A DNA stretch of 64,000 nucleotides from an uncultured delta proteobacterium (lineage in GTDB: Bacteria > Myxococcota > UBA727 > VGSZ01). Of the stretch, positions 1 through 64,000 are shown one piece after another (positions within the stretch are counted from its first letter, which is position 1; each line of letters opens with the position of its first letter). Location of the stretch: contig CAVZJB010000009.1 in the NCBI GenBank assembly GCA_963775425.1, forward strand, positions 272,616-336,615, read 5' to 3'. Made by a program: the position numbers and the translations under genes. The notes beneath the pieces are model-generated. The model did no database searches, was not told the origin of the DNA, and saw only the letters and a program-made list of their open reading frames with translations.

Positions 1-2
1 CG

Positions 3-1412
3 TGCACCCTGCCGCAGCTCGCCGAGATCGCGCGCAGCGGCGCGTTCCTCAACCGCGTCACCCTGTTCGGGAGCGAGGCGGCGGCGCGCGGCGTGTTCGC
101 CGCCATCCTCCTGCTGTTCGCGGGCGGGCTGCTCTACTACCTCTGGCGCGCCGGGCGCGATCCGCTCCTGCACGCGGCCGCCATCCTCTTCGCGCTCTCC
201 ACGCTCGCCAAGGGCCCCGTCGGCGTCGGCGTCTGCGGCCTCACGCTCCTGTGCACCATCGCCGTGCTCGGCGAGTGGGAGCGGATGCTGCGCCCGGCCG
301 CCGTCTCGTGCACCGCGCTGTTCCTCGCCATCTGCGCGCCGTGGCCCATCGTGATGACGTTCTTCACCGGGCTCGACGAGGAGCGAAAGACCTGGGTGCA
401 GCGCTTCATCTTCTACGACCTCCTCGGCCGCATCGGCCCCGGCGCCCACGGCGACCGCGGCTCGTTCAACTATTATGTGGAATACGCCGGCTTCGGCATG
501 TTCCCGTGGACGGGCCTGGTCCCGCCCGCGCTGTTCTCCGCCGCGGGCGCCCGCGCCGCGCCGCGAAACAAGGGCGAGCGCTTCACGGTGCTCGTCGCGC
601 TGTGGGCGGTGATCACCTTCGCCTTCTTCGCCGCCACGACGACCAAGTTCCACCACTACATCTTCCCGCTGTGCGTCCCCTGCGCGCTGCTCATCGGGCG
701 CTACCTCGACAAGCTGGTGTCCGAGCCCAAGCTGCGGGTGGCGCCGGTGGTGGCGTTCTTCGCGGTGACGCTGGCGGCGCTCATCGGCCGGGATCTCGTC
801 ACGGAGCCCTGGCAGCTCATCGACCTCTTCACCTACCACTACAAGAGCTACAAGCCTGCCTATTACTTCCCTTCAGATGAGGAGTGGCGGGTCGGTCTCA
901 GCATCGCGTGTTTTGGCGCCACCCTCGTCGTGGCCGCCGGCGCGGTGTGGGACATGGTGCGTCCGCCGCCGGAGGGCGAGCACAAGACCTGGCTCGGCTC
1001 GCTGGTCTTTTCCCGTCGCTGCGCCAGCGAGGGCTTCATCACCGCCTATCTCGCGGCTGCGATCTTGTTTGCGGTGTTTGCGGTGCAGGTCCACTTCAAC
1101 CGCGCCTCGCAGCACTGGAGCCAGCGCGAGATCTTCGATACCTACTATTCGATGAGAAAGGGTGACGAGCCCATCATCGCTTTCCAGATGGATTGGAAGG
1201 GTGAGACCTTCTACGGGAAGAACCAGGACATCCAGATCAAGCGCTCCGGCAGCGAGCTGAAGAAGGCCGTCGAGCGCCCGGGGCGCGAATTCGTCCTCGT
1301 CCAGACCGATCGCTACGGCAGCTTGAAGAGCGCGCTCGGCAAGGACTACGAATCACGCATCAAGGTCGTCGATCGAAGCAATCAAAAATGGTACCTGGTG
1401 CTGGTCGAGTGA
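3..1412 (+). CDS. Glycosyltransferase family 39 (ArnT/PMT-like) integral membrane protein, C-terminal part; 5' end lies outside the window
   Basis: Frame is open from window position 3. Multi-TM sequence typical of GT39 C-terminal regions. The 93..1412 ORF extends upstream without a stop. Confidence 0.6.
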   Translation, partial: CTLPQLAEIARSGAFLNRVTLFGSEAAARGVFAAILLLFAGGLLYYLWRAGRDPLLHAAAILFALSTLAKGPVGVGVCGLTLLCTIAVLGEWERMLRPAAVSCTALFLAICAPWPIVMTFFTGLDEERKTWVQRFIFYDLLGRIGPGAHGDRGSFNYYVEYAGFGMFPWTGLVPPALFSAAGARAAPRNKGERFTVLVALWAVITFAFFAATTTKFHHYIFPLCVPCALLIGRYLDKLVSEPKLRVAPVVAFFAVTLAALIGRDLVTEPWQLIDLFTYHYKSYKPAYYFPSDEEWRVGLSIACFGATLVVAAGAVWDMVRPPPEGEHKTWLGSLVFSRRCASEGFITAYLAAAILFAVFAVQVHFNRASQHWSQREIFDTYYSMRKGDEPIIAFQMDWKGETFYGKNQDIQIKRSGSELKKAVERPGREFVLVQTDRYGSLKSALGKDYESRIKVVDRSNQKWYLVLVE

Positions 1413-1422
1413 CGGGCCGCGC

Positions 1423-2106
1423 TCAATACGGCATGGCTTGCGCGTCGGGGTGGCCGGGGGAGAGGAAGCCGGGCGCGCCGGTGCCGTCGTCGCCGTCGTG
1501 CTTCTTCTCGGCGGTGAGGGCGTAGGAGACGGGGACGGCGGCGACGCCGACGGCCGCGACGGCGGCGCCGGCCACGACGAGCCCGTAGAGCGCGGGATCG
1601 CCGGCGCCGCCGCCGCCGCCGCCGGCGAGGAGGGTGTAGAGCGTGGCGGCGCTGACGACGCCTGCGACGGCGGCGACGTACGACGCGACGACGGGCCAGA
1701 GCGCGGGCGCGCGGCTCGGGCCGAGCCGATCGCCGAGGATGGTGGCGGCGTAGCCGCTGGCGGCTGGCAGCAGGCACGCGACGCAGGCGCCGCCGGGCAC
1801 CACGGCGGCGATGATCAGCGCGCAGGGCATGCCGACGACGCTGACGCTGCAGGGCACGAGCGCTTGCAGGCACCCCACGAGGACGGGGTCGAGGGGCGCC
1901 GGCGCTCTCCGCTCGTCCGGCCGCACGGGCCGCGGCCGCGGTGTCGGTGTCGGTGTCGGTGTCGACGCCGGCGGCGGGGCGCGCGCCGCGGGGACGCGCT
2001 CCGAAGACCCATCGAGCAACGGCGGCGGCGGCGGCAGTGGATCGACCGGGGTCGCTCCGACCGGGGCCTGGGCCAACGCGGCGACCGTGACGACCAGCCC
2101 GAGCAC
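1423..2106 (-). CDS. Hypothetical membrane protein (signal peptide, Pro/Thr-rich linker, ~4 TM helices)
   Basis: ORF 1423..2106 has natural amino-acid composition and hydrophobic helices. The antisense ORF is Gly/Asp/Arg-rich and looks like an artefact. Confidence 0.4.
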   Translation of the reverse strand: MLGLVVTVAALAQAPVGATPVDPLPPPPPLLDGSSERVPAARAPPPASTPTPTPTPRPRPVRPDERRAPAPLDPVLVGCLQALVPCSVSVVGMPCALIIAAVVPGGACVACLLPAASGYAATILGDRLGPSRAPALWPVVASYVAAVAGVVSAATLYTLLAGGGGGGAGDPALYGLVVAGAAVAAVGVAAVPVSYALTAEKKHDGDDGTGAPGFLSPGHPDAQAMPY

Positions 2107-2198
2107 GGCGCCACTCTACCTGCCTGCGCGCCATGGCGCCCGTCACTACGACCTTCCGACGCCGCGGCTATCATCGAGCGACGTCCGCGAGGTTCTTC

Positions 2199-3140
2199 AT
2201 GAGCGACCAGAGATGTGAAAACTGCGGCTGTGGGCTCGGCGACGCCGCTGCGTGTCCCGCGTGTGGCCTCGCGCGCATCGGCGCCAGCGTCGGCGCCGTC
2301 GCCGAGAGGCGCTACGACGTCGCGCCGCTCCCCGCCGGCCCCTACGAAGTGGAGCTCGGCATCGGCGACACGCTCTCGTGGACGTTCAAGATGTGGTGGG
2401 ACAACCTGCCGCGCCTCATGGCGCTCGGCTTCGTGCCGTACGCCCTCATGTTGCCGTTCGTCATCCTGGGCGGCGGGCTCGCGCTCAGCCCGCGCTGGGC
2501 CGAAGAGCTGTTCAGCCCGCAAAACCTCGTGTGGCTGGTGCCCGCGGGCTGCGTGCTCTTCGTGGTCTTCATCGTCGCCGGCCTGAGCGCGGCGGGGGGC
2601 GTCGTGCACCTGGTCGACGAGCAGCAGCACGGGGTGCGCGTCGGCGCCTTCGCCGCGCTCCTGACGGGGGCCCGCCACGTCGGGTGGCTCGGCCTCGGGT
2701 GGCTGCTCTTCTCGGCGCTCATGATCTTCGCCGTGGCCGGCCCCGCGCTCCCCATCGCCGTCGCCCTGGATCGCTCGGAGGCGCAAACGGCGCTGTTCGC
2801 GCTCCCGGGTCTCGCCACCGTCGTCGTCGCCATGGTGATCGGCGCGCGCCTCGCGCCCGCGTTCCCGGCGATCATCGTCGAGGACATCGGGCTCGGGCAG
2901 GCGATGTCGCGCGCCTGGTCGTTGACGCGCGGCCGCACGCTGACCGTGCTCGGCGCGTCGGTGCTGTTCATGGTGGCCTACTTCGCCATGAGCATGACGG
3001 CCGGCCTGGTGGGCATCGTGCCCATCCTCGGGCTGGTCGCGCAGCTCGCCATCTCGGCGATGATGGCGCCGCTCACCTACGTCTTTCCGTTCGCCGTCTA
3101 CGCCGGCTGCGTCCGCGCCGAGCAGCGCGCTCAGCGGTAG
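2199..3140 (+). CDS. Hypothetical multi-pass membrane protein with N-terminal zinc-ribbon (CxxC...CxxC)
   Basis: ATG at 2199 (MSDQRCENCGCG...CPACG), followed by 6-7 predicted TM segments. Confidence 0.5.
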   Translation: MSDQRCENCGCGLGDAAACPACGLARIGASVGAVAERRYDVAPLPAGPYEVELGIGDTLSWTFKMWWDNLPRLMALGFVPYALMLPFVILGGGLALSPRWAEELFSPQNLVWLVPAGCVLFVVFIVAGLSAAGGVVHLVDEQQHGVRVGAFAALLTGARHVGWLGLGWLLFSALMIFAVAGPALPIAVALDRSEAQTALFALPGLATVVVAMVIGARLAPAFPAIIVEDIGLGQAMSRAWSLTRGRTLTVLGASVLFMVAYFAMSMTAGLVGIVPILGLVAQLAISAMMAPLTYVFPFAVYAGCVRAEQRAQR

Positions 3141-3562
3141 ATCGCCGCCCAGCCCGCCGGGTCCTTGAACAGCCGCACGCAGCGGATGGTCTTTTTGTCC
3201 GTGAGCTCGAAGCGGTGGTGTTTGCCCTTGGGGACGACGATCAGGTCGCCGGGCTCCACCACCACGCGCATCCACCTGTCGTCGTTGCTGCGGATGTCGA
3301 AGACGCCCTCGCCCTCGAGGACGAAGCGCACCTCGTCATCGTCGTGGTGGTGCTCCGGATCGAACTTGGCGAGCAGGCCCTCGAGGTTCGCCGTGTCGGG
3401 GCGCAGGGCCACCTCGTCCTGCGTGATGTAGCCGCGGCGCTTGGTGAGCTCGTCGAGCGCGGGCTGGTGCGCGCCGAGGGGCAGGTCGCGATAGATGACA
3501 CCGTTTTCCTCGAGGAGGTTCCCGTCGATGGCCTCGTTGGTGTCGCGGAAGAAGGCTCTCAT
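3131..3562 (-). CDS. mtnD: Acireductone dioxygenase (1,2-dihydroxy-3-keto-5-methylthiopentene dioxygenase), cupin
   Basis: 143-aa cupin with an HHHDDDEVRF...GEGVF motif typical of ARD. Internal ATG at 3560-3562 overlaps the mtnB stop (ATGA). Confidence 0.75.
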   Translation of the reverse strand: MRAFFRDTNEAIDGNLLEENGVIYRDLPLGAHQPALDELTKRRGYITQDEVALRPDTANLEGLLAKFDPEHHHDDDEVRFVLEGEGVFDIRSNDDRWMRVVVEPGDLIVVPKGKHHRFELTDKKTIRCVRLFKDPAGWAAIYR

Positions 3563-4242
3563 GGCTGCGTCTCCGAGGGGTGACGTCGCATGTGTACGGC
3601 GACGTCGAAGAGGTAGTCGTAGCACTCGGCGTGGCGCTTGGCTTCGCGCCAGTCCGCGCCCCACACGTAGACCCCGTGGCGGCGCACGAGGACCGCGTGC
3701 GCGTCGGGGTATCCGGCGACGGCGGCGCTCAGGGAGTCCGCCAGGTCGCACTCGCGGGCCGTGTTTTCGATGACGGGCACGCGGTGGACGTCGTCGTAGC
3801 CGACGCCGCGCAGGCCCTTCATCATCTCGAGCTTCGTGAGCACGACCTCGCGATCGAACGCGAGGGTGGCGAAGAGCGCGCGCTTGCTGTGTGTGTGGAT
3901 GACGGCGCCGGCGCCGCGGAGCTTCATGGCCGCGAGGAACAGCGGGCGGCACTGCGAGACGGTGAAGCCCGACGACGCCGGCGGCCCCGCCTTCACCTCA
4001 CCGTCGTCGTCGAGCTCGAAGATGACGTCGGGCGTGAGCAGCTCCTTTTGCACCCCCGACGGCGCCATGAAGGTGCGCCCGTCGTGGCGGATGGAGATGC
4101 CGCCGCCGGTGCCGCTCACCCAGCCCTGCGTATAGAAGCGCCGGCCGAGCGCGCAGATGACGCGCTTGGCGTCGTCCGCGGAGCCGACCGGCTTGTCCTC
4201 GAGGTCCACACGGAGAGCTTGCCCGGCCGCCGCGCGCCCCAC
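3559..4242 (-). CDS. mtnB: Methylthioribulose-1-phosphate dehydratase (class II aldolase/adducin family)
   Basis: Class II aldolase fold with metal-binding HTHS and RRHGVYVWG motifs. Its stop overlaps the mtnD start. Confidence 0.75.
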   Translation of the reverse strand: MGRAAAGQALRVDLEDKPVGSADDAKRVICALGRRFYTQGWVSGTGGGISIRHDGRTFMAPSGVQKELLTPDVIFELDDDGEVKAGPPASSGFTVSQCRPLFLAAMKLRGAGAVIHTHSKRALFATLAFDREVVLTKLEMMKGLRGVGYDDVHRVPVIENTARECDLADSLSAAVAGYPDAHAVLVRRHGVYVWGADWREAKRHAECYDYLFDVAVHMRRHPSETQP

Positions 4243-4259
4243 AAGCCGGCCCGCGGGCC

Positions 4260-6701
4260 CTATTGCACGACGGCGGCGAGGTTGTCGGTGCAGGCGTAGC
4301 TGTCGTCGAAGCTGCTCTGGTCGTAGGTCGGGTTCAGGCCGCCGCCCACCGAGAGGGTGTCGCCGTCGACGGTGATGGTCCCCGAGATCTGGTTGGTGAC
4401 GCCGTCGAGGCTGCCGTTGACGGCGCTCAGGTCGGTGTCGGGGATCTCGATCTCGAAGGTCTTGCCCTGCGCCTCGAGCGTGGCGTGGGCGTTTCGCAGG
4501 TGCACGTTGGAGATGCGCGCCACCGGCGTCGGCACGTCGAAGGTCTGGGTGTCGTCGGCGCGGGCGCCGGTCGCGGGCTCCACCGTCGCCGACAGCGTGC
4601 CGTCGTGGATGGTGAGCTTGCCGATGGGCTCGCTCTCGCCCGCCGCCAACGGATACGTAACGAACTCGTGGAGCGCCGTGTTGTCGAGCCAGATGGTCAC
4701 GCTCTCGTCGTTGCGCGGCTCGATGGCGTCGATGATCAGGAACTGGGTGGTGCGCTCGCCGAGGACGGTGCGCGTGGCGTTCACGTCAGCGGTGCCCTGG
4801 TAGAACGTCGCGCCGCCGCTGCAGTCCTCGCTGAGCGTCTGCAGGTTCGGGTCGCCGACGGTGCAGCCGGAGACGTCCCACGTCATCGAGCCCATGTCTC
4901 CCGGGTTGCCCTGAACGTCGCTCGGGAAGATCAACACGCCGAGCTGGTCCTCGAAGCCGCAGTTGCTGTCGCCGTTCACCATGGTCGCCACCGTGCCCAC
5001 CGTCTGGATCACCAGGCGCGCGGCGCCGTCGGCGATGACCTGGTGGAAGTTGCACTGCGCGTCGCTCGCCGGCACCGCCATGTTGGGCGTGCAGGCGTAG
5101 CTCGCGTTGAACGCGGCGGCGTCGTAGTTGGGGTCGAGGATGGGGGCGCCCTCGAGGGGGATCTGGTAGTCGGTGCCGTTGACGGTGATGTCGCCGGCGA
5201 GCTTGTTCTCCACGCCGTCCTTGTTGCCGTTTTGCGCCGAGAGGCTGCTGCCGTCGATGTCGATGCGCAGCGCGTTGCCCGCGGCGCGCACGATGCCCAC
5301 CGCGCCGGGCTGCCACGCCAGGTCGTCGAACGTGGACACGGGCGTGGGGATGCTGCACGCGCCGGTGAGCGTGTCCTGCGCCATGCGCGGCTCCATCCGT
5401 CCGTCGATGCCGCCCTCGACGACCTCGAGGGATTGGTCGGAGACGCTGTCGGTGACGCGAAAGTTCTGGAAGTCGATGTGGAACGTGAACGACGCAGGGT
5501 CGCGTGACGTCGGGATCACCGGCTGCGACGGGTCGCCGCTCAGGCGGCCGCGCAGGCGCATGGTCCCCGTGATGAGCGCGGTGCCCTCGGCGTAGGTGGT
5601 CTTGCCCGAGCAATCGCGCGCGACCTCGGTGGGCGTGGGGAACACCAGCGCGCAGGGTTGATCGATGCGGAACACGGCCTCGCCGCCCTCGTGGCCGACG
5701 TCGCCGGTGATCTGGGCGTTCGCGATGACGCCGGGGCTCATGAAGCCGCAGCGGGTGTCGGCGGCGGCGACGGAGATCACGTTGCCCACGTTGTTCACCG
5801 TGAGCTTGGCGGCGCCGTCGGCGAGCTGCGGCGTGAGGTCCTTGCAGACGTACTCCACGGGCAGCTTGAGGTCGTCGACGCAGGCGAACGAGTTGGCGAA
5901 CTCGTCGGCCTTGTAGTCCGGGTCGAGCACGTGGTCGTCGTTGAGGTCGACGTCGCTGTCCCAGACCGTGATCTTGCCCTCGAGGTAGTTCTCGAAGTCG
6001 CCGTAGACGCCGAGCTGCGCCTTCTCCTCGAGCGACGGGACGTCGACGTCGAAGATGTGGCCGTCGTCGTCGACGGTGTAGGTGGCGTCCGTGACCTTGA
6101 TGCTGTTGAGCGTGACGTCGCTGGTGGGGACGCCGCAGACGCCGAGCGAGATGTTCTGCGCGAGGTGGATGCTCGCGCTCTCGTCGACGTGGCCCGTATG
6201 CATGGTCAGGCCGGTGGTCTTGTCGCTCAAGCGGATCTGGTAGTCCTGCACGTCGGCGCTGACGGTGATGGCGACGGCGTCCGGGGACGACGGGATCACG
6301 GGGTTTTCGGGGTTGCCGGTGAGGGTGCCGGTGACGGTGCGGGTGGCGCTCAAGGTGACCTTGCCGCTCACCGTGGTCTTCTCCCCGTTGCAGTCTTCGC
6401 TGGGGGCCCCGCCCGGGACCAGCGTGTCGCCGAAGTCCATGACGCAGTTGTCGACGGTCCAGGTGACGGTGCCGGGGCCGCCGAGCTCACCGTCCTCGAC
6501 GTAGTTGTCCTGCACGTGCTTCGAGGAGAAGCCGCAATTCGTGTCGGCGTCGGCGAGCGCGATGAGCTTCACCGCGTTTCGCACCGTGAGGCGCGCGGCG
6601 CCGGCGCCGACGTCCTTGGGAAAGAATTGCTCGATCTCGCACCCGCCGCCGAGCGCCACGGCGGAGAAGGTGAAGACCAGGATGATGCAGCGCGTAAGCA
6701 T
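4260..6701 (-). CDS. Secreted lipoprotein with three tandem ~240-aa internal repeats (unknown repeat family)
   Basis: ATG at 6699-6701 with GGAGG 8-10 nt upstream. Signal peptide MLTRCIILVFTFSAVALGGGC. Each repeat begins ADGAA(K/R)L...AD.(N/R)CGF. The remainder of the 4260..8996 ORF is an Arg-rich alternate-frame artefact. Confidence 0.65.
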   Translation of the reverse strand: MLTRCIILVFTFSAVALGGGCEIEQFFPKDVGAGAARLTVRNAVKLIALADADTNCGFSSKHVQDNYVEDGELGGPGTVTWTVDNCVMDFGDTLVPGGAPSEDCNGEKTTVSGKVTLSATRTVTGTLTGNPENPVIPSSPDAVAITVSADVQDYQIRLSDKTTGLTMHTGHVDESASIHLAQNISLGVCGVPTSDVTLNSIKVTDATYTVDDDGHIFDVDVPSLEEKAQLGVYGDFENYLEGKITVWDSDVDLNDDHVLDPDYKADEFANSFACVDDLKLPVEYVCKDLTPQLADGAAKLTVNNVGNVISVAAADTRCGFMSPGVIANAQITGDVGHEGGEAVFRIDQPCALVFPTPTEVARDCSGKTTYAEGTALITGTMRLRGRLSGDPSQPVIPTSRDPASFTFHIDFQNFRVTDSVSDQSLEVVEGGIDGRMEPRMAQDTLTGACSIPTPVSTFDDLAWQPGAVGIVRAAGNALRIDIDGSSLSAQNGNKDGVENKLAGDITVNGTDYQIPLEGAPILDPNYDAAAFNASYACTPNMAVPASDAQCNFHQVIADGAARLVIQTVGTVATMVNGDSNCGFEDQLGVLIFPSDVQGNPGDMGSMTWDVSGCTVGDPNLQTLSEDCSGGATFYQGTADVNATRTVLGERTTQFLIIDAIEPRNDESVTIWLDNTALHEFVTYPLAAGESEPIGKLTIHDGTLSATVEPATGARADDTQTFDVPTPVARISNVHLRNAHATLEAQGKTFEIEIPDTDLSAVNGSLDGVTNQISGTITVDGDTLSVGGGLNPTYDQSSFDDSYACTDNLAAVVQ

Positions 6702-6749
6702 GCAGGAATCCCTCCCGGGAACGACTTGGGTCATGTATCGCACCTGCAT

Positions 6750-7934
6750 ATGCGACCGTTGCCTACATGGTCTGACCATCGGGCGTTTGACCGAGATCTG
6801 CGCGAGATCTCGTCGACGACGCAGGGGCGCGCGGCCCCGGCGTCGGGCGCCCCCTCCCCGGCGGGCCGCGGGGTCACGCGCCGCTTCTACTGGGAGCTGG
6901 TCTCGCTGCGGCGATCCGGGGGCCCGCAGGCGGCGGCGGTGCTCGCGGACCGGCGCATGGACGTGGCCCTCTCGGCGCTGCGCGCGGCCCGGCCGGAGGA
7001 GCCGCTGCGCATCGCCTGCGTGCTCGAGCTCGCCGACGAGATGGACGTGGCGCCGCTGTTGCGCGCGCGCGCGGCCCTGGCCCGCCACGAGATCGCGCTC
7101 GATCTCTGGCCGCAGCTCGCCGGCGCCGAGCGCTTCCTGAACACGGGCACCGCCGAGATCTTCCAGCAGCGGTTGCTGCCGCTCCTCGACGTGCTCGCCC
7201 GCAGCGACGATGGCTGCGACATCGGCGTCGCCCTCGACCTCGAGCCCAACGAGGCGCTCGCGCGGGCGGCGTGGGAGATGCGGGCGCCGGGCTCCTCGCT
7301 CTTCGAGCGCGCGCGCGCGCTCGGTCGCATCGCGAGGAGCGTGGGCGGCAGCGTGGCCATGGCGCGCCAGGGGCGCCGGGACCTCGCCGAGCTCGCGCGC
7401 GACCTGCAGGCGCGCGATCTCCCGGTGCACGTCGCGGTGATGCCGCCGCTGTCGTCGTCCACGAGTGACACGCTGCGCGCGTGGGCGCTCGGCTGCCCCG
7501 CCGTCGACGACGACGGCCGGCCGCTCTTCGGCCTTCAGGCCGCCATGTGCTACGCGTCGCTCACCCGGCGGCTGCCGGAGCGCCTGCGCGCCAGGGTGGA
7601 CCCGCGGCCCCTCGACGACGACGACGACGACGCGCGCGACGCGGACCGCCGCCGCGACAAGGACACGCTCGCCTTGTGGGCGGCCCGCCACCGCACCGCC
7701 TTCGACGCCGTCGTCGTCGGCATGACCGCCACCGGCATCCTCGGCGACGAGCCCGTCTACGAAGACCCCGCGGTGCTCGCCGAAGACGTGCGCGCCATGG
7801 AGGCCCTCGGCTTCTCGGACGTCGCCCTCTACGCGCTCGAGGGCCTGTTCTTCGGCCCCGCCGGCCCCGGCGACGACCTTGCGCTCCGCCCCGACGTCGA
7901 GCGCTGGCTCGGCGCCGCGTTCGGCGAGGCCTGA
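6750..7934 (+). CDS. Hypothetical protein (start uncertain; alternative ATG at 6957)
   Basis: The distal part of ORF 5658..7934 has normal composition. The proximal part is antisense to the repeat lipoprotein gene. Confidence 0.4.
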   Translation: MRPLPTWSDHRAFDRDLREISSTTQGRAAPASGAPSPAGRGVTRRFYWELVSLRRSGGPQAAAVLADRRMDVALSALRAARPEEPLRIACVLELADEMDVAPLLRARAALARHEIALDLWPQLAGAERFLNTGTAEIFQQRLLPLLDVLARSDDGCDIGVALDLEPNEALARAAWEMRAPGSSLFERARALGRIARSVGGSVAMARQGRRDLAELARDLQARDLPVHVAVMPPLSSSTSDTLRAWALGCPAVDDDGRPLFGLQAAMCYASLTRRLPERLRARVDPRPLDDDDDDARDADRRRDKDTLALWAARHRTAFDAVVVGMTATGILGDEPVYEDPAVLAEDVRAMEALGFSDVALYALEGLFFGPAGPGDDLALRPDVERWLGAAFGEA

Positions 7935-7948
7935 GGAGACGGCCGCAC

Positions 7949-8881
7949 CTACGGGCCGATGGACCAGGCGGCGAACGAGTCGAACGACGTCACCATGCGG
8001 TTGGACCGGAGCACGACGCCGCCGGCGGGCGTGGCGGTGGCGTCGACGACGGTGGCCACGCCCTCGAGCTGGCACTGCAGCGAGCCGTCGAGCACCGCGC
8101 GCAACAAGAGCGTGGGTCCGACGATCTGATCGGGGCTCGCGAGGTCGCTCGACGCGCGGAATTCGCTGGCGTCGTTGTTCACCAGCCCGTCGATGACGAG
8201 CGCCTGCGCGCCGTCGCCGATGACGGGGAAGCACATCACGCCGTCGGCGTCGCCGGTCATGCCGACGCCGATGCCCGCGCTCGCCGTGTTGAACTGGCCG
8301 CCGAGCTCGAAGCTCTCCACGGTGAAGCGGAGCTCGACGACGATGTGGTCGGTGGGGGCGATGTCGGTGCGCCGCAGGATCTCGGCGTCGGCGGTGGCCG
8401 TGTGATGAAGCTGATCGTTCGAGAGGCTCCATGAGCCGGCGCCGGTCCACGCCGACGAGAGCACCACGCCGTCGAACGCGTCGAACGCGATGAGCACGTC
8501 GCCGCCCTGGTCGGGCCGTGGGTCGCACGCGTCGCCGACGCCGTCGCCGTCGCTGTCGGCCTGGGCCGCGTCCGAGGTGGTGGGGCAGTCGTCGCAGCGG
8601 TCGGCGACGCCGTCGTTGTCCTCGTCGTGGGTGCCGCAGGGATCGCCTTCGCCTTCGCCCTCGCCGCCTTCGCCCTCGCCCTCGCCCTCGCCGAAGTCGG
8701 TGATGCAGTGTCCGTCGCGGCAGACGTGGCCTACGAAGCAGTCGCTGTCGGCGTTGCAGATGACGCCGCTGTCGTCGGGCGGGCAGCCGCTCGTCGCCAC
8801 GATCGCCACGAACACGAGCGCGGCGCGCGCGAGCGCCGCTACGGGCGCGGTGGCGAGGCCGGAGACCGGGGGGCGGCGCAT
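7949..8881 (-). CDS. Lipoprotein with thrombospondin type-3-like Ca-binding repeats and a GEGEGE linker
   Basis: ATG at 8879-8881. Signal peptide with lipobox ATSGC. DxDxDGxxDxxD repeats. Stop is TAG at 7949-7951. Confidence 0.65.
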   Translation of the reverse strand: MRRPPVSGLATAPVAALARAALVFVAIVATSGCPPDDSGVICNADSDCFVGHVCRDGHCITDFGEGEGEGEGGEGEGEGDPCGTHDEDNDGVADRCDDCPTTSDAAQADSDGDGVGDACDPRPDQGGDVLIAFDAFDGVVLSSAWTGAGSWSLSNDQLHHTATADAEILRRTDIAPTDHIVVELRFTVESFELGGQFNTASAGIGVGMTGDADGVMCFPVIGDGAQALVIDGLVNNDASEFRASSDLASPDQIVGPTLLLRAVLDGSLQCQLEGVATVVDATATPAGGVVLRSNRMVTSFDSFAAWSIGP

Positions 8882-8946
8882 GCGCCGAGGATAGCGCGCC
8901 GCAGGCGGGGTCGCCGTCTCCGTCGAGAGCCCTACGCGGCCGCGGT

Positions 8947-9300
8947 TCACTTGCAGGCGGCTTCGACCTTGTCGAGCGTCCACGTGTCGGGGCCATAGCG
9001 GCCGAGCACCACGCCGTCGGCGTCGATGAGCCACGCGCCCTTCACGCCGACCTTCACCATGTAGCCGGCCTCGGGCTTCCGGGCGGTCACGGTGGCGCCG
9101 TCGAGCGTGCCCCGCAGGACGCGCGCGACGTCGAGCACCAGCTCCTGTGAGGGGTTCAGCGTCCCCTTGTCGCTCCACGTCGCCGGTTTGTCGGGCGGCG
9201 GCGGCGTCGGCCCCGTGGCGGTGACCTCTTTGACCGTGGCTTCGACGACGAGCGTGGCGAGCGGGATGATCTCGTGGAGGGGCTCGGGGGGCTTGGCCAT
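8947..9300 (-). CDS. Hypothetical small protein (117 aa)
   Basis: ORF with normal composition, sitting between the calpain-like gene and the TSP3 lipoprotein gene on the same strand. Confidence 0.35.
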   Translation of the reverse strand: MAKPPEPLHEIIPLATLVVEATVKEVTATGPTPPPPDKPATWSDKGTLNPSQELVLDVARVLRGTLDGATVTARKPEAGYMVKVGVKGAWLIDADGVVLGRYGPDTWTLDKVEAACK

Positions 9301-9319
9301 GCCGGACGTTATCCCGTCG

Positions 9320-11155
9320 TCAGGACACGCTCCACAGGACCGAGTACCACTTGGGCATGTCGTCGAGCTTGAGCTCGAAGATGCCGTCGTTCTTCCCGTT
9401 GCCGCGCGGCTCGGACTCGCCCCAGGGGTTCCTGAGCTTCACCATCTTCACGCCGTTTTTCTCGTAGGCGTCGACGACGGTGTAGGTGTGGTCGCCGTAG
9501 ACGCCGGTGTTGGCGAACAGCGCCTCGTGGCCCGCGTCGTCCTTGGTGCCGAGGCACACCGGGAGCTTGTGCGCGAGCTTGTCCTTGATGATGCGGAAGC
9601 ACGCGTCCTTGTTGCGCGCCGAGAAGTCCTTCTCGAGCGCCGGCCGGCCGAGGACCGCTTCGAAGAGGTCGGCGGAGCTGCCGCCGTCGCCGATGTCGTT
9701 GTAATCGCCGTTGAGCTGCGCCCACGCTTTCTCGAAGAGCGGGAACCACAGCTCCATCTTGTCGCGCGCGGTGGAGTTGGCCGACGAGCCGTACAGCGGG
9801 CCGCCCCAGGAGCGCGTGTAGAGGTCGGCGTCGACGGCCTCAAGGTGCTTCTTCGCGTACCCGTCGCGGTCACGCTTGAGCTCGACGACGTAGAACGTGC
9901 CGTTCGCCGGCAACGGCGGCTCGCCGCGCTTCTTCCTGTCCGCGTTCACGGTCTTCCGGTCGGCGTCGGTGGCCACGCGGATGATCTGCGTGAGCAGGTC
10001 GGGGCGCACGAGCGCGAGCGCCGCCGCCCCCGCCGGCGTGTAGCAGTCGCCGAGGTTGCCCTGCACCACGTCTTCCATGGCGGCGCCGTCCTTGAACAGC
10101 GGCCCCGTGTAGTTCTTGAGGTCGTAGCGCGAGCTGCCGTCGGGCTTGCGATCGTCCTTGTGCGGCTTGGGATCTTCGATCTCCACGGGAGCGCCCGTCG
10201 CGCCGCCCGCGCCGAGCACCGCCGAGGTGCCGGCGATCTCCTTGAAGTCCGTGTTGTTGCGGCCGTCGGTGGCCGCCACCTGGAACGTGTCGCCGGGCTT
10301 GCCGTTCAGCTTGGGGACGCCGGGGAAGCGCCCGGTGTCGTCCATGGTGATGTCGGTCTTTTCGCCGGTGCGCTCATTTTCGAAGCGCAGCACCGCGTAG
10401 GGCTCCGAGATCGGGCGGGAGTTGTTGTTGTTGGCGACGGCGATCTTGCCGCGTCCGGCGTCGGACAGCTCGATGCGCATGAGCGCCACTTCGGCGCCGC
10501 GCTTGTCGGCGCCGAGCTGGTCGGCGCGGATCACCATCCAGGCCGAGGCGTTGCCGTGCGCGTCCCGGGTGCGCACGCGCAGCCAGTCGCCGCCCTTCAG
10601 GTCGGTGGTGCCGGTGAGCCGGCCGGTGGCGTCGGTCTTTCCGAGGACGAAGGTGTCGTCGTCGTGAAGGCGCATCGCGGGGATGGCCGAGAGGTTCAGC
10701 GCCTCCACCGTCACGTTCGGCCCGGCGCTCCCTTCGATCTTCACCTTGCCGCGCACGAGCCTCATGTCGGTGATGTTGACGGGGCCGCTTTGCGGGTTCA
10801 CCGGCGCGCGGCCGACGAGCTGCTCGAGGAAGCGCTGCGCGTCGTCGGCGAGGGGGACGGCGCCGCCGTCGAGGATGGCCTCGACGTCCTTCTTCTCACG
10901 CTTGCTCAAGCCCTCGCGCACGATGGACATGAGCTCCTGCTTGGACACCGCGTTGTCGAGCTGGTCCCGCGCGCTCGTCATCGCGAGGCCGCTGCGGTCG
11001 GCGATGTCGGCGAGGAGGGCCTTCAGATCGTCGAGGCCGGCCTTCTTCGAGCCCGTGAAGGCGCGCGCGAGCTTGTCGACCTCGGCGCGGATGGAGCGGT
11101 CGCGGATGGTGACGGGCATCGGGACTCCCGGACGAGATGCCCCGTTATCGGTCAC
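9320..11155 (-). CDS. Calpain-like cysteine protease (peptidase C2) domain protein with a large N-terminal extension
   Basis: C-terminal domain carries the calpain catalytic motifs QGNLGDCY (Cys), GDHTYTV (His) and LRNPWG (Asn). No signal peptide. Confidence 0.6.
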   Translation of the reverse strand: MTDNGASRPGVPMPVTIRDRSIRAEVDKLARAFTGSKKAGLDDLKALLADIADRSGLAMTSARDQLDNAVSKQELMSIVREGLSKREKKDVEAILDGGAVPLADDAQRFLEQLVGRAPVNPQSGPVNITDMRLVRGKVKIEGSAGPNVTVEALNLSAIPAMRLHDDDTFVLGKTDATGRLTGTTDLKGGDWLRVRTRDAHGNASAWMVIRADQLGADKRGAEVALMRIELSDAGRGKIAVANNNNSRPISEPYAVLRFENERTGEKTDITMDDTGRFPGVPKLNGKPGDTFQVAATDGRNNTDFKEIAGTSAVLGAGGATGAPVEIEDPKPHKDDRKPDGSSRYDLKNYTGPLFKDGAAMEDVVQGNLGDCYTPAGAAALALVRPDLLTQIIRVATDADRKTVNADRKKRGEPPLPANGTFYVVELKRDRDGYAKKHLEAVDADLYTRSWGGPLYGSSANSTARDKMELWFPLFEKAWAQLNGDYNDIGDGGSSADLFEAVLGRPALEKDFSARNKDACFRIIKDKLAHKLPVCLGTKDDAGHEALFANTGVYGDHTYTVVDAYEKNGVKMVKLRNPWGESEPRGNGKNDGIFELKLDDMPKWYSVLWSVS

Positions 11156-12372
11156 ATGTGGGATACGGTGCTACATCCCCGCGCGGCCCGCGCCGCGGGG
11201 AGCACCTTGGCGCCAACCGCGCGGATCTCCGCGACTTCCGCGCTGTGACCGGCCTCCCACGCCAGGAAGCGGGTGCGGATCGCGGCGGCGCGATCGGGGC
11301 CGGCGACCCAGGCCGCGGCGGCGGCGTCGCCGCGCAGGAGCGCATCGAGCACGCGCTCCCCGAGCAGCGCCTTGGCGTGAGACGACTCCCACCACGAGCC
11401 TGCGTCGGGCGCCTCGTCGAAGGCGAGGCCCTGGAAGTCGAGCAGCACGACGTCGAGGCCCTCGCGGCGCTCTTTGTCGACGATGCGCTCGATGGTGGCC
11501 TTCCACCGATCCTGCGCGTCGAGCAGCCCGGCCTGCTCGATGACCTCGAGGTGACGCGCGTGCACCGGCGAGAAGTAGAGGCGCACGCGGGTGTGTCCGC
11601 GCCGCGCGAGCTCGAGCAGGCGCGCGAGGTCGCGGAGCCCGCGCGTGTCCTCGACGGGCTCGCCGTGGATGGCGAGCGGGTTCGCGCAGGAGTAGTTGCC
11701 GAAGTAGTCCTTCTCCGACGCGCGGAAGTACGCGAGCGGGCCGCCGGCGCGCGCGCGATCGCGCTCCTGGAAGCGCGGGTCGCGTTGGCCGAGCTGCGTG
11801 AAGTAGCTCGGGTCGTGGCGGCGCCGGAGGGTGGACAGCGACGAGCGCAGCGCGTCTTCGGACAGGACGGTGGAGCCGAAGTCGCTCCAGGCGGACCAGC
11901 GCTGCGGCGCGCCGCTGCTGTCCACGGCGTAGCGGGCCTCGTCGAGCGTGGCGGGGATCTTGGCGGCGGCGTCGAACGCCAGGAGATCGAGGCCGACGAC
12001 GATGAGCTTCTGCGGGACGAGGGCGTTCGCGTGTTGGTACAGGCGCACCCAGTCGTAGGGCTGCGAGCCGTTGACGGCGGCGTTCACCACGTGGAGGCCG
12101 CCGAACGCGGGGCTCTGTGGATCGAGCATCACCTGCGCGCGCGACGTCCCGAGGATGATCCCCTCGGGCTTCTCGCTGCGCACCAGGTGGACCTTGAAGA
12201 GGCGATCGTGTCCCTCCTGCGCCGGGCGGTTGGGGAGCCAGGGCGTGTGAACGATGCGCAGGACGTCGTAGGGATCGATGACGACGTTGATGCCGGCGAC
12301 GACGCCGACGCCGAAGAGCAGCAGCGCGACGAACGCGAGCAGGAAGCGCTCCGGCTGGTGCAGGCGAATCAC
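11152..12372 (-). CDS. Membrane-anchored hypothetical protein (possible SGNH/DltD-AlgJ-like fold)
   Basis: GTG start and N-terminal TM helix. ILGTSR and D..H-type motifs. 4-nt overlap with the calpain-like gene. Confidence 0.45.
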   Translation of the reverse strand: MIRLHQPERFLLAFVALLLFGVGVVAGINVVIDPYDVLRIVHTPWLPNRPAQEGHDRLFKVHLVRSEKPEGIILGTSRAQVMLDPQSPAFGGLHVVNAAVNGSQPYDWVRLYQHANALVPQKLIVVGLDLLAFDAAAKIPATLDEARYAVDSSGAPQRWSAWSDFGSTVLSEDALRSSLSTLRRRHDPSYFTQLGQRDPRFQERDRARAGGPLAYFRASEKDYFGNYSCANPLAIHGEPVEDTRGLRDLARLLELARRGHTRVRLYFSPVHARHLEVIEQAGLLDAQDRWKATIERIVDKERREGLDVVLLDFQGLAFDEAPDAGSWWESSHAKALLGERVLDALLRGDAAAAAWVAGPDRAAAIRTRFLAWEAGHSAEVAEIRAVGAKVLPAARAARGCSTVSHM

Positions 12373-12435
12373 GCGGCCAGCGTAGCCCGCCTCCGCCGCG
12401 GACGACGAGCGCTTCCGGCACGGGATCGTCTCGAG

Positions 12436-14304
<1,869 letters not shown>

Positions 14305-14482
14305 GGCGGCGCTTTTACTGCGATTCGCACGGCGTGACGACCGGCTGCTGCGGCGCCGGCGCGCGAGGCATGAGCGAGAAGGCGCTGTGCGAAATCGCCG
14401 GCTGTCTCACGACGATGAGGTGGGTTTCTGCGTGCTACTGCCGAGATGAACGACCGCGCGCATCGCGCGCCACGAGGATTCG

Positions 14483-15691
<1,209 letters not shown>

Positions 15692-15869
15692 AAGGCTGAC
15701 GAAAAGCAAGGCTCGTAGCAGCACTCGGCGAAGCCGCCCACAAGGTGGCTCGCCGCGCGGAGTACGTGGCGAGGCACGTCGGCGCGCAAGAACCGCTTCG
15801 CGCCGCTTGTGTCACGCGCCTTCGCGGCGCGGGCCGCGTGCGCCGCATCGGAGATCTCCGGATTGTCGG

Positions 15870-16171
15870 CATCGGCGAGCACCGCGAGGACATCGGTGAG
15901 GAGCTTGTCGAACGCGGCGCGGTGATCGACGCGGAACCTGGCGAGGACGTCATGACTCGGGCGCAGATCGCCGACGATAAAACGGAAGGCGTCGTCGTTC
16001 GTCGTCAGCCGCGCGATCTCCCGGCCGCTCCCGATCCCTTGGCCTATCGCGTACAGCCACAGCGTCAGGAGCATCCGCGGGCTCGTCATCGGGCGCCCAC
16101 GTGAACCCGTCGAGGTCGAGCACACGGTCGATCAGGCGAGCCGGGTGCTCGGGGCCGATGAGGTCGTCCAC
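15870..16171 (-). pseudogene. IS5/IS1182-family transposase remnant (N-terminal ~100 aa only, internally frameshifted, DDE domain missing)
   Basis: Two adjacent frames encode HPARLIDRVLDLDGFTWAP and RMLLTLWLYAIGQGIGSGREIARLTTNDDAFRFIVGDLRPSHDVLARFR, matching the conserved N-terminus of IS5-family transposases. No catalytic domain follows. Confidence 0.5.
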
Positions 16172-16413
16172 GGCCTGGGTCTTCAGCTTGGGCGCTCGGA
16201 ATCAGCGAAGGCGAGACAACGTCGCCACCGCCGGAGCTCCTTTCCGCTCCGCCGTGTGGCCGTAGCACCGGCCCCTTCCGGGTGGCTCGGATCAACACGT
16301 TACGCGTCAGCCCTGAGCCGAGCGGCGCTACGACATCCGGTGCGCCCGGATCGACCGGCGGTCCACGGCGGGGTGAGACGCCAGGCTTGCGTTGTTCCGC
16401 AACGGGAGCTCGC

Positions 16414-17763
16414 ATGCGCACGCGCGTCGTCGCAGTCGTCTTCGCCACCGTCGTCGTCGCCGGTGTCACGCTCGGCGCCACCGATCCGCCGCCGACGCGG
16501 ATCGCGCCGCACGGCGCGCAGGTCATGGCCGATCAGATCGCGGCGTTCGACGCGCTGAAGACCGACGTCACGGGCGAGGTGATCCCCACCGACCGGGCCT
16601 ACTGGAACACGCTCGTCCCCGAGGACAACGCCGCCACGCCCGCGCGCATCGCCCTCGGCAAGAAGCTCTACTTCGACCCGCGGCTGTCGCGCGACGGCAC
16701 CGTCGCGTGCGCGACCTGCCACGACGTCAGCCGCGGCTTCACCGACCGGCGCCCCGCGTCCGAGGGCATCGGCGGGCGCATCGGACGCAGAAACGCGCCC
16801 ACCACGTTGAACGCGGCGTTCTTCTCGTCGCAGTTCTGGGACGGGCGCGCCAAGACCCTGGAGGACCAGGCGAGGCTGCCGCCGCTGAACCCCGTCGAGA
16901 TGGGACAGCCCAACGGGGACGCGGTCGTCGCCGTGCTCACAGCGGACGCCGACTACCCGCGGCTGTTCCACGAGGCCTACGGACACCCGCCCAACTACGA
17001 AGACTTCGGCCGCGCCATCGGCGCCTTCGAAAGGACGCTCATCTTCCTCGACGCGCCCTTCGACCGCTTCATGAACGGACAGGTGGACGCCATCGACGAC
17101 GACGCCAAGGCCGGCATGGTGCTCTTCTTCGGCAAGGCGCGCTGCGCCTCGTGCCACACCCTGAGCGCCGTGAACCCCGTCGGCACCGACAACCGCTTCC
17201 ACAACATCGGCGTCAGCGCGCGGCACCAGGACTTCGAGAAGCTCGCGCGGCAGGCGGTGGCGGCGCTCGACAAGACGGGCGGCGGGGACCGCGCCGTCGA
17301 CGAGCTCGCGCTCTCCAGCGATCTCGCCGAGCTCGGCCGCTTCGTCGTCACCAAGCACCGAAGCGACATCGGGGCGTTCAAGACGGAGCAGTTGCGCAAC
17401 GTCGGGCTCACGCCGCCGTACATGCACGACGGCTCCATGCAGACGCTCTGGGACGTCGTCGACCACTACAACAAGGGCGGCGAGGCGAACCCGTACCTCG
17501 ACGGCGGCATCGAGCCCCTCGACCTGAGCGAGCAGGAGGTGAACCAGCTCGTCGCCTTCATGTTCACGCTCACCGACGCGCGCTTCGCCGATGACAACCG
17601 CACGCAATTCAATGAGCAGCGGGCGAAGGCGCAGAAGTCGCGCCCGTTCCGCGACGACGAGCTCGCGCACAGGACAGTGCTGCCGTTTCAGCAACGCCTG
17701 GCACGCGAGGACCGCGCGGCGGGCTCCGTCGACGGCGGGACGCGAGGGAAGGGGGCGCCATGA
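16414..17763 (+). CDS. Di-heme cytochrome c peroxidase (CCP/MauG family)
   Basis: Two CxxCH motifs (CATCH, CASCH). Signal peptide after the ATG at 16414. GGGAG RBS. Confidence 0.8.
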   Translation: MRTRVVAVVFATVVVAGVTLGATDPPPTRIAPHGAQVMADQIAAFDALKTDVTGEVIPTDRAYWNTLVPEDNAATPARIALGKKLYFDPRLSRDGTVACATCHDVSRGFTDRRPASEGIGGRIGRRNAPTTLNAAFFSSQFWDGRAKTLEDQARLPPLNPVEMGQPNGDAVVAVLTADADYPRLFHEAYGHPPNYEDFGRAIGAFERTLIFLDAPFDRFMNGQVDAIDDDAKAGMVLFFGKARCASCHTLSAVNPVGTDNRFHNIGVSARHQDFEKLARQAVAALDKTGGGDRAVDELALSSDLAELGRFVVTKHRSDIGAFKTEQLRNVGLTPPYMHDGSMQTLWDVVDHYNKGGEANPYLDGGIEPLDLSEQEVNQLVAFMFTLTDARFADDNRTQFNEQRAKAQKSRPFRDDELAHRTVLPFQQRLAREDRAAGSVDGGTRGKGAP

Positions 17764-18872
17764 AGGGCTGGAAGAGCGTTGAGACCAGGTACCTCGAGAA
17801 GCGCGAGCGCGCGTTGCGCGCGCTGGCCGGCCTAAACCGCCGCGGCTTCCTCAAAGCGTCGGCCGCGGCGGCCGCGGCGGCGGCGGGGCTCGTGTACCCG
17901 CGCAGCTTCCAGCCCATCGCCATCGCGCGCGCCGCGGAGCTCGACGGTGCGCCCTTCCGAATCGCGTACATCTCGGACTCGCACCTGTACGAGACCAGCC
18001 TCAACCCGCGCTTCGTCAACGCCATCATGCGCGCCGTCGACGACGTCAACGCGCTCGATCCGCAGCCGGACTTCGTCATCTTCGGCGGCGACCTGGCGCA
18101 GCTCGGCCAGGCCAAAGAGCTCGAGCTGGGCGCGCAGATCTTGAAGGAGCTGAAGGCGCCGCTGCACGTCATGGTGGGCGAGCACGACTGGTACTTCGAC
18201 CTGGGCGAGAAGTGGCGCGACCTGTTCGGCGAGCCCACCTACTCGTTCGACCACCGCGGCGTGCACTTCGTGGTGCTCAACAGCGTCATCGAGGACGACT
18301 TCTGGACCGCGCGCAAGCTCACGCCCATGGAGCGGATGCGCACCGTGGCCGGGCTCGACGACAAGATCCAGTCGCGTTTCCAGGTCGGCGCGAAGCAACG
18401 CGCGTGGCTCGAGAAGGACCTGGCCCACCTGCCGGCGTCGACGCCGCTCGTCGTCTTCTCGCATTCGCCGCTCTACAAGCTCTACCGCCCCTGGAACTTC
18501 TGGACGGAGGACGCCGAAGAGGTGCAGGCGCTCCTCAAGCGCTTCTCGCACGTGAGCGTCATCCACGGGCACACGCACCAACTTCTCTTGAATCACGTCG
18601 ACAACATCAACTTCTACGGGATGCTGTCGACGGCGTGGCCCTGGCCGTACGCGCCCGAGGGGCTGCCGCCGCTCACCGTGCAGATGGGCCGCGCCGATCC
18701 ATTCGATCCGCAGGACGGCTGCGGCGACGGCACGTTCTCCCTGTCCGACGACGGCGTGGTCGAGAGCATCTACGACCTCTGGAATCGGAACCCGATCACC
18801 GTGCGCGCGAGCTACCTGTCGTCGAACGGCAAGGTCGACGTCCCGCCCGCGCCTGCTCTCGTCAGCTACTGA
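17760..18872 (+). CDS. Tat-secreted calcineurin-like metallophosphoesterase
   Basis: Twin-arginine motif NRRGFLK. Metallophosphoesterase motifs DSH, GGD, GEHD, GHTH. Its ATG overlaps the CCP stop (ATGA). Confidence 0.7.
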   Translation: MKGWKSVETRYLEKRERALRALAGLNRRGFLKASAAAAAAAAGLVYPRSFQPIAIARAAELDGAPFRIAYISDSHLYETSLNPRFVNAIMRAVDDVNALDPQPDFVIFGGDLAQLGQAKELELGAQILKELKAPLHVMVGEHDWYFDLGEKWRDLFGEPTYSFDHRGVHFVVLNSVIEDDFWTARKLTPMERMRTVAGLDDKIQSRFQVGAKQRAWLEKDLAHLPASTPLVVFSHSPLYKLYRPWNFWTEDAEEVQALLKRFSHVSVIHGHTHQLLLNHVDNINFYGMLSTAWPWPYAPEGLPPLTVQMGRADPFDPQDGCGDGTFSLSDDGVVESIYDLWNRNPITVRASYLSSNGKVDVPPAPALVSY

Positions 18873-18897
18873 ACGTCGCGCCGCGCAGGGGGTCTTC

Positions 18898-19557
18898 ATG
18901 TCGCGTCAGCGTCTCTTCATCGTCACCGCGCTCGCCGGCGCCGTCTCCGTCTGCGCCACGCTCGCGGGTTGCCGCGCGCCCCCGCCGCCGCCGCCGGCCG
19001 GCAAGGAGGGCGTCGAGGTGCTCCTGTGCGACGGAAAGACGAAGACCGTGATGCCCACGGGTACGCCCGGCACGGCCATCGCGGGCGCGCTGATGAGCCA
19101 GTGGCTGCGCAATAACCCCACGAAGGACTGGGACGTGGCGGAGGCCGACGCGCACACCCTCGTGCCCGCGTACGACAACGCGTCGCTCGTCGGCGATCCG
19201 CAGGGCGCGACGTACGGCGGCGTCACCAAGGACGACGTCGCCCTGTGGAAGAGCGAGAGCGAACGCTTCGCGCGCGCCGGCTCACGCGTGTTCCACAGCG
19301 CCGATGAGCTCGGCAGCACCATCGGCGTCTCCTGCGACATGTGTCACCCGAACGGATCGAACACGCACCCGGAGACCTTCCCGAAGTACGAGCCGCAGGT
19401 CGGCCGCGTCACCCTGCTGCGCGACATGATCAACTGGTGCATCGAGCACCCGGTGAAGGGCAAGGCGCTCGCGGGCGACGACCCGCGCATGCGCGCCCTC
19501 GAGGCGTACATCCTCGCGCAGCGCTCCGGCGTGCCGCTCGCCTACGGCAAGCGCTGA
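18898..19557 (+). CDS. c-type cytochrome lipoprotein (single CxxCH)
   Basis: Lipobox LAGC and a CDMCH heme-binding motif. Confidence 0.6.
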   Translation: MSRQRLFIVTALAGAVSVCATLAGCRAPPPPPPAGKEGVEVLLCDGKTKTVMPTGTPGTAIAGALMSQWLRNNPTKDWDVAEADAHTLVPAYDNASLVGDPQGATYGGVTKDDVALWKSESERFARAGSRVFHSADELGSTIGVSCDMCHPNGSNTHPETFPKYEPQVGRVTLLRDMINWCIEHPVKGKALAGDDPRMRALEAYILAQRSGVPLAYGKR

Positions 19558-19559
19558 TC

Positions 19560-19579
19560 GCGCCGCGCGGTCGCGGCGC
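19560..19579. terminator. GC-rich hairpin (8-bp stem GCGCCGCG/CGCGGCGC, 4-nt loop) between convergent genes
   Basis: Seen in sequence directly after the cytochrome lipoprotein stop and before the DUF1178 gene end. Confidence 0.35.
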
Positions 19580-19598
19580 TCGTCGGCGCCGCGCGTCT

Positions 19599-20078
19599 TC
19601 AGTTGAGGTCGATGTCGGGGACGGGGATCTTGGCGAACGGCACGCCCTCGTCGACGAGGCGCTGCTCTTCCTCGGCGGTGGACGTGCCGTGGATGGGCCG
19701 CGCCTCCTCCTCGCCGTGGTGGATGGCCAAGGCGCGGCTGGCGAACGTGTCGCCGACGTCCTCGGCGTGGGTCCGCACGGCGCGGAGCAGGCGGGAGAGC
19801 GCGCGCTGCACCTCCAGCGGCATCGTCGCGTCGGGCACCGGCCGCTGCGCGTCGGGCGCCGGCCGCGGCGCGTCGGGGGCCGGCGCGGGGGTCTTGTCCG
19901 GCGCCGTCGAGCCCCGCGTGGCGATGCCGCGGAAGCTCGGGCGCTGCGCGACGTCGCCGCTGCCACACGTGGGGCAACAGAGCTCACCGCCGTCGCGCGC
20001 GCCTTCGAAGGCGGCGGCGTTGTCGTACCACCCCTCGTAGAGGTGTCCGGCGGCGCAGGCGAGGTCCACGACGAACAT
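19599..20078 (-). CDS. DUF1178 family protein
   Basis: N-terminal MFVVDLACAAGHLYEGWY...CPTCGS matches the DUF1178 zinc-ribbon signature. Confidence 0.55.
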   Translation of the reverse strand: MFVVDLACAAGHLYEGWYDNAAAFEGARDGGELCCPTCGSGDVAQRPSFRGIATRGSTAPDKTPAPAPDAPRPAPDAQRPVPDATMPLEVQRALSRLLRAVRTHAEDVGDTFASRALAIHHGEEEARPIHGTSTAEEEQRLVDEGVPFAKIPVPDIDLN

Positions 20079-20124
20079 CGGTACGAGCATACGGTTCGCG
20101 ACCCCGGCGCGACCACCGGGGGCG

Positions 20125-21036
20125 TCACAGCATGCGGCGCCACAGCACGTTGCCGGCGTGCACGTCGACGGCGAGGACCCCCGCGCCCGCCGCCTCGCGC
20201 GCGACGACGAGGATCAGGCTGTCGCCCTCGAGGTGCGCGGCGGCGAGCGCCGCGCCCGGCAGGTCGGGTGCCAGGACCACGTCCCACAGCCGCGCGCCGT
20301 CGGCGGTGCGCACGCCGGCCACGGCCTGCTGCGAGGCGTGGCCCTTGCGGTCCATCTTGTCGTCGTGCCGGAAGAACGCGATGGCGCCGTCGTCCGCCGT
20401 GAGCTGCGCGCTGCTCGCGGCGTCGCCGACGACCTTGGCGTGGATGTACTCCTCGTCGCCGTAGGGCTTCTCCTCGCCCCCGGGCCCGCGCAACAGCCGC
20501 GCGCGCGCCTCGTGACCGGGCTCCACGAGCTCGCCGCCGGGCATCTCGAGGGAGTCGCGGTCAAAGCGCGGCGGCGCCCGGGTCACCCGCACCGCCGACG
20601 TCCGCACCTGCTCGGCGCGTCCGGTGCCGTCCACGCGCCAAGAGGTGCCGCCGGTGGTGGCGTAGTACGCGGCGCCGGTGTCGTCGTCGACGATCGGCGC
20701 GTGGTCCATGAGGTCCTCGAGGTGCACGCCGCGCTGCGCGAGGGTGTCGTCGTCGACGGCGACGGCGCGGGTGGCCGTGGAGAGCGCGTACACCGCGTCC
20801 TTGCGATCCTTGCACCACACGAGCCCGCGCGCCGGGCGGCTGCACTTGAGCGCCGCGGGGATGACGACGGCCACAGGCGCGCTTCGCCCGTCGAGCGGCA
20901 CGAACGATACGCGCGTGGCGTTGCGGCCGGAGCGGCCGAAAGGCTGGTCGCCGGAGCGAACGTGCTCGACGACCGTCGCGAGCGGCGGGTCCTCGGTGAA
21001 CCAGACCGCCTGGACGCGTCCGTGCAGGTGGAACAC
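20125..21036 (-). CDS. Hypothetical protein; start probably lies upstream at a non-ATG codon, with an N-terminal TM helix
   Basis: The open frame continues upstream and encodes AIGGPALLLLGIVAAAAWNF before the first ATG. Confidence 0.4.
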   Translation of the reverse strand: MFHLHGRVQAVWFTEDPPLATVVEHVRSGDQPFGRSGRNATRVSFVPLDGRSAPVAVVIPAALKCSRPARGLVWCKDRKDAVYALSTATRAVAVDDDTLAQRGVHLEDLMDHAPIVDDDTGAAYYATTGGTSWRVDGTGRAEQVRTSAVRVTRAPPRFDRDSLEMPGGELVEPGHEARARLLRGPGGEEKPYGDEEYIHAKVVGDAASSAQLTADDGAIAFFRHDDKMDRKGHASQQAVAGVRTADGARLWDVVLAPDLPGAALAAAHLEGDSLILVVAREAAGAGVLAVDVHAGNVLWRRML

Positions 21037-21154
21037 GCGCGTCTCCCAGCCGAACGGCGCGAAGTTCCACGCGGCGGCGGCGACGATGCCGAGCAGCAGC
21101 AGCGCCGGACCGCCAATCGCAGCTTGTCGGCGAGATCCCCGCGTCCCGCGTTGC

Positions 21155-22690
21155 TCACGGGCCGACCTCGACGGCGCCCGCGGTGCACGACGACGCCTCG
21201 CGCGGGTGCCCGAGCGCGTCCGCCGCGGGGCAGTCCGCGCCCGCGCCGACGGCGGGGGAGCCCGCGGCGGGCGCGCGCACGGGGACGACGCCGCTGTCGT
21301 CGATGTCGCTGAGGGTGACGTCCTTTACCGTGACGTCCGGTGCGCACAGCGCGTCGGGGTCGTCGCTGCCGCCGCCGCTGCGCTCGACGGGGAACTGGAA
21401 GCTGCCGGCGCCGCCGTCGAGGGCGGTGGTGCAGCTCACGGGGTTGAAGCCGTTGCCCGCGACCGAGTCGAGGACGAGCGTGTTCCTCATCGTCACGCCG
21501 GCGCCGTTGCCGACGATGGCGCCGCCGAACGCGACGTCGCCGGGTGCGGCGTTGCCGGCGAAGGTGCAGTTGACCACGGCGCCGCCGAGGACGCCGTCGA
21601 GGAAGACGCCGCCGCCAAGGCCGGCGCTGGCGGTGTCGTCGAGGAAGCTCGTGTTTTCGAGGTTCACCGTGGCGCCCGGGCCGAAGTACGCGCCGCCGGC
21701 GGCGCGCGCGGTGCAGCCGACGACGGTGGAGGCGCTCATGGTGACGACGGTGCCCTGCAGGTAGAGGCCGCCGGCCATGGAGGGGTCGTGGTCGTCGATG
21801 ACGGCGCCATCGACGACGGTGCGGTCGATGTCGGTGGGCTCGGTGAAGTCGTACGCGACGCGAAAGACGGCACCGCCGAAGGCGTTTGCCCTGGAGCGCG
21901 TGATGTGGACGCCGCAGAGCGTGACGCTGCGGCCCTCGCCGTCGATGGAGAGGGTGCCGCCGTTGCCGCCGTCGCCGGGGTTTCCGCCGGTGCCGGTGGC
22001 CTGGTTGTCGTCGAAGTCGGAATTGACGACGACGAGGTCGTTGCCGAGGTTGCCGAGCGCCCCGCCGTTGCTGCAGCGGTTGCCCGAGAAGGTGGTACCG
22101 ACCACGGTGGTGAAGCCGCCGCCCTCGGAGAAGATGGCGCCGCCCGCGGTGTCCTGGCCGTCGACGTTGCCGACGTCGTCGACGAAGGAGCAGGCGATGA
22201 CGTCGAGGGTGCCGCCGACGCGGGCGATGGCCGCGCCGCCGCCGCCGAGGTCGGTGCCGGACGCGCTGCCGTCGGCGAAGCCGAGGCGCTGGACGACGAC
22301 GTGGGGCGTGTCGCGGTCGAAGGTGGAGTCGATGCGCAGGATGCGCGTGCTGCCGCCGCCGGAGAGCGTGACGGTGCCGCCGCCGTCGATGACGACGTCC
22401 TCGGTGAGGACCTTCTCGGCGGTGACGGTGACGGTGACGGGGGCGGGGCCGCAGTCGAAGCGGATCTTGGCGGCGTGCTGCCCGAGGGCGGCGTCGAGGG
22501 CGGCCTCGGTGCAGGAGGCTGCGCCGCCGTCGCCGACGACGACGGCGTCGCCGACCTCGACGGGCTCGAGCGGGGCGGGACAGACGACGGCGGCCCCCGC
22601 GCCCGGCGAAGGCGGAGGCGAAGGCGCCGGCCCGCAGGCGATTGCGAGGGCGGTGGCGAGCAGGCCGGCGGCGGAGCGGGCGAGCGGCAT
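21155..22690 (-). CDS. Lipoprotein with right-handed parallel beta-helix repeats (pectate-lyase-like fold)
   Basis: Lipobox LAIAC. Repeated GGA(I/V)...N..F.GN turns. Confidence 0.6.
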   Translation of the reverse strand: MPLARSAAGLLATALAIACGPAPSPPPSPGAGAAVVCPAPLEPVEVGDAVVVGDGGAASCTEAALDAALGQHAAKIRFDCGPAPVTVTVTAEKVLTEDVVIDGGGTVTLSGGGSTRILRIDSTFDRDTPHVVVQRLGFADGSASGTDLGGGGAAIARVGGTLDVIACSFVDDVGNVDGQDTAGGAIFSEGGGFTTVVGTTFSGNRCSNGGALGNLGNDLVVVNSDFDDNQATGTGGNPGDGGNGGTLSIDGEGRSVTLCGVHITRSRANAFGGAVFRVAYDFTEPTDIDRTVVDGAVIDDHDPSMAGGLYLQGTVVTMSASTVVGCTARAAGGAYFGPGATVNLENTSFLDDTASAGLGGGVFLDGVLGGAVVNCTFAGNAAPGDVAFGGAIVGNGAGVTMRNTLVLDSVAGNGFNPVSCTTALDGGAGSFQFPVERSGGGSDDPDALCAPDVTVKDVTLSDIDDSGVVPVRAPAAGSPAVGAGADCPAADALGHPREASSCTAGAVEVGP

Positions 22691-22825
22691 GGGACGACGC
22701 TACTGCGCGGCCGGGGCGACCGGGATCACAGGCCGGACCCGGCCGACACGGATCCGGGCGGGTGGCGCCAAGCCCCGGGCAAGTCCGCGCGGCAGCCCCG
22801 CGCCAACCCCCATGAGGTCCTTTCC

Positions 22826-23614
22826 ATGTCCATGAACGTCCTCGGCCAAAGCGAACGCCCGGCAGGCGCCCTGGCGCTCCCGCTGGCCATCACCGCCCTG
22901 CTCGCGCTCGCCGCTTTGTCGGCCCCCGGCTGCATCGTCTACGACGACCGCGGCGGCGGCAACGACTGGAGCTGGAACGGCGGCGACTGCGGCGCGTGCA
23001 CCGCGAGCGACGACGCCGACGGCGACGGCCTGCCGGACGCCGACGAGCCCGGGTGCAACCTCGACCCCAACAACCCCGACACCGACGGCGACGGCGTCCT
23101 CGACGGCGACGAGGACCTCGACGGCGACGGCTTCACCACGTCGCAGGAGCTGGCCTTCGGCTCCAACTGCGCCGACGGCAGCGACTTCCCCGGCAGCGCC
23201 GGCGAAGGCGAGGGCGAGGGCGATGTCGACGGAGACGTCGACCAGGACGGCGACGGCATGACGGCGAGCGAAGAGGACGAGTGCGGCACGAGCGACTGGT
23301 TCTCGGACAGCGACAACGACGGCGTGCTCGACGTCGACGAGGACCTCGACGGCGACGGCTACAGCAACGCCTGGGAGATCGCGGCCGGGACGAGCTGCTG
23401 GGATCCGACGAGCCACCCGCCGGCGGGCAGCCAGCCCCCCGACGGCGTCGACCCGCCGCCCGCGGACAGCGACCAGGACGGCGTGTCCGACGCCGACGAG
23501 GCCGCCCGCGGCACCGACCCCAACAACCCCGACACCGACGGCGACGGCCAGTGCGACGCCGCCGAGATCGAGTGCGGCAGCTCTCCGCTCGACCCGTTCA
23601 TCACCTGCACCTGA
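22826..23614 (+). CDS. Lipoprotein with thrombospondin type-3 Ca-binding repeats
   Basis: ATG at 22826 with GAGG upstream. Lipobox LSAPGC. Multiple DxDxDGxxDxxE repeats and a GEGEGEGD tract. Confidence 0.65.
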   Translation: MSMNVLGQSERPAGALALPLAITALLALAALSAPGCIVYDDRGGGNDWSWNGGDCGACTASDDADGDGLPDADEPGCNLDPNNPDTDGDGVLDGDEDLDGDGFTTSQELAFGSNCADGSDFPGSAGEGEGEGDVDGDVDQDGDGMTASEEDECGTSDWFSDSDNDGVLDVDEDLDGDGYSNAWEIAAGTSCWDPTSHPPAGSQPPDGVDPPPADSDQDGVSDADEAARGTDPNNPDTDGDGQCDAAEIECGSSPLDPFITCT

Positions 23615-23680
23615 CCCGGGCGGGCCGCGCCCCGCGAACAGACCGAGCGCCAGCCGCCAGCCGCCAGCCGTCAGCCGTCG

Positions 23681-24023
23681 TCACCGGCGGCGGCGGCGGC
23701 GGCGCATGGCGTCGACGTCGCGCAGGGCGGCGGCGAGGACCTCGGGATCGCCGGCGACGAGCCGCAGCCGGCGGGCCCGATCGAGCTTCTTCAGGGCGAC
23801 CTCGAGGCGGCGCGCCTTGGTCTCCGAGCGCAGCGGGTGCGCGAACGCGAGGGCGACCGGCCGCCGGCACCGCGTGTACGAGCCGCCGCGCCCCGCGTTG
23901 TGGGTGGCGAGGCGCTTGTCGAGAATCGTTGGTGACGCCGACGTAGAGCGAGTCGTCGGCGCAGCGTACGAGGTAGACGGTCCACACGCGCGCGGCGCTA
24001 GCGTCCTCGTCCCCGGCCCACAA
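23681..24023 (-). CDS. GIY-YIG nuclease family protein (UPF0213-like), frameshifted in this sequence
   Basis: N-terminal VWTVYLVRCADDSLYVGVTND is in one frame; LDKRLATHNAGRGGSYTRCRRPVALAF is in the -1 frame. One extra A/T at about 23924 (GAGAATCG). Confidence 0.55.
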
Positions 24024-24056
24024 GGCACGCCGCGCGGTTCACGCAAGAGACGGGCG

Positions 24057-27000
24057 TCAGGCCGCGGAGACGTCGACGCGGCTCTTGCCGCCGCCGAGCG
24101 GGACCACGCGGACCTGCGCGCCGATGCGCTCGGCGAGCGCGGGCAGGTGCGAGATGACGCCGATCTGCCGGCCGGTGGCGCGCAGCGCCTCGAGCGCCGC
24201 CAGCGCCGCCTCGAGGGTCTCCGGGTCGAGGCTCGAGAAACCCTCGTCGATGAACAGGGACTCCACCGGCGTCCGCGCCGCCGACAGCGCCGACAACCCC
24301 AGCGCCAAGGACAGCGACACCAAGAAGGTCTCTCCGCCCGACAGCGAGCCCACCGCGCGCGGCTCGTCGCCGCTTTCGCAATCGACGACGACGAGATCGA
24401 GGTCGAAGCGCGCGCGCTTGTCGCCGCCGCCGGCGCGCTCGAGGCGGTAGCGCGGCGCGAGCATCGCGAGCTGCGCGTTGGCGTGCACGAGCAGCGCGTC
24501 GAGCGTGAGGCTCTGCGCGAACACGCGGAAGCGCGCGCCGTCGGCGGAGCCAATCACGTCGCTCAAGCGCTCCCAGGTGAGCGCCCGTGCGCGCTGCGCC
24601 TCGAGCCTCGGGAGGAGCAGCCCCGCGCGCCGCCGCGCATCGTCGTCGCGCGCGAGCGCCGCGCGGGCGCCGGCCCAGCGCTCGGTCGCGACGGCGAGCG
24701 CCGCCCGCGCGTCGTCGACGGTGTCCGGCGCCTGCGCCGGCGCGCCCTCGCCGTGCGCCTGCGCCGCCGACGCGCGCTCCGCGAGCACGGCCTCCGCGCG
24801 GGCGACGGCGTCGTCGAGCGCGCGCACCGCGGCGCGGGCGCGCTCGAGGGCGCCGTCGTCGAGAGCGCAGGCGCGGGCGAGCGCGTGATCGTCGTCGACG
24901 TCGCTGACGTCGCTGACGTCGCTGACGCGCGGCCCGGCGGCGCCGAGGCCCCCGTCGGGGACGGCGGGCCCCCCTCGGGCGAGCCGCCCACCGGGGCGCG
25001 CCGCGCGGCGGGCCGCCTCGAGCGCGGCGCGGGCGTCGTCGTGCGCGCGGCGGGCGCGCTCGTCGCCGTCGAGGGCGCCGGCGCGCCCGGCCTCGGCCTG
25101 GCCGCAGCGCACCTCGGCGGCGGCCAGGGCGACGGCGGCCTCGGCCGCGGCGGCGCGCGCCTCGTCGAGGGCGGCGGTCAGGCGCCCGCGGACCTCGGCG
25201 ACCGACGCGCCGTCGAACAGCGCCGCGCGGGCCCGCAACAGCTCCGCCTCGTGCGCCCGCGCCTCCGCCGCGCGTGACGCCAGCGACGCCTCGCGCTCGG
25301 CGGCGGCGGCGCGGCGCTGCTCGAGCGCGCGCAGGGCGGGCTCGCTGTGCGCGAGCGCGGCCCGGGCGCGCAGCGCGATCTGCTGTTGCGCGCGCAGCCC
25401 CTCGACGCGCGGCTGCAGCGCGCGCAGCAAGGCGCGCGGCGAGGCGAGCGCATCGGCGGACGCGGCGCGCGCGTCCCCCTCCGCGCCGCCGTGCGGATCC
25501 AGGCGCGCGCGCAGAGACGCCGCGCGCTCGTCGCGGGCGACGACGCGGCCCTCGACGTCGTGCACGCGCAGGGCGAGGGCCTGCTCGTCCGCGGCGACCG
25601 CGGCCCCGGCGTCTGCCAACGCGCGCTCCATCGATCGGACGCGCTCGTCCGCGGCGCGCGCCCGGGCGAGCGCCGCGCGGCCGCGGGCGAGGGCGTCTTC
25701 GTCGAGGGCCGGCCCGCGCCGCTCGGCTTCGAGCCGCGCGACGTCCTCGTCGACGCGCGCCTGCTCGCCCGCCGCGTGCGCCAGCGCGCGCTCGATCTCG
25801 GCGGCGCGCGCCCGGGCCGCCGCGGCGCGCTCGCCCTGCCCACGCGCCGCGTCCTCGAGCGCCTCCAGCGGCGCGGCGGGCGCGTCGACCGCGGCGTCGT
25901 CCATCGGCGCGCCGTCGACGGCGGGGTGCGCGCGGCTCCCGCACAGCGGACACGGCTCGCCGTCGCGCAGCCGCGCGCGCCGCGCGCACGAGAGCGCCTC
26001 GCTCGCGCGGGCGCGCGCCTCGTCCGCGGCGCGCGCCTCGTCGACGGCGGCCGCGCGATCTGCGCGCAAGGCCGCGGCGCGGCTGAGCACACGCGCCCGC
26101 TCGGCGTCGAGCGCGCGGCGGTGCATCAAATCGGCCGCGGCCCCGGCGAGGATGCCGGCGGCGTCGTCGACGTCGCCGTCGCCCACCACCGCCGCGAGCG
26201 CCGCGCGCGCCTGGCCCAGCTCCGCGCCGGCGGCCGCGAGGCTCGCCGCCGCTTCGTCGCGCGCCGCGCGGGCCTCGTCCCGGTTGCGGGCCGCCGCGGC
26301 GGCGAACGCGCGCGCGCCCTCGAGCTCGGTGTCGAAGCGCGCGAGCTTGTCGAGGTCTGCCGCCAGCGCCTCCCACGACGGGATCAGCGCCACCAACGAC
26401 GGCTCGCGGGCGAGCACCTCTTCGGCGCGGTGGAGATCGCCGGCCGCCACCGCGCGGCTGACGGTCAGCTCGGCGAGCTCGCGCTCCACGCCGGCGAGCT
26501 CGTCCGCGGCGCGCGCGTGCGCGTCGACGGCGGCGGCGGTGCCGGCGCGCACGATCTGTTCGTCGAGCCGCAGCGCGCGCTCGAGCTCCGGCTCCGCGTC
26601 GGCGAGCACGCGGGCATGGTGGACGAACGCCTCGTCGGCGCGTGCGCGCCGCTCGCGCGCGCTGGCGACGTCGCCGCGCGCCCGTCGCTCGTCGTCACGC
26701 GCGCGCTCCGCCGCCCGCGCCGCACGCTCCGCCGCCGCCCGCGCCGCGCGCTCCGCCGCCGCGGGCGCCCGCAGCGGCCACACCCGCTCGAGCTCCGCGA
26801 GCTCCTGCGCCGCGGGGGCGCTCGCGCGGGCGCGCCGGGCGGCGTCGACGTCGACGGCCGCGGCTGCGGCGGCGCGCTCGAGCTCCAGCGCGCGCTCGTC
26901 GTGCCGCCGGCGCGCCTCGGCCGCCTCGAGCGCCCCTGCGGCGGCGGCGCGCGCGGCGTCGGCGTCGGCGTCGGCGCTCTCGAGGCACCGGCGCTCGTCG

Positions 27001-27688
27001 TCGCCGGCCGGCGGCATGGCGCGCAGCTCGTCCTCGAGGGAGCGCAGCGCGCGCGCCTCCTCCTTGCTGCGCTCGTGGGCCTGCACGGAGAGCGTCGAGT
27101 ACAGATCCGTGCCCGTGATCTTTTCGAGGAGCGCCGCGCGGTCGTCGGCGCGCGCCTTCAAGAAGCTCGCGAAGCCGCCCTGGGCGAGCAGCACCGAGCG
27201 GCAGCACTCGTCGAAGGTGAGGCCGAGGCGGGCGCGGATGTGCTCGAGCGTGTCCTCCTTGCCGTCGCCGGCGCGCTCGCCGGTGACGACGTCATGAAGC
27301 GTGAGCACCTCTTCCTGCAGGCGGCCGAAGGCCTGGCCGCGGGCGCGCCGCACCGTCCAGCGCGCGCGCCACACGCGCCCGTCGACGCCGCTGAAGTCCA
27401 CCTCGGCGAACGCGGTGGCGGCCATCCGGCGCACGAGGCTCTTGGGATCGTTGGCGCGCAGCGACGCGCCGTCCTTCTTGAGCGGAGATCCGCCGCGCCC
27501 CGACAGCCGCGGCGTGCGGTTGAAGAGCGCGAGGCACATCGCGTCGAGGAGCGTGGACTTGCCCGAGCCGACGGGGCCGGCGATGGCGAACAGGCCGAGG
27601 TGGCACAGCGGCGGCTGCGCGAGAATCGACGGCGAAGCCGCCCTTGAGCGACGCGAGGTTGGCGCCGCGGATGGCGAGGATCCTCACG
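24057..27688 (-). CDS. sbcC: Exonuclease SbcC (SMC-like ATPase), frameshifted near the 5' end in this sequence
   Basis: Long coiled coil, CPLCGS zinc hook, C-terminal ABC signature. The N-terminal VRILAIRGANLASLKGGF and Walker A GPVGSGKSTLLDAMCLALF lie in a different frame, separated by one extra base at about 27625 (GAGAATCG). GTG start overlaps the sbcD stop (GTGA). Confidence 0.85.
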
Positions 27689-28973
27689 GCCGCTCCCCCT
27701 CGTCGGCGGCCCTCGCCGGCACGGTGGACGGCGGCACCGTGGACGGCGGCACCGTCGACGACGGCGCGACGGCCTCCATCAGCTCGAAGAAGGCGCCGCG
27801 GATGTCGTCCGGGACGGCGCCGCCGTAGGTGCGCTCGTAGAGCCGCTCGAGCACGTGAACGGGCTCGATGTCCTGCAGCGAGGCGGCGGCGGCGACGTCG
27901 GCGAGGGGGCCGCCGTCGCCGGCGAGCGCCCGGTGCACGCGCACGAGCCGCACCGGCTTCCCCTCGAGCGCCGCCTCCACGCGCGCGCGCAGGTCGGGGC
28001 ACGGGGCGTCGAGCTTGACGCGCACCTCGAGGAGCGGCCGCGCGTCGACGGGGGCGTCCGGGAGATCGAGCGCGCGCAGGCGGGCGAGGACGTCGTCGAC
28101 GCCGGCGGCGGCCTCGGGGACGCGCAGCAGGTCGACGGCGCGCGGGACGAAGAGCGGGCGGACGCGGGCCTCGGGGAGGTCGACGACGAGCACCTGGTGG
28201 CGGTAGGCGCGCTCGGTCATCGACAGCGGGATGGGCGAGCCGCTGTAGCGGACGTTGTCGCGGCCGGCGACGTCCTGCGCGAGGTGGAGGTGGCCGAGCG
28301 CGACGTAGTCGACGTCGTCGGGGAAGATGTCGGCGGGGAGCGCGTGGACGTTGCCGAACACGGGGCGCTCGCTGTCCTCCGTGAGGCGCCCGCCCTGCAT
28401 GTGGCAGTGCCCGAGCGCGACGAGCGACTGCCCGGGGTGGCGCCGCGCGCGCGCGTGGTCCAGCACGCGGGCGTAGGCGTCGGCGACGCCGGCGACGACG
28501 GCGTCGCTGACGTCGGCGGGCTGGGGCGCGAGGTCCGCCATGCGCAGGAAGGGCAAGGCGGCGCACCACGCCTCGACGTCGCCGCCGTCACCGGTGAGCG
28601 GAACGACGCAAGACGCCGCGTCCACCTCGCCGGACGCGCGGGGCAGGGCCCCAACGACGTGCACGTCGAGCTCGCGCAGGATGGGGCCGGGCGCATCGAG
28701 GCGCGGCGCGGCGTCGTGGTTTCCGCCGATGACGACGATGTCGAGCCGCGGGAAGCGGCGCCGCGCCTCGGCGAGCCAGCGGTAGTACTGCGACTGCGCG
28801 GACGCGGGGGCGTTGCCGGTGTCGAAGACGTCGCCGCAGACGACGACGGCGTCGGCGCGCTCGTCCTCGATGCGATCGAGCAGCCACGCCATGAAGCGCT
28901 GGTGCTCCACGGCCCGCGAGAAGCCGCCGAGGGTCTGCCCCAGGTGCCAGTCGCCGGTGTGGATCAGCCGCAA
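27684..28973 (-). CDS. sbcD: Exonuclease SbcD (Mre11-like phosphoesterase)
   Basis: MRLIHTGDWHLG and GNHD motifs. TTG start. Contains a 15-nt x3 tandem repeat encoding PSTVP. Confidence 0.85.
   Translation of the reverse strand: MRLIHTGDWHLGQTLGGFSRAVEHQRFMAWLLDRIEDERADAVVVCGDVFDTGNAPASAQSQYYRWLAEARRRFPRLDIVVIGGNHDAAPRLDAPGPILRELDVHVVGALPRASGEVDAASCVVPLTGDGGDVEAWCAALPFLRMADLAPQPADVSDAVVAGVADAYARVLDHARARRHPGQSLVALGHCHMQGGRLTEDSERPVFGNVHALPADIFPDDVDYVALGHLHLAQDVAGRDNVRYSGSPIPLSMTERAYRHQVLVVDLPEARVRPLFVPRAVDLLRVPEAAAGVDDVLARLRALDLPDAPVDARPLLEVRVKLDAPCPDLRARVEAALEGKPVRLVRVHRALAGDGGPLADVAAAASLQDIEPVHVLERLYERTYGGAVPDDIRGAFFELMEAVAPSSTVPPSTVPPSTVPARAADEGERP
27721..27780. repeat. 15-nt tandem repeat (caccgtggacggcgg x3, plus one degenerate copy) inside the sbcD 3' end
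   Basis: Seen directly in sequence; encodes (PSTVP)n. Confidence 0.6.
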
Positions 28974-29106
28974 CGCGCCCTCCTATGAGGACATCCGCGC
29001 GACCCCCTCGAAATTTGCGCCGGATCCGCCACAGCGCCTGTAAATCTGATCCACGCCGCTCATTTTTGGAAGCGTGAAAGTGACCGGCGGGCTACCGGCG
29101 CCCGGC

Positions 29107-30282
29107 TCACCGCTCGTTCCAGTCCTTGGTGCCGTCGTCGGCGACGGCCCAGGTGCCGACCCAGCGCTTGCGCGCCTCGTCGATGACGCTCAGGTACTGC
29201 TCCGACTCTTCCTCCACCTGCCGCAGCACGGCGACGCTGCCGCTTTGGCGATCGCGGACGACGGTGAGGAGGCCCTTGTTGTCGAGCCGCGTGATGCTCG
29301 AGCCGGAGTTGTCGCGCACGGCGTGCAGCAGGGTCTTGGCGCCCGGGATGGAGCGGAGCTCGGCCACCGAGAGCTTCTCGAGGGAGCCGTCCTTGAGGCC
29401 CTTGTCGAGGTCAAAGGCGCCGTCGGCCCTCGAGAAGCGCTTGCCCCACGCGCTGCGGACCGCCTTGGTCTTGGTCGACGGCTGCTTGCCCGCGTCGCCG
29501 TAGTCGTTGACCTCGTCGAGGGTGACGTCGAGGGTGAGGAAGGGCTTTCGGGCGTTGCCCTTGACGAGCCCGATCTTCTCCGTACCCGCGCGCAACAGCG
29601 AGCCCGCGTCCGCCGACGAAAAGCCGCTCATCCCGTTGTCTCGTTGGATCCACGTGTCCGCGGGGAGCTTGCCCTCGCGCGGCGAGACCACGAGCCAGTA
29701 GGGCGGCAGGTCGGGGCGCGCGAGCGGCGGATCGAGGCGCGACGCGGTGATCATCACCTTGTCGGTGAGCGCGAGGACGACGTCCTTGGCGGTGGCGCCG
29801 GCGAGCGCCTCCTTGAAGTCGATGTCGACGGCGACGTGCCCGCGCGACTCCTTCACCGTCACGCCGGACACCGCCGTGCCCGCCTTCGACGGGATCTTGA
29901 GGCCCGTGATGCGCTCGTAGTCCGCGCGAAAGGCCTGCGGCAGGAAGCGGGCGGACTGCGGCGTCAAGACGCCGCCCGTCGCCTTGGCCGCCTGCTCCGC
30001 CGCCTCCGTCGCCAGCGCCGCGTCGGTGTCGTACGCCTTCGACAGCGGGAGCGCGCCGCGCGCGGTGTCCTCGATGGCCTTGAGGTTGTCGAAGATGAGC
30101 GCGACGTCGGGATCGCGCTGCTTCGCCGACGCCTCGAAGTGCAGCTTGCTCGACAGCGATCGCGCGCCGACGCCCTGCGCGAGCGGCCCGACGATGCCTT
30201 CGAAGAGCTGCCGGTGGGCCTGGCCGAACGCGGAAGGGGAGAGAGACTTCAGACCCATGGAATGTGCCTCCGGGACGTACAT
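29107..30282 (-). CDS. Hypothetical protein
   Basis: 391-aa ORF of normal composition with no recognisable motifs. Confidence 0.45.
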   Translation of the reverse strand: MYVPEAHSMGLKSLSPSAFGQAHRQLFEGIVGPLAQGVGARSLSSKLHFEASAKQRDPDVALIFDNLKAIEDTARGALPLSKAYDTDAALATEAAEQAAKATGGVLTPQSARFLPQAFRADYERITGLKIPSKAGTAVSGVTVKESRGHVAVDIDFKEALAGATAKDVVLALTDKVMITASRLDPPLARPDLPPYWLVVSPREGKLPADTWIQRDNGMSGFSSADAGSLLRAGTEKIGLVKGNARKPFLTLDVTLDEVNDYGDAGKQPSTKTKAVRSAWGKRFSRADGAFDLDKGLKDGSLEKLSVAELRSIPGAKTLLHAVRDNSGSSITRLDNKGLLTVVRDRQSGSVAVLRQVEEESEQYLSVIDEARKRWVGTWAVADDGTKDWNER

Positions 30283-30382
30283 GTAGGTCTTCGGAGCAAA
30301 TCTTCCGAAGTTGCGCGATCCCGGGGATTTCCCCTGCTGCGTCGGACGCTTGGACGATGTCTTGCCCGCCGGCGCCGCCTGG

Positions 30383-31381
30383 TCAGATGCGGTAGCCGAA
30401 CGCCCGCAGGACGTCGACGTGGTAGGTGTGCCGCGACTCGGCGGCGCCCTTCTTCACGACGTAGCGGCCGCCGTCGGCGGGGTCCCAGCGCACGCTGTCG
30501 ATGTCGTGGCCGCCGCGCTTGAGCGCGTTTTCGATGAGGAATGCCGCGAGGACGTCGGGCTTGTCGTAGTGCTGCACGCTGCCGCCGACGTCGAGCTTGT
30601 AGCGTCCCGCGTCGAACGACACCGGCCACGGCAGGCTCAAGGTCTCCCGGGAAAAGAGGTTGAGCACGTGCGAGCCGCGCAGCGTGCAGGGGCGGCCGCG
30701 GTTGAGCTCGAGGTCTTCCTTGTAGTGCACGCCGACGTGGCGATAGGTCTCCTCGGCCGCCGCCTGCATCGCCTCGAAGCCGCCCGCCGCGTAGTCGGAG
30801 CGCTTGGTGGTCTGGGCCCAGTAGCTGAGCTGGTAGGTGTCGTAGGGGTGGTCGCCGGCGCCGACCTTGAGCGCGCGCACCTCGTCGGCGGTGACGTTGC
30901 CGCGGCGGAGCAGCTCGCGCATGGCGTGGTCGATGTCGATGCTGCGGTTCGTCGAGAAATTCGCGAGCGCGGCCTTGGCGTCAGGCGTGGTCCTGGCCGC
31001 GAGCAGCGCGGCGAAGACGCTCACGCGCTGCTTGCCCGAGACCCCGCTGCCCTTGCCCACCTCGCTCAGCACGGCGAGCGCGTCCTTGAGGTCGACGATG
31101 CCGTCGTCCTTCTCGAGCTTGTCGAGGAGCTTGGCGGGCTTGCCGCGCAGCGCGGTGAGGAACACCTCGAGCGCCTCCTTGTCCTTGGGCGCGCCCGCCT
31201 GCGTCTTCACGCCCTCGAACGTGTCGAACAGGTCCTTGCGATCGGTGTCGCTCAAACGGCCGATGTCGCCGACGAGCCCGGCGACCTCGGACGTGCTGTT
31301 CTTCCCGTCGGCGACCATCTCGCGCGCGCGGCGCAAAACGTCGACCACAGGCGGGCTCAGCGAAGAAGGGATCTGGGACAC
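30383..31381 (-). CDS. Hypothetical protein (GTG start with GGAGG RBS)
   Basis: In-frame GTG at 31379-31381 lies 5 nt downstream of GGAGG. The upstream Arg-rich extension of ORF 30383..31885 was rejected. Confidence 0.5.
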   Translation of the reverse strand: MSQIPSSLSPPVVDVLRRAREMVADGKNSTSEVAGLVGDIGRLSDTDRKDLFDTFEGVKTQAGAPKDKEALEVFLTALRGKPAKLLDKLEKDDGIVDLKDALAVLSEVGKGSGVSGKQRVSVFAALLAARTTPDAKAALANFSTNRSIDIDHAMRELLRRGNVTADEVRALKVGAGDHPYDTYQLSYWAQTTKRSDYAAGGFEAMQAAAEETYRHVGVHYKEDLELNRGRPCTLRGSHVLNLFSRETLSLPWPVSFDAGRYKLDVGGSVQHYDKPDVLAAFLIENALKRGGHDIDSVRWDPADGGRYVVKKGAAESRHTYHVDVLRAFGYRI

Positions 31382-31433
31382 ATCTACCTCCGGGGCTCGA
31401 GCGTAGGTCGCGTGGCCGCGCCCCGTCGACGGG

Positions 31434-32897
31434 TCAATACGAGCACGCGTCACCTTCGGCGACGAGCAGCGTGGAGCCGCCGATGTCGGCGCTCGCGTCG
31501 AAGTGCACGGTGCAGCCGACGATGGCCGAGACGCCCGGCTCGACGGGGACGCAGCGGTCGCCGTCGAGCGTGCACACCAGCGCGTCGTTCGGCGTGCACG
31601 CCGGCACAAAGACCTCGTCGAGCGGCTGCAGGATGCGCGCGGCGACGGCGGCGAGGACGTCGCCGCGGCCGGCGAAGTCGCATATGGAGCCGGACACGCC
31701 GAAGTTGGCGTCGACCACCGACTGCACGGCGCCGTCGACGCCGGAGGGAGAGCAGTCCTCGTTGGGGCCGGCGTTGGCGAGGGCGTGGACGCGGACCGAG
31801 AGCGTGCGCCCGTCGACGACGAGCTGGTCGAGCGCCGTCTGCGCCTGCGACGGCGTGAGGTTCGGGGTCTGGTCGGGGCTGTCACCGATGTACACGATGT
31901 GCAGTTGCGCGTCGGGCCGCAGGAACTCCCCGGTGTCGGTGGGGTACGCGGGCGCCGAGAAGTAGCCCGTCATGGAGCCGAGCGGCGTCTCGGTGCCGGA
32001 GCCGGCGAAGCTGCCGGCGTCCCAGAGCTGGCTCACGGCGCAGTCGAGATCCGTGCGAGCGTCGCTGGAGGTCTCGTCGACGAAGGGGGTGTTGCACAGC
32101 CGCGGGTCGCCGAAGGGGCCGACGGCGGCGTTGTTGAAGTCGTCGGTGTCGGTGACGGCGAAGCGCAGGTCGGCGCTGCGGGCGAAGACCGCGTCGAAGT
32201 GCGCGCCGATGGTGCCGATGATGTTGCCCTTGTCCGACATGGAGCCGGAGGCGTCGAGCACGTACAGCACGTCGTGACGCGCGCTGGGCGGCACGTTGAT
32301 CAGCACCGACGACGACGTGCTCACGCTGAAGTGGACGGGGATGGCGAAGTTGCCGCCGCCGACGTTGTCGTGGACGAGGACGCTGCCGGTGACGCCGGGC
32401 GGCGCGCCGACCTCCCAGGTGACGTTGAGCGTGGCGCCGCCCCCCTGGGCCAGCGCGAGGGTGGCGGGGGACACGCCGAGCACGGCGCGTGACGTCGTCA
32501 ACGTGAGGTCGACGTCGGCGAGCGCGGTGACGGCGACGCCGACCGAGAACGTGTGGCCCGCGCACATCGCGGGCTGCGCGGCGGCGGTGATCTCGGCGAC
32601 CGTGTCGATGAGGTCGACGGGCGGCTCGCCCTCTCCCTCGCCCTCGCCCTCGCCCTCGCCCTCTCCCTCGCCCTCGCCCTCGCCCTCGCCCTCGCCCGGC
32701 TCGCCCTCTCCCTCGCCGGGCTCGCCCTCCCCCTCGGCGCGGTCGCGGCACAGGCCGCCGTGGCAGATGCCGAAGCCTACGCAGTCGCCGTCGTCGGCGC
32801 ACTCGACCTGGCCGCGCAGCAGGCGGCACCCGGCGCCGCCGGCGACCAAGCACGCCAGGAGCAGGAGCGCGACCCCGGGGAGCAGCTCGCGGGTCAC
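31434..32897 (-). CDS. VWA (von Willebrand factor A) domain lipoprotein with GEGEGE linker
   Basis: GTG start overlaps the upstream stop (GTGA). Signal peptide with Cys. MIDAS motif DVLYVLDASGSMSD. (GEGEGE)n linker. Confidence 0.65.
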   Translation of the reverse strand: MTRELLPGVALLLLACLVAGGAGCRLLRGQVECADDGDCVGFGICHGGLCRDRAEGEGEPGEGEGEPGEGEGEGEGEGEGEGEGEGEGEGEPPVDLIDTVAEITAAAQPAMCAGHTFSVGVAVTALADVDLTLTTSRAVLGVSPATLALAQGGGATLNVTWEVGAPPGVTGSVLVHDNVGGGNFAIPVHFSVSTSSSVLINVPPSARHDVLYVLDASGSMSDKGNIIGTIGAHFDAVFARSADLRFAVTDTDDFNNAAVGPFGDPRLCNTPFVDETSSDARTDLDCAVSQLWDAGSFAGSGTETPLGSMTGYFSAPAYPTDTGEFLRPDAQLHIVYIGDSPDQTPNLTPSQAQTALDQLVVDGRTLSVRVHALANAGPNEDCSPSGVDGAVQSVVDANFGVSGSICDFAGRGDVLAAVAARILQPLDEVFVPACTPNDALVCTLDGDRCVPVEPGVSAIVGCTVHFDASADIGGSTLLVAEGDACSY

Positions 32898-33757
32898 GAT
32901 CCCCCCAGCAGCGCGCCGGCGCCGGCGAGCGCGAGGCCGACGACGGCGGCGCCGCCCGCGACGGCGGCGGTGAAGACGACGGGCGGGCCGATGTCGAGCG
33001 CCTGGCGCTTGTCGCTCGGCGTGGCGCCGCTCCCCGCGGCGAGGCGGTCGTCGAGGACGAGGGCGAAGACGCCGGCGCCGACGGCGGCGAGGCCGGCCAC
33101 CCCGGCGAGGCCGCCGCCGCCGACGAGGAGCACGCCGGGGAGCACCGGCGCGTCGCCGCCGGCCGGCTTGGCGGGCGCGGCGCTCGAGGCCACCGACGCC
33201 GGCACCAGCGGGTGGAGCACGCGGGCGGCGAGCTCTCCCAGGCGCGGCGTGAGCGCGCCCGCCGAGGGCGCCGTGACGCTCGCGCGCTCCAGCGTCTGGC
33301 TGCCGCCGACGTCGAAGAGCCACACCTGCAAGACGCGCTCGTCGCCGAGCTTGCCGAGCGTGCCGGTGACGACGTAGTGAGCGCCGAACGCACCGGCGAT
33401 CTCGGCGAGGCAGCCGGCGTCGTTGCAGCCGGCGGCGGCCTTGTTGGCCTCGAGCGTGATGAGCGTGCGGATGTCGTTGCCGGTGGCGACCTTCGGGCGC
33501 GCCGCCGCCGGCCACCCCTTCACCGCCGTGCCCACCGCCTCGGCGAACAGCCCGTCGACGACGCGCGCCTCGTCCTCGTCGACGCCGACCGGCTTGAGGT
33601 CGAGCACGAGCAGGTCCGCCGCGCCGGCGCTCTCCGCGCCGGCGCTCTCCGCGACGACGGGCGACCCGGGGCCGGGGGCGCCGGCGGCGAGCAGGGCGGC
33701 GAAAGTGGCGGGCAGCATCGGGGCGACCTTAGCGCGGCACCGTGGGTCTTCCTGCAA
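32894..33757 (-). CDS. Secreted hypothetical protein (TTG start)
   Basis: Signal peptide MLPATFAALLAAG. Translationally coupled to the VWA gene. Confidence 0.5.
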   Translation of the reverse strand: MQEDPRCRAKVAPMLPATFAALLAAGAPGPGSPVVAESAGAESAGAADLLVLDLKPVGVDEDEARVVDGLFAEAVGTAVKGWPAAARPKVATGNDIRTLITLEANKAAAGCNDAGCLAEIAGAFGAHYVVTGTLGKLGDERVLQVWLFDVGGSQTLERASVTAPSAGALTPRLGELAARVLHPLVPASVASSAAPAKPAGGDAPVLPGVLLVGGGGLAGVAGLAAVGAGVFALVLDDRLAAGSGATPSDKRQALDIGPPVVFTAAVAGGAAVVGLALAGAGALLGGS

Positions 33758-33802
33758 CCTTGATCACAGCGGCGTGCCCGACGACGACGGCGGCGCGGCG
33801 GA

Positions 33803-34126
33803 TCACGAGCCGCGGTAGGTGGAGTAGCCGAAGGGCGACAGCAGGAGCGGCACGTGGAAGTGCTGGGCTGCGTCCTTCACCACGAACGTGATCTGGGCGT
33901 GGGGATAGAACGTGTCCTGCCCGCTCTTTGCGTAGTGCGCGCCGACATCGAACGTCAGGCGGTGCGTCCCGGCGCCGACCTCGGCGAACGTCTTCACGCG
34001 GCCGTCGTCGTCGGTGACGGCGCTCTGCCTGTCCCCGAGCGTTGCGCCGCTCTCCAGCGTGACGGCGACGCCGGCGGCGGGCTGGCCGCGCGAGATGTCG
34101 AGGACGTGGGTGGTGATGCGGGCCAT
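33803..34126 (-). CDS. hiuH: 5-hydroxyisourate hydrolase (transthyretin-like)
   Basis: 107-aa protein ending in the diagnostic YRGS tetrapeptide. ATG at 34124-34126. Confidence 0.8.
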   Translation of the reverse strand: MARITTHVLDISRGQPAAGVAVTLESGATLGDRQSAVTDDDGRVKTFAEVGAGTHRLTFDVGAHYAKSGQDTFYPHAQITFVVKDAAQHFHVPLLLSPFGYSTYRGS

Positions 34127-34247
34127 GCGTCGTCTCCGGTCCGTGGTGATGGTGCCGACAAGAGTGCCTCGACGGGACGATAGCGCGCCGGCAAGCTCGA
34201 GCGGACGGTCCGGCGTCGCGCGCGTCCCCCTCGTTGGCCTCGAGGCG

Positions 34248-35135
34248 ATGCGAGGCGCGTGCGCCGCACCCTGCGTGCTCAAGCAGCGCACCGCGCTCAT
34301 CGGCGTGGCCGCCTGGTGCATCGCCGCGTGGTGCGGGTGCGACCGCCCCGCGCACGGGGGCGCCTGCAACGAGGACTCGGATTGCGCGGGCGCCTCCTGC
34401 GTCCTCGGCGCGTGCGTGGTCCCGGCCGTGGTGTGCGGAGACGGCAAGCTCGACGCGGGCGAGCAGTGCGACGACGGCGCGCGCGCAGCCGGTGACGGCT
34501 GCGACGCCCGCTGCCTGATCGAGGCGGGCTGGGACTGCGGCGGCGCGCCGAGCGTCTGCCAGCGCTGTGGCGACGGGGTGCAACAGGGCACCGAGGCGTG
34601 CGACGACGGCGGGCTCGCGCCCGGCGACGGCTGCACCGCGGCGTGCTCCGTCGAGAGCGGCTACGCCTGCGCCGGCGCGCCGAGCGCGTGCGCCCCGGTG
34701 TGCGACGACGGCACGGCGACGCCGGCGACGGCTGCGACGAGAGCTGCGCGGTCGAGACGGGCTTTGCCTGCGACGACGGCGAGCCCTCGACGTGCATGGC
34801 CGTCTGTGGCGACGGGCTCGTGCGCGGCGCCGAGGGCTGCGACGACGCCAACGCCGCCGCCGGCTGCGACGCCGGCTGCACCCCGACCGTCGGCTTCGCG
34901 TGCGACGCCTCCGAGCCGTCGGTCTGCCGGACCTTGCAACGGGCGCGACCGCCTTGCACGGCGTCGACGCGAGCGAGCTTGTGCTCACGCCGACGGGCGC
35001 AACGCGATCCCCCCTCCCCGCGGTGGTCGCCGCCGCCGGTGCGCACGAGAGCCCTCCACACCGCTGCGAAGTCGCCACAGCGACACCGCTCCCAATTCCG
35101 TTTCGACTATTCCGCTATGCGGATCACTTCTCTAG
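34248..35135 (+). CDS. Myxococcus cysteine-rich repeat protein (CGDG...E.CDDG...GDGC units); a -1 frameshift near 34715 splits the repeats across two frames; true 3' end uncertain
   Basis: ATG at 34248 with a signal peptide. The repeats CGDGKLDAGEQCDDGARAAGDGC... continue in the -1 frame as DAGDGCDESCAVETGFACDDGEPSTC.... Confidence 0.45.
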   Translation: MRGACAAPCVLKQRTALIGVAAWCIAAWCGCDRPAHGGACNEDSDCAGASCVLGACVVPAVVCGDGKLDAGEQCDDGARAAGDGCDARCLIEAGWDCGGAPSVCQRCGDGVQQGTEACDDGGLAPGDGCTAACSVESGYACAGAPSACAPVCDDGTATPATAATRAARSRRALPATTASPRRAWPSVATGSCAAPRAATTPTPPPAATPAAPRPSASRATPPSRRSAGPCNGRDRLARRRRERACAHADGRNAIPPPRGGRRRRCAREPSTPLRSRHSDTAPNSVSTIPLCGSLL

Positions 35136-36652
35136 GCGAGCCTGGCCAACCGAAGCGCGGTGATCCTCTTCTGCTCCTCGGCCGCGTTCTTGATCTCGGC
35201 GTCGCGGTCGTTCTTCACGCGCTCCTCGAGGATGGCGAGCATCTCCGCCGCCGACTTCCCCGACGCCATCACGATGAAGATGAAGCCGTGCTTGGCGAAA
35301 TACGCGTCGTTTTGCGCGGCGAGGCGCGCCTTGACGTCGTCGACGGCGCCGCCGACGGCGCGCTGCTCGTCGTCGGACCACGCGCGGGACGCTGCCGTCG
35401 CTGCCGCGGCCGCTCCGCCGCCGATGCGCGGGTGCGCCGCGAAAGCCTCGAGCCAGTCGTCGGTGACGAGGGCGTTGAACGCGGCGCGCACCGACTCGTC
35501 CAAGGCGCTCGGCGCGAGGAACGGCCGCGCCGCCAGCATCTTCTTCGCCCACGTGCATGAGCCGCAGCAGGAGAGGAACGCCGCCTCCGCCTCGGCGGGC
35601 GGCATGGCGTTCAGGCGCTTGACGCGCAGGGCCGCGCGCTCGTCGTCGTCGACGCGGGCGAACACGCGGAAGCGCGCGACGCCGCCGTCGGGGTGGACGC
35701 GGAGGCGAACGTGCGACACCGCCGGTTGCGCGCCCGACAAGGGGAACACGTGCCGCGTGTGCGGCCGCAGTTGCGTGCGCGGGAACAGCTCGCGCCACTC
35801 GCCGTCTGCGGAGCTGCCGGCGTCGACCGCGAAGCTCTCGGGGCAGTTGCCCTTGAAGTGCGACGTGTCGACGACGAGCCGCGTGGGCGTCGACCGCGCG
35901 CCGAGCTTCACGACGGCCCAGTCGTAGCCCGCGCGGCGCGCGCGGCGGGTCTCCCACCCGTCGTGCATGCCGCCGCTGTGCCCGGGGAAGAGCAGGTTGT
36001 GGCGGGAGCCGAAGAACATGTCGCTGCAGGCGAGGACGACGCCACCGAGCTCGGCGCCGGACACCTCGAGCTCGCCGTCGAGGCCGCCGTGGAGACGGAA
36101 GTCGGGCAGGGGCTCGCCGTACACACGCAGCCGCGCGACGCCGCCGTCGGGGAAGATGCGCAGGCGCACGTGGGTGAAGCGGTACGGCGACGACACCGCG
36201 AAGTCGTTCTTGGCGTTGCCGAGGAGGGGCGAGCGCGGCAACAGCGGGAACCACTCCGCGTGCTTGGCGATCTCTTGCGCGCTCGGGTAGCCGTCCACGC
36301 TCGTGCCCTCGAGCGCGCAGTGCGACGGGAAGTTGCCGCGGAAGAACGCGGTGTCGACGACGACGCCGCGGATGACGCCCGGTGCCCCGAGCCGCACCAC
36401 GCAGAAGTCCTCGTGCCACTCACCGTCGCGCGCGCCGCTGTTCTCGCGGTGGCTGCGCCGGCTCTCCCAGCCGTCCATCCACTTGCCGCGGTCGGTGTAC
36501 GCGTCCTCGTCCCAGACGGGCTCCTTGGCCTTCACGAGGTTTTCCATGCCGGCGAAGAAGTCGTCGCTGCACACCACGGCGGCGCCGCCGAGCCGCTCGT
36601 TGGCCAGGTCGACGAGGTCCTCGAACGAAGCGATGGCGTGCGTCGTCGTCAT
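35132..36652 (-). CDS. Allantoicase (two allantoicase repeats) fused to OHCU decarboxylase
   Basis: N-terminal ~330 aa carries duplicated allantoicase motifs. C-terminal ~170 aa (AHPRIGG...FIFIVMASGKSAAEMLAILEERVKNDRDAEIKNAAEEQ) matches 2-oxo-4-hydroxy-4-carboxy-5-ureidoimidazoline decarboxylase. Confidence 0.75.
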   Translation of the reverse strand: MTTTHAIASFEDLVDLANERLGGAAVVCSDDFFAGMENLVKAKEPVWDEDAYTDRGKWMDGWESRRSHRENSGARDGEWHEDFCVVRLGAPGVIRGVVVDTAFFRGNFPSHCALEGTSVDGYPSAQEIAKHAEWFPLLPRSPLLGNAKNDFAVSSPYRFTHVRLRIFPDGGVARLRVYGEPLPDFRLHGGLDGELEVSGAELGGVVLACSDMFFGSRHNLLFPGHSGGMHDGWETRRARRAGYDWAVVKLGARSTPTRLVVDTSHFKGNCPESFAVDAGSSADGEWRELFPRTQLRPHTRHVFPLSGAQPAVSHVRLRVHPDGGVARFRVFARVDDDERAALRVKRLNAMPPAEAEAAFLSCCGSCTWAKKMLAARPFLAPSALDESVRAAFNALVTDDWLEAFAAHPRIGGGAAAAATAASRAWSDDEQRAVGGAVDDVKARLAAQNDAYFAKHGFIFIVMASGKSAAEMLAILEERVKNDRDAEIKNAAEEQKRITALRLARLA

Positions 36653-36709
36653 GGCCGGGTTGTCGGCCGCGCCGGGGGAAATGACAAGGCACTATCGCGT
36701 GCGGACGGG

Positions 36710-38164
36710 TCAACCGCGGCCGAGGATCAGCCGGCCGTCGCGCGCGGTGACGTCGTCGCCGCGGCGAAAGACCTGTTGCCCGCGCAGCCACGTGGAGCGC
36801 ACCACGCCGAACAGCTCGCGGCCGTGGTACGGCGTGAGCTTGTTCTTGTGCGCGAGCTTCTCCTGGTCGACGACGAAGGTCGCGTCGGGGTCGATGACGG
36901 CGAAGTCGGCGTCCTTGCCCTTGGCGATGCTCCCCTTGCGAGAGAGCCCCGCGAGGAGCGCGGGCTCTTCGCTCATCCAGCGCGCCACGTCGACGAGCGT
37001 CCGTCCGCGGGCGCGCGCGCCGGTCCACGTGGCGGGCAGCGTGAGCTGGAGCGAGGAGATGCCGCCCCACGCGGCGTCGAAGTCGCCGCGCTCGACCTGC
37101 TTGAGAGCGACGGTGCACGGCGAGTGGTCGCTGACCACGCTGTCGAGGACGCCGCGGGCGAGCGCGTCCCAGAGGGCGTCCTGGTTTTCGCGCTCGCGGA
37201 TGGGCGGCGTGCACTTGAACCAGGTGGCGCCGTCGTCGATCTCCTCGGCGCAAAACGACAGGTAGTGCGGGCAGGTCTCGACGGTGAGCGGCAGGCCGTC
37301 GTCGCGCGCGTCCTCCAGCAGGGCCAGGGCCTCCGACGACGAGTGATGCACGATGTGCACGGGCCCACCGCGGGCGCGACACATGCGGACCATGAGCTCG
37401 ACGGCGGCGTTCTCCGACGCCTTGGGCCGGCTCTCGAGGTGGAAGCGATAGCTCCGCCGCGACAAGGCGCCGGAGGCGAGGGCGGCCTCGAGCGCGTGCG
37501 CGGCCTCGTCGATGGGCCCCTGCAATTCGGCGTGGGCGAGCAACGGGGCGCGCGCGTCCCGCAGGATCCCGAGGGAGCGATCCAGGTCCGCCTCGGAGAC
37601 GTTCTTGAACTCGGGGACGCCCGAGTCGATGAGGAAGCACTTGAAGCCGAGCACGCCGCGCTCGACCAGCGGGACCAGGTCCTCGTGGTTCCCCGGCACC
37701 ACGCCGCCCCAGAAGCCGACGTCGACGGCGAGCTGGTTCTTGGCGGCGTCGAGCTTGTCCTCGAACGCGGCGACGCTCGTGGTGGGCGGCAGGGAATTGA
37801 GCGGCATGTCGACGAGGGTGGTGACGCCGCCGCGCGAGGCCGCTTGCGTGGCGGTGGCGAACCCCTCCCACGCCGTGCGCCCGGGCTCGTTCACGTGCAC
37901 GTGGCTGTCGACGAGGCCGGGCATCACGAGCGAATCGAGGAAGTCCACGACGTCGACGCCGACGGGCACGCGGCCGCGCTCAACGACGTCTACGATCGCG
38001 CCGCCGTCGTCGACGAGCACCGCCGCCGGCCGCACGGCGCCGCCGGTGACCACGCGCGTCGACGTGAACGCCCGCGCGATCCCCCCGGCGGGCGCGCCGC
38101 CGCGCCACGCCGAGCGACCCTCGTCGTGGCGTGGGGGCTTGTTGTCGCTCGCCCCCGTCGTCAC
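36710..38164 (-). CDS. allB: Allantoinase (cyclic amidohydrolase)
   Basis: DSHVHVNEPG metal-binding motif and amidohydrolase fold. GTG start overlaps the upstream stop (GTGA). The Arg-rich N-terminal extension of ORF 36710..38581 was rejected. Confidence 0.75.
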   Translation of the reverse strand: MTTGASDNKPPRHDEGRSAWRGGAPAGGIARAFTSTRVVTGGAVRPAAVLVDDGGAIVDVVERGRVPVGVDVVDFLDSLVMPGLVDSHVHVNEPGRTAWEGFATATQAASRGGVTTLVDMPLNSLPPTTSVAAFEDKLDAAKNQLAVDVGFWGGVVPGNHEDLVPLVERGVLGFKCFLIDSGVPEFKNVSEADLDRSLGILRDARAPLLAHAELQGPIDEAAHALEAALASGALSRRSYRFHLESRPKASENAAVELMVRMCRARGGPVHIVHHSSSEALALLEDARDDGLPLTVETCPHYLSFCAEEIDDGATWFKCTPPIRERENQDALWDALARGVLDSVVSDHSPCTVALKQVERGDFDAAWGGISSLQLTLPATWTGARARGRTLVDVARWMSEEPALLAGLSRKGSIAKGKDADFAVIDPDATFVVDQEKLAHKNKLTPYHGRELFGVVRSTWLRGQQVFRRGDDVTARDGRLILGRG

Positions 38165-39807
38165 GGCGCCCCCGCGGCCGCGGGGCCGAAGGCGAAGTCG
38201 GCGGTGACCTCGCCGCCGGCGGGCACCGTCACGTGCACCGTCTTCTTGCCGCCGGCGTCGCTCCACGCGGTGAGCTCGACGTCGCCGGCGGGGACGCCGT
38301 CGAGGACGAAGGCCCCGTCGTCCTTGGTGACGGCGAACCACGGGTCGTCGACGACGCCGATGTGGTTGATCATCCACGGGTGGATGTCGCAGCGCGTCTC
38401 CACCATCAGCTCGGGCGCACGGAACACCTTGGTGTCCCGCTGCCCCTGCGCGGGCTGGTTGATGCTGAAGGTGTCGTTGTTTTGCGCCACCGAGCGGATG
38501 TTGTGAAAGACCGGGTCGGTGTTCACGAAGGTGACGGGCTGTCCCACGCGCACGCCGCTCACGCGCGGCTGGTAGAGGCACCCCTTCTGCTCGACGGTGA
38601 CCTCGCCCTGCGGCGCGGGGATGGCGTACTTGTCGACGCCGCCGGTGACGGCGACGAACGCCTCCGCGAGCTTTCCGTCATGAACGACCGCGGCGGGGAT
38701 GGACAGCGGCCCGTCGTGGCCGGCCTCACAGCCGCCGTAGAGCGCCACCTCGCGTGGCGCGGGGACGTCCCCCTGCCATGTGACGCTGCCGCGGATGCGG
38801 CCGGTGGCCGTGATGGGCGTGCCCGTCTTGGCTGCGTTCACGACGGGCGCGGCGCGGTCGTGGTCCGAGGCCAGCGTGCCCGCGACGGACGCGACGATGG
38901 TGACGACGACGAGCGTGCCGAGGAAGCCGAGCATGACCGTGGCCGGCGGGTCCACCTTGTTCATCCACCACTTCACGCCGGCGCCGGCGCAGCAGACCAC
39001 GACGAGGATCACCCAGTTCCACCCGATGGTGGTGCCGGCCACGTGGGCGGCGGCGCCGTAGGTGAACGGGAAGTGGTTGGAGATCATGATGAAGATGACC
39101 GGGTAGGTCATGTAGTGGTTGTGCTTGCTGCGGCGCTTGGCCGAGTACGCCTTGGCCGCGTCGGGCTCCTTGCCCGTCTTCACGCTCTCGACGAGGTTTC
39201 GCTGCGCCGGGATGATGCGCATCCAGACGTTGGCCACCATGCACGTGCCCATCACCGCCGCGGTGTGGATGTACGCCGCGCGGCCCGACAGGAGGTGCGT
39301 GAACGCGAAGGCGATGGCCGCGAGGCCGATGACCGAGATGGCCACCGTGAGCGGCGGGTTCTGCGACGCGGCGCCGGCGAGCCGGGAGGACCACAGGAGG
39401 TCGTAGGCGACCCAAGCGACGACGAGCGTGCCCATGCAGATGGCGGTGGCCACCTGATGCGAGACCACCGGGTGAGCGGCGTCGACGAGGAGGACGCCGC
39501 CGCCGAGGTGGTAGAGCACGATGAGGAGGAAGAAGCCGGTCATCCAGGTGAACGCGGCCTCCCACTTGAACCAGTGAAGCGTCGACGGCAGCGCGCTCGG
39601 CGCCACCAGCTTCTTTTCGACCTCGTAGAAGCCGCCGGAGTGCACCATCCACAGGACTCCCTCGAGCCCCTCCCGCTTCTCCTTGGGCTTCTCCATGTGG
39701 CTGTCGAGCCAATGGAAGAAGATGGACGAGCCGATCCACATGATGCCGGCGATGAGGTGCGCCCAACGCAGGACGAGGTTCAAGCCTTCACTGACGAGCG
39801 GATTCAT
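38161..39807 (-). CDS. PuuD-like (DUF989) integral membrane protein fused to a periplasmic type-1 copper cupredoxin domain; candidate membrane urate hydroxylase
   Basis: N-terminal ~330-aa multi-TM domain resembling urate hydroxylase PuuD. C-terminal TFVNTDPVFHN...ETRCDIHPWM carries a His/Cys-x2-His-x2-Met blue-copper site. Confidence 0.6.
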   Translation of the reverse strand: MNPLVSEGLNLVLRWAHLIAGIMWIGSSIFFHWLDSHMEKPKEKREGLEGVLWMVHSGGFYEVEKKLVAPSALPSTLHWFKWEAAFTWMTGFFLLIVLYHLGGGVLLVDAAHPVVSHQVATAICMGTLVVAWVAYDLLWSSRLAGAASQNPPLTVAISVIGLAAIAFAFTHLLSGRAAYIHTAAVMGTCMVANVWMRIIPAQRNLVESVKTGKEPDAAKAYSAKRRSKHNHYMTYPVIFIMISNHFPFTYGAAAHVAGTTIGWNWVILVVVCCAGAGVKWWMNKVDPPATVMLGFLGTLVVVTIVASVAGTLASDHDRAAPVVNAAKTGTPITATGRIRGSVTWQGDVPAPREVALYGGCEAGHDGPLSIPAAVVHDGKLAEAFVAVTGGVDKYAIPAPQGEVTVEQKGCLYQPRVSGVRVGQPVTFVNTDPVFHNIRSVAQNNDTFSINQPAQGQRDTKVFRAPELMVETRCDIHPWMINHIGVVDDPWFAVTKDDGAFVLDGVPAGDVELTAWSDAGGKKTVHVTVPAGGEVTADFAFGPAAAGAP

Positions 39808-40495
39808 CGACGATCTCTTTCGCGCTGAAGGTGTTGTCTGCCCAGGTATGCACGGGCACGCGGCGCGCGTCGAGGAGCGCGGTGCGCACCGGGTGGGCGA
39901 TGGCGCCGTCGGCGCCCGCGACGCCGTAGACGTTGAAGAGCGACGCGAACGCCTCCACCACGTCGGGCGCGCCCGTGGCGAGGGTGAACCCCGCGTCGCC
40001 GGCGACCGCGAAGCGCGCCGCGTACGCGCGCAGCGCCGCCGGCGTGTCCCGCGCCGGATCGAGCGTGACGACGAGGACGCGGGCGCCGTCGCGGCGTGCC
40101 TCGGCGAGCTTCTTCATGGTGAGCGGACACATGGTCTCGACGGGGCAGTGCGTATAGACAAAGCCCACGGCGACGGGCCCGGCGACGTCACCAAGCTCGA
40201 ACGCTTGCCCGTCCTGGTCGACGAGCGGAAACGACGGCACCGGTTGTCCGGGCCGCCACGCGGCGACGTCGGCGCGCCAGGCGTCGTGGCTGCGACAGGA
40301 CGTGAGCGCGAGCGCGGCGCCGAGGAGCGCGGCGCACACCGTCGGCCACGAGGCACGTTCGTCAGGGCGCACCTGGGGGCCAATAGCGGCGATGACGGCG
40401 GGTGCCAACGGCGGGGGCGCGCGGCGCCGTGAGGTCGGAGGCAACACGAGCGCGCCCACGCTGTGACGGTAGCGCGCCCGAGCGGGCGTGGGCAT
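39788..40495 (-). CDS. SCO1/SenC-like thioredoxin-fold copper chaperone lipoprotein
   Basis: Lipobox LALTSC and a YTHCPVETMCP motif in a thioredoxin-like fold. Its stop overlaps the PuuD-like gene start. Confidence 0.6.
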   Translation of the reverse strand: MPTPARARYRHSVGALVLPPTSRRRAPPPLAPAVIAAIGPQVRPDERASWPTVCAALLGAALALTSCRSHDAWRADVAAWRPGQPVPSFPLVDQDGQAFELGDVAGPVAVGFVYTHCPVETMCPLTMKKLAEARRDGARVLVVTLDPARDTPAALRAYAARFAVAGDAGFTLATGAPDVVEAFASLFNVYGVAGADGAIAHPVRTALLDARRVPVHTWADNTFSAKEIVDESARQ

Positions 40496-40560
40496 TGACG
40501 GTCCGTCCGGCGGGAAGGAAACGGGCTGATGATCCTCTGCACGCCTTCCCCGGTCGGCCC

Positions 40561-41922
40561 ATGAGCAACACGTCGCTGCCCCCCACGTTCCTCGCCGAGA
40601 CCACCGCGCGCCTGCGGGCCGCCAACGAGCCCGTCACCCGTCGCTTCGTCGGCGAGAGCGCCTCACGCCAGCCGGTGCACACGGTCTACGGCGGGGCGCA
40701 GCTCTTCAAGAAGGACGCGGCGTGGAAGCTCGGCCGCGGCGCGCTCAAGGCGCTCGACGAGTACGCGCCCTCGGCGGACGTGTTCGCGCGCGCCGCGGGC
40801 ATCCGCGCCGACGTCGCCGGCGTCGTGTACGAGCGCGTGCGCGAGAAGCTCGTGCGCGAGCCCGTCGAGGACATGCGCATCGACTTCGAGGACGGCTACG
40901 GCAACCGCCCCGACGACGAAGAAGACGCCGAGGCGGTGCGCTGCGCGCACGAGGTGGCCGCCGGCATGAAGGATCCGCGCGCGCCGGGCAGCGGGCTGCC
41001 GCCGTTCATCGGCATTCGCATCAAGACCTTCTCGGACGAGCTGTTCGCGCGCGCGGTGCGCACCCTCGACCTTTTCGTGAGCGCGCTCGTCAAAGACACC
41101 GGCGGTAAGCTGCCGGACGGCTTCGTCATCACGCAGCCGAAGATCACCACGGCCGAGCACGTCGCCGTCCTCGCCGACGTCCTCGAAGCGCTGGAGGAGC
41201 GCCTCGGCCTGTCGTCGGGGGCGTTGCAGCTCGAGGTGATGATCGAGGCGACGCAGTCCATCCTGGACATCGACGGCAGGATCGCCCTGCCCAGGATCCT
41301 CGACGCCGCGCGCGGCCGCTGCGTGGCCGCGCACTTCGGGACCTACGACTACACCGCGTCCAACAACATCACCGCCGCGTACCAGTCCATGGAGCACGCG
41401 GTCTGCGACTTCGCCCGCACCTTCATGTTGCAGGCGTACGCGGGCACGGGCGTGTGGCTCAGCGACGGAGCCACCAACGTGATGCCGGTGCCGGTGCACC
41501 GCGCGGCCGACGGCCACGCGCTCACCGCCGCGCAGGTCGCCGAGAACGTGTCGGTGGTGCACGCGGCGTGGGCGCTGCACGTGCGCCACATCCGCCACTC
41601 GCTGGAAAACGGCTACTACCAGGGCTGGGACCTCCACCCCGCGCAGCTCCCCACGCGCTACGGCGCGCTCTACGCGTTCTTCCTCGAGGCGCTCCCCGCG
41701 GCGAGCGAGCGCCTGAAGAACTTCGTGCAGAAGGCCGCGCAGGCCACGCTCGTGGGCGACGTCTTCGACGACGCCGCCACGGGCCAGGGCCTGTTGAACT
41801 TCTTCCTGCGCGGCATCAACTGCGGCGCCCTCAAGGAGGACGAGGCCCTCGCCACGGGCCTCACCCTCGACGAGCTGCGCGGCCGCAGCTTCGTCAAGAT
41901 CTTGAAGAACCGTCGGGGTTGA
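40561..41922 (+). CDS. HpcH/HpaI aldolase - citrate lyase beta (CitE)-like family protein
   Basis: ATG at 40561. GYYQGWDLHPAQL resembles the CitE/malyl-CoA lyase G..GK..IHP.Q motif. Confidence 0.5.
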   Translation: MSNTSLPPTFLAETTARLRAANEPVTRRFVGESASRQPVHTVYGGAQLFKKDAAWKLGRGALKALDEYAPSADVFARAAGIRADVAGVVYERVREKLVREPVEDMRIDFEDGYGNRPDDEEDAEAVRCAHEVAAGMKDPRAPGSGLPPFIGIRIKTFSDELFARAVRTLDLFVSALVKDTGGKLPDGFVITQPKITTAEHVAVLADVLEALEERLGLSSGALQLEVMIEATQSILDIDGRIALPRILDAARGRCVAAHFGTYDYTASNNITAAYQSMEHAVCDFARTFMLQAYAGTGVWLSDGATNVMPVPVHRAADGHALTAAQVAENVSVVHAAWALHVRHIRHSLENGYYQGWDLHPAQLPTRYGALYAFFLEALPAASERLKNFVQKAAQATLVGDVFDDAATGQGLLNFFLRGINCGALKEDEALATGLTLDELRGRSFVKILKNRRG

Positions 41923-41932
41923 AGGCAGCGGC

Positions 41933-42943
41933 ATGCCCGTCGCCAATCCGGTCCAGTTCGCCGTGGTGCGCGAGGATCCCGTCGTCGAGCTCTCGCTCCT
42001 CGCGGACGTCCGGCGCGGCGCTTCGACCGCGGCGCTGCTCATCGCCTCGGGCGGCTGCACGGCGCTCACGGTCGCGGCGGCGCGCCCCGACGTGGCGCTC
42101 ACGCTGCTCGATGCGAACCCCGCCCAGCTCGCCCTCGTCGAGCGAAAGCGCGCCGCGCTCGCCGCGCACGCGCCGGGGTCGGCCGCGCGGCGGCGCACCT
42201 TCGGCGTCGACGCGGACGACGCGGCGTCCCTGTCGGGGTGCGGCAACTTCGAGTCGCTGTTTCGCGGGCTGCGCGCCGTGCTCGATGACCTGGTGATGCC
42301 GGCGGCCGAGCGGCGCGCGCTCCTCGCGGGCGACGGCGGCGCGGGCGCGCTCACCGGCAACAGGTACTGGCCGGTGGCGTTCGAGATGTTCTTCTCCGAC
42401 GCCATGCTCGAGGCCATGTTCGGGCCCGAGGCCACGCAGCACGCGGACAAGGGCTCGTACCCGGCGTACTTCCGCCGCGTCGTCGAGCGCGCCCTCGCCG
42501 GCGGCGCGGGGGGAGCGCCGGCGCGCGCGAACCCGTATCTTCACCACGTGTTGCTCGGCCACTACCTCGACGGCGCTCTGCCGGCGTTCCTGGAGCGCAT
42601 GACATGCGCGCAGGCGGAGGGCGCGCGCTTCAATCTCGTCGAGGGGAGCGTGACGCGGGGGCCGTCCTTCTCGGCGTTCGACCTCGTGTCGCTGTCGAAC
42701 CTCTTCGACTGGATGAGCGACGACGACGTGGCCGCGACGTGCGCGCGCCTCGCCGCCGAGTCCAAGCCCGGCGCCGTCGTGGTCTTGCGCCAGCTCAACA
42801 ACCGCGCTCCGGTCGAGCGCTTCTTCGGCGACGCGTTCCGCTTCGACGACGCACGCGCCGCGGCGCTCCTCGCCCGCGACCGCAGCATGTTCTACGAGCG
42901 CCTCGTGGTCGGCACGCGGGTCGCCGGCGGGGGTGGCGCATGA
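41933..42943 (+). CDS. DUF3419 (BtaA-like) family protein
   Basis: IASGGCTAL...DANPAQLALVERK resembles the DUF3419 signature. Confidence 0.45.
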   Translation: MPVANPVQFAVVREDPVVELSLLADVRRGASTAALLIASGGCTALTVAAARPDVALTLLDANPAQLALVERKRAALAAHAPGSAARRRTFGVDADDAASLSGCGNFESLFRGLRAVLDDLVMPAAERRALLAGDGGAGALTGNRYWPVAFEMFFSDAMLEAMFGPEATQHADKGSYPAYFRRVVERALAGGAGGAPARANPYLHHVLLGHYLDGALPAFLERMTCAQAEGARFNLVEGSVTRGPSFSAFDLVSLSNLFDWMSDDDVAATCARLAAESKPGAVVVLRQLNNRAPVERFFGDAFRFDDARAAALLARDRSMFYERLVVGTRVAGGGGA

Positions 42944-43689
42944 GCGCGGCGGCGCCCCCGGAGAGCGCGGGTCGCTCGGCTGCCTCGCCGGAGCTCGTGC
43001 GGCTCATCGACGACGTGCTCGCCGACGTCGACTACGCCGAGAACCCCTACTTCACCGCGCTGCGCGACGGGAGCTTTTCGCGCGAGGACTTCCTCGAGAC
43101 GCAGCTCCAATTCCACGCGGCGGTGACGTTCTTCTCGCGGCCCATGGCGGCGCTGGCGGCCAAGATCCCGTCCGCGGAGCTGCGCGTGGAGATCGTGCGC
43201 AACGTGTGGGAGGAGCACGGCGAGGGCGATCCCGCGCGCATGCACGGCGCCACCTTCGTCGAGCTCCTGGCGCGCCTCACCGGCGGCGCCGCCGACGAGG
43301 TGCGGCGGGAGATCGAGCGCCGCCCCCTCTGGCCGGAGGTGCGCGCGTTCAACACCCTCCTCGCCGGCGTCTGCGTGCTCGACGAGTACCTCGTGGGCGT
43401 CGGCTGTATGGGCATCGTCGAGCGGATGTTCGCCGAGATCTCCGGCTGGATCGGAAACGCCATCGTCGCCCGCGGGTTCCTGCCCGCCGACCGGATGATC
43501 CACTACAGCCTTCACGAGTCCCTCGACGTCAAGCACGCGTCCGACTTCTTCGCCGTGCTCGACGCCGCCTGGGGCGCCGCCGACGAGCGCTACCGCATCG
43601 AGCAAGGCCTGCGCATGGGCGCCATCGCGTTCGACCAGCTCTACGCGCGCCTGTACCGCTGCCGCGACCGCCGCTGGGTGCGCCCGTGA
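42940..43689 (+). CDS. Iron-containing redox enzyme family protein (heme-oxygenase-like di-iron, CADD/PqqC-like)
   Basis: ATG at 42940 overlaps the previous stop (ATGA). The NVWEEHGEGDPARMH motif is typical of heme-oxygenase-like di-iron enzymes. Confidence 0.55.
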   Translation: MSAAAPPESAGRSAASPELVRLIDDVLADVDYAENPYFTALRDGSFSREDFLETQLQFHAAVTFFSRPMAALAAKIPSAELRVEIVRNVWEEHGEGDPARMHGATFVELLARLTGGAADEVRREIERRPLWPEVRAFNTLLAGVCVLDEYLVGVGCMGIVERMFAEISGWIGNAIVARGFLPADRMIHYSLHESLDVKHASDFFAVLDAAWGAADERYRIEQGLRMGAIAFDQLYARLYRCRDRRWVRP

Positions 43690-44846
43690 CGCGCCCGCGT
43701 CGTCGACCGCGCGCGGGGCGCCCGCCCACGGGCCGGTGGGCCGCCGCGCCCGTCACCGCCCTCGTCCTCGCCGTCACCGGCGCGCTCGCGGGCTGCCCCG
43801 CGCCGGCGAGCGAGGATCCGTTCGAGCTCGTCATCGCCGCCAAGAAGGCGGCCGCCGACGTGCGCGCCGACGGCGCCCGCGTCGCCTACACCGACGGCCT
43901 GGAGGCGAGCAGCGACGGCCAGGGGGTCGGGGTCGACGTCGTCGTCGCCGAGCGCGGCGAGGAGATCCTGCGCGCGCCGGCCGACGTCGCCGTGCGCGGG
44001 ATGGCGCTCGGCAAGACCTCCGTGGCCACGCTCGAGCTCGCCGAGGCCGCCGCCGTCAATCAGCACGTGGTCATCCGTCCCCTCGACGGCGGCGACGCCA
44101 TCGATGTCCCTCGCACGGACGCGCCCCTCGCCCTCGCCGCCGTCGACGACGGCGCCGGCTACCTCTGGATCGAAGCGCGCCTCGACGGCACCGACGACAC
44201 CGGCGGCGGCGTCGACGGCCTCTATGTGCTCACGCTCGTCGAGGCCGGCGAGGACGGTGTGGTGACCAGGCGCACGCCCTTCGACGCCGGAGAGATCCGC
44301 GCCCCCGCCGCCGTCCTCGAGCTGTTCCCGCGCCCCTTCGGCGTGCTCGTCGCCGGTGACGACGTCTACTTCGGCTGGGACTCCGACCTCTGCCGCGGCG
44401 GCTCCGTGCTCTACCGCGTGAGCCGCGCCGACGGCCACGGCGTCGCGGAGTGGCGCGGGCGCGTCGCCGCCGTCGGCCCCGTCGACGGCACGACGTGCGA
44501 GTGCGACACCACCGTCGCCGACAACGTCACGGACCGCGGCCAGGCCGTCGCGCTGGACGCGGGGACACCGGTGGTGGTGGGCGGTGTCTTCGACTGCGCC
44601 TCCGTGAGCGCGGAGCGCGGCTTCGTGCGTGACGGCGAGGACAGCGCCGAGGTCGAAGACGCGCTCCGCTTCGCGGGCTTCTCGTCGAGCGGCGTCACGG
44701 CCACCACGCCCACGGGAGTGGTGAAGCTCGTCGGCGTCGGCGAGGGCGCCGTCGTGAACGCCCACTCGCGCGTGACCGGCCTCGCGGTGGACGGCGGCGA
44801 CGTGTTCTTCAGCCTCGAGGACGGCGTCTACCGCCTCACGCCGTGA
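43686..44846 (+). CDS. Hypothetical lipoprotein
   Basis: GTG start overlaps the previous stop (GTGA). Signal peptide with lipobox LAGC. Confidence 0.45.
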   Translation: MTRPRRRPRAGRPPTGRWAAAPVTALVLAVTGALAGCPAPASEDPFELVIAAKKAAADVRADGARVAYTDGLEASSDGQGVGVDVVVAERGEEILRAPADVAVRGMALGKTSVATLELAEAAAVNQHVVIRPLDGGDAIDVPRTDAPLALAAVDDGAGYLWIEARLDGTDDTGGGVDGLYVLTLVEAGEDGVVTRRTPFDAGEIRAPAAVLELFPRPFGVLVAGDDVYFGWDSDLCRGGSVLYRVSRADGHGVAEWRGRVAAVGPVDGTTCECDTTVADNVTDRGQAVALDAGTPVVVGGVFDCASVSAERGFVRDGEDSAEVEDALRFAGFSSSGVTATTPTGVVKLVGVGEGAVVNAHSRVTGLAVDGGDVFFSLEDGVYRLTP

Positions 44847-44906
44847 CGCGGCGGTCCGGCCGCCGTTGACCGCGAGCGCCCGGCGCGGTCTCACTGCACC
44901 CAGGGC

Positions 44907-45707
44907 ATGCGCTTCTTCAAGATCACCCGCGAGATCCTGCCGCGCTGGCAGGAGAAGCTCGAGGCGCTCGAGCAACTGAGCGTCTATCCCCTCGGCGCCG
45001 ACGCCTTTCGCCTCACGCACGGCGCGGACTACTTCGCGTTCTTCGAGCGCATGGGCGAGGTCCACTACTACGCGATCGAGGAGGGCGGCGCGCTCGCCGC
45101 GGTCGCTTGCGGCGTGTTGCGGCCGGCGTCGGTGCGGGCGCCGCGTCGCTGGTACGCCGCGGACCTGAAGGTGCACCCGGCCTTTCGTGGGAGACACCTG
45201 CCGATCACGCTGCTCCGCCGCGCGTTCCTCCAAAACTGGCTCCGCTGCGGGCGCGGGTACGCGGTGGCGATGGACCCGTCCGACGGGCGCGTGCCTCCGG
45301 GGGTGCGGCTGATGGCGCACTTCAAGTGGATCCCGATGTCATTGATGGCGCTCGCCAAGATCGACGTCTACGCCGCCGACGAGCACGGGATGAAGCGCGC
45401 CGCGCCGCTCATCGCGCGTGGAGGCGTGCGGCCTCGATACGTATCGCTCGCAGGGGTCAAGGACCTCGTGCTCGAGAGCTCCAAGGCGCCGCTCGATCTT
45501 CTTCACGTGTCGTTTGCGCCCACCGGCGACGACCGGGTCTACGAGGCGCCGCAACGCGGGGCCACGCACATGTGGTGCGTGCCACGTGAGCACGCGCTGG
45601 CCGGCGCGCTCGCCGCCGAGGGCTTCACGCCCACGGCGAGCGCGACGCTCTTGCACCACCGGCTCGCGCGTATGGATTGGGCGACGCTCGAGACCTGCGA
45701 GATCTGA
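44907..45707 (+). CDS. GNAT-like acyltransferase family protein (putative)
   Basis: WYAADLKVHPAFRGRHL resembles the GNAT acyl-CoA binding motif (R/Q-x-x-G-x-G/A). Confidence 0.4.
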   Translation: MRFFKITREILPRWQEKLEALEQLSVYPLGADAFRLTHGADYFAFFERMGEVHYYAIEEGGALAAVACGVLRPASVRAPRRWYAADLKVHPAFRGRHLPITLLRRAFLQNWLRCGRGYAVAMDPSDGRVPPGVRLMAHFKWIPMSLMALAKIDVYAADEHGMKRAAPLIARGGVRPRYVSLAGVKDLVLESSKAPLDLLHVSFAPTGDDRVYEAPQRGATHMWCVPREHALAGALAAEGFTPTASATLLHHRLARMDWATLETCEI

Positions 45708-45709
45708 AC

Positions 45710-47662
45710 GTGTGCGGCATCGTCGCCGTCCTGCGCCTCGGCGAGCGTCCGCTGCCCGGGGACGACGCGGTACGCGCGATGACCCGAGCCATCGCTCACC
45801 GCGGCCCCGACGGCGAAGGCTTCCATCGCGACGACGACGTCGCGCTCGGCGTGGTGCGGCTGGCGGTCGTCGACGTCGGGCACGGGCGGCAGCCGGCGCG
45901 CGGCTGCCGCGGCGCCGGGCCCGTGTCCGTCGTGAACGGCGAGCTCTACGAGCACCGCCCGCTGCGCGCGGAGCTCGCCGCGCGGCACGAGATCGTCGAC
46001 GCGTGCGACGCCACGCTGCTGCCGCATTTGTACGAGGACCACGGCGCCAACATGGTGCTGCACATGCACGGCATGTTCGCCTTTGCGCTGTGGGACCGGC
46101 GCGAGCGCACGCTGCTCCTCGGCCGCGACCGCCTCGGCATCAAACCGCTCTTCTTCGCCGTCACGCCCGACTTCCTCGTTGCTGCGTCGGAGGCAAAGGC
46201 GATCTTCGCCTCCGGCCTCGTCCAGCCGCGCATCGATCGCGACGCCGTCGACGACCTCTTCTCCCTGGGGTACCCGTGCCCGCCGCGCACGATGTTCGCC
46301 GGCGTCACTGCGGTGCCCCCGGGGCACACGGTGACGGCTCGCGCGGGCGGCGGCGCACAGCGAGGCCGCGTCGACGCCGCTCGCCGCTACTGGCGCGCGC
46401 CGCTGTCTCCGCCGGCGCACACCGGCCAACGAGGGTCGCCCGCGGGGTCGGCCGCCGACGTCCACGACGCCCTCGCCGCCGCCTTGCGCACGCACCTCGA
46501 CGCCGACGTCCCCGTGGCCACGTGGCTGTCCGGAGGGCTCGACTCGTCCGCGGTCTCGGCGCTCGCGCGCGAGGCCGCCGGCGCGCCGCTCCCCGCGTTC
46601 GCGCTCACGTTCCCGGGAGACCCCGAGGGGCTCGACGAGAGCGCACCCGCGCGCGCCGTCGCCCGCTTCCTCGGCGCGGACCTGGACGAGGTGCCCATGG
46701 GAGCTCCGGCGGCTTCGTTGCTCGAGCGCATGACGTGGCACCTCGAGCTCCCGCTCCTCGTCCCCGGCGCGCTCGGCGGCCTCCTGCTCTCCGAGCGGCA
46801 GCGCGCGCGAGGCTTCAAGGTCACGCTCACCGGCGACGGTGCCGATGAGGTGCTCGGCGGCTACGACGTGTTTCGCGCGAGCCGCGCGCGCCGGCTCCTC
46901 GGGGCGCGCGCGTTCTCCGCCGCCGTCGTCGCGGGCGACGCGCTCGGCCTCCTCTCGCCGCGCGGCATCGGTGCGTTCCTCGCGCAAAACGCCCGCGCGC
47001 CACGGACGGACATCGTCGCCCGCGCGTACGGCGGCGTGCGCCCACCCTGGCTCGAGCAGTGGGCGCTCCTCGACGTCGAGCGCGCGGCGCTCCTGTCGCC
47101 CGACGGCAGGCGCGTGCGCCCGATCGAAGAGGCGCCCGCGGGCTTCGCCGCTTTGGTGCGCGAGGACGCCGTCGCGCTCGATCCGCTCGACGCCGAGATC
47201 GCGCTGGAGCTGGAGACGCGCCTGCCCGCGTGGATCCTGGTCATCGGTGATCGCTCATCGATGGCCCACGGGGTCGAGGCCCGCTTGCCGTTCCTCGACG
47301 ACGACGTCGTGCGCACGCTCCTCGCCGTCCGGCCGGCGCTGAAGATGCGCGGGATGCGCGAGAAGGCCGTGCTGCGCGACGCCGTCGCGGGGCTGCTGCC
47401 GCGCGCCATCGTGCGGCGCAGGAAGCAGCCGTTCATGACGCCGATCGCGCCGTGGTTCTTCCCGCCGGGAGCTACGCCGCCCGCCCTGACGCGCGCGCGG
47501 CTCGAGGACGCCGGGCTGTTCGACGCCGCCGTCGTCGCGCGGCTCCTCACGCGTCTGCACACCTCGCGCCCCGGGACGCTCGAGCGCGTCCGGCTGGAGA
47601 TGGTGCTGATGCTCGTCCTCGGGACGCAGCTCCTGCACGCGTCTTTCGTGGCCAGGGCTTAG
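45710..47662 (+). CDS. Asparagine synthetase (glutamine-hydrolysing) family amidotransferase / amide- or beta-lactam-synthetase-like
   Basis: GTG start followed by Cys2 (MCGIVAV), as in Ntn glutaminases. PP-loop WLSGGLDSS. ~650 aa. Confidence 0.8.
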   Translation: MCGIVAVLRLGERPLPGDDAVRAMTRAIAHRGPDGEGFHRDDDVALGVVRLAVVDVGHGRQPARGCRGAGPVSVVNGELYEHRPLRAELAARHEIVDACDATLLPHLYEDHGANMVLHMHGMFAFALWDRRERTLLLGRDRLGIKPLFFAVTPDFLVAASEAKAIFASGLVQPRIDRDAVDDLFSLGYPCPPRTMFAGVTAVPPGHTVTARAGGGAQRGRVDAARRYWRAPLSPPAHTGQRGSPAGSAADVHDALAAALRTHLDADVPVATWLSGGLDSSAVSALAREAAGAPLPAFALTFPGDPEGLDESAPARAVARFLGADLDEVPMGAPAASLLERMTWHLELPLLVPGALGGLLLSERQRARGFKVTLTGDGADEVLGGYDVFRASRARRLLGARAFSAAVVAGDALGLLSPRGIGAFLAQNARAPRTDIVARAYGGVRPPWLEQWALLDVERAALLSPDGRRVRPIEEAPAGFAALVREDAVALDPLDAEIALELETRLPAWILVIGDRSSMAHGVEARLPFLDDDVVRTLLAVRPALKMRGMREKAVLRDAVAGLLPRAIVRRRKQPFMTPIAPWFFPPGATPPALTRARLEDAGLFDAAVVARLLTRLHTSRPGTLERVRLEMVLMLVLGTQLLHASFVARA

Positions 47663-47829
47663 GGCCCCCGAATGAACAACTCGATCGCCCTCGCGGCCGA
47701 TCCATCGCCGCTGGCTTCGTTGCTCGTCGGTCACGTGGCGACGGCCACGCTCCCTCCTCGCGCCTCGCCATCGGCGCGCCTCGACCGCGATCATCGACCG
47801 ACTTGTTCATTCGAGGGCCCTTAGCCCTC
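47653..47829. mobile_element. MITE-like palindromic element: ~34-bp imperfect terminal inverted repeats (GGGCCCCCGAATGAACAA / TTGTTCATTCGAGGGCCC) flanking ~100 bp, bounded by TTAG on both sides, lying exactly between two convergent TAG stops
   Basis: Seen in sequence: left arm 47653-47686, right arm 47789-47829; ~30 of 34 positions are complementary. Confidence 0.45.
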
Positions 47830-50800
47830 TAGATCGCGTCGGCCGCGCCGACGTCGGCCTGCGGGGCGGCGGCGAGGGAGCGCGGACGCGCGGGGCGCTT
47901 GTCGACGACCTCGTCGATGAGGCCCGTGATGCACGTGGCCATGCGCTCGATGTTCTCGCTCCGAAACAGCTCGAGGTGCGAGCCCTTCACCGTGACGACG
48001 TCGATGCGACCCTTGACCCAGCGGCGCCAGCCGTTGGTGGGATCGTCCATGCGCGTGGCCGGCCAGCGGAAGGGATGCTCGGCGACAAAGAGCAGGAGCG
48101 GCGCCGTCTCTCCGTTCTGTTTGGGCATGTACGCGAGCTGGGCCTGCGTGAGGATGGCCCAGATCTGCTTCATGCGATCTTCGCGCTCACGGTCGGCGCC
48201 GTCGACGGCGGGCGCGAGCAGCTCGCCGAGGCCGAGCTTGAAGAGCAAGCGGCGGCGCACGTTGTCGATGCGATCCTTCACGTAGTTGAAGCGGCCCAAG
48301 GCGTCACGCCTGCGCAGCTCCTCGACATGCGCGAGCGCGCGCTCCATGCGCGGAAGCTTCTCGGGATAGCCGGGCGCGAAGGCGTCGAACGCGACGATGG
48401 CGCCGACGTTCTTCCCGCGCCGGCGCAGCCGGTGCGCGAGCTCGTAGGCGACCATGGCCCCGAAGCTGTAGCCGCCGACGACGAGCTGCTGCCCCGACAG
48501 CCCGCGCGCGTCGAGCTCGCGCTCGTAGGCCGCGGCGATCTCCTCGACCGACTCGCGTGGCAGGTCTTCGCCGTCGGCGCCGATGGCGGTGAAGGCGTAG
48601 ACGGGTTGATCGGGCCCGAGCCGCTGCGCGAGCTCGCGAAAGATGAACACCTGGCCGCCCGCGCCGGACACGATGAGCAGCGGCGGGCGCGTCCCGTGCG
48701 CGTTCAACACGACGAGGTGGCTCTGCGGCTCGGACGTCGCGCGCTCGCCGTCGCCGAGGCTCTGCGCGAGCGCGGCGATGGTGGGCTTCGCCAGGATGCG
48801 CGACAGCGGGACGTTGATGCCCAGCTCCTTCTTCAGCCGCGACACCACCACGACCGCGAGCAGCGAGTGGCCGCCCATGTCGTCGAAGAAGTCGTCGTGA
48901 ACACCCACCGGCGCGCGCAAGACGTCGCTCCACAGGGCGACGAGCTTCTCCTCGAGCGGGGTGCGCGGTGGGGACAGCGCGCGCCGCTCGAGGACGAGCG
49001 CCGGATCAGGGAGCGCCGCGCGGTCGAGCTTGCCGTTGGAGGTGACCGGCAGGCGGTCGAGCCGCACCAGGGCCGAAGGCACCATGAAGTCCGGCAGCGC
49101 CGCAGCCACCGCCGCCTTCAACGACGGCGCGTCGAAGGGCTGCGCCGCATGGAGCGGCACGACGTACGCCACCACGGCCTTCGCGCCGGAGGCGTCGGGG
49201 CGCGCGACGCACACGACGTCGCGCACGCCGGGCTGCTTGCGCAGCACGGCTTCGATCTCGCCGAGCTCGACGCGGAAGCCGCGCACCTTCACCTGGAAGT
49301 CGGCGCGCCCGAGGAACTCCATGGTGCCGTCGTCCCAGAAGCGCGCGAGGTCGCCCGTCTTGTAGATGCGCTCGCCCGGGAGGAACGGATCGGGGAGGAA
49401 CCGCTCGGCGGTGAGCTCCTCGCGGTTGAGGTAGCCGTCGGCGAGGCAGAGGCCGCCGATGTAGAGGTCGCCGGCGATGCCGGTGGGCGCCGGGCGCATG
49501 TGGCGATCGAGGATGTAGTAGCGGGCGTTGTCGATGGGACGGCCGTAGGGGATGGAGCGCCACGACGGGTCTACGTGGCCGATGCGGTGGAAGTTCGACC
49601 AGATGGCGGCCTCGGTGGCGCCGCCGAACGACACGGGTTCCACACCCTCGAACACCTCGCGCAGGTGGTCGGGCAGCTTGACCGGGATCCAGTCGCCGGA
49701 CATGAGCGCGAGCCGCAGCGTCGACGACGGCGCGCGCGCCGGAAAGAACGGCGCGAGCCGCGCCAGCGCCGGCGGCGCGGAGTCCCAGATGGTGATGCCG
49801 GGCGCGGTGAGCTTCTTCACCAGGAGCTCCGGCTCGCGCAGCGTCTCCACCGAAGCGATCTCGACGACGGCGCCGGCGCCGAGCGCGCCGAAGACGTCGT
49901 AGACGGACAGGTCGAAGCTCGGGGACGTGACGAACAAGAGCTTGTCGCGCGGGCCGACGCTGAAGGTGCGGTTCACCCACTGCAGCGTGTTCGTCACCGC
50001 GCGGTGCGTGAGCACCACGCCCTTGGGCCTGCCGGTGCTGCCCGACGTGTAGATGGCGTAGCTCACGTCCCTCGAGGCGGCGACGCGCGCGGGCCGGGTG
50101 TCGGGAGCGCCCTGCACGTCCGCGCCGTCGACGCCCAGGATGGGGATGCCCGGCGGCGGCGCGCCGTCGCCGTGGCCCCACGGCAGCGACGACGACGTCA
50201 CCACCGCCACCGCTCGCGCGTCTTCGACCATGAAGCGCGCGCGCTCTTCGGGGTAGCCCGGGTCCACGGGCACATATGCCGCACCGGACTTGGCGATGCC
50301 GATCATCGTGGTGACGAGGTCGAAGTTGCGGTCGAGCAGGAACGCCACGTATTGGCCGGGCTTCACCCCGCGGGCGCGCAGCGCGTGGGCGAGGCGGTTG
50401 GCGCGCCGCTCCACCTCGGCGAAGGTGAGCGTCTCTCCCTCGAATTCCAGGGCGACGTCGTCAGGCCGCGCGTCCACCTGCTCCTCGAAGAGCGTGTGGA
50501 TGAGGATCTCGTCTGAAAACGGCGCGGCCGTGTCGTTCCAGCCGAAGACCTGCCGCTTGCGGGTCTCGTCGTCGAGGAGGTCGACGCGCGCGAGGGGCTT
50601 TTCGGGATCCGCCGCGACCTGCGCGCACACCGCGGAGATCTGCTCCACCAGCGCGCGCACGCGGGGCGTGTCGACCGCGCCTTCGTCGACGACGAGCGAC
50701 GCCTGTCCGCCGCTCAGGCGCAGCGCCAGGACCGCGCCCGGCGGGAGGGCCTCGCCGTCGTCGAGCAGGACGGCCACGCACGACAGCGCGCTCGTCTGGA

Positions 50801-52202
50801 GCGCGCGGCTGGGGGAGAGCACAGGGGTACGCGCGACGAGGTCGACGAGGTAGCCGCCGCGGCGGCGGAGCTCGTCGAGGTCCTTTCGCACCGCGCGCAC
50901 CAGCTCCGCGAAGCCGCGCCCCGCGTCCAGGCCGACGAACAACGGGACGGTGGGCGCCAACAAGGCCGAGGCGGCTTCGAAGCGCTTGCGCACGGGGCCG
51001 TCTACGAGGGCGACGCACAGCTCGTCGCGGTCGCACAGCGTGGCCATGGCGAAGGAGAACGCGGCGGTGGCTGCGGCCTCGATGTCATCGGCGAAGCGCG
51101 AGCGCAGCTCGGGCAGGGGGAGCGAGTGCACCGACGTTTGTCCCGGCGGCCCCGCCGCCGACAAGAACGGCACCGCCGGCGACTCCGCGCGCGCGAGGCG
51201 CTTGACGAAGAACGGCTCGGCCTCGGCGATCTCGCGGGTGATCGCCGCGCGGCCCTCGCGTCCGGGATCGACGATCTGTCCACCGGGCTTGAGTCCCAGG
51301 TAGTGCAGCGCCTCCTCGACGGAGATCTCGACTCCGCTCAGGAGCGACGTCCGCTCCACGCGCAGCGCCCCCTGGGCGCACGCCACCACGAAGGAGCGGG
51401 CGTCGGCCTCGAGGACGGTGCCCGGGCCCCCGCCCGCGCCGGACACCGACGCCTCACGCACGACCACCGCGCGCTCCCCCGCCGACGTCTTGTGCACGAG
51501 CTTGGCGAGGGCGAAGCGGTTGATGTACGGGCCCCAGTCGCAGGCGCGCACGAGCCGGTCGAGCTCGGCGGCCGTCTGGCTCCAGTCGAGAGTGGCCAGG
51601 GCCGCGGGGCGATCGTGACGCGAGAAGATCAGCCGCTCGCCGCCGGGGTTCGTCCCCTTCGGCTGGGGGATGCCCGGCGGCGCGCCGTGCTCGAGCTTCT
51701 CGACGAGAGACTTGAAGGCGTCGAGCGCGAGCGCGGCGTTCTTGATGTTGAGGGAGACGGAGCTCTCGCGCTCCTCGATGTCGACGTCGCGGCGCTCGAG
51801 GATGTCGCCGGTGTCGATGCCGTCGGCGAGGCGATGCCACACCACGGCGTGCGTGCGCTCGCCGCGCAGGAGCGCCCACGCCGAGCCGTGAATGCCCGCG
51901 TAGCGGGGCAGCGGTCCGTCGTGGAAATTGACGGCGTCGATGCGCGCCTTGGTGAAGTGCTCGGCCTTGAGGATGGCGGGGTACGTGATGGACAAGAGGA
52001 CGTCGATGTCGCCGGCGGCCATGAGCTCACCGATGCGCGCGCGCCCGTAGACCGGCACGTCCTTGCCCCGCGCCCACTCGGCGAGGGCCGGGTTGAGCGT
52101 GACGAGGCCGGCGAGGGCGTGCCCCCGCTCCAGGAGGAGCTCGCCGCACGAGACGGCGAGCGGCTCTTCTCCGAGGACGAGGCAGCGAAGGTGCGCGGGC
52201 AC
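47829..52202 (-). CDS. Non-ribosomal peptide synthetase, single module: formyltransferase-like domain, ~260-aa C-domain-like linker lacking HHxxxDG, adenylation, PCP, thioesterase
   Basis: Fmt-like NFHDGPLPRYAG. A-domain motifs YTSGSTGRPKG, YKTGDL, GRADFQVKVRGFRVELGEIE, NGKLDR. PCP motif DDMGGHSLL. TE motif GYSFG. Confidence 0.9.
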   Translation of the reverse strand: MPAHLRCLVLGEEPLAVSCGELLLERGHALAGLVTLNPALAEWARGKDVPVYGRARIGELMAAGDIDVLLSITYPAILKAEHFTKARIDAVNFHDGPLPRYAGIHGSAWALLRGERTHAVVWHRLADGIDTGDILERRDVDIEERESSVSLNIKNAALALDAFKSLVEKLEHGAPPGIPQPKGTNPGGERLIFSRHDRPAALATLDWSQTAAELDRLVRACDWGPYINRFALAKLVHKTSAGERAVVVREASVSGAGGGPGTVLEADARSFVVACAQGALRVERTSLLSGVEISVEEALHYLGLKPGGQIVDPGREGRAAITREIAEAEPFFVKRLARAESPAVPFLSAAGPPGQTSVHSLPLPELRSRFADDIEAAATAAFSFAMATLCDRDELCVALVDGPVRKRFEAASALLAPTVPLFVGLDAGRGFAELVRAVRKDLDELRRRGGYLVDLVARTPVLSPSRALQTSALSCVAVLLDDGEALPPGAVLALRLSGGQASLVVDEGAVDTPRVRALVEQISAVCAQVAADPEKPLARVDLLDDETRKRQVFGWNDTAAPFSDEILIHTLFEEQVDARPDDVALEFEGETLTFAEVERRANRLAHALRARGVKPGQYVAFLLDRNFDLVTTMIGIAKSGAAYVPVDPGYPEERARFMVEDARAVAVVTSSSLPWGHGDGAPPPGIPILGVDGADVQGAPDTRPARVAASRDVSYAIYTSGSTGRPKGVVLTHRAVTNTLQWVNRTFSVGPRDKLLFVTSPSFDLSVYDVFGALGAGAVVEIASVETLREPELLVKKLTAPGITIWDSAPPALARLAPFFPARAPSSTLRLALMSGDWIPVKLPDHLREVFEGVEPVSFGGATEAAIWSNFHRIGHVDPSWRSIPYGRPIDNARYYILDRHMRPAPTGIAGDLYIGGLCLADGYLNREELTAERFLPDPFLPGERIYKTGDLARFWDDGTMEFLGRADFQVKVRGFRVELGEIEAVLRKQPGVRDVVCVARPDASGAKAVVAYVVPLHAAQPFDAPSLKAAVAAALPDFMVPSALVRLDRLPVTSNGKLDRAALPDPALVLERRALSPPRTPLEEKLVALWSDVLRAPVGVHDDFFDDMGGHSLLAVVVVSRLKKELGINVPLSRILAKPTIAALAQSLGDGERATSEPQSHLVVLNAHGTRPPLLIVSGAGGQVFIFRELAQRLGPDQPVYAFTAIGADGEDLPRESVEEIAAAYERELDARGLSGQQLVVGGYSFGAMVAYELAHRLRRRGKNVGAIVAFDAFAPGYPEKLPRMERALAHVEELRRRDALGRFNYVKDRIDNVRRRLLFKLGLGELLAPAVDGADREREDRMKQIWAILTQAQLAYMPKQNGETAPLLLFVAEHPFRWPATRMDDPTNGWRRWVKGRIDVVTVKGSHLELFRSENIERMATCITGLIDEVVDKRPARPRSLAAAPQADVGAADAI

Positions 52203-52237
52203 GTCGTCGGATTATCACGACCTGCGGCGCCCGCGCA

Positions 52238-54094
52238 TTATCGGTAGCCACGTGCCTGCAGATCGAACATCTCGGCGTAACGACCGCGCTTGCTCATGAG
52301 CGTGTCGTGCGTGCCGCGCTCGACGACCCGGCCCCTCTCGAGCACGACAATCTGATCTGCCGTGCGCACCGTGGAGAACCTGTGCGAAATCACGATGCCG
52401 ATTCGCCCGCGCAACAGACCGCGCAGCTCGGCGAAGATTTCTGCCTCCGCGGCCGGGTCGAGGTTCGCCGTGGGCTCGTCGAGGACCCACACGTCGGCGT
52501 CGCGGTAGATGAGGCGTGCGAGCGCGAGGCGTTGCCATTGGCCCCCGCTCAAGTCGTGCCCTCCCTCGAACAAGCGGCCGACGACGGACCCCAGTCCGTG
52601 CCCGATCTCGTCGACGATGCCGTCCGCGCGCGCGGACGCGAGCGCGCGTTCCGCCCGCTCCCGGTCGAACGGCAAGGAGATCCGGCCGAAGCGCAAGACG
52701 TCCTGCACCTCGAGCTCGTAGGCGCCGTAGTCTTGGAACAGCACCCCGATCCTGTCGCGCAGGCGCTCGGGGTCGGCGGCGCGCGCGTCGACGGCGACGT
52801 CGACGCCGTCGACGGGGCCCGAGAAGACGATCCGCCCCTCGTCGGGATCGAAGAAGCGGCACAGGAGCTTCACCAGGGTGCTCTTGCCGGCGCCGTTTTC
52901 GCCCACCAGCGCGAGGATCTCGCCGGCGCGCACCTCGAGGTCGACGCCGGCGAGCGCGCCCCGCTCCTCGTCGTGGCCCGGGTACCGGAACGACACGTTC
53001 TCGAGCGCCACCCGCGTGATGCGCTCGGGGAGGGCCTTCGCGACGGCCGGGGCGCGAACGGTGGGCTCGATGGCGAGGAAGCTGAAGTAGTCGTCGATGA
53101 ACTGCGCGTGCTCGTCGACGGTGACCAGCGAGCCGAGCGTGGCGCCGAGGTTGCTCGTCAGGGCGGTGAAGGCGCCGAAGATCGCGGCGACGTCGCCGAT
53201 GCTGAGGGTGCCGCGGGTGCCGGCGCCGGCGATGAAGATGTAGGCGACCAACAAGAGCGAGGCGGAGCCGGCGCCGCCGAGGAGGTCGAGGACGTTGGCG
53301 TCGCGGTAGAGCCGCCGCTTTTGCTCGAGCCGATCGAGCGACATGGCCTTGGCCCGGTCGACCACGTGCTGCGCCAGGCCGAACGCGCGCACGTCCTTGG
53401 CGAAGTGCGGCTCCGACGCCACCTGCACCATGTAGTCGTGCTCGCGCTCGCGGCGGGTGGTGCGCCAGAAGAGCTCGTAGAAGCGGCGGTTGGTGCGGAG
53501 CTTCATCAACGCCACCGGCAGCACGGAGAGCACGCCGAGGGGGACGAGCCGCGCGTCCAGGACGAACAGCGCGGAGCACAGGGTGACGAGCGTGATCGTC
53601 GACGAGAAGATGTGGATGAGCGTGAGCGTGAGGTTGTACGGGCGCCAGCCCACGTCGGCGCGGGCGCGCTGCAGCCTGTCGTGCCACGCGGGGTCGTCGA
53701 GGAGCGCGAGGTCGGCGGTGGCGACGTGCAGGAGGAACTTCTTGTGGGCGGACATCCAGACGCGGTCGGAGAACACGTCGTGGACGCGCCCGGTGAACGC
53801 CTGCAGCGATTGATTGAGGACGGCGAGGCCGCCGAGCGCGAGCACCGGGAAGAGCACCCGGTGATCCCGCCACGACGACGGGTGCGCCGCGATGCCGTCG
53901 ATGAGCCTGCCCGTGGCGAGGAGCGTCAGCGGCGTCAGCACGGCGCTCACCACGGTGAGCGCGAGGACGGTGCCCATCTGCCGCGGCGCCGCCTCCCAGG
54001 CGAGCGCCAGCGTGGCGCGCACGTTCCGCCAGATGCGCGCGGGTCGCGGCAGCATCTTGCGCACGGGCGGCGTCTCCTGGGCAGGCGCGGTCAT
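52238..54094 (-). CDS. ABC transporter, fused permease/ATP-binding exporter
   Basis: Six TM segments followed by Walker A GENGAGKST, signature LSGGQWQRLALAR and Walker B VWVLDEPT. ATG at 54092-54094. Confidence 0.8.
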   Translation of the reverse strand: MTAPAQETPPVRKMLPRPARIWRNVRATLALAWEAAPRQMGTVLALTVVSAVLTPLTLLATGRLIDGIAAHPSSWRDHRVLFPVLALGGLAVLNQSLQAFTGRVHDVFSDRVWMSAHKKFLLHVATADLALLDDPAWHDRLQRARADVGWRPYNLTLTLIHIFSSTITLVTLCSALFVLDARLVPLGVLSVLPVALMKLRTNRRFYELFWRTTRREREHDYMVQVASEPHFAKDVRAFGLAQHVVDRAKAMSLDRLEQKRRLYRDANVLDLLGGAGSASLLLVAYIFIAGAGTRGTLSIGDVAAIFGAFTALTSNLGATLGSLVTVDEHAQFIDDYFSFLAIEPTVRAPAVAKALPERITRVALENVSFRYPGHDEERGALAGVDLEVRAGEILALVGENGAGKSTLVKLLCRFFDPDEGRIVFSGPVDGVDVAVDARAADPERLRDRIGVLFQDYGAYELEVQDVLRFGRISLPFDRERAERALASARADGIVDEIGHGLGSVVGRLFEGGHDLSGGQWQRLALARLIYRDADVWVLDEPTANLDPAAEAEIFAELRGLLRGRIGIVISHRFSTVRTADQIVVLERGRVVERGTHDTLMSKRGRYAEMFDLQARGYR

Positions 54095-55056
54095 CAATAT
54101 CCCGCGGCGACGTCGACCACGCCGAGGAGCGGCTCCCGCGCGGCGTAGCGGCGGACGTTGTCGCGCACGCGCTCCTTCAGGAGCGGCACCGCCATCTCGG
54201 GCGTGTTCCCGACGTGCGGCGTGATGACGCAGCGCTCGCTGCGCCACAGGGGGTGATCCTCCGGGAGCGGCTCGGGATCGGTGACGTCGAGCGCGGCGCC
54301 GCCGATGACGCCGCGCGCGAGCGCGTCGACGAGGGCGCCGGTGTCGACGAGGGCGCCGCGCGCGACGTTCACGAGCCAGGCGTGCCGGGGCATGCACGCG
54401 AGCTCCGCGGCGCCGATCATCCCCCGCGTCTCCGGCGTCAGCGCCGCGGCGAGGAACACGACGTCCGCCCCGGCGAACGCCTCGCGCCGCGCTTCGAACG
54501 TCACCGTCCGCACCAGACCGTCGCCGCCGGCGAACGGGACGCTCCGGCGCCTGACGACGGTGAGCGCGCAGCGAAACGGCGCCAGCAGCGCGACCAGGCT
54601 CCGGGCGATGCCGCCGGCGCCGACGATGACGACCTTCCCGCCGAGGAGCGAGAGCCCATCCGCGGGCCCGCCGTTCGGCCGCACCCAGGAGCGCGCGAGC
54701 GCGCGTGCCTTCAGGTTGCGCAGCCCGGCGAGCGCCAGGGCGAGCGCGTGCTCGGCGACGGGGGCGGCGTACACGCCCTGTCCCGCGGTGAAGCGGTGGT
54801 TGTCGTCGAGGACGCTGAGGAACGGCTCGATGCCCGCCCACGGCAACTGCACCCAGCGGATGTTGTCGTGCAGATCGAGGAGGGCGCGCAGGTCGGCGGC
54901 CCCCGTCGAGCTCGCCCAGACGAGACCCTCGGCGTCCTCGGGGGAAGCGAGCGCGGCGCCGCCTTCGACGACGGCGTCCTCGAGGAACGGGCGCACGCCC
55001 TTCGGCGCCACGCAGACCTTCAGCGCGCTCACGGCGCCGATGATGCACGGCGCCAC
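54094..55056 (-). CDS. D-isomer-specific 2-hydroxyacid dehydrogenase family protein (NAD-binding)
   Basis: GxGxxG motif VGAGGIARS. Motifs GAALDVTDPEP and ITPH. Confidence 0.7.
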   Translation of the reverse strand: MAPCIIGAVSALKVCVAPKGVRPFLEDAVVEGGAALASPEDAEGLVWASSTGAADLRALLDLHDNIRWVQLPWAGIEPFLSVLDDNHRFTAGQGVYAAPVAEHALALALAGLRNLKARALARSWVRPNGGPADGLSLLGGKVVIVGAGGIARSLVALLAPFRCALTVVRRRSVPFAGGDGLVRTVTFEARREAFAGADVVFLAAALTPETRGMIGAAELACMPRHAWLVNVARGALVDTGALVDALARGVIGGAALDVTDPEPLPEDHPLWRSERCVITPHVGNTPEMAVPLLKERVRDNVRRYAAREPLLGVVDVAAGY

Positions 55057-55138
55057 CGGCCGCGGGAAGCGCGGAAGCGAAAGCGCGCCCCACGGGGGGC
55101 GCGCGCAGATCAGCGACCGGAGGGAGCGGCCGCGCAGA

Positions 55139-57064
55139 TCACAGGGTCTTGAGGAACGCGACGAGGTCGGCCTTGTCCTGGAAGGACAGGTTGGAGCCGT
55201 GGCCCATCTTGTCGGTGGCCACCAGGCGCTCGACGACGTCCTCGAGCGTGGCCGCGGAGCCGTCGTGCAGGTACGGCGCGCTCTCGATGAGCCCGTGCAG
55301 CACCGGCGTGGCGAACTCCGAGGACCAATCGAGGTTGTCGCCGCCGGTGCCGACGCTGTGGGTGAGGTTGTCGGTGAAGGCGTCGCCGGCGTGGCACTGG
55401 CCGCAGCCGGCGCTGCCGTAGAACAGCTCCTCGCCGTGGGCGACGGCCTGCGCGTCGAGGCCGCTCGGCGGCATGGGTGCCGGGATCTGGTCGAGGAATT
55501 TGCCGACCTTGTTCATGGCGGTGGCGTCGAGGCCGTTGCCGCCCATGCGGCCCACGATGGTGACGTCGCTGATGCCGGCCATGTTCGGCACGCTCTGATC
55601 CCAGTGGAAGGGCTCGGTGCCGAGGATGCCGCCCCACAGCGCGGGCGCGTTGCGCGGGCCCTCGGCGAAGTGCCAGGTGGTGCCGTCGGGGCCGCCGCCC
55701 GGGTGGCAGGAGTCGCAGGAGATGGCGCCGAACTTCGTGAGGTCGTCGTTGACGCTGTAGAAGAGCACGCGGCCCTCACGCACGTCGGCGGGCAGCACGG
55801 GCGCCGCAACGGTGAACGTGTTGTCGACGGAGATCTTCTTGAGCGCGCCGGCGCTGCCCCCGGCGTAGCGAGACTTGGCCGAGGCGTCGGCCGGCACCGC
55901 GAAGCTCGAGATGGTGTCGTCGAAGGCGTTGTAGACGTACGCCGTGGTCCCGTCGGGGGAGACCTGGATGGACTCGACGCCGACCTTCAGCGGCACCACC
56001 GCGACGATGGACGGCTCGCCCTCGCCGATCACCGGCCGGCGCACGATGACGTTGCCCGAGCCGCGCGCGACCACGAGCTGGAGCTTGCCGCCGTCGACGG
56101 TGGCGATCTCCTGCGGCCCGTTGAAGGTCTCGTCGTGCAGGAGGTTGCGGTTGAGCGCGTCGACCACGGGCGCGGCGTCACCGGCGTGCTCGGGGGCGCT
56201 GCCGTTGGCCTCCTCGAGGGGCCGGTTCTCGTCGGACAAGAGCGAGCCCGACGCCGGGTCCACGCGGCTGACGGCCGGGTTCACCGCCGGGTAGCCCGTG
56301 GGGCCGTCGACGTAATACGTGACCGAGGGCTGACCGGCGAAGTTGGTGCCGCCGAGGAACTGGGCCGGGTCGTTGTTGCACTCGACGTGGGGGACGACGA
56401 CGCCGTCGCCGTCCGCGCTCGCGGTGATGCTCCCCATCTGGTTGGGGAAGAAGAACTGCTTGGAGGGCAGGTGCATGTCGACGTCGGCCGCGACGTTGTC
56501 GCCGTCGATGATGGACACGTAGCCCGCGGTGAAGTGGGTGACGGCGACGCGGCCGTCCTCGAGGCGCACGATGCCGCGCGGGTCGCCGTGGTGGAGCGTG
56601 ATGCGCGAAGCGACGCGCGTCGGATCCGCGAGGTCGATGCGCGCGAGGTCGCCCTCGCCGGCGACGGCGACGAGCACGGCGTGACCGACCTGAACGAGGC
56701 CGAAGGGATCGCTGCCGACGTCGGCGGTGCCGTCCACGGTGCCCTTCTCGACGTTCACCACCGAGACGGTGCCGGCGTAGCGCGCGCTCACGGCGACGCG
56801 GCCGTCGTCGAGGACGGTGAGGCGGTGGGGATACCCGGGCACCGCGACCTCGCCGAGCTTGGCGCCGCTGTGGGCGTCGACGGCGCGCACCAGGTCATGG
56901 TCGGCGAGGGCGACGTAGAGAGTCTTTCCGTCCTTGGAGATCTGCATGCGGCCGGTCTGCGGCGCGCTCGCCGGACCGATCTTCACGTCGGGCTCGCAGC
57001 CCGATGCCAGCGAGAGGGAGAGCAGCGCGATGGGTACGGCGACGGCGAGGTGTCGAACGAGCAT
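55139..57064 (-). CDS. Lipoprotein with YVTN-type beta-propeller repeats and C-terminal di-heme cytochrome c domain
   Basis: Lipobox LASGC. CDSCH and CGQCH heme motifs. Confidence 0.65.
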   Translation of the reverse strand: MLVRHLAVAVPIALLSLSLASGCEPDVKIGPASAPQTGRMQISKDGKTLYVALADHDLVRAVDAHSGAKLGEVAVPGYPHRLTVLDDGRVAVSARYAGTVSVVNVEKGTVDGTADVGSDPFGLVQVGHAVLVAVAGEGDLARIDLADPTRVASRITLHHGDPRGIVRLEDGRVAVTHFTAGYVSIIDGDNVAADVDMHLPSKQFFFPNQMGSITASADGDGVVVPHVECNNDPAQFLGGTNFAGQPSVTYYVDGPTGYPAVNPAVSRVDPASGSLLSDENRPLEEANGSAPEHAGDAAPVVDALNRNLLHDETFNGPQEIATVDGGKLQLVVARGSGNVIVRRPVIGEGEPSIVAVVPLKVGVESIQVSPDGTTAYVYNAFDDTISSFAVPADASAKSRYAGGSAGALKKISVDNTFTVAAPVLPADVREGRVLFYSVNDDLTKFGAISCDSCHPGGGPDGTTWHFAEGPRNAPALWGGILGTEPFHWDQSVPNMAGISDVTIVGRMGGNGLDATAMNKVGKFLDQIPAPMPPSGLDAQAVAHGEELFYGSAGCGQCHAGDAFTDNLTHSVGTGGDNLDWSSEFATPVLHGLIESAPYLHDGSAATLEDVVERLVATDKMGHGSNLSFQDKADLVAFLKTL

Positions 57065-57331
57065 GGTGTGAAGTCTCCCCAGATGACGAACGTCGGACGA
57101 ACAGAAGCCGGCAAGGCGCGCTCAGAGAACCAAAACACGTGCCATGCGCTCGTGTGCTGTGCCACCGCGCACGGACGCGATCCTGGATCACCCCCCGGCG
57201 TGTGGGGCGAAATCCATGTGTGACAATTGTGTCGTGCGACGAAGATCTGTGGCGCGGATTCAATGGGTCGCGGGAGTGTCAGGTGCCGGTTCCCGGACGA
57301 GCTGCACGCAACCGTCGGGCGGCCGGTCGAA

Positions 57332-58552
57332 TCAGTCCGCCTGCGGCGGTTCCTCTTCGCTCGCCCGCCGCGTGCGCACCCAGGCGTCGGAGCGCTTCCA
57401 GGGACGGGCGACCACGAGCTTCCACAAGACGTACGCCGGCGCCGTCAGCAGAGCGAAGAGGCCGGCGACGCCGGTGCCGGAGAACGCCACGCCGCGCAGG
57501 ACGTAGGCCGCGAGCGACAGCGTCGACAGCGCCCACAGCGGCCACGCCGGCGACGGCCCGCCGGCGACGAAGACGTGGGCGCCCTCGACGGCGAGGCCGG
57601 CGACGACGACGAGCGCGGGGTACGAGATCGGCGGGACCATGAGGTCGCAGGCGAGATTGAAGAGCAGCAGCGAGCGCTGCGCCACCGCCGCCTTCAGCAC
57701 GCGCGGGAGGAGCGTGCGCATCAGGCCGAAGCGGCCGCCCTCCCAGCGGCGCCGCTGCGACAGCGCGGTCCCGGCGCTCACCGGCGCGTCGGAGCGGATC
57801 CACGTCTCCGGAGCGAACGCCACGCGGACGCCGTTCATCCCGAGCCGCACGCCGTACTCGACGTCCTCGACGACGCCGTACACCTCGTGCGGCACGCGCT
57901 CGAGGCACTCCCGTGAAAAGGCCATGCCCGTGCCGCGCAGCCCGACCGAGAGGCCGAGCCGCTCGCGCCCGAGCGAGCGCACGCCGTTGATCATCGCCAT
58001 CGCGATGGCCTGCAGGCGCGGCCGCCAGCCCGCGCCCGGGTTCTTCACGGCGTTTTCGACCTGCATCGCGAGGTCGCCGGCGACCACGCGGGCGCCCACC
58101 GCGCGCCAGAGGTTGCCGGCGACGATGGTGTCGGCGTCGACGACGATGACGCCCTCGACGCGCTCGTCGCCCTCGAGCGCCAGCGCGTGCGCGAACGCGG
58201 CCTCGAGCGCGTAGCCCTTGCCGCGGCGCACGTCGTCCCTGCGCTCGAGCACGCGGGCGCCGGCCTCGCGGGCGAGGGTGGCGGTGTCGTCGGTGCAGTT
58301 GTCGGCGACGACGAGGACGATCTTCTTGTCCGCGGGCGCGTCCGCGGCGAGCAGGCTCTTCACCGTGGCCGCGATGCCGTCCTTCTCGTTGTGCGCCGGC
58401 ACCACGCAGACGAGGCGCGGCGTGTCTGCGTCGGCGGGGGCCGGCGGAGGCCGCTTGCGCCACGACAGGAGCGTGAGGAACCCGAGGTACAGCCACACCG
58501 GCAACACGGCGACGGCGAGCACCCACGAGAGGACCTCGAGCGCCGCCGGCAT
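57332..58552 (-). CDS. Family 2 glycosyltransferase, membrane-embedded processive type
   Basis: DNCTDD and DAD motifs and a Q-R-R-R-W (QxxRW) motif, with flanking TM helices. Confidence 0.7.
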   Translation of the reverse strand: MPAALEVLSWVLAVAVLPVWLYLGFLTLLSWRKRPPPAPADADTPRLVCVVPAHNEKDGIAATVKSLLAADAPADKKIVLVVADNCTDDTATLAREAGARVLERRDDVRRGKGYALEAAFAHALALEGDERVEGVIVVDADTIVAGNLWRAVGARVVAGDLAMQVENAVKNPGAGWRPRLQAIAMAMINGVRSLGRERLGLSVGLRGTGMAFSRECLERVPHEVYGVVEDVEYGVRLGMNGVRVAFAPETWIRSDAPVSAGTALSQRRRWEGGRFGLMRTLLPRVLKAAVAQRSLLLFNLACDLMVPPISYPALVVVAGLAVEGAHVFVAGGPSPAWPLWALSTLSLAAYVLRGVAFSGTGVAGLFALLTAPAYVLWKLVVARPWKRSDAWVRTRRASEEEPPQAD

Positions 58553-58599
58553 CACCGCACGTTCTCGTCGAGGCCGTGTGCGCGCCGCATGGCGGGAGC

Positions 58600-59721
58600 A
58601 TGCCATCGGCCGGCGCGGCGCGGAAACGAGAAGCGCGCGGTGTCCGCGACGGCGGCGGGGCGTCGGGCACGGCGTGGTACGCTCGCGCGGTGGGGCACGG
58701 CACCGTCGTCGCGATCGTGGCCGTCGTCGTCGCCGGCGAGGGCTGCGCGGGCTGCAACGGCACGTTCACCCTGTCGTGCGCCGCCTCCACCGACTGCCCC
58801 GACGGCCTGTCCTGCGCCCCCGACGACATCTGCCGCCCCCATGACGCCGGCTCCGGCGACGGCGGCCCCCCCGTCGACACAGGCCCCACGGGCGACGGCG
58901 GCTCCCCCGGCGACGGCGGCCCCGTCGACGGCGGGCCCCCCGTCGACGGCGGCGAGGGCGAGGGAGAAGGAGAGGGCGAGGGGGAAGGCGAGCAGAGCGC
59001 CGCGAGCTGCGCCGCCGCGCTCGCCGCCGACCCGGCCGCGCCGAGCGGCATCTATCGCATCGGCGGCGCCGGCGTCGAGTGCGACATGACCACAGCGGGC
59101 GGCGGCTGGGCGCTCTTGTTCCGCTTCGACGCGCAGACGGACGACTGCCCCGCGGGGCTCGTCCGCGACGCCGCCAGCGGGGGCTGCGGACGCCCGCTGG
59201 ACGCGGCGCAGACGTCGCTGTTCCTGCCCGCGCCCGAGCCCTTCACGGAGCTGCGCGGCGAGGTCCGCGCGCTCGGCTTCGGCTCGCCCGACGCGTTCTT
59301 CGACACCGCGCCCACCATCGACGGCAACTACGGCGACGGCATCAGCTTCACCGTGGACTCGCCGCGCGTCCACGTCTTCACCCTCGCCCACGCCATCGCC
59401 GACGGCGCGAGCGGGTTCACCGTCCATCGCTGTCCGTGCGCGGGCGGAGATCCCCCGCCGGGCTTCGTCGGCACCGCCTACCTCTGCGAGGCGGCCACCA
59501 CCGCGTTCGTCGGCGGCGCGCGCACGCTCGACACCACCGACGTCCTGTGGGACGGGGCCGATCTCTTCCCGGGATGCGAAGGCGCGCCCGAGTCCGCGCC
59601 CGACTTCCAGGTCGCGCTCGCGGCCGAGGACCCCGGCCCCGTCGAGTTGCGCATCCTCCACAACGAGGTGAGCAGCGACGAGGACACGTACATCACCCGC
59701 GCGGAGCTCTGGGTGCGCTGA
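58600..59721 (+). CDS. Secreted protein with Cys-rich N-terminus, GEGEGE linker and fibrinogen-related (FReD) C-terminal domain; start uncertain
   Basis: GIYRIGGAGVECDMTTAGGGWALLFR matches the fibrinogen C-domain core (VYCDMTTDGGGWTV). Confidence 0.5.
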   Translation: MPSAGAARKREARGVRDGGGASGTAWYARAVGHGTVVAIVAVVVAGEGCAGCNGTFTLSCAASTDCPDGLSCAPDDICRPHDAGSGDGGPPVDTGPTGDGGSPGDGGPVDGGPPVDGGEGEGEGEGEGEGEQSAASCAAALAADPAAPSGIYRIGGAGVECDMTTAGGGWALLFRFDAQTDDCPAGLVRDAASGGCGRPLDAAQTSLFLPAPEPFTELRGEVRALGFGSPDAFFDTAPTIDGNYGDGISFTVDSPRVHVFTLAHAIADGASGFTVHRCPCAGGDPPPGFVGTAYLCEAATTAFVGGARTLDTTDVLWDGADLFPGCEGAPESAPDFQVALAAEDPGPVELRILHNEVSSDEDTYITRAELWVR

Positions 59722-59989
59722 CATACGCGCGCTGCGCGGCCTGCGCCGACGACGCGCGGCCGAGCTGCTCCCGCAGCGTCCGCTCCGCCGCGCCGGCGGC
59801 GACGGTGCACGCGTGGACGAGCCGGAGCAGCACCGTCCGGTCCTCGAGCGTGAGGCGGCAGAGGCCGGCCTGCGCGCACGCGGTGGTCGCGGCCTCGAGC
59901 GCTTCGCCCGCACCGACGACGTCGCCCTCGGCGAGCTTCTGCTGTGCGTGCGCGAGCCGATCGCGCAGGTGCTCCTCGACGCGCGTCAT
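59693..59989 (-). CDS. Hypothetical helical protein downstream of fliS (possibly FliT-like)
   Basis: ATG overlaps the fliS stop (ATGA). 98 aa. Confidence 0.35.
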   Translation of the reverse strand: MTRVEEHLRDRLAHAQQKLAEGDVVGAGEALEAATTACAQAGLCRLTLEDRTVLLRLVHACTVAAGAAERTLREQLGRASSAQAAQRAYVSAPRAPRG

Positions 59990-60366
59990 GGTTGCGGTCG
60001 CCCGGCGCGCGCGACCGCCTCTTCGAACGCCTCGGCGATCGGGTTGAAGGTGCGACGCGCGTCGTCGAGGGCGGCGCGGTCGCCGCGCAACGAGACGTAG
60101 AGCCGGGTGAGAACGAAGCCGTAGACGTCGTCGAGCATGGTGCACAGCTCGGGGGCCTTCGACGGATCGAGCGTGGACCGGAGCTCGTGCACGATGTCGA
60201 TGGCCTTGCGCACCGGCGTCGCCGCCTGCGCGGCGCGACCGAGGGCGAGCTCGCCGTCGGCGAGGAACATCTGCTTGCGCGCACCCGCGAGCAAGAGGAG
60301 CAGCACGCGCTCCTTCGACGCAGTGGCCGTCTGAGTTTCTTGATAGCGCGCCGACGGCAACATCAC
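59986..60366 (-). CDS. fliS: Flagellar export chaperone FliS
   Basis: YQETQTATASKERVLLLLLAGA...IVHELRSTLD pattern typical of FliS. 126 aa. Confidence 0.75.
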   Translation of the reverse strand: MMLPSARYQETQTATASKERVLLLLLAGARKQMFLADGELALGRAAQAATPVRKAIDIVHELRSTLDPSKAPELCTMLDDVYGFVLTRLYVSLRGDRAALDDARRTFNPIAEAFEEAVARAGRPQP

Positions 60367-61700
60367 CCACCTCCGTTGTTCTTGCTCGCGGTCTCCTGGC
60401 TGGTGAGGAAGTTGCCGATGGCCTTCAGGCCGCTCAGCACCTTCTCCATCGCCGCGAACTGCGCGACGAGTCGCGCGCGGTACTGATCCGCGCGGTCCTG
60501 CAGTTGCGTGATCTGATCGCCGACGCGCTTCTTCTTGTCCGCGAGGCCCTGGCTGCGCACCGTGAGCGCGCCGTTGACCGAGTCGGTGAACGCGTTGACG
60601 AGGTCGTCGGCGGCGGGCTTGAGCCCGGCGAGGATGCGATCGGCGGCGCCGGGATCCGACGCGACCGCCTTGTCGAACGCCGCGTCGTCGATGGTGACCT
60701 TGCCGTCGCGGTCGCTCTTGAGCCCCAGGTCCGCGAGCGTACGCATCCCGGTCGAGCCCACCGCCGTCGTCAACAGCGCCTGCATGCGCGCCTGCACCAG
60801 GCGCATGGTGGGGTCGCCGCCGAGGGTCTTCGTGCGGTCCGTGTTGGCGTGGATGTCGAGCTCACCCTGCACCGCGCCGACGATGGTGTTGTAGGCGTCG
60901 ACGAGCTTCTGCAGCGAGGCTTTGGTCTGGTCGCCGTCGTCGGCGATGACGATGTCCTCGGGACCGGTGCTGACCTGTTTGAGCGAAAGCGTGGCGCCGG
61001 GGAGGGCGTCGTCGATCTCGTTGGTGCGGCGCTCGAAGGCGAGGCCGTCGAGGGTGAGCTTGGCGTTTTGCGCCGTCACCACCGTCGAGAAGCCGAGCGC
61101 GTCGGCGGTGGTCCCCGAGAGCGTGAGGGCGCTGTCGGGCGTGGAGCCGACCTCGAAGCCCGACGTCGTGCGCGCCACGCTCAGGTAGTCGCTGGTGCCG
61201 TCGTTGAGGACGTTGGCGGTGACGGGCGCGCCGCTCGCGCGGATGGCGGAGGCGAGGTCACCGAGGCTCATGCCGTCGGTCACGTCGATGTCGTAGCCGG
61301 TGCCGTCGGCGTCGATGTGCAGCGTGCCTGCCGACAGGAGGGCCGACGTGCTCTGCGCCGCGCTCCGGCTCTTGGCCGCTTGCGCGAGCTGCGAGACCTC
61401 GAGGGTGGTGCGGCCGGCGCTCGCGCCGGGGGACGCGGTGACGTCGGCGGCGGCGGGCGCCTGCGCGACGCGCGCGCCGTGCGCGCCGGTGTCGACGAGA
61501 CCGTGGAGCGCGGTCTGGAAGGCGAGGAGGTTCGAGCGGAGCGACCCGATCGACGAGATCTGCACGTCGATGGCGGTCTGGCTCTGCTGGAGGGTGGCGA
61601 TCGGCTTGCTTTGCAGAGAGACGAGCTGATCCACGATGGACGCGGTGTCGATCCCGGACGCGAGGCCGCTCGCTTGGAATGACGGAATCGTCGTGGACAT
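60363..61700 (-). CDS. fliD: Flagellar filament capping protein FliD
   Basis: N-terminal SGLASGIDTASIVDQLVSLQSKPI and FliD-type C-terminal coiled coil. Confidence 0.75.
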   Translation of the reverse strand: MSTTIPSFQASGLASGIDTASIVDQLVSLQSKPIATLQQSQTAIDVQISSIGSLRSNLLAFQTALHGLVDTGAHGARVAQAPAAADVTASPGASAGRTTLEVSQLAQAAKSRSAAQSTSALLSAGTLHIDADGTGYDIDVTDGMSLGDLASAIRASGAPVTANVLNDGTSDYLSVARTTSGFEVGSTPDSALTLSGTTADALGFSTVVTAQNAKLTLDGLAFERRTNEIDDALPGATLSLKQVSTGPEDIVIADDGDQTKASLQKLVDAYNTIVGAVQGELDIHANTDRTKTLGGDPTMRLVQARMQALLTTAVGSTGMRTLADLGLKSDRDGKVTIDDAAFDKAVASDPGAADRILAGLKPAADDLVNAFTDSVNGALTVRSQGLADKKKRVGDQITQLQDRADQYRARLVAQFAAMEKVLSGLKAIGNFLTSQETASKNNGGG

Positions 61701-61778
61701 GGCGCTCTCCAAGAGGGGTGAACGAGGACGAAGCCGCCGCACGGATCACCCGGGTCCGTGCGGCGGCTTCAGGAGCGC

Positions 61779-62645
61779 TCAGCCGAGGAGCTTGAGGGCG
61801 AGCTGGGGCGCCTGGTTCGCCTGGGCGAGCACCGAGACGCCGGCCTGCACGAGGATCTGCGCGCGGCTCATCTCCGCCGTCTCCGAGGCGACGTCGACGT
61901 CGCGGATGCGGCTGTTGGCGGCGGACACCGACTCGGACGCGCTGGCGATGGTCGACAGCGCGCTCGTGAGGTGGTTGGCGGAGGCGCCGAGGTCGGCGCG
62001 GAAGCCGGAGACCTCGTTGATGGCCTGGTCGATGACCGCGAGCGCGGACTGCGACTGCGTCGCGCTGGTGGCGAGGTCGGCCGCGCCGCCCGTCTTCAGG
62101 GTCGCGATCGCCGAGCCGCCGCCGCCGGTGCCGAGGGCCGCCGTGGTGACCGCCATGCCGGTGGTGTCCACCTTGATGACGTCGTTGGCGGTGCCGCGGA
62201 TGCCGACCTGGAACTGGAACGCCGCCGCGGCGCCGTAGACCTTCACGCCGTTGAACTCGGTGGTGGCGCCGATGCGGTCCACCTCGGCGAGCAGCGAGTC
62301 CGCCTCGCTCTGGATGTAGCCCCGCTCGGTGGTGCCGATGCCGTCCGAGGCCGACTGCATGGCGAGCTCGCGGACGCGGGTGAGGATGTTGGTCACCTCG
62401 TTGAGCCCTGCCTCGGCGGTCTGCGTGACCGAGATGCCGTCGTTGGCGTTGCGCGAAGCCTGGTCATAGCTCTTGAGCTGCGCGGTCATGTTCGCGCTCA
62501 CGCCGAGGCCGGCTGCGTCGTCGGACGCCTTGGTGATGCGGTAGCCGGAGGAGAGCTTGGCGAGCGAGGAATCGAGCGAGCTCTGATTCATCATCAAGCT
62601 GTGCTGCGCGGCGAGGGACGAGAGGTTGCTGCGGATGGACATCAT
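61779..62645 (-). CDS. fliC: Flagellin
   Basis: Conserved flagellin N-terminal (RIxSAxDDAAG) and C-terminal (LAQANQ..LALKLLG) helices. AAGGAG RBS. Confidence 0.9.
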   Translation of the reverse strand: MMSIRSNLSSLAAQHSLMMNQSSLDSSLAKLSSGYRITKASDDAAGLGVSANMTAQLKSYDQASRNANDGISVTQTAEAGLNEVTNILTRVRELAMQSASDGIGTTERGYIQSEADSLLAEVDRIGATTEFNGVKVYGAAAAFQFQVGIRGTANDVIKVDTTGMAVTTAALGTGGGGSAIATLKTGGAADLATSATQSQSALAVIDQAINEVSGFRADLGASANHLTSALSTIASASESVSAANSRIRDVDVASETAEMSRAQILVQAGVSVLAQANQAPQLALKLLG

Positions 62646-62828
62646 GGCGGGGCTCCTTCTTTCTGCTGAGCATTTCGTTCGTGTGTGCTCACGGAGAGGT
62701 TCGTCACGGCGCGGGCCCTGATTAAGATCTGCGTCGCCGGATCAACCCGCGCGGACGAATTCGCCGCACAAAAGAGCGCAAGGACGGAGCGAGCCCCGTC
62801 CTCATCACCGCGGCGCGGACCCGCGGGG

Positions 62829-63708
62829 TCACAGCTTGTCGAGGATGGTGAGCTGGAAGCTCTTGGCGCTCACGGTCAGCGCGGCGTCGAGCGAGCGCTC
62901 GGCGAACGCGAGAATCCGTCGCCGCCTTCGCGATGTCGGCGTCGGTCAGGCCGGCGCGCCTGCCGTCGGCCGCGTCCGCCACGTCGCCCGCGGCGGTCTG
63001 CGCGGCGTCCAGGCCGAGCTCGATGCCGCCGGCGTCGGCGCGGCCGGCGCCGACCTGCGCGATGCCCGAGCGCAGCGTGTCGATGCTCGCGCGCAGCCCC
63101 GTGGTGTCGTTGGTGGACAGCGCGGTGGCCAGGTCGCCGAGGGCCTGGAGGACGTCGACGCCGCCGCCGGCGCCCTTGATGACGACGTCGGCGCGCACGG
63201 ACACGCCCTGCACCACGCCGGGCGCGACCTCGATCTGCCGGACGCCGGCGTCGCCGGTGTAGCTGCCGTCGGCCTGGAACGGGGCCGCGTTGTCGACGGT
63301 GCCGCCCATGACGAAGCGGCCGCCGACGTCGATGTTCAACGCGCTCACGGCTTCGGCCAGCATCTGCGTCGCCTGGCTCGCGGCGCTCGCGCGATCCGCG
63401 CTGTTGTAGGTGCCGTTCGACATCTGGATCGCGAGCTGCTGCGCGCGCGAGAGCGTGTTGATCACCGACGACAGCGCGCCGTCGGCGGCGTTGACGTCGT
63501 CAAGCGCCCGTGACGTCGTGGTCGAGATGCCCGAAGCGCGCACCGCGGCGAAGCGCTCGCGCGCGATCTGCCCCGCGGAGTCCGTCTCCCAGGGGTGCCG
63601 CACGGAGACGCCGGTGGAGGCGCGGTCGGTGGCCTTCTCGTAGCGCTCGCGCGCGGTCTGCGTCGCGGCGTTCGCGTTGGCGAAGATGGAGCTATCAGTG
63701 ACGCGCAC
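62829..63708 (-). CDS. flgL: Flagellar hook-associated protein 3 FlgL, frameshifted near the 3' end in this sequence
   Basis: N-terminal STGVSVRHPWETD motif. After ...DADIAKAATD the frame degenerates. Deleting one A/T at about 62907 (GAGAATCC) restores ...LAFAERSLDAALTVSAKSFQLTILDKL*. Confidence 0.65.
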
Positions 63709-63711
63709 GGG

Positions 63712-64000
63712 CTACCTCAACTCCAGGAGGCCTTTGAGCATGTCGTCCGCCGTGGACAACACCTTGCCCACGGCGTCGAACACGCGCTGCGCCTTCGTCA
63801 TCTCGATCATCTCTTCGTCGATGGAGACACCCGACGCCGACTCGCGCAGGGACAACAGTTGATCGCGCGCGGCCGCCGACGCGTCGCGCTCGCTGAGCGC
63901 GCTCCTGGCGACGGCGCCGAAGTCGTCGATGGCGGAGGCGACCGTGCTCACGGTGGCGTCCTCGCCGGCGAGGAGCGCGAGCGCCTGGCTGCCGTCGCCT
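63712..64000 (-). CDS. flgK: Flagellar hook-associated protein 1 FlgK, C-terminal part (5' end beyond the window)
   Basis: C-terminal SGVSIDEEMIEMTKAQRVFDAVGKVLSTADDML is typical of FlgK. The frame is open to the window end. Confidence 0.65.
   Translation of the reverse strand, partial: GDGSQALALLAGEDATVSTVASAIDDFGAVARSALSERDASAAARDQLLSLRESASGVSIDEEMIEMTKAQRVFDAVGKVLSTADDMLKGLLELR

Follow-up and report, generated by a model that had tools for sequence, protein, structure and literature searches.

Four co-directional genes fill positions 7949-12372 exactly on the minus strand of the 64,000-nucleotide stretch of DNA analysed here (the window), with strong GC3 periodicity throughout. In order of transcription, they encode an N-terminally membrane-anchored protein of 406 aa (11152..12372), a myxobacterial calpain-type (C2) cysteine protease of 599 aa without a signal peptide (9320..11119), a conserved partner of 117 aa (8947..9300) and a TSP3-repeat lipoprotein of 310 aa (7949..8881). 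The extent and the single strand which an earlier note had given for this operon are thereby borne out. The intergenic gaps measure 32, 19 and 65 nt, and the coding strand carries no terminator-like site. Beyond 7949 the operon cannot continue, as the plus strand carries a convergent gene at 6957-7934.

The earlier note had also proposed that the protease gene is translationally coupled to its upstream neighbour by an ATGA overlap. This reading fails: the junction is CAC ATG TGA, where the upstream gene closes with ATG as its last sense codon (Met). A GTG at 11155 overlaps the stop of that gene as GTGA, and it is rejected as the protease start since all relatives, together with database entry P0001, begin with 'MP..'. 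The protease instead starts at the ATG at 11119, 32 nt past the upstream stop, with GGGAG ahead of it.

The calpain comprises an N-terminal helical domain (aa 1-101; 10817..11119; helices at 8-101 in the AF2 model m5c8a8a16e9fa), two Ig-like β-sandwich domains (aa 114-198 and 216-300; 10220..10780) and the protease core (aa 333-599; 9323..10123, coordinates checked by translation), all on the minus strand. The N-terminal region of about 330 residues described earlier is real, and it is conserved. No other part of the protein diverges as much as its helical domain (mean distance 0.57), which is missing from some variants, where the profile match begins near position 114. The Peptidase_C2 profile search, named beforehand as the test that could refute the calpain assignment, strongly supports it: PF00648 matches with 82.1 bits (E 4.8e-23; curated cut-off 23.8). 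Likewise, a profile built from 45 relatives retrieves 19 PDB calpains with E-values down to 6.7e-23, and the core shows the two-subdomain fold (PC1/PC2) of the C2 family. The quoted motifs QGNLGDCY, GDHTYTV and RNPWG are present and contain Q353 (10061-10063), C359 (10043-10045), H544 (9488-9490) and N564 (9428-9430), placed by translation on the minus strand. These four residues and W566 are invariant among 92 paired and 21 orphan relatives.

Calcium sites were mapped by alignment to human m-calpain (1kfu_L), with the site residues taken from PMC4631099. The equivalents of the acidic ligands are D350, E456, E570 and D578. At site 1 both acidic ligands are retained (D96 to D350, E175 to E456). 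At site 2, E292 and D321 correspond to E570 and D578, while E323 is replaced by Ile and D299 sits in a loop of about 23 residues which is missing from the window calpain. A Pfam search found neither C2-like nor penta-EF-hand domains, and the chain ends 35 residues past the catalytic Asn. By its sequence, the window protein is a non-classical calpain. Neither the Pfam search nor the model revealed a signal peptide, a lipobox or any known delivery domain in it, so the enzyme should act in the cytoplasm. That calpains are uncommon in bacteria, as had been remarked, is in line with the survey of Rawlings 2015 (PMC4631099), which also agrees on their uncharacterised status.

The upstream protein had been described as a membrane-anchored partner of the calpain. 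The anchor stands, as an N-terminal hydrophobic helix (FLLAFVALLLFGVGVVAGINVVI) is present; the partnership does not extend to the family. The protein has only 11 homologues, and it lies upstream of a calpain in the window and in four loci of the closest subclade (L008, L009, L151 and L152) only. Outside this subclade, none of the 80 genome loci and 61 metagenome loci has it, and even within the subclade calpains occur without the membrane protein (L001, L003 and L153). G75, S77 and R78 of a GTSR motif, D129, H271 and H332 are invariant, and T76 is conserved in at least 90% of the sequences. The window protein has no Pfam match; three of ten relatives give weak matches to Lipase_GDSL_2 (best E 4e-4) and one matches DUF1574 at 0.027. 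The protein is weakly SGNH-like and is possibly a hydrolase or acyltransferase of the SGNH/GDSL type.

The last gene fits its description in part. It lies on the same strand as its neighbours, as does the other downstream gene, but with 310 codons it is not small. The lipobox TSGC (Cys33), a (GE)n linker and two calcium-binding TSP3 motifs (DxDxDGxxDxxD) support a TSP3-repeat lipoprotein, although Pfam TSP_3 scores 22 bits against a cut-off of 25. A C-terminal domain of about 190 aa follows. No related locus carries a homologue at the same position, and in the closest relatives the convergent orf325 comes directly after the calpain or the small gene. The lipoprotein gene sits at a variable insertion point between the calpain/small-gene cassette and the conserved convergent orf325, and it is, on this comparison, an insertion specific to the window genome. 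TSP3-repeat lipoproteins are common in this genome, with another near 22.8-23.6 kb. Separately, locus L153 has a TSP3_bac gene near its calpain, on the opposite strand.

The 117-aa protein, undescribed so far, begins 19 nt past the calpain stop codon. It opens with a family-invariant motif, in the window M-A-K-P-P-E-P (9280..9300, minus strand; family alignment), and a second invariant motif, G-R-Y-G-P-D, lies at aa 100-105 (8986..9003; family alignment and translation). Across 41 sequences M1, A2, P4, P5, E6 and P7 are invariant, and the alignment holds 22 invariant columns in all. The N-terminal motif stands at residue 1 in 150 of 253 family sequences, in the form M-A-x-P-P-E/D-P, or A-[K/L/I]-P-P-[E/D]-P after Met; the predicted mature end of the window protein is A-K-P-P-E-P. 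Five secreted variants (P0316, P0325, P0309, P0225 and P0306) have canonical signal peptides whose predicted cleavage creates a new N-terminus, A/V-L-P-P. Since the motif stands at residue 1 and the same end arises after the predicted signal-peptidase cut, the conserved feature would therefore be a free end one or two residues ahead of Pro-Pro. The window protein itself has no export signal and no cysteine, as is usual in the family (median 0; none in 155 of 194 members). A distant member, P0294, carries a fused serpin domain, which would favour an inhibitory role but is seen in a single sequence on a single contig.

Linkage between the two genes was found from both sides. The small gene lies 3′ of the calpain gene on the same strand, mostly with a gap of 2-34 nt, in 58 of 78 evaluable genome loci; after removal of duplicates it follows 92 of 116 distinct calpains, the absences falling in four clades. 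In the reverse search, with the small-protein profile, a calpain is encoded just upstream in 47 of 54 evaluable loci and just downstream in three more. An exhaustive profile search of 1.84 billion proteins returned only 154 clusters of the small protein, and by this count its family is about as narrow as that of the calpain. The pairwise distances of the two proteins are correlated (r = 0.88, Mantel p = 0.001), and their means (0.477 for the small protein, 0.456 for the enzyme) indicate similar rates. Several paralogous cassettes occur per genome, some of them in tandem. The remaining 24 of the 116 calpains lack the neighbouring gene yet keep all catalytic residues, so the protease can exist without a cis-encoded partner; five of them belong to the window's own clade, and no gene remnant is found there.

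The four-gene operon which had been presented as a unit is not conserved as such: across the family, evolution keeps the calpain and the 117-aa gene only. The gene passed over as ‘a small protein’ is the calpain's real partner. Taken jointly with the inhibitor reading below, we lean towards a two-gene cassette, not a four-gene operon, as the functional unit.

The model of the small protein shows a single folded domain (pLDDT 86.5), in which residues 2-4 fall below 50 and are followed by a helix at 7-14. Two independent methods rank NTR/TIMP modules first for this model, among them the true inhibitors TIMP-1, TIMP-2 and TIMP-3, and the predicted fold is that of TIMP, a protease inhibitor of animals, with an OB barrel and flanking helices. 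Sequence-level kinship is not supported. None of 41 members matches Pfam TIMP/NTR even at E up to 10, the profile search against the PDB returned no TIMP or NTR, and hhalign against N-TIMP-1 gave a probability of 0.3%. The disulfides which tie down the N-terminal segment in TIMPs are missing, and the model lacks the eight-stranded lipocalin-like barrel with an internal binding loop seen in staphostatin (I57). The NTR fold alone does not imply inhibition, because the majority of such modules (agrin, PCOLCE, complement C345C, meteorin) serve to bind and do not inhibit.

The analysis shows that the calpain belongs to its family with its catalytic residues intact, that the two genes are tightly linked in both directions and diverge together, and that the small protein has a TIMP-like predicted fold and carries its motif at the mature N-terminus. 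On our reading, the small protein is probably the built-in inhibitor of the calpain. That the cassette combines a cytoplasmic calpain with a co-translated inhibitor acting through an N-terminal wedge is, in our analysis, somewhat likelier to be right than wrong; we infer that the two proteins bind each other and that the enzyme is blocked, as well as how the wedge is placed and what triggers release. The first gene would provide the enzyme, with its helical domain, two Ig-like domains and a minimal C2 core carrying the intact Gln/Cys/His/Asn/Trp set. The second, 19 nt on, is presumably translated from the same mRNA. Removal of Met1 would free an Ala-Lys-Pro-Pro-Glu-Pro segment on the OB-fold scaffold, running straight into a helix. 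Its two prolines would pack on Trp566, which is invariant, much as calpastatin places its Ile-Pro-Pro on Trp298 of calpain-1. Because the chain would begin at the catalytic centre, it would offer no scissile bond and the partner would not be cleaved. TIMPs block metalloproteinases with such an N-terminal wedge, and here this geometry would be applied to a cysteine protease. The calpain would thus be made already inhibited and be released by some signal, for example when the partner is lost or when Ca2+ binds at site 1, which is retained.

A published complex shows a parallel to the proposed contact. In the m-calpain complex, calpastatin runs along the primed side with Ile182 and a proline pair at the N-terminus of a helix (PMC7863939). 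Its conserved motif TIPPxYR (variants TLPPKYK and TIPPDYR) stacks its prolines on Trp298 (PMC6271145), the residue to which W566, invariant in the calpain family, is equivalent. The likeness between calpastatin subdomain B and the small-protein motif followed by helix 7-14 is short, at 4-5 residues. The genetic arrangement also has precedents, since bacterial cysteine proteases are typically co-transcribed with small β-rich cognate inhibitors such as staphostatins, Spi, Bfi and Bti (PMC3462683), and Listeria offers a metzincin paired with a TIMP-like protein (PMC8235301). A more specific version, which we put forward tentatively and would not bet on, makes the small protein a disulfide-free, cytoplasmic calpain blocker of NTR/TIMP fold with a free Ala-x-Pro-Pro in the primed subsites, in a self-contained Myxococcota system that arose independently of calpastatin. 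If true, it would have no forerunner among endogenous protein inhibitors of bacterial calpains or among TIMP-fold inhibitors of non-metalloproteases, and the animal NTR/TIMP module would gain a candidate prokaryotic relative.

Linkage and co-divergence fit any stable partnership, and the small protein could instead serve the calpain as its substrate or activator, help it to fold or be an obligate subunit, which we consider rather unlikely. As a substrate it might be trimmed or released by the calpain, as in Listeria, where a metzincin is paired with a TIMP-like lipoprotein that is cleaved and released by it and is no demonstrated inhibitor (PMC8235301). As a stabiliser it might resemble the small subunit of the classical calpains, which are heterodimers (PMC9380684), and staphostatins have also been proposed to aid the folding of staphopains (PMC3462683). 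A substrate role is hard to reconcile with the free proline-rich N-terminus, which is kept even after signal-peptide removal, because there is nothing ahead of it to cleave; moreover, the motif corresponds to the part of calpastatin which lies on the primed side and escapes cleavage. What speaks against an obligate subunit or chaperone is that calpains lacking the neighbouring gene have kept their active sites intact, unless they are served by a paralogous copy in another part of the genome.

Myxobacteria are rich in toxin-immunity systems, and the pair could be an interbacterial module of this kind, in which the calpain is exported non-classically against competitors and the small protein protects the producer. 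The multiple, partly tandem cassettes would suit this, as would the place of the small gene right behind that of the enzyme, where immunity genes usually lie (PMC12136450), and other bacterial calpain homologues occur in toxin-like architectures with WXG100, Tox-PL or deaminase domains (PMC4631099). However, the calpain has no signal peptide, lipobox or known delivery domain, the genes of the sampled neighbourhoods include no Pfam families of T6SS, CDI or Rhs delivery, PADLOC gave no matches, and the neighbours are mostly housekeeping genes in conserved order. While Cpi1-type immunity proteins diverge considerably (PMC12136450), the small protein shows no hypervariability: it changes as fast as the enzyme does and keeps its invariant motifs. 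We judge this explanation improbable. That all four genes form one system, with the membrane protein anchoring or activating the calpain and the lipoprotein as a downstream component or target, is very improbable: the shared direction, the short gaps without a terminator-like site, the membrane gene in four further subclade loci and the opposite-strand TSP3_bac gene of L153 speak for it, but the membrane protein is confined to part of one subclade, the lipoprotein belongs to a type common in this genome and occupies a variable insertion point, and these two proteins face the envelope whereas the calpain and the small protein lack export signals.

Compared with known systems, the window enzyme resembles the surveyed bacterial calpains (Rawlings 2015, PMC4631099; cyanobacterial calpains 2022), which are non-classical, carry a C-terminal peptidase domain without EF-hand domains and in some homologues keep Ca site 1. 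It differs in that no partner gene was reported for them and none of the architectures listed joins an N-terminal helical domain to two Ig-like ones; no myxobacterial calpain appears in the Rawlings 2015 survey or its supplements (PMC4631099). With staphopain-staphostatin, SpeB-Spi and Bacteroides Btp-Bti, the cassette shares a papain-fold cysteine protease gene and an adjacent, same-strand gene for a small β-rich partner, 19 nt away in the window and 2-34 nt in most relatives. Their inhibitors measure about 105-140 aa and are co-transcribed, and staphostatins and Spi act in the cytoplasm (PMC3462683). Unlike the calpain, which has no export signal, these proteases are secreted zymogens guarded against premature activation, and staphostatins are lipocalin-like barrels which bind through an internal Gly-containing loop and not an N-terminal segment (PMC7863939).

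Listeria Mtz-Tim is the only published pair that we found of a bacterial protease gene and a TIMP-fold protein, and its authors found no earlier bacterial TIMP-like record (PMC8235301). There the enzyme is a metalloprotease, the TIMP-like lipoprotein is secreted, cleaved and released, and the genes are phage-derived, under a CI/Cro switch, in Gram-positive hosts. With TIMPs and other NTR modules (agrin NtA, PCOLCE, meteorin, complement C345C), the small protein shares the predicted OB barrel flanked by helices and a conserved N-terminal Pro-Pro-x-Pro run leading to helix 1. The N-terminus of TIMP-1 is CTCVPPHP, and TIMPs need a free mature N-terminus (Cys1; 1UEA); in the small protein, the placement of the motif suggests that a free end may be required too. 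In contrast to TIMPs, the small protein is bacterial, cytoplasmic and disulfide-free, has no significant sequence similarity to them and is linked to a cysteine protease rather than a zinc metalloproteinase, with no metal for the N-terminal amine. Finally, calpain-calpastatin (MEROPS C2/I27) matches in protease family, catalytic set, cytoplasmic location and a dedicated endogenous protein partner, although the window enzyme lacks the C2-like and penta-EF-hand domains of eukaryotic calpains and their 23-residue Asp299 loop of Ca site 2. The small protein's x-[I/L/K]-P-P-[E/D/K] at the helix start bears a short resemblance to the TIPPxYR of subdomain B, a primed-side segment that packs on the RNPW tryptophan. 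Calpastatin is long and intrinsically disordered, with four repeats of A-B-C units that span both sides of the cleft and loop around the catalytic Cys, whereas its proposed bacterial counterpart is a predicted folded OB-fold protein of 117 aa which presents the motif at a free N-terminus.

Four minus-strand genes are arranged head to tail between positions 7949 and 12372 of the window (G+C ~71%), with strong third-position GC periodicity throughout. They encode a 406-aa protein that begins with a hydrophobic helix (12372-11152), a 599-aa calpain homologue (11119-9320), a 117-aa protein (9300-8947) and a 310-aa lipoprotein (8881-7949), and all four sets of coordinates were checked by translation. 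The successive gaps measure 32, 19 and 65 nt, and a convergent plus-strand gene (6957-7934) closes the unit. The earlier note, which described a four-gene operon, holds in the main, the calpain included; what is of interest, however, is narrower and different, namely a cassette formed by the calpain and the small protein, a partner with a predicted NTR/TIMP-like fold. The proposed ATGA coupling between the first two genes does not hold, as the junction reads CAC-ATG-TGA and this ATG is the final codon of the upstream membrane protein gene. A GTG overlaps the membrane-protein stop as GTGA, yet the calpain starts at an ATG 32 nt downstream, preceded by GGGAG. The GTG is discounted because all relatives, as well as the database copy of the window's calpain (P0001, 599 aa), begin with 'MP..' at this ATG.

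To compare gene neighbourhoods, one HMM each was built for calpain, small protein and membrane protein, and the six-frame ORFs of every fetched locus were searched with them. Of 78 evaluable genome loci, 58 have the small gene immediately 3′ of the calpain and in the same orientation, mostly after a gap of 2-34 nt. When duplicates are removed and metagenome loci added, it accompanies 92 of 116 distinct near-full-length calpains. Among the 24 others, a fifth of the total, 16 form a clade of orphan paralogues and five belong to the window's own clade; a pair and a singleton make up the remaining two of the four clades. At least eight genomes carry both the orphan paralogue and, elsewhere, a complete cassette. 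Six close loci without the small gene (five distinct calpains) contain no remnants of it, which indicates a clean absence. A reverse search with the small-protein profile retrieved 61 metagenome loci, with a calpain end at most 250 nt upstream of the small gene in 47. Seven more are too short upstream to judge; in the last seven, an N-terminally shorter calpain follows immediately downstream in three and the available sequence has no calpain in four. Pairwise distances of calpains and small proteins are correlated (r = 0.88, Mantel p = 0.001) and the mean divergence of both is nearly equal (0.456 and 0.477, respectively). Orphan calpains keep every catalytic residue, and a scan for candidate interface residues found only one non-core position (151) that differs between paired and orphan enzymes. 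The small domain is absent from all 68 calpain homologues. Two apparent fusions, of calpain with small domain (P0187) and of small domain with sigma factor (P0313), were rejected as frameshift or read-through artefacts on account of their Arg-rich junk linkers.

Profile searches strongly support the calpain assignment (Pfam Peptidase_C2, 82.1 bits against a cut-off of 23.8), and the family profile matches 19 solved calpains with E-values down to 7e-23. In the AlphaFold2 model (pLDDT 87), a helical stretch (residues 8-101) and two β-sandwich domains (114-198 and 216-300) precede the protease core (333-599). Residues Q353, C359, H544, N564 and W566 are invariant across all relatives examined. 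Equivalents of the calcium ligands were located by aligning the family to human m-calpain, using the ligand list of Rawlings (PMC4631099). Site 1 keeps its acidic ligands as D350 and E456. Site 2 keeps two ligands as E570 and D578; the ~23-residue loop carrying m-calpain Asp299 is missing and an isoleucine replaces Glu323. Since the protein has no signal peptide, no C2-like domain and no EF-hand domain, we regard it as a calpain of the non-classical type that is presumably cytoplasmic. The 68 homologues (39-79% identity) come from uncultured Myxococcota wherever the source names an organism. A scan of one genome per species gave 341 related loci; the best 80 of these are all from MAGs, nearly all Myxococcota with two labelled Pseudomonadota/Proteobacteria, and often include several calpain loci per genome. 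Four loci (L015, L017, L041 and L042) carry a second calpain-family gene in tandem, ~1-2.5 kb from the first, a local duplication. According to Rawlings, perhaps no bacterial calpain has ever been characterised biochemically with certainty, and no myxobacterial calpain appears in that 2015 survey of bacterial calpains or its supplements (PMC4631099).

The small protein has no sequence match in Pfam, NCBIfam, PADLOC or the PDB. When 1.84 billion representative proteins were searched exhaustively with HMMER, its family comprised only 154 clusters. An alignment of 41 sequences reveals two invariant blocks, M1-A2-x-P4-P5-E6-P7 and G100-R101-Y102-G103-P104-D105. The AlphaFold2 model (pLDDT 86.5, pTM 0.77) predicts a helix, five strands and a helix, with residues 2-4 disordered. 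After the top match, the fold search scored the NTR domains of meteorin (9.3) and PCOLCE (8.4), hookworm ES-2 (7.7), N-TIMP-3 (7.6) and TIMP-1 (7.0), while generic OB folds reached at most 7.6 (RecO). Independently, Foldseek listed NtA (E 6e-4, TM 0.58), PCOLCE, meteorin, TIMP-2 and TIMP-1 first. Sequence homology to TIMP is not significant (hhalign probability 0.3%) and the median number of cysteines in the family is zero, leaving it without disulfides. On the strength of the model, the protein is therefore NTR/TIMP-like in fold and not a member of that family. A weak Roadblock/LC7 identity (E 0.01) was rejected, as only 3 of 41 members match and both fold searches lead to NTR/TIMP.

The amino terminus of the small protein deserves particular attention. 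Of 253 family sequences, 150 begin with the pattern MA.P.E[PQ] at residue 1, and the remainder are mostly fragments or close variants such as MAIPPDP and MALPPDP. Several distant members carry canonical signal peptides ending immediately before the motif, with predicted cuts at STAHA↓ALPPD (P0316), LHASA↓ALPPQ (P0325), AAGVA↓ALPPEP (P0225), TPALA↓ALPPT (P0309) and VPFIA↓VLPPTP (P0306). By its standard specificity, methionine aminopeptidase would remove Met1 before alanine. Both routes would thus yield the same kind of mature end, with a free N-terminus that precedes Pro-Pro by one or two residues. That secreted variants would reach this end after signal-peptidase cleavage argues against a purely translational role of the Pro-Pro-Glu run, for instance ribosome stalling at the ORF start. 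Secreted orphans of the family also exist: a stand-alone variant with a signal peptide (…AAGVA↓ALPPEP…) occurs at L125 (4743-5336) and L133 (421-981), with no calpain within the 5 kb examined. Small proteins of 141-145 aa with a hydrophobic N-terminal extension pair with calpains of 715-736 aa (among them L157/L158, 6001-8573, and L155, 537-3186, where the small proteins have 141-143 aa), and the L157/L158 enzyme (P0062) and related long calpains have an N-terminal transmembrane segment. This is suggestive of an arrangement which would hold both partners in one compartment, although the extension may be a miscalled start. In L157, a gene for peptidylarginine deiminase (PF03068), typically a eukaryotic enzyme, lies 2.3 kb downstream. 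A distant member of 554 aa (MALPSEPLEDLL…; P0294), known as one sequence on one Logan contig of 10348 bp, carries a C-terminal serpin domain (PF00079, E 7e-23) and from this single sequence could possibly be a double-headed protease inhibitor.

With modest confidence, we propose that the small protein is most likely a co-translated, stoichiometric inhibitor of the calpain, since two known inhibitor systems converge on its features. In TIMPs, the free N-terminal residues project from an OB-fold scaffold into the primed subsites of metalloproteinases (1UEA). The calpastatin motif TIPPxYR (variants TLPPKYK and TIPPDYR) places two prolines on Trp298 of calpain-1 (PMC6271145). The corresponding residue of the window calpain is the invariant W566, and the small protein offers A-[K/L/I]-P-P-[E/D]-P followed by a predicted helix (7-14). 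Its chain would begin at the catalytic centre and present no scissile bond, so that looping out would be unneeded. As a precedent, a metzincin is paired with a TIMP-like protein in Listeria; the study that described this pair came across no previous report of a TIMP-like protein from bacteria (PMC8235301).

Several points weaken this proposal. Most NTR modules are not inhibitors and the resemblance to calpastatin is short. Furthermore, a fifth of the calpains have no such neighbour yet keep all catalytic residues. The TIMP-like protein of Listeria, moreover, is cleaved as a substrate and is not a proven inhibitor. We consider it unlikely, but worth keeping in mind, that the small protein is a substrate, activator or subunit of the calpain. 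An exported calpain toxin with the small protein as immunity protein appears rather improbable: the calpain has no delivery domain, the T6SS, CDI and Rhs Pfam families match no gene in eight sampled neighbourhoods, and the small protein is not hypervariable. Regarding anti-phage defence, PADLOC matched none of the four proteins of the unit.

The four-gene system is very improbable, as the supposed membrane-anchored partner precedes the calpain only in the window and in L008, L009, L151 and L152, and we found no evidence for a functional tie between them. Only 11 homologues of the membrane protein were found. A GTSR motif contributes three of its invariant residues, G75, S77 and R78 (T76 is kept in ≥90%); the others are D129, H271 and H332. 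Weak Lipase_GDSL_2 matches in 3 of 10 relatives (best E 4e-4) and a DUF1574 match in one point to a possible esterase or acyltransferase of the SGNH type, anchored in the membrane. An AMP-binding gene of the acyl-CoA-ligase type (12436-14304, minus strand) lies 63 nt upstream, and we take the pair (11152-14304, minus strand) to resemble DltA/DltD-type acylation systems. In L009, the homologue of the membrane protein shares 4 nt with its upstream gene, and a tblastn search (E ≤ 1e-5) with the AMP-binding protein of the window did not match that upstream gene.

The product of the last gene of the unit combines a lipobox (Cys33) with a (GE)n linker and two TSP3 motifs (DxDxDGxxDxxD); this gene has no counterpart at its position in any related locus. 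It marks a variable insertion point, since the closest relatives run from the calpain, with or without the small gene, directly to a convergent 325-aa protein gene (orf325) and an 813-aa lipoprotein gene. Both are present in the window (6957-7934, plus strand; 4260-6701, minus strand) and keep their synteny with the calpain in every close relative, with identities of 60-69%; the former has no Pfam family, the latter apparently three similar modules. The source genome contains several TSP3-repeat lipoproteins, a second one in the window at about 22800-23614 (plus strand). Three envelope proteins, this one and those encoded at 7949-8881 (minus strand) and 14483-15691 (plus strand), have a long acidic (Gly-Glu)n or GEGEGD linker after the lipobox or signal region, which looks like a lineage habit rather than a calpain-linked trait. 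The ORF at 15559-16125 (minus strand; …LWLYAIGQGIGSGREIARLTTNDDAFRFIVGD…) resembles the N-terminal part of an IS5-type transposase and may be a mobile-element remnant ~3 kb upstream of the unit. A G+C peak of 0.79-0.81 at 24-28 kb corresponds to a 1160-aa Ala/Arg-rich coiled-coil, SbcC-like ORF (24057-27539, minus strand), adjoined by an SbcD/Mre11-like nuclease gene (27684-28973, minus strand) starting MRLIHTGDWHLG. An SbcC gene is also close to the cassette in L153.

With a single enzyme, a single partner of 117 residues and a precise prediction on which five residues matter, the family is a defined, compact and testable system. If this prediction holds, the TIMP solution of a free N-terminus as wedge would be applied to a cysteine protease. 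The Ile-Pro-Pro primed-side contact of calpastatin would then be a general weak point of calpains and could guide short calpain-selective inhibitors. Furthermore, a calpain and an NTR/TIMP fold, both usually thought eukaryotic, would occur together in a phylum discussed for the origin of eukaryotes. We found no description of such a cassette in the literature. Bacterial papain-fold proteases are as a rule accompanied by small inhibitors from the same transcript, as exemplified by staphostatins, Spi, Bfi and Bti (PMC3462683). The cassette thus probably, though by no means certainly, pairs a bacterial cysteine protease with a cognate inhibitor encoded alongside it, a known kind of system in which this combination is new.

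Follow-up and report, generated by a model that had tools for sequence, protein, structure and literature searches.

The DNA-repair gene sbcC in the stretch of DNA analysed here (64,000 nucleotides, referred to as the window) was found to be interrupted after codon 21 by an extra base in a GATTCT hexamer, and the same extra base in GATTCT breaks three other genes. The lesion therefore has the appearance of a systematic error in the sequence or of a mutation specific to the motif, and not of a special property of sbcC. An earlier sequence-only reading of the locus had described the break in sbcC correctly but missed its recurrence at three more GATTCT sites; with four identical insertions in the window, the likeliest cause changes. 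The following features define the break:

27625..27687, minus strand: sbcC codons 1-21 (MRILAIRGANLASLKGGFAVD), left in a frame apart from the rest of the gene
27622..27627, plus strand: AGAATC hexamer (GATTCT on the coding strand) that contains the extra base of sbcC
24057..27623, minus strand: main body of sbcC, 1,188 codons and a stop, with no further lesion
24057..27539, minus strand: mechanical sbcC ORF, from ATG 27539 to the stop, 1,160 aa, without Walker A

The frame opened by the sbcC GTG reads V/M-RILAIRGANLASLKGGFAVD for 21 codons (27687..27625), after which it encodes junk (SRAAAAVPPRP...) and remains open to 27292. The adjacent frame reads LAQPPLCHLGLFAIAGPVGSGKST from 27623, includes Walker A (27578..27552) and ends at the stop at 24057. 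The start and first ~20 codons had been said to lie out of frame with the rest of the gene, and this was borne out, with 21 codons followed by a Walker A body one base out. ORF 24057..27539 does lack the P-loop, its ATG 27539 falling after Walker A. On the plus strand, positions 27621..27628 read GAGAATCG, and removal of one A/T from this sequence, the edit originally proposed, rejoins the gene as a 1,209-codon ORF. Removal of a T (27624 or 27625) gives GAT CTC (VDL). However, as deletion of the C at 27623 also restores the frame, giving GAT TTC (VDF), the extra base is bracketed no closer than 27622..27625. HMM scoring at residue 22 barely separates L from F, and codon-pair counts lean to T/A as the extra base without being decisive. 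No ATG, GTG or TTG is present in the main frame between the sbcD TGA and Walker A, and hence the in-frame alternative start keeping Walker A that would have spoken against a split gene was not found among these codons. The 21-residue piece is identical to its closest homolog (P0001) at 20/21 positions and the repaired N-terminus aligns with E. coli SbcC, so the break, as judged from sequence, is not due to chance.

The repaired gene encodes a protein with the motifs of SbcC, all on the minus strand:

27578..27552, minus strand: Walker A, GPVGSGKST
25952..25941, minus strand: zinc hook, CPLC
24347..24330, minus strand: signature, SLSGGE
24257..24237, minus strand: Walker B, LFIDEGF
24161..24147, minus strand: H-loop, GVISH

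The CxxC zinc hook, LSGGE, Walker B and H-loop expected of the SbcC/Rad50 family, and found in E. coli SbcC, are thus all there, and Pfam matches were obtained to AAA_23, AAA_29 and SbcC_Walker_B (40.7 bits). The other hallmark of the family, an N-terminal strand and a Walker A motif at a fixed distance, is present only once one base has been removed; the P-loop offset is then 36 residues, as it is in 157 of 159 relatives. Comparison of the two models, one of the checks suggested earlier, favoured the repair, with the score of the whole protein against NCBIfam PRK10246 rising from 262.6 to 336.9 bits and the match of the repaired N-terminal piece beginning at model position 1. Alignment to SbcC homologs, another of these checks, had the same outcome. 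Residues 1-217 of the repaired protein lie on residues 1-203 of E. coli SbcC (PDB 6S6V), with codons 1-21 on residues 1-21 and the alignment running residue for residue from 1 through the P-loop. Though both heads match end to end, the repaired protein falls below the curated NCBIfam cut-offs (336.9 against 750 for PRK10246; 250.9 against 478.5 for TIGR00618), because its divergent coiled coil costs score. It differs from E. coli SbcC in its length of 1,209 aa, in its alanine-rich coiled coil and, as recorded, in being split after codon 21. Third-position GC is 0.95-0.96 over 1,208 codons, and codon bias is strong across the 1,188-codon body.

The gene for the partner subunit, SbcD, is located directly upstream, as in E. 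coli:

27684..28973, minus strand: sbcD (Mre11-type nuclease subunit), 429 aa, TTG start, TGA stop at 27686..27684, intact
27684..27687, minus strand: GTGA, the sbcC GTG (27687..27685) overlapping the sbcD TGA (27686..27684)

SbcD carries the Pfam domains Metallophos and SbcD_C, again as in E. coli, and scores 166.4 bits against NCBIfam TIGR00619 (cut-off 77.65). Coupling of the sbcD stop to the sbcC start as GTGA was confirmed by reading both strands; the overlap was as first described but the GTG, which had been placed at 27686-27688, is one base away at 27687..27685. A Shine-Dalgarno-like sequence, GAGGGGGAG, ends 5 nt upstream of this GTG. As an NTGA overlap between the TGA of a long upstream ORF and the sbcC start occurs at 61-65 of 80 related loci, the GTGA overlap is an ordinary operon feature. 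The locus is an ordinary two-gene sbcDC operon, with translation of sbcC coupled to the sbcD stop. SbcC and SbcD form the bacterial counterpart of Mre11-Rad50, a nuclease driven by ATP that cleaves DNA hairpins and DNA ends that are blocked. As recorded, the sbcC body shares its frame with sbcD; translation through the sbcD TGA into this body was rejected as a candidate, as the resulting fusion would miss SbcC residues 1-21.

Names given to relatives include 'AAA family ATPase' and 'nuclease SbcCD subunit C'. At all 159 related loci where this was checkable, a single frame encodes the protein from residue 1 through the P-loop, and a frameshift in sbcC was found at none of them. No close relative (>80% identity) was recovered by contig scans of genomes and metagenomes, which peaked at 61% and 57%, or by protein searches, in which the best identity was 79%, on short fragments. 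The proteins of the window are singletons in protein clustering.

Three further genes in the window carry the same lesion:

23681..23987, minus strand: small GIY-YIG gene directly downstream of sbcC
12636..14304, minus strand: acyl-CoA synthetase-like gene, with the lesion 27 codons before the true stop
62829..63708, minus strand: FlgL-like flagellar hook-associated gene, with the lesion 28 codons before the true stop

In the GIY-YIG gene, codons 1-21 (23987..23925) encode VWTVYLVRCADDSLYVGVTND, the extra base is 23924, within an AGAATC at 23922..23927, and the protein continues as LDKRLATHNAG... from 23923 to 23681. Repair extends the Pfam GIY-YIG match from 18.1 bits (model 1-23) to 61.3 bits (model 1-75 of 78). 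The linkage of this gene to sbcC is not conserved, a GIY-YIG homolog being found at 0 of 160 related loci. The coding strand of the synthetase gene reads CAG A ATC at the break, such that GATTCT (12714..12719) is on the plus, non-coding strand. The true C-terminus, IPRTSTGKFLKQRLRADHKDVLAGRA followed by a stop, is encoded at 12716..12636, and on repair the Pfam AMP-binding_C match increases from 62.8 bits (model 2-70) to 76.6 bits (model 2-76 of 76). In the FlgL-like gene, the AGAATC is at 62911..62916 and the true C-terminus, LAFAERSLDAALTVSAKSFQLTILDKL and a stop, is at 62912..62829. Here, repair raises the TIGR02550 score from 100.7 to 124.6 bits and moves the end of the PRK08073 match from model position 260 to 285 of 287. 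The terminal segments abandoned through the frameshifts retain a coding signal and finish at the end of the family model, and all four split genes are otherwise undecayed.

The whole window was scanned for frameshifts using codon log-odds over 18 codons on each side, blind to any motif; a coarser scan with 35 codons per side missed even sbcC. Four strong one-extra-base junctions were found on real genes, at ~62916, 12699, 27624 and 23927. GATTCT/AGAATC hexamers occur only four times in the 64 kb, and these are the four frameshifts. By comparison, related GC-rich loci totalling 496 kb, used as controls, contain 56 GATTCT sites and none of these showed a junction; nor did any of the 147 intact GATCT sites in the window. 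One change at one motif, in unrelated genes and absent from controls, is the pattern that a systematic error leaves. As the motif is on the non-coding strand in the synthetase gene, the factor common to the four sites is the DNA, not the mRNA or its translation. No other kind of lesion was detected in the window, which has no Ns and no homopolymer frameshifts, and the remaining scanned genes gave full-length domain matches throughout. ORFs at 54094.., 20125.. and 11152.. were considered as further frameshifts and dropped on the position of the domain or because a natural start was found.

The best reading of these data, and one that we consider reasonably probable, is that the sequence record contains one-base insertion errors that depend on sequence context. 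Such errors would have been introduced at GATCT (or GATTT) when bases were called or when the consensus was built or polished, and the organism itself would carry an intact SbcC of 1,209 aa. We infer the technical nature of the cause; no platform for which an insertion turning GATCT into GATTCT is a documented artefact is known to us. A search of the literature for a GATC-linked insertion artefact found nothing specific. Context- or methylation-linked consensus errors of long reads are similar in that errors at a short motif create spurious frameshifts. However, in the papers found, methylation-linked nanopore errors are substitutions at methylated motifs and long-read indels are in homopolymers, whereas here the insertion is inside GATCT. 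Adapter read-through was rejected by reasoning only, as it predicts AAGATC and AGAATC was observed.

The location of the lesions counts against a record error. All four sites have a gene end 63-84 nt away. Of the 137 intact in-gene GATCT sites, only 15% have one within 100 nt (p ~5e-4, a post-hoc figure), and technical errors falling at random would be indifferent to gene ends. The bias is weaker (~0.03) if the target was GATTT, for which there are only 8 intact sites. An error in the record therefore needs an extra assumption, for example homology-guided frameshift correction that missed gene ends, of which no direct trace was found within the window. With GATCT as the target, the hit rate is also low, at 4 of 151 sites.

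A bias toward gene ends is what selection acting on true frameshifts would yield, and the C-terminal cases in the synthetase and FlgL-like genes fit this. It is possible, though on balance unlikely, that the four insertions are real, recent and the product of a motif-specific process at the DNA level, which could be slippage that duplicates the T of GATCT or error-prone rejoining after a break inside GATC. In that case, sbcC would be a fresh null allele in a cell without SbcCD, and selection would have purged mid-gene events while sparing those at gene ends or in dispensable genes. The otherwise clean window, which speaks against a generally error-prone assembly, is also consistent with real mutation. 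However, as there are four identical events in 64 kb and no decay in the 3.5 kb of sbcC or in the abandoned segments, a very recent burst would be required. Events near the N-terminus, as in sbcC and the GIY-YIG gene, are null at any position and hence selection cannot explain their placing; sbcC holds 10 other GATCT sites, all of them intact. The segments lost contain essential elements, namely the region of the A10 motif lysine in the synthetase, the C-terminal helix of FlgL and the first strand of GIY-YIG. A quasi-palindrome or template-switch origin was rejected, as imperfect inverted repeats flank only the sbcC site and no template common to the four sites was found.

A more specific and rather improbable form of the same explanation is a hotspot, so far unrecognised, at which an enzyme-driven process would add one A/T pair inside GATC(T) and would lately have knocked out SbcCD. 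This process, for example a blunt GA^TC break followed by end-joining with a single added nucleotide, would produce bursts of identical +1 frameshifts, with survivors only near gene ends or in dispensable genes. We know of no natural hotspot for insertions of the GATTCT kind. Natural loss of sbcC does exist, and in Candidatus Sodalis pierantonius (PMC4948707) an inactivated sbcC likewise adjoins sbcD. However, in Sodalis several inactivating mutations are common to two copies of the gene and the genome as a whole is undergoing degeneration (PMC4948707), whereas the gene described here has one lesion, is otherwise perfect, and shares that lesion at the same motif with three unrelated genes.

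It is very unlikely that sbcC is an isolated old pseudogene formed by ordinary decay, independent of the other three sites. In favour of this explanation, bacterial genomes often contain pseudogenes with frameshifts, and sbcC can be dispensed with under laboratory conditions. However, several lesions, loss of motifs and relaxed codon bias would be expected, and the gene has a single lesion, intact motifs and strong codon bias; isolated decay is also contradicted by the one hexamer that the four frameshifts share and that gave no junction at any of the 56 control sites.

Still less credible is an N-terminally shortened SbcC that keeps Walker A by starting at a non-canonical codon in the main frame, such as the ATT at 27626..27624 that the insertion created. 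The main frame upstream of Walker A does contain ATT 27626, CTG 27608, CTG 27593 and ATC 27584, the only such codons there. However, none of the four has a Shine-Dalgarno-like sequence, near-cognate starts are very weak in bacteria, and the product would miss residues 1-21, a segment that all relatives conserve and that aligns with the beginning of E. coli SbcC.

Programmed +1 ribosomal frameshifting at GAU-UCU-C, in which a stall at a rare UCU would give regulated full-length SbcC, is essentially excluded, since a frameshift of this kind is conserved at 0 of 159 homologs and the sites do not share a shift-prone sequence in the same mRNA sense, the fourth having a different mRNA context (CAG AAU C) with the DNA motif on the opposite strand. 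As in recoding of the prfB type (CUU UGA C), there is one base to skip for the full protein and a rare zero-frame codon, UCU after GAU, used at 0.9 per 1,000 codons, and GAU UCU CG is present in the mRNA sense at 3 of the 4 sites. However, a rare codon is automatic when reading out of frame at 95% third-position GC. The sbcC site also differs from the prfB type in that there is no A-site stop codon and no close upstream Shine-Dalgarno-like stimulator, and by the rules of codon-anticodon pairing the tRNA-Asp on GAU should be unable to re-pair on AUU.

For sbcC alone the finding is of little consequence, as its operon with sbcD is a standard one; the split gene is better annotated as a frameshift than as a truncated SbcC without a P-loop. 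As GATTCT/AGAATC marks every frameshift in the window, the hexamer offers a cheap quality-control test for the whole assembly, and for assemblies made in a similar way, by which spurious gene truncations could be found and repaired. If the insertions are instead true, they would represent a new sequence-specific frameshift hotspot, and the organism would be a natural SbcCD-null strain.

The sbcD and sbcC genes form a minus-strand pair coding for the bacterial Mre11-Rad50 complex (SbcCD nuclease), and the sbcD gene was located in the window (72.5% GC) as follows:

28973 (TTG start) to 27686..27684 (TGA stop), minus strand, sbcD, encoding Metallophos and SbcD_C domains and passing the TIGR00619 cut-off

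The sbcC start codon, a GTG at 27687..27685 within gcc-GTG-A, was found to overlap the sbcD TGA as the sequence-only reading had proposed, although the position given there for the GTG (27686-27688) was one base off, and a GAGGGGGAG element terminates 5 nt before the GTG. Among 80 related loci, 61-65 have a long upstream ORF whose TGA overlaps the start of sbcC, 8 more have a TAATG-type overlap, and GTGA coupling is the ordinary state of this operon. The SbcD C-terminus is a short tandem peptide repeat, SSTVPPSTVPPSTVPA (27700..27760, minus strand, sbcD 3' end), encoded by a 15-nt repeat directly upstream of the sbcC ribosome-binding site.

The GTG frame of sbcC comprises 21 codons reading MRILAIRGANLASLKGGFAVD (27687..27625) followed by an arginine/proline-rich string open to 27292, whereas the adjacent frame gives LAQPPLCHLGLFAIAGPVGSGKSTLLDAM... 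from 27623 and is uninterrupted down to a stop at 24057. In the sequence as recorded, the extra base has put this main frame, which carries Walker A and the body of sbcC, in register with sbcD. In it the first canonical start codon (ATG, GTG or TTG) is ATG 27539, which lies past Walker A (27578..27552), and the SbcC in the ORF list (24057..27539) is therefore a 1,160-aa product without the P-loop, as had been described. From the sbcD TGA to Walker A the main frame has no ATG, GTG or TTG, and its only near-cognates there are ATT 27626, CTG 27608, CTG 27593 and ATC 27584, and a Shine-Dalgarno-like sequence was found at none of these. As a product from any of the four would lack the conserved first 21 SbcC residues, no alternative start that makes the edit unnecessary was found.

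Removal of one T from GAT-T-CTC rejoins the two frames, as had been suggested, in a 1,209-aa SbcC that aligns with its family from residue 1. E. coli SbcC (PDB 6S6V) aligns over its residues 1-203 with residues 1-217 of the repaired protein. The match of the repaired N-terminal piece to PRK10246, the NCBIfam SbcC model, begins at model position 1, and the whole-protein score against this model rises from 262.6 bits (unrepaired) to 336.9 bits; divergence of the alanine-rich coiled coil keeps SbcC below the formal NCBIfam cut-offs even so. Residue 1 and the P-loop are in one frame in 159 of 159 related loci (genomes and metagenomes), and the offset of the P-loop is 36 in 157 of these and in the repaired SbcC. 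The closest homologs found, two fragments with 78-79% identity, read AVDLHKPPLCHLGLFAIAGPVGAG and DIDLRKPPLGHLGLFAIAGPVGAG, and the protein is closest to those of Myxococcota and Planctomycetota MAGs. Removal of the C in place of the T also restores the frame, giving VDF, and DF is the most frequent pair at this position in the SbcC family at large. As both removals work and profile scores at residue 22 do not separate L from F, the extra base is bracketed to 27622..27625 rather than assigned to a single position. The earlier observation was confirmed, and its account of the frames, the repair and the GTGA overlap was supported.

The remainder of SbcC is intact, with the CPLC zinc hook, SLSGGE, LFIDEGF and GVISH all found, and third-position GC in sbcC is 0.95-0.96. 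Natural sbcC inactivation is known, for example in Ca. Sodalis pierantonius, in which several inactivating mutations, common to two copies, occur in an overall decaying genome (PMC4948707), whereas the gene examined here has one lesion and is otherwise intact.

When the error-proneness of the assembly was tested, third-position GC periodicity was seen to shift phase towards the 3' end of a gene for an acyl-CoA synthetase. The annotated frame ends ...PDAYVFVDQNPAHLHRQVP..., and the canonical terminus of adenylate-forming enzymes, IPRTSTGKFLKQRLRADHKDVLAGRA*, is in the next frame; the coding strand CAG-A-ATC corresponds to GATTCT on the plus strand. A check of all GAATC/GATTC sites in the window for frame breaks exposed two further cases, in a small GIY-YIG gene directly downstream of sbcC (...SLYVGVTND, break, LDKRLATHNAGRGGSYTRCRRPV...) and in a FlgL-like gene (...DADIAKAATD, break, LAFAERSLDAALTVSAKSFQLTILDKL*). 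In each of the four genes the extra base is held in a GATTCT/AGAATC hexamer, and removal of one base there restores the family model.

Hexamer frameshifts, with profile matches before and after repair
12714..12719, gene on minus strand (GATTCT on plus), acyl-CoA synthetase: Pfam AMP-binding_C, 62.8 bits (model 2-70) to 76.6 bits (model 2-76 of 76)
23922..23927, minus strand, GIY-YIG protein: Pfam GIY-YIG, 18.1 bits (model 1-23) to 61.3 bits (model 1-75 of 78)
27622..27627, minus strand, sbcC: PRK10246, as in the text
62911..62916, minus strand, FlgL: NCBIfam TIGR02550, 100.7 to 124.6 bits; NCBIfam PRK08073, match end 260 to 285 of 287

A motif-blind scan for two runs of 18 coding-like codons, the second starting one base after the end of the first and in a different frame, gave four strong one-extra-base junctions on real genes (62916, 12699, 27624 and 23927), which coincide with the only four GATTCT/AGAATC hexamers of the window; the other hits were antisense to real genes or, at about 3579, marked a natural gene boundary. 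No frame junction was found at the 147 intact GATCT/AGATC sites of the window or, in 496 kb of related GC-rich loci, at any of 56 GATTCT sites. The window includes no Ns, its G/C runs (up to 7) carry no frameshifts, and domain matches in its other scanned genes are full-length. All four affected genes are otherwise perfect, and their abandoned segments are still coding-like, ending where the profiles end.

The sbcC (27625..27687) and GIY-YIG (23925..23987) genes both break after exactly 21 codons, counting from GTG 23987 in the latter (alternative start, TTG 24023), and at an identical 9-mer, CGATTCTCG (codons GAT then CTC). An imperfect inverted repeat (27600..27620 and 27632..27652; 21-nt arms, 76% complementary, 11 nt between) flanks the sbcC site, and no comparable structure was found at the other three.

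The hexamer could arise from GATCT by duplication of the T within a GATC site (4 of 151 such sites hit) or from GATTT (4 of 12 hit, with intact GATTT sites having identical flanks also present). Codon pairs in the window genes (GAT-CTC, 8; CAG-ATC, 14; GAT-TTC and CAA-ATC, 0) favour GATCT. GANTC is under-represented (GACTC and GAGTC, 41 observed against about 92 expected in a second-order Markov model), and GATC, with 305 sites, is about as expected.

Elsewhere in the window, where proteins are singletons at 90% identity, the following were observed:

16282..19557 (plus) and 55139..57064 (minus), two di-haem cytochrome c peroxidase/MauG-like genes, near a TAT-signal metallophosphoesterase and a SoxA/TsdA-type cytochrome c
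33803..40354, minus strand, purine-catabolism cluster with full-length domain matches throughout (C-terminal HIUase/transthyretin-domain protein, allantoicase-OHCU decarboxylase fusion, amidohydrolase and membrane urate oxidase, Urate_ox_N)
47829..52202, minus strand, 1,457-aa protein in which adenylation motifs (YTSGSTGRPKG), a carrier-protein serine region and a thioesterase-like end in the translation suggest a single-module NRPS-like enzyme
60363..63708, minus strand, flagellar genes, FlgL (profile-scanned) and a FliD-like protein (60363..61742, by eye)

As the four genes are undamaged elsewhere and their abandoned segments are coding-like, the insertions are either absent from the DNA of the organism or very recent. 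A technical artefact in the record is the somewhat favoured explanation, since the events are identical, motif-bound and without accompanying decay, and since four occur in 64 kb where lesions of other kinds are absent. Against it, a literature search found no description of a GATTCT-type insertion error, the retrieved papers reporting methylated-motif substitutions and homopolymer indels. The location of all four frameshifts 63-84 nt from a gene end also counts against an artefact, as among intact GATCT sites inside genes only 15% are within 100 nt of one (p about 5e-4, post hoc; about 0.03 under the GATTT reading). However, a hypothetical annotation- or homology-guided correction step that missed gene ends would give the same bias.

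Insertion by a real, motif-specific mutation is distinctly less likely. Selection would then bias the two C-terminal cases towards gene ends but not the two N-terminal cases, which are null alleles wherever located, and 10 other GATCT sites in sbcC are intact. Recoding, non-canonical initiation and unrelated decay together retain very little probability. A DNA motif shared on either strand rules out a translational cause common to the four sites and makes independent gene decay untenable. Programmed frameshifting at GAU-UCU is very unlikely as the source of full SbcC, as the rarity of the UCU that follows GAU in the zero frame (0.9 per 1,000 codons) is automatic for a 95%-GC3 gene read out of frame, re-pairing of tRNA-Asp on AUU should not be possible, the sbcC site has neither a stop codon nor a close Shine-Dalgarno stimulator, the shift is in no SbcC homolog (159 related loci), and the mRNA context differs at the acyl-CoA synthetase site.

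The split in sbcC is most probably one case of a recurrent GATTCT insertion in the record and not a biological feature of sbcC. Recurrence and gene-end proximity are its only unusual aspects, and the sbcDC pair is of the standard SbcCD (Mre11-Rad50) kind.

Follow-up and report, generated by a model that had tools for sequence, protein, structure and literature searches.

A candidate PuuD-type urate oxidase with a predicted tethered copper module in place of cytochrome c

Among the urate oxidases of diderm bacteria, PuuD is the prevalent one. In Agrobacterium fabrum (COG3748), there is genetic proof that it is a urate oxidase, with no H2O2 response (Doniselli et al. 2015, PMC4562309). In that paper, the only one to define the family, its C-terminal cytochrome c domain (CxxCH and a distal Met) was called invariant and hence argued to be essential, and the ccmC phenotype was cited as an argument for an essential carrier in these cytochrome c forms. 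The same study considered that the cytochrome c domain might instead scavenge superoxide, found no inhibition specific to azide, and described short DUF989 forms (PMC4562309). Strictly, the enzyme would be a urate dehydrogenase/hydroxylase, with DUF989 as the catalytic membrane domain of the Agrobacterium protein.

Here we analyze a puuD-like gene in a 64-kb window (the whole stretch of DNA analyzed). We read its product, with a probability of about 0.72, as a PuuD-type membrane urate oxidase in which a tethered type-1 copper electron acceptor would do the job of cytochrome c. Like the A. fabrum protein, it has an eight-helix DUF989 domain that shares the conserved residues, a predicted N-out/C-out topology, and a (here predicted) periplasmic one-electron carrier fused after helix 8; its gene likewise lies among urate-degradation genes that include hiuH and OHCU decarboxylase. 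Unlike that protein, it carries a module of ~210 aa, a cupredoxin apparently set in a transthyretin-like sandwich, rather than a c-type cytochrome of ~80 aa, and it is linked to a SCO gene, the cytochrome c form being Ccm-dependent. No description of a copper-type PuuD variant was found in the literature searched. Haem and blue-copper carriers do the same high-potential one-electron job elsewhere, as in the interchange of cytochrome c6 with plastocyanin and of cytochrome c with pseudoazurin. In contrast to cytochrome c6 and plastocyanin, the alternatives here are fused domains of different orthologues rather than copper-switched soluble proteins in one organism.

The puuD-like gene and its periplasmic module

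The gene lies on the minus strand (38161..39807) and encodes 548 aa, for which the translated ORF, Pfam matches, and an AF2 model (pLDDT 90.6, pTM 0.87) give a DUF989 membrane domain and a periplasmic copper module. This ORF and the neighboring SCO ORF lie at the positions given in the original prediction, and GC3 is 0.96 for the former and 0.87 for the latter in a window of 72% GC, which indicates that both frames truly code. The Urate_ox_N/DUF989 domain (residues 6-305; 38893..39792, minus strand) spans helices 1-7 and part of helix 8, and matches PF06181 with an E of 3.7e-95 (319.2 bits, cut-off 26.9) over nearly the whole profile (positions 4-290 of 295). The membrane domain has eight long helices in the AF2 model and is therefore the full-length form, not the short four-helix DUF989, in keeping with the PuuD-like multi-TM protein of the original prediction; no PuuD model of NCBIfam matched the protein. 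Lysine and arginine counts are 6, 1, 8, and 1 in the odd loops and 0, 1, and 0 in the even loops, and the positive-inside rule gives a predicted N-out/C-out topology with the C-terminus outside the cytoplasm. Helix 8 would thus return the chain to the periplasm, where the copper module would sit instead of a c-type cytochrome.

The module (residues 335-540; 38188..38805, minus strand; pLDDT 94.3) appears to be a transthyretin-like/CarboxypepD_reg-like beta-sandwich with an inserted cupredoxin, whose core spans approximately residues 400-487 (38347..38610, minus strand). A Greek-key cupredoxin fold is seen in the AF2 model and its structural matches, and in the model the cupredoxin appears to be nested inside the transthyretin-like sandwich, giving a module of ~210 aa. 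CxxCH is absent throughout the 548 residues, where cysteines occupy positions 124, 189, 272, 273, 360, 410, and 473. The motifs TFVNTDPVFHN and CDIHPWM begin at residues 426 and 473, respectively. His435, the predicted first type-1 copper ligand (38503..38505, minus strand; motif FHN), is a histidine in 119/120 homologues and aligns with the HN of amicyanin. The ligand loop C473-D-I-H476-P-W-M479 (38371..38391, minus strand) has the C-x2-H-x2-M spacing of amicyanin and aligns with its C..HP.M; its Cys and Met are each conserved in 119 of 120 homologues, its His in 118, and its Trp in all 120. All four positions (H435, C473, H476, M479) fall on amicyanin ligand positions in the profile match. 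The original prediction of a C-terminal type-1 copper cupredoxin without a haem motif therefore stands, down to the conservation of its Cys, His, and Met.

In addition, the module holds an extra cysteine pair spanning 38578..38730 (minus strand), with Cys360 in 120/120 and Cys410 in 119/120 homologues. The pair, which probably forms a disulfide, is likewise invariant where the module occurs as a stand-alone protein. A His/His/Glu triad at positions 488, 516, and 517 is found in ~95% of the family and is D/S/D here, so the window's copy could be atypical.

Curated models do not capture this cupredoxin: no Pfam cupredoxin model, PF00127 and PF13473 included, gives a match at E values up to 0.1, and the amicyanin model TIGR02657 reaches 13.2 bits where its cut-off is 110. 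Identities to amicyanin, plastocyanin, and the Nitrosopumilus cupredoxin 5fc9 are 22-29%, below all curated family thresholds, and 5fc9 has an Arg at the position of the axial Met. By these sequence comparisons, the cupredoxin is a divergent subfamily without a curated model. Unlike single-domain cupredoxins, the module is tethered to a membrane enzyme, is apparently nested in a second beta-sandwich, and has the extra Cys pair. Copper nitrite reductases with a tethered cupredoxin (three-domain NirK, 6hbe and 9cck) are among its top structural matches; however, their catalytic domain is unrelated, and their tethered domain donates electrons where the PuuD copper module would accept them. Other three-domain copper nitrite reductases carry a tethered cytochrome c.

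The SCO1/SenC-family neighbor

Upstream of puuD is a gene for a SCO1/SenC-family lipoprotein (39788..40372, minus strand) with a probable GTG start at 40372; its longest ORF (39788-40495) encodes 235 aa, and homologues are 180-190 aa long. The overlap with puuD that had been noticed originally amounts to 20 nt and is found again in two related loci (L081 and L082). The protein matches PF02630 (E 4.7e-17, 62.6 bits, cut-off 22.8) and solved Sco proteins in the PDB (E 2.5e-9 to 4e-3), and has a lipobox, LALTSC, after a hydrophobic stretch. With B. subtilis YpmQ (1on4), S. lividans Sco (4bpy), and Bradyrhizobium ScoI (4wbj), it shares the thioredoxin-like SCO1/SenC fold, the DPxxDTP motif, two Cys and a distal His, and a membrane or lipid anchor. 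In contrast to Sco proteins, it is linked to a purine-catabolism cupredoxin enzyme and not to cytochrome oxidase genes, and it has C-x5-C where they have CxxxC: CPVETMC (40127..40147, minus strand) aligns as a two-residue insertion relative to the canonical CPDVC. This spacing, flagged in the original prediction as unusual, turns out to be a conserved feature of the SCO subfamily, and all five SCO genes beside a copper-type puuD have C-x5-C followed by P. The His at the copper-ligand position is retained (His201 in long-ORF numbering, motif AIAHPV, 39893..39895, minus strand; H160 in alignment A3) and is conserved in >=90% of alignment A3, which takes in canonical CPDVC Sco proteins. In the DPxxDTP region, T103, D105, P106, and D109 (A3 numbering) are invariant.

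An HMM search found SCO genes adjoining 5/25 copper-type loci (25 as entered) and 0/61 cytochrome c or domain-less loci (Fisher p 0.0015). The gene is thus absent beside most copper-type loci, being present in only about one-fifth of those examined. The lipoprotein, with its C-x5-C and His, would most likely ready the copper site in the periplasm, as a donor of Cu(I) or by holding the ligand Cys in the reduced state.

It is possible, although on balance unlikely, that the SCO-like protein is instead a thiol-disulfide oxidoreductase, acting to reduce Cys473 or on C360-C410, with copper arriving by another route. Sco proteins have been proposed to have thiol-disulfide activity, and in Bradyrhizobium TlpA reduces ScoI and CoxB. 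Here, the thioredoxin fold and weak AhpC-TSA and Redoxin matches are in line with such a role, as are two copper-type loci with a WCxxC thioredoxin-like lipoprotein in place of SCO. In L085 a WCSGC thioredoxin-like lipoprotein adjoins a copper-type puuD that has no SCO gene, and in L083 an uncharacterized lipoprotein-sized gene of similar length occupies the same position. However, the protein keeps the Sco copper ligands (Cys, Cys, His), a CusF-like copper-binding domain is joined to some other C-x5-C SCOs, and C-x5-C is atypical of redox-active thioredoxin motifs, all of which speak against this reading. Should the copper reading be correct, the system would offer a spectroscopically visible blue-copper reporter tethered to the enzyme, a phenotype that depends on copper instead of Ccm, and a dedicated SCO-type accessory gene, and would link purine nitrogen recycling to copper availability.

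PuuD architectures and the reach of the copper module

Three PuuD architectures occur: some proteins carry cytochrome c, some the copper module, and some neither. Full-length copper-type homologues, from Myxococcota, Bdellovibrionota, and other groups, make up at least 120 clusters and mostly lie in purine-catabolism clusters, so that our survey of domain architectures shows the fusion to recur widely. Predicted copper-type PuuD is thus a widespread natural variant, and an exception to the cytochrome c "invariance" of Doniselli et al. (PMC4562309). In a rough tree, copper forms are paraphyletic, and both the cytochrome c and the domain-less forms branch from within them. Comparison of the sequences supports the original suggestion of a copper partner in the place of haem, with the qualification that "replacing" presumes a direction.

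The copper centre (His435, Cys473, His476, Met479) would take two electrons singly and pass them to the respiratory chain, where a haem-copper oxidase, through its CuA site, or a soluble carrier is the likeliest recipient. The module is also found in other settings. In P0301 it forms the N-terminal part of a fusion with a cytochrome oxidase subunit II that has the CuA motif CAEFCGLGHYRM, and in P0342 the C-terminal part of a fusion with a PQQ-like propeller, which supports a carrier role; cytochrome c is fused at both positions in known enzymes. It further occurs as stand-alone lipoproteins, one of them two genes from a DUF989 gene in locus L084. That DUF989 protein is outside a purine context and is without the WMVHSGGFY hairpin, and the DUF989 gene of locus L086 has no purine genes nearby.

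Domain-less PuuD genes encode 265-290 aa, end after helix 7, and lie beside hiuH and allantoicase in 29/80 related loci, and no carrier gene was detected near them in these purine-cluster loci. Their presence in the same purine clusters means that the periplasmic domain may be dispensable for catalysis. It is accordingly conceivable, if improbable, that the copper module is an accessory rather than the obligatory exit, with DUF989 passing electrons to quinone, to O2, or to a cofactor of its own. On that reading the module, like the cytochrome c, would only scavenge reactive species such as superoxide, or tune or regulate the enzyme, as the superoxide-scavenging proposal and the lack of specific azide inhibition for the A. 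fabrum protein might suggest (PMC4562309). Against an accessory role, the four ligands are almost invariant in sequences only 38-73% identical, the module also occurs joined to an oxidase subunit with CuA, and the ccmC phenotype argues for an essential carrier in cytochrome c forms (PMC4562309). Together, copper-type and domain-less PuuD would point to the membrane domain as the constant catalytic unit and to the periplasmic carrier as interchangeable.

The module family counts 376 representative clusters at E < 1e-30. We suggest, tentatively and at less than even odds, that the module, with its apparently nested cupredoxin, is an uncharacterized and widespread family of copper electron carriers that stands in for cytochrome c in the periplasm, and that copper-type PuuD delivers electrons from urate directly to a haem-copper oxidase by way of periplasmic copper centres. 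On this reading, the copper form of PuuD may match or exceed in age the cytochrome c form described in 2015. If this is true, the existence of domain-less PuuD would imply that DUF989 has its own transmembrane redox cofactor. Such an unnamed copper-carrier family, found where cytochrome c is normally fused, would bear on periplasmic electron wiring in Myxococcota, Bdellovibrionota, and others.

The membrane domain in its purine-catabolism cluster

A conservation alignment of 115 sequences covering all three architectures has ~36 columns in which a residue is conserved at >=90%, and the protein studied here retains all but one of them (G183A). By this measure, the protein has the conserved residues expected of PuuD in helices I, II, V, and VI and in cytosolic loops, and no column in the 115-sequence alignment separates copper from cytochrome c forms. 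On the cytoplasmic face of the membrane, the DUF989 domain would convert urate to 5-hydroxyisourate, which would then be processed by HiuH, OHCU decarboxylase, allantoinase, and allantoicase.

The corresponding genes all lie downstream on the minus strand. An allantoinase-like amidohydrolase gene (36710..38164; PF01979, PF07969) has a GTG start that overlaps the puuD stop by 4 nt (GTGA), with an equivalent overlap in L081, and puuD is, to judge by the overlaps, translationally coupled to this gene and to the upstream SCO gene. Next come an allantoicase fused to an OHCU decarboxylase (35132..36652; PF03561, E 1.6e-92; PF09349, E 2.5e-41) and hiuH, a transthyretin-like 5-hydroxyisourate hydrolase identified from its YRGS end and its homologues beside puuD (33803..34126). 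The cluster is a complete predicted urate-to-ureidoglycolate set. As had been supposed, it has no evident soluble uricase, the PROSITE uricase motif being absent from all six frames of the window. Homologues of hiuH are next to puuD in most related loci (PF00576 was called in L081-L083); hiuH, allantoicase/OHCU decarboxylase, or allantoinase adjoins copper-type puuD in most loci; and synteny is kept in relatives 43-69% identical.

It is very improbable that the protein is a DUF989 paralogue with another substrate or a transport role, placed in this cluster by coincidence: DUF989 outside purine contexts (the hairpin-less L084 protein and L086), the described short forms (PMC4562309), and the missing NCBIfam PuuD match would allow it, but the full Pfam profile including the hairpin, the near-complete set of cross-type columns, the coupling to allantoinase in a complete cluster with no uricase motif in the window, and the retained synteny speak against it. 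Lastly, a divergent gene of the DUF6986 (malate synthase/HpcH-like) family lies on the plus strand at 40561..41922 (PF22484, E 4.9e-180; start probable), and is a conserved neighbor of puuD clusters, including those with cytochrome c and domain-less puuD.

Domain structure of the copper-type PuuD

The puuD-like gene of the window (38161-39807, minus strand) encodes 548 aa, of which residues 6-305 match nearly the entire Pfam Urate_ox_N profile (formerly DUF989) at an E-value of 3.7e-95. This profile search bears out the PuuD-like N-terminal domain that the original prediction had read from the sequence, while no PuuD model in NCBIfam matches the protein. A confident AlphaFold model (pLDDT 90.6, pTM 0.87), computed on an alignment of 72 homologues, has eight long helices. 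Lysine and arginine together number 6, 1, 8, and 1 in loops 1, 3, 5, and 7, and 0, 1, and 0 in loops 2, 4, and 6, which corresponds to the N-out/C-out topology published for PuuD (PMC4562309) and so makes the C-terminal domain periplasmic. Judged by sequence, the protein belongs to the PuuD/Urate_ox_N family on every count but the cytochrome c domain.

The C-terminal domain was expected to be a cupredoxin in place of a cytochrome c, and a CxxCH is indeed found nowhere in the protein. Pfam cupredoxin models do not match it either, and the NCBIfam amicyanin model scores far under threshold; because Pfam gave no match, the cupredoxin identity was taken from structure and from PDB profile searches. 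The best PDB-sequence match by phmmer is the Nitrosopumilus type-1 copper protein 5fc9 (E 1e-5), and a 25-sequence profile finds amicyanin over the whole length (E 2.7e-7), with HN falling on HN and C..HP.M on C..HP.M. The top Foldseek matches to the model are all cupredoxins (5fc9, amicyanin, plastocyanin, and pseudoazurin; E 1e-6 to 1e-4), with target TM-scores of ~0.7, so that all three approaches agree on the fold. Ligand spacing in the window protein is the same as in amicyanin: His435, 38 residues, then Cys473-x2-His476-x2-Met479. The proposed Cys/His/Met ligands are also kept among orthologs, with the H, C, H, and M positions retained in 119, 119, 118, and 119 of the best 120 full-length homologues (38-73% identity). 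In addition, cysteines C360 and C410 are invariant, and a disulfide between them is probable.

Outside the type-1 site, ~95% of modules, both fused and stand-alone, share a His/His/Glu triad, which falls in HP[YWF]F behind the final cupredoxin strand and in WHE of the transthyretin-like sandwich. The window protein has Asp488, Ser516, and Asp517 at these positions (codons within 38245-38346), and one 72%-identical relative (P0003) has Asn, Ser, and Asp. The concerted loss of all three residues suggests a joint function, which might be that of a second metal site or of an interdomain network, and also suggests that the window copy manages without it.

The purine gene cluster and its SCO-like gene

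The GC content of the window is ~72%, and real coding frames are marked by third-position GC. Following puuD on the minus strand is an allantoinase-like amidohydrolase gene (36710-38164), whose GTG start overlaps the puuD stop as GTGA, and then an allantoicase-OHCU decarboxylase fusion (35132-36652). The hiuH gene (33803-34126, minus strand; C-terminal YRGS) lies beyond an inserted Cys-rich ORF on the opposite strand (34014-35135, plus), which encodes DUF4215-type repeats (CDDGN...GDGC). Such repeats are typical of Myxococcota, and the ORF is missing in the syntenic loci L081 and L082. The repeats, the high GC content, synteny with L081, and the named relatives of the PuuD-like protein suggest a Myxococcota-like source. 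As proposed, the cluster is without a soluble uricase: a uricase signature is absent from all frames of the window, and Pfam identifies no uricase among the 22 window ORFs that were scanned. Upstream and divergent is a gene for a DUF6986 protein, a malate synthase/HpcH-like TIM barrel (40561-41922, plus strand). DUF6986 genes neighbour puuD clusters of all three architectures described below, with 50-60% identity in many loci, and the protein may carry out a step in ureidoglycolate or glyoxylate handling.

Directly upstream of puuD is the gene that had been taken for a SCO1/SenC-type copper chaperone. Its longest ORF spans 39788-40495 (minus strand) and overlaps puuD, as had been noted, by 20 nt; a GTG at 40372 is the probable start and gives a lipoprotein signal ending in LALTSC. 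The product matches PF02630 and the solved Sco proteins of Streptomyces, Bradyrhizobium, and Bacillus, which supports the assignment. Its unusual C-x5-C spacing, flagged for checking, is real: YTHCPVETMCP aligns with YTHCP--DVCP, so that CxxxC is widened by two inserted residues to C-x5-C, and the spacing is present in all 14 nearest homologues. Conservation extends to the distal His and the DPxxDTP motif. By sequence, a second context for the C-x5-C spacing is a fusion of such a SCO domain (CPLPDFC-like) to a CusF-like copper-binding domain, PF11604, in four SCO homologues (P0144, P0157, P0164, and P0169).

An HMM built from the C-x5-C SCO homologues was used to survey puuD loci. Five copper-type loci (L001, L067, L081, L082, and L087) have a SCO gene immediately ahead of puuD, in each case C-x5-C, whereas the same HMM finds none beside ~61 puuD genes of the cytochrome c or domain-less type (Fisher p 0.0015). 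The linkage is thus specific to the copper form, although it is seen in only about a fifth of copper-type loci. In L085, where no SCO gene is present, a 219-aa thioredoxin-like lipoprotein with WCSGC adjoins puuD (5250-5909, minus strand), and L083, also without a SCO gene, has an uncharacterised lipoprotein-sized gene of 226 aa at the same position (7231-7911, minus strand). Given these neighbours, the SCO protein may have a thiol-reductase role, instead of or besides copper delivery. Our literature search on Sco proteins and cupredoxin maturation found nothing specific.

Elsewhere in the window, a 641-aa protein (55139-57064, minus strand) has weak di-haem cytochrome c peroxidase/RoxA-like matches, and a similar gene is syntenic in L081; from this gene, the genome probably also produces c-type cytochromes. 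A 1457-aa single-module NRPS-like protein (47829-52202, minus strand) has an N-terminal formyltransferase followed by adenylation, PCP, and thioesterase domains, and its gene adjoins an asparagine synthase-like gene (45677-47662).

PuuD architectures and a proposed mechanism

Metagenomes commonly contain the full copper architecture. All of the best 120 clusters have lengths of 520-590 aa and ~99% coverage, and they come from Myxococcota, Polyangiales, Labilithrix, Bdellovibrionales, and Xenobia. In our survey of domain architectures at 80 species-representative genome loci, the copper fusion recurs alongside two other forms. The copper type (530-570 aa) accounts for 18 loci, in Bdellovibrionota, Myxococcota, and others; the cytochrome c (CxxCH) type, of about 400-430 aa, for 31 loci in varied groups such as Alphaproteobacteria, Polyangiales, and Gemmatimonadota; and a domain-less type of 265-290 aa, which ends after helix 7, for 29 loci, mostly in Acidobacteriota with some in Polyangia. 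The two remaining loci are of unclear type. Genes for hiuH and allantoicase/OHCU decarboxylase adjoin PuuD genes of all three types; copper-type puuD is usually followed directly by hiuH. Relatives of the window protein with 64-69% identity are identical in gene order (DUF6986 / SCO - puuD - allantoinase - allantoicase/OHCU decarboxylase - hiuH) and in overlaps, and the locus of a 48%-identical relative adds xanthine dehydrogenase genes.

The domain-less genes (L033, L035, L039, L040, L043, L044, and 23 other loci, at ~8001-8800 in each) often end in ...AAKFIRRA; the form is also found in Thermoanaerobaculia, again with hiuH and allantoicase adjoining. With tblastn and motif scans, no separate cupredoxin or cytochrome c gene was found within ~3 kb downstream or in the 8-kb flanks. 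The domain-less form contradicts the published claim that a cytochrome c is always present in full-length PuuD. A single origin of the copper form was considered, but a rough neighbour-joining tree built on the membrane domain, without support values and skewed in sampling to copper forms, has the copper form paraphyletic, with cytochrome c and domain-less forms nested within it. The tree shows modular exchange, to which we assign no direction.

From the observed domains, their fold and conserved ligands, the topology, and the gene linkage, we infer a scheme of how the enzyme would work, bind metal, and pass on electrons, and of what the SCO protein would do. The DUF989 domain would oxidise urate on the cytoplasmic side of the membrane, a placement that rests on the topology argument of PMC4562309, and 5-hydroxyisourate would pass to cytosolic HiuH and OHCU decarboxylase. 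Two electrons would traverse the membrane domain, by way of a cofactor, to the tethered type-1 copper, which would then give them up to a haem-copper oxidase or a soluble carrier. Encoded on one transcript with puuD and coupled to it in translation, the SCO lipoprotein would mature the copper site in the periplasm.

The sequence family itself is not new, as databases already hold and automatically name its members ("uncharacterized membrane protein/plastocyanin" at JGI, "urate hydroxylase PuuD" at NCBI). In the literature we searched, neither the variant nor what it implies has been described: no description of a copper-type PuuD was found in searchable full text, and PMC4562309 makes no mention of copper. 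The copper form contradicts the published "invariant" cytochrome c feature, makes an enzyme of obscure mechanism readily accessible to spectroscopy, and reveals an unnamed carrier family. Interchange of haem and copper carriers is a familiar theme, which makes a copper PuuD less surprising.

The copper module outside PuuD

A search with the module (residues 330-548) against 1.84 billion representative proteins returned 376 representatives at E < 1e-30 and 4708 at E < 1e-10. Many matches are ~240-265 aa, and part of them are fusion fragments. Fragments of the PuuD fusion proper are P0205, P0211, P0223, and P0248; the P0234 cluster includes a 550-aa member and is hence fragment-type, and P0197 begins at MNK ahead of helix 8. 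That all of the ~260-aa modules are gene fragments was rejected, since a signal peptide or a lipobox is present in each of P0208, P0344, P0349, and P0219; the first three sit on contigs of 26-137 kb.

The cupredoxin/transthyretin-like module is also fused to other proteins. P0301 (502 aa) consists of a signal peptide, the module, and a cytochrome oxidase subunit II (COX2_TM, COX2) with an intact CuA motif, CAEFCGLGHYRM, and P0342 (661 aa) joins a PQQ-like beta-propeller to the module. A cytochrome c domain is fused at the corresponding positions in caa3-type oxidases and quinohaemoprotein alcohol dehydrogenases, and NirKs with a tethered cupredoxin are among the best structural matches. Together, these parallels argue for the module as a cytochrome c-equivalent one-electron carrier, able to talk to CuA.

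Among the other arrangements, P0231 has two modules in tandem, and in P0306 the module is followed by an unassigned multi-helix membrane domain. In L084 (4340-6780), the stand-alone module lipoprotein P0208 is two genes away from a 259-aa DUF989 protein without the WMVHSGGFY hairpin, and the gene between them, which has no Pfam match, reads as a probable Cys-rich HTH-type regulator. Lacking a purine context, this locus may represent another DUF989 system with the same copper partner.

Follow-up and report, generated by a model that had tools for sequence, protein, structure and literature searches.

Probable composite organisation of a candidate biosynthetic locus with a formyltransferase–NRPS and an oxygenase cassette in a Polyangia-like myxobacterial genome

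Results and Discussion

The 14.5 kb region analysed here lies within a 64 000 nt stretch of DNA from an uncultured delta proteobacterium (the window). It is probably a composite locus, in which a purine-breakdown gene, a three-enzyme cassette and the operon of a nonribosomal peptide synthetase (NRPS) stand side by side, rather than a single pathway. This reading is carried by gene content, domain folds, motif conservation, synteny and missing co-conservation, all of which were read directly. An initial annotation had recognised no characterised pathway in the region, and literature searches gave no matching pathway either.

Gene organisation

The nine genes (g1–g9) of the initial annotation are present where it had placed them, each with a strong coding signal (GC3 0.90–0.95), and its gene and domain calls were borne out by Pfam and NCBIfam profile searches of the nine proteins. 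The order on the plus strand had to be corrected: the operon had been listed as beginning with the AsnB gene, which is in fact the last (g6), the first being a DUF6986 gene (g1). The order is DUF6986, DUF3419, heme-oxygenase-like di-metal oxidase/oxygenase (HDO), lipoprotein, GNAT and AsnB, with successive intergenic gaps of 10, −4, −4, 60 and 2 nt. On the minus strand, g9 and g8 overlap by 1 nt, and g8 and g7 are spaced by 35 nt. This spacing supports two convergent transcription units (g1–g6, plus strand; g9-g8-g7, minus strand), and the packing is tight enough that g1–g6 may form one transcript. The convergent gap, from the g6 stop to the g7 stop, is filled by an inverted-repeat element of 175 bp (47654..47828, no strand assigned) that occurs as a single copy in the window. 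Its arms of 34 nt are 88% complementary, its folding energy is −101 kcal/mol (z=−6.6), and it probably either terminates transcription in both directions or is the scar of an insertion. A GC hairpin with a T-rich tail (55083..55104, minus strand), terminator-like by pattern scan only, lies upstream of g9, between g9-g8-g7 and a cytochrome-c-peroxidase-like gene.

Backbone genes and the inserted block

g1 (40561..41922, plus strand) encodes a DUF6986 TIM-barrel enzyme (Pfam DUF6986, E=3e-180) with additional weak malate-synthase/HpcH similarity, previously described as CitE-like. It has more than 8000 homologues (62–84% identical), some of which are named "phosphoenolpyruvate kinase" by NCBI. 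DUF6986 adjoins SCO1/urate oxidase/allantoinase/allantoicase in the relatives L168, L171 and L172, and in L170, from another phylum, it is flanked by xanthine dehydrogenase and uricase. Because purine-catabolism genes lie beside DUF6986 in every relative examined, g1 was assigned to a purine-catabolism backbone; it stands outside the inserted block described below.

g9 (54094..55056, minus strand) encodes a D-2-hydroxyacid (glyoxylate/hydroxypyruvate reductase-like) dehydrogenase (DH; 2-Hacid_dh_C, E=3e-43). Orthologues with 68% identity are found in L168, in which NRPS and ABC genes are both absent, and in L172, in which both are present. g9 belongs to the backbone and is the first gene of the DH-ABC-NRPS transcription unit.

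The order in L168 is SCO1-urate oxidase-allantoinase-allantoicase, DUF6986 and DH-CCP-GT2, with no gene between DUF6986 and DH, the stop codons of which abut. Blastn synteny with this close relative breaks at window positions 41918/54110. The 12.2 kb block g2–g8 (41923..54093, no strand assigned) is missing there and, relative to this one genome, has been inserted where two backbone genes converge. Synteny with L172 breaks at 41918/47937, and the g2–g6 part is missing; in L172–L174, DUF6986 is followed by NRPS(C-A-T-TE)-ABC-DH-GT2. L172, which has ABC and NRPS but neither cassette nor AsnB, stands at an intermediate stage; the block was therefore put together in two or more steps. Inserted as a single contiguous stretch compared with L168, g2–g8 may have been acquired jointly and be functionally coupled in the source genome.

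The DUF3419-HDO-GNAT cassette

The first cassette gene, g2 (41933..42943, plus strand), encodes a short DUF3419 (BtaA-family) protein (Pfam DUF3419, 75 bits) with a class I SAM-binding fold and motif. In the family alignment (A4), S39, G40, G41 and C42 (the SGGC stretch) are invariant, and a search of solved structures returned no relative. Pfam family and SAM-binding motif are common to g2 and BtaA (S-adenosylmethionine:diacylglycerol 3-amino-3-carboxypropyltransferase), but g2 is shorter, is always part of an HDO-GNAT cassette and has no recurrent neighbouring BtaB-like methyltransferase gene.

The HDO g3 (42940..43689, plus strand; PF14518, Haem_oxygenas_2, 63 bits), the second cassette gene, has 989 homologues (59–77% identical) in several phyla, including Legionella. 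E/H/D positions are invariant in the alignment, among them H192, D196 and H199. Its nearest solved structures are HrmI (2e-8), CADD-type pABA synthases (1e-6 to 1e-4) and BesC (3e-3). PF14518 and the His/carboxylate positions are thus shared with HrmI/BelK, CADD and BesC, and the single-domain build of about 240 aa with CADD; the matches are, however, distant (E 1e-8 to 3e-3), and the CADD family model gives a score of 19.9 against a cutoff of 200. In contrast to the known HDOs, g3 forms a highly conserved subfamily of its own that is always paired with DUF3419 and GNAT, a pairing that to our knowledge occurs in no known HDO pathway.

g5 (44907..45707, plus strand), the third cassette gene, has a weak GNAT match, and its C-terminal half is an uncharacterised region. 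Acetyltransf_1 was matched in 26 of 31 family members, which share 18 invariant residues; there are 529 representatives at 50% identity.

All nine window proteins were searched by tblastn against 86 HDO-containing loci. DUF3419 adjoins the HDO in 75 of these and a g5-like gene directly follows it on the 3′ side in 63, the partners being always adjacent and collinear where present; most loci without DUF3419 or GNAT are short or break off at the cassette. Fusion proteins of the types HDO+GNAT and HDO+DUF3419+GNAT also exist. The GC content of the loci ranges from 31 to 73%. Neither DUF6986 nor DH was detected in any of the 86 loci, the search for NRPS gave only three weak adenylating-enzyme matches (22–26%), and AsnB and ABC were found nowhere except in L004/L005 (an AsnB orthologue and a weak ABC ATPase match of about 31%). 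No other neighbour family recurred at the cassette loci beyond three near-identical ones, and 136 flanking ORFs match 117 different Pfam families. These distributions argue for g2/g3/g5 being a rigid, autonomous three-enzyme cassette that is widespread in bacteria.

The cassette chemistry as a whole is proposed from the enzyme families. A common amine or amino-acid metabolite would be alkylated by the DUF3419 transferase with SAM (transfer of methyl or 3-amino-3-carboxypropyl), would undergo O2-dependent N-oxygenation or oxidative cleavage by the HDO di-metal oxygenase, and would be N-acylated by the GNAT acyltransferase. The product is probably an N-oxygenated, acylated amine.

Two further genes accompany the cassette. 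g4 (43686..44846, plus strand), a lineage-specific lipoprotein gene whose translation has a signal peptide and the lipobox L-A-G-C, has no family match in Pfam or NCBIfam, and no homologue was found by tblastn in the 86 loci; in the source genome it is inserted inside the cassette. g6 (45710..47662, plus strand), which encodes an AsnB-type glutamine-dependent amidotransferase (TIGR01536, score 375, cutoff 267), is appended to it. The protein starts with Met-Cys (Cys2), carries the SGGLDS motif of the PP-loop and, like asparagine synthetase B, passes the model for glutamine-hydrolysing asparagine synthases; it falls below the cutoffs of the XrtA-associated (PEP-CTERM), lasso-cyclase and macrolactam-cyclase subfamilies. 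The β-lactam-forming role suggested earlier is unlikely because the glutaminase Cys is kept and the asparagine-synthase model is passed; by score, g6 is a bona fide glutamine-hydrolysing enzyme of that type. Only two close relatives were found (57% identity), both in Polyangiaceae MAGs, where they lie about 5 kb (within about 6 kb) from a cassette in another operon. This nearness in both other genomes with AsnB could reflect a real link.

The NRPS operon

g7 (47829..52202, minus strand) encodes the single-module NRPS (Pfam Formyl_trans_N, Formyl_trans_C, AMP-binding, PP-binding, Thioesterase). The F, A, T and TE domains of the initial annotation are all present, but a half condensation domain between F and A had been missed. 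Residues 1–310 (51273..52202, minus strand) form an Fmt/ArnA-type formyltransferase didomain (N and C subdomains), the Asn-His-Asp triad of which is invariant across the family. They are followed by some 245 aa with a condensation-domain fold, a vestigial C-terminal lobe (residues ~315–560; 50523..51260, minus strand) from which the HHxxxDG motif is absent, and by A, T (GGHSL) and type I TE (GYSFG) domains (residues 572–1422; 47937..50489, minus strand). The A-domain code, extracted by motif and alignment, is DLYDLSFIWK (DLYDMSLIWK in orthologues), and among solved structures the best match in a single stretch is to the Cys-activating A domain of BmdB (bacillamide). The code appears Cys-like; the substrate call is soft, because Asp at code position 278 departs from the canonical Cys code, which has no Asp there.

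The LgrA initiation module of linear gramicidin synthetase (F-A-T) likewise joins a formyltransferase-family domain in cis, at its N-terminus, to an A-T pair and has the Asn-His-Asp positions in common with g7; by analogy, the same N-formylation of the T-bound amino acid would be expected. The two F domains resemble each other marginally in sequence (E about 0.01). Unlike LgrA, g7 has as its F unit a complete Fmt/ArnA-type didomain that includes a C-terminal OB-like subdomain, the half condensation domain separates F from A, and the module directly ends in TE, so that there is no elongation. EntF-type C-A-T-TE modules and the syntenic orthologues of L171 and L172, with the same ABC and DH partners, share the C-terminal C-domain lobe with g7. 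The A-T-TE part of g7 is 50% (L172) and 68.6% (L171) identical to these relatives' enzymes, which carry HHLAVDG, whereas in g7 the lobe bearing HHxxxDG is exchanged for the formyltransferase. g7 probably descends from a C-A-T-TE enzyme, and folate-dependent formylation presumably replaces N-acylation from an upstream carrier-bound donor.

g8 (52238..54094, minus strand) is an MsbA-like ABC exporter (TMD-NBD half transporter; Pfam and NCBIfam) with a 65% identical orthologue at the same position in L172. Co-transcription of NRPS, ABC and dehydrogenase genes, as first proposed, is plausible, since L172 has the same DH-ABC-NRPS order and the same 1 nt DH/ABC overlap. Among the few long-contig relatives sampled, with L172–L174 being variants of one organism, g9-g8-g7 thus looks like a lineage-conserved operon, the NRPS of which is C-A-T-TE in the relatives.

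For substrate, formyl transfer and release we infer the following course. The A domain would charge the T domain with a small Cys-like amino acid, and the F domain would N-formylate this amino acid from N10-formyl-tetrahydrofolate, with the remaining C-domain half acting as a structural spacer. The TE would free the N-formyl-aminoacid, most simply by hydrolysis, for export by g8. The product is likely an exported N-formyl, cysteine-like amino acid.

Alternative readings

The initial annotation had taken g1–g9 as one NRPS-centred cluster, the product of which would be a small derivative of an amino acid that is N-formylated, N-oxygenated or amidated. Physical contiguity in two tightly packed convergent operons and a chemically compatible enzyme set speak for it. 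The co-conservation test proposed with it was run and found that the parts are not co-conserved, and the one-cluster reading therefore fails: DUF6986 and the dehydrogenase occur without the rest, the cassette stands beside an NRPS in 0 of 86 loci, and the NRPS operon occurs without cassette or AsnB in L172–L174. We regard it as highly improbable. A recent hybrid pathway confined to g2–g8, in which cassette and AsnB tailor or feed the N-formyl-Cys-like product, is unlikely to a lesser degree. It might yield a thiohydroxamate or hydroxamate-type metallophore by a logic analogous to that of fluopsin C, whose pathway uses HDOs and a methyltransferase on cysteine. The contiguity of the block absent from L168, an HDO and a SAM-fold enzyme adjoining a Cys-like A domain, and the exporter would suit such a pathway, but the stepwise assembly seen through L172, the autonomy of the cassette elsewhere and the convergent arrangement of the two parts around a strong hairpin argue against it.

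Two readings concern single parts of the locus. The loss of the HHxxxDG half, together with a folate-binding motif (HDGPLPRYAG) that differs from the canonical HxSLLP...RG, could mark g7 as a decaying or inactive remnant with a non-catalytic formyltransferase fusion. This is hardly probable given an intact ORF of 1457 codons (GC3 0.94), complete A, T and TE core motifs, a confident model, and an F-halfC-A architecture with the NFHDGPLP signature that is shared by 12 proteins of Myxococcota and Rhodobacterales. The cassette might instead make a betaine lipid or amino-lipid, with the BtaA-like DUF3419 protein adding 3-amino-3-carboxypropyl to a lipid whose headgroup is then oxidised and N-acylated. 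The betaine-lipid literature does place DUF3419 in the BtaA family, and a GNAT N-acyltransferase and, in the source genome, a lipoprotein are at hand; we nevertheless consider this quite improbable. No separate BtaB-like methyltransferase gene was seen beside the cassette in the 86 loci, and no methyltransferase family recurs among the neighbours. Cassette DUF3419 proteins of about 320–336 aa match the Pfam model of 385 positions in two distinct stretches, read as absence of part of the middle, and Pfam scans of g2, g3 and g5, which report domains and not membrane segments, returned soluble-enzyme domains only.

Implications for the source genome

Under the composite reading, variable DNA would have piled up in this Polyangia-like Myxococcota genome between the convergent backbone genes for DUF6986 (g1) and the 2-hydroxyacid dehydrogenase (g9). 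The cassette, the inserted g4 and the appended g6 would all be read from the DUF6986 promoter; since g1–g6 are tightly packed, DUF6986 and AsnB may therefore share regulation with the cassette in the source genome.

Gene content and layout of the region

Because the GC content of the window is about 72%, genes were selected by third-position GC, frame plots, and reading of the ORFs. Nine genes fill the region 40561–55056, the limits being exactly those of the initial annotation, and every domain named there was confirmed with Pfam and NCBIfam. The gene order it gave was wrong. The plus strand actually carries g1 (DUF6986, 40561–41922), g2 (DUF3419, 41933–42943), g3 (Haem_oxygenas_2, 42940–43689; a heme-oxygenase-like di-metal oxidase/oxygenase, HDO), g4 (a lipoprotein without family, 43686–44846), g5 (GNAT-like, 44907–45707), and g6 (AsnB, 45710–47662). 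The minus strand carries g7 (NRPS, 47829–52202), g8 (ABC exporter, 52238–54094), and g9 (2-hydroxyacid dehydrogenase, 54094–55056). The intergenic gaps (10, −4, −4, 60, and 2 nt on the plus strand; −1 and 35 nt on the minus strand) are compatible with two convergent transcription units.

The gap between the convergent stop codons of g6 and g7 is filled exactly by a 175-bp element (47654–47828) with 34-nt inverted-repeat arms that are 88% complementary. The element occurs once in the window, is predicted to fold much more stably than shuffled sequence (z = −6.6), and could be either a bidirectional terminator or the scar of an insertion that brought in g2–g6. Pattern scans of the region gave a terminator-like hairpin just upstream of g9 and no promoters. 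Neither tRNA genes nor Rfam elements were found, so there is no integration-site signature or riboswitch, and a search for direct repeats at the borders gave nothing above short matches at chance level.

The upstream flank carries, on the minus strand, genes for an allantoicase/OHCU decarboxylase, an allantoinase-like amidohydrolase, a membrane urate oxidase, and SCO1. The downstream flank carries a cytochrome-c-peroxidase-like lipoprotein, a family-2 glycosyltransferase, and flagellar genes. The best homologues are consistently from Myxococcota/Polyangiaceae metagenome-assembled genomes (MAGs). A stand-alone AMP-binding enzyme (656 aa, 12436–14406) and a di-haem cytochrome c peroxidase (16162–17763) are encoded further upstream in the window, together with an sbcC-like gene (24057–27683) that lies in DNA of about 80% GC and has a first-codon-position GC of 0.86, extreme even for this genome. 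The genes fliD and two flagellin genes were located at 60363–63711 in a genome with its best matches in Polyangiaceae/Myxococcota; Myxococcota are usually described as non-flagellated gliders.

Co-conservation of the nine genes

The initial annotation had regarded the nine genes as a single NRPS-centred cluster and had named a lack of co-conservation as refuting this view. Co-conservation was examined from three anchors: the HDO (g3), the DUF6986 protein (g1), and synteny. A metagenome scan added 80 HDO loci, and all nine window proteins were run by tblastn against a set of 86 loci. The gene directly upstream of the HDO encodes DUF3419 in 75 of the 86 loci, and the one directly downstream is of the g5 type in 63; most of the loci that lack one or the other are short or stop at the cassette. 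DUF6986, g4, and the dehydrogenase had no match in any of the 86 loci; the NRPS had no close relative, its three weak matches (22–26%) being to adenylating enzymes. Clustering of all neighbouring ORFs in the 31 longest loci revealed no other recurrent neighbour family beyond three near-identical loci. The 136 matching ORFs in the cassette flanks fall into 117 different Pfam families, with a faint amine/amino-acid theme (DAO, aminotransferases, PLP decarboxylase, copper amine oxidase, amidase), and the GC content of the cassette loci ranges from 31 to 73%. The HDO has 989 homologues that are 59–77% identical, from organisms as distant as Legionella; the contexts in Legionella and an uncultured relative consist of DUF3419–HDO with or without a 264-aa gene and have nothing else in common. 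The results from the HDO anchor thus define g2–g3–g5 (DUF3419–HDO–GNAT) as an autonomous, widespread three-gene cassette, which in the window is interrupted by the lineage-specific lipoprotein gene g4.

The remaining genes were placed by comparison with related Myxococcota contigs. In L168, which encodes a DUF6986 protein 83% identical to g1, the DUF6986 stop codon abuts that of the dehydrogenase gene, followed by CCP and GT2 genes; the stretch 41919–54109 of the window has no counterpart there (blastn), and DUF6986 and the dehydrogenase are present without all the other cluster genes. The order in L172–174 (variants of one organism) is DUF6986 followed by NRPS–ABC–dehydrogenase–GT2, without cassette or AsnB. 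These two arrangements identify the dehydrogenase gene as a backbone gene. The ABC exporter and NRPS genes form one variable unit and the cassette with AsnB another. With the cassette occurring without the NRPS in the 86 loci and the NRPS operon without the cassette in L172–174, the two operons are not co-conserved, and the single-cluster reading fails. The locus is a composite; the genes themselves are real. Nothing relevant on a characterised cluster with these domain combinations was found in the literature.

A second block (29081–33808), located between sbcD and the gene for a transthyretin-like HIU hydrolase, is absent from L168, and the matching interval in L171 and L172 is occupied by other genes. 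Two ORFs of the block (29107–30453 and 32894–33763) had no Pfam family. Judging by this block, the neighbourhood suggests a recurrent insertion hot spot.

Assignment of g1 and g6

Close homologues of the DUF6986 protein g1 number more than 8000. Its gene is divergent, in the related Myxococcota contigs L168, L171, and L172, from the same SCO1/urate-oxidase/allantoinase/allantoicase genes that lie beside it in the window, and in a Thermoanaerobaculia MAG (L170) it stands between xanthine dehydrogenase and uricase. This conserved adjacency places g1 in a purine-catabolism neighbourhood. Its weak malate-synthase/HpcH similarity leads us to infer a possible role in glyoxylate handling. Some of the homologues are called "phosphoenolpyruvate kinase" by NCBI, a name that has no obvious agreement with the purine/ureide-catabolism context in two phyla and for which literature searches gave no characterisation.

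For g6, the initial annotation had considered formation of a β-lactam. The protein scores 374.6 bits against the model for glutamine-hydrolysing asparagine synthase (TIGR01536, cutoff 267.1), and its translation contains both MCGIVAV, with the nucleophile Cys, and the PP-loop SGGLDSS. Assignment as a β-lactam synthetase or lasso cyclase was dropped, the scores being below those family cutoffs. As the asparagine synthase model is passed and the glutaminase Cys kept, g6 is more likely an amidotransferase than a β-lactam synthetase. A genome scan gave only two close orthologues, its other matches being mostly distant Firmicutes paralogues. Both are in Polyangiaceae MAGs, the only two of the 86 loci with AsnB and a weak (about 31%) ABC ATPase match; there the orthologous gene lies about 5 kb from a DUF3419–GNAT–HDO cassette, in a different operon and adjoining a polysaccharide deacetylase gene.

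Architecture and proposed reaction of the NRPS g7

The initial annotation described g7 as formyltransferase (F)–A–T–TE; all four domains are present, and one further region, a half C domain, had been missed. The protein has the domains of a type I NRPS module (AMP-binding, E=3e-76; PP-binding; Thioesterase) with the core motifs YTSGSTGRPKG, NGKLDR, GGHSL, and GYSFG, the T-domain Ser and the GxSxG of the TE being intact. L171 and L172 have C–A–T–TE orthologues, that of L172 with HHLAVDG. Identity with g7 is 69% over A–T–TE for the L171 enzyme and 50% from g7 residue 418 onward for the L172 enzyme. The start of these orthologues is replaced in g7 by about 330 residues of formyltransferase.

An AlphaFold2 model of g7 residues 1–562, built on 12 homologues (pLDDT 89.9), was submitted to Foldseek; some 320 residues of it matched Met-tRNA formyltransferase and ArnA (TMt 0.8–0.85), confirming a formyltransferase fold N-terminal to the A domain. 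On the basis of the model and these matches, g7 consists of F (Fmt-type N and C subdomains), a half C domain, and then A–T–TE. Residues Asn92, His94, and Asp130 align with the catalytic residues of Fmt and are invariant in the 12 homologues, which are from Myxococcota and Rhodobacterales. A condensation domain with HHxxxDG and both CAT-like lobes is not present: the motif is absent from g7, and about 240 residues alone align to C domains. The known F domain of LgrA is of marginal similarity (E about 0.01). In LgrA a compact F is fused directly to A, whereas in g7 the two are separated by the Fmt C-terminal subdomain and the half C domain, which is about 245 aa long. The enzyme is an NRPS variant in which an Fmt-type formyltransferase has taken the place of the catalytic lobe of a starter C domain. 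No shared neighbours emerged from the gene contexts of two F-type NRPS homologues (P0001 and P0003). Two Rhodobacterales homologues (P0007 and P0014) have a MupA/Atu3671-type luciferase-like monooxygenase, then the same Fmt-type F domain, and then an A domain, another uncharacterised arrangement for NRPS initiation.

The ten-residue code of the A domain is DLYDLSFIWK (DLYDMSLIWK in the orthologues), 8–9 of 10 residues being identical to what we take to be the Cys codes, DLYN[LM]SLIWK. The best match of g7 to a solved structure over a single stretch is the BmdB bacillamide A domain, presumably Cys-activating. The A domain would load a Cys-like amino acid onto the T domain, where the F domain would N-formylate it with a folate donor, presumably N10-formyl-THF; the TE would then set the N-formylated amino acid free, and g8 would export it.

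The DUF3419–HDO–GNAT cassette

The HDO g3 scores 62.7 bits against PF14518 (gathering score 28.9), and ten positions are invariant in 34 sequences (E53, E91, E92, H93, H102, E161, H188, H192, D196, and H199). Among solved structures, g3 comes nearest to the N-oxygenase HrmI (2e-8), then to CADD-type pABA synthases (1e-6 to 1e-4) and BesC (3e-3). Assignment as a CADD-type pABA synthase was dropped (TIGR04305, 19.9 bits; cutoff 200), and failure at this cutoff marks g3 as a distinct subfamily. A paper on the desiccation protein DtpC concerns a different HDO, in a dtpC–katE operon, and has no bearing on g3.

The g2 protein matches DUF3419 with 75 bits, and the stretch S39–G40–G41–C42, read as a putative SAM-binding loop, is invariant in the DUF3419 proteins of the cassette. 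Sequence and profile searches matched no solved structure for DUF3419. The cassette shares the DUF3419 part with BtaA/BtaB betaine-lipid synthesis but not the BtaB N-methyltransferase partner; no methyltransferase family recurs among its neighbours. Members of the g5 family (529 representatives at 50% identity) combine a GNAT N-terminal half with a C-terminal half of no known type and have 18 invariant residues; sequence and profile searches against solved structures gave marginal GNAT matches only. A single-sequence AlphaFold2 model of g5 (pLDDT 33) was discarded without a fold search.

The g5 family includes predicted fusion proteins: P0392 (874 aa; HDO, DUF3419, and GNAT-like), P0260 (487 aa; HDO and GNAT-like), and P0267 (540 aa; a partial HDO-like region and GNAT-like). 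If they are not gene-calling artefacts, these fusions would be Rosetta-stone evidence for joint action of the cassette enzymes. In the Legionella sp. contig L084 (1584–8736), the DUF3419–HDO pair comes after a gene for a PLP-dependent decarboxylase and before genes for a short-chain dehydrogenase and a copper amine oxidase; no g5-type GNAT gene was found in this locus by tblastn. These neighbours hint at an amine or polyamine substrate. As a working model at the level of family chemistry only, alkyl transfer, N-oxygenation or oxidative cleavage, and N-acylation would take place on a common amine. Literature searches gave no characterisation of DUF6986, of DUF3419 with an HDO, or of PF14518, and the cassette is apparently unstudied so far.

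Implications

The composite locus has two noteworthy components, the formyltransferase-swapped NRPS variant and the DUF3419–HDO–GNAT cassette. For genome mining, it illustrates that genes lying together around an NRPS in a GC-rich genome can be unrelated modules that have piled up at one variable site; in this case, borders set by eye or by rule-based tools would be off by two genes or more, probably by six. For NRPS enzymology, an Fmt/ArnA-type formyltransferase replaces the catalytic C-domain lobe while the other lobe is kept, and this natural domain swap between close relatives (69% identical over A–T–TE) offers a ready comparison for starter-unit exchange. It is a tentative proposal, somewhat short of an even chance, that g2–g3–g5 is a previously unrecognised widespread bacterial three-enzyme pathway that acts as a unit, as its rigid synteny and the predicted fusions indicate, and makes a conserved small metabolite by chemistry new for heme-oxygenase-like di-metal enzymes, captured here with an AsnB amidotransferase beside a formylating single-module NRPS. 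For HDO enzymology, the cassette is a well-defined and widely distributed target, with an HDO unusually conserved across phyla.
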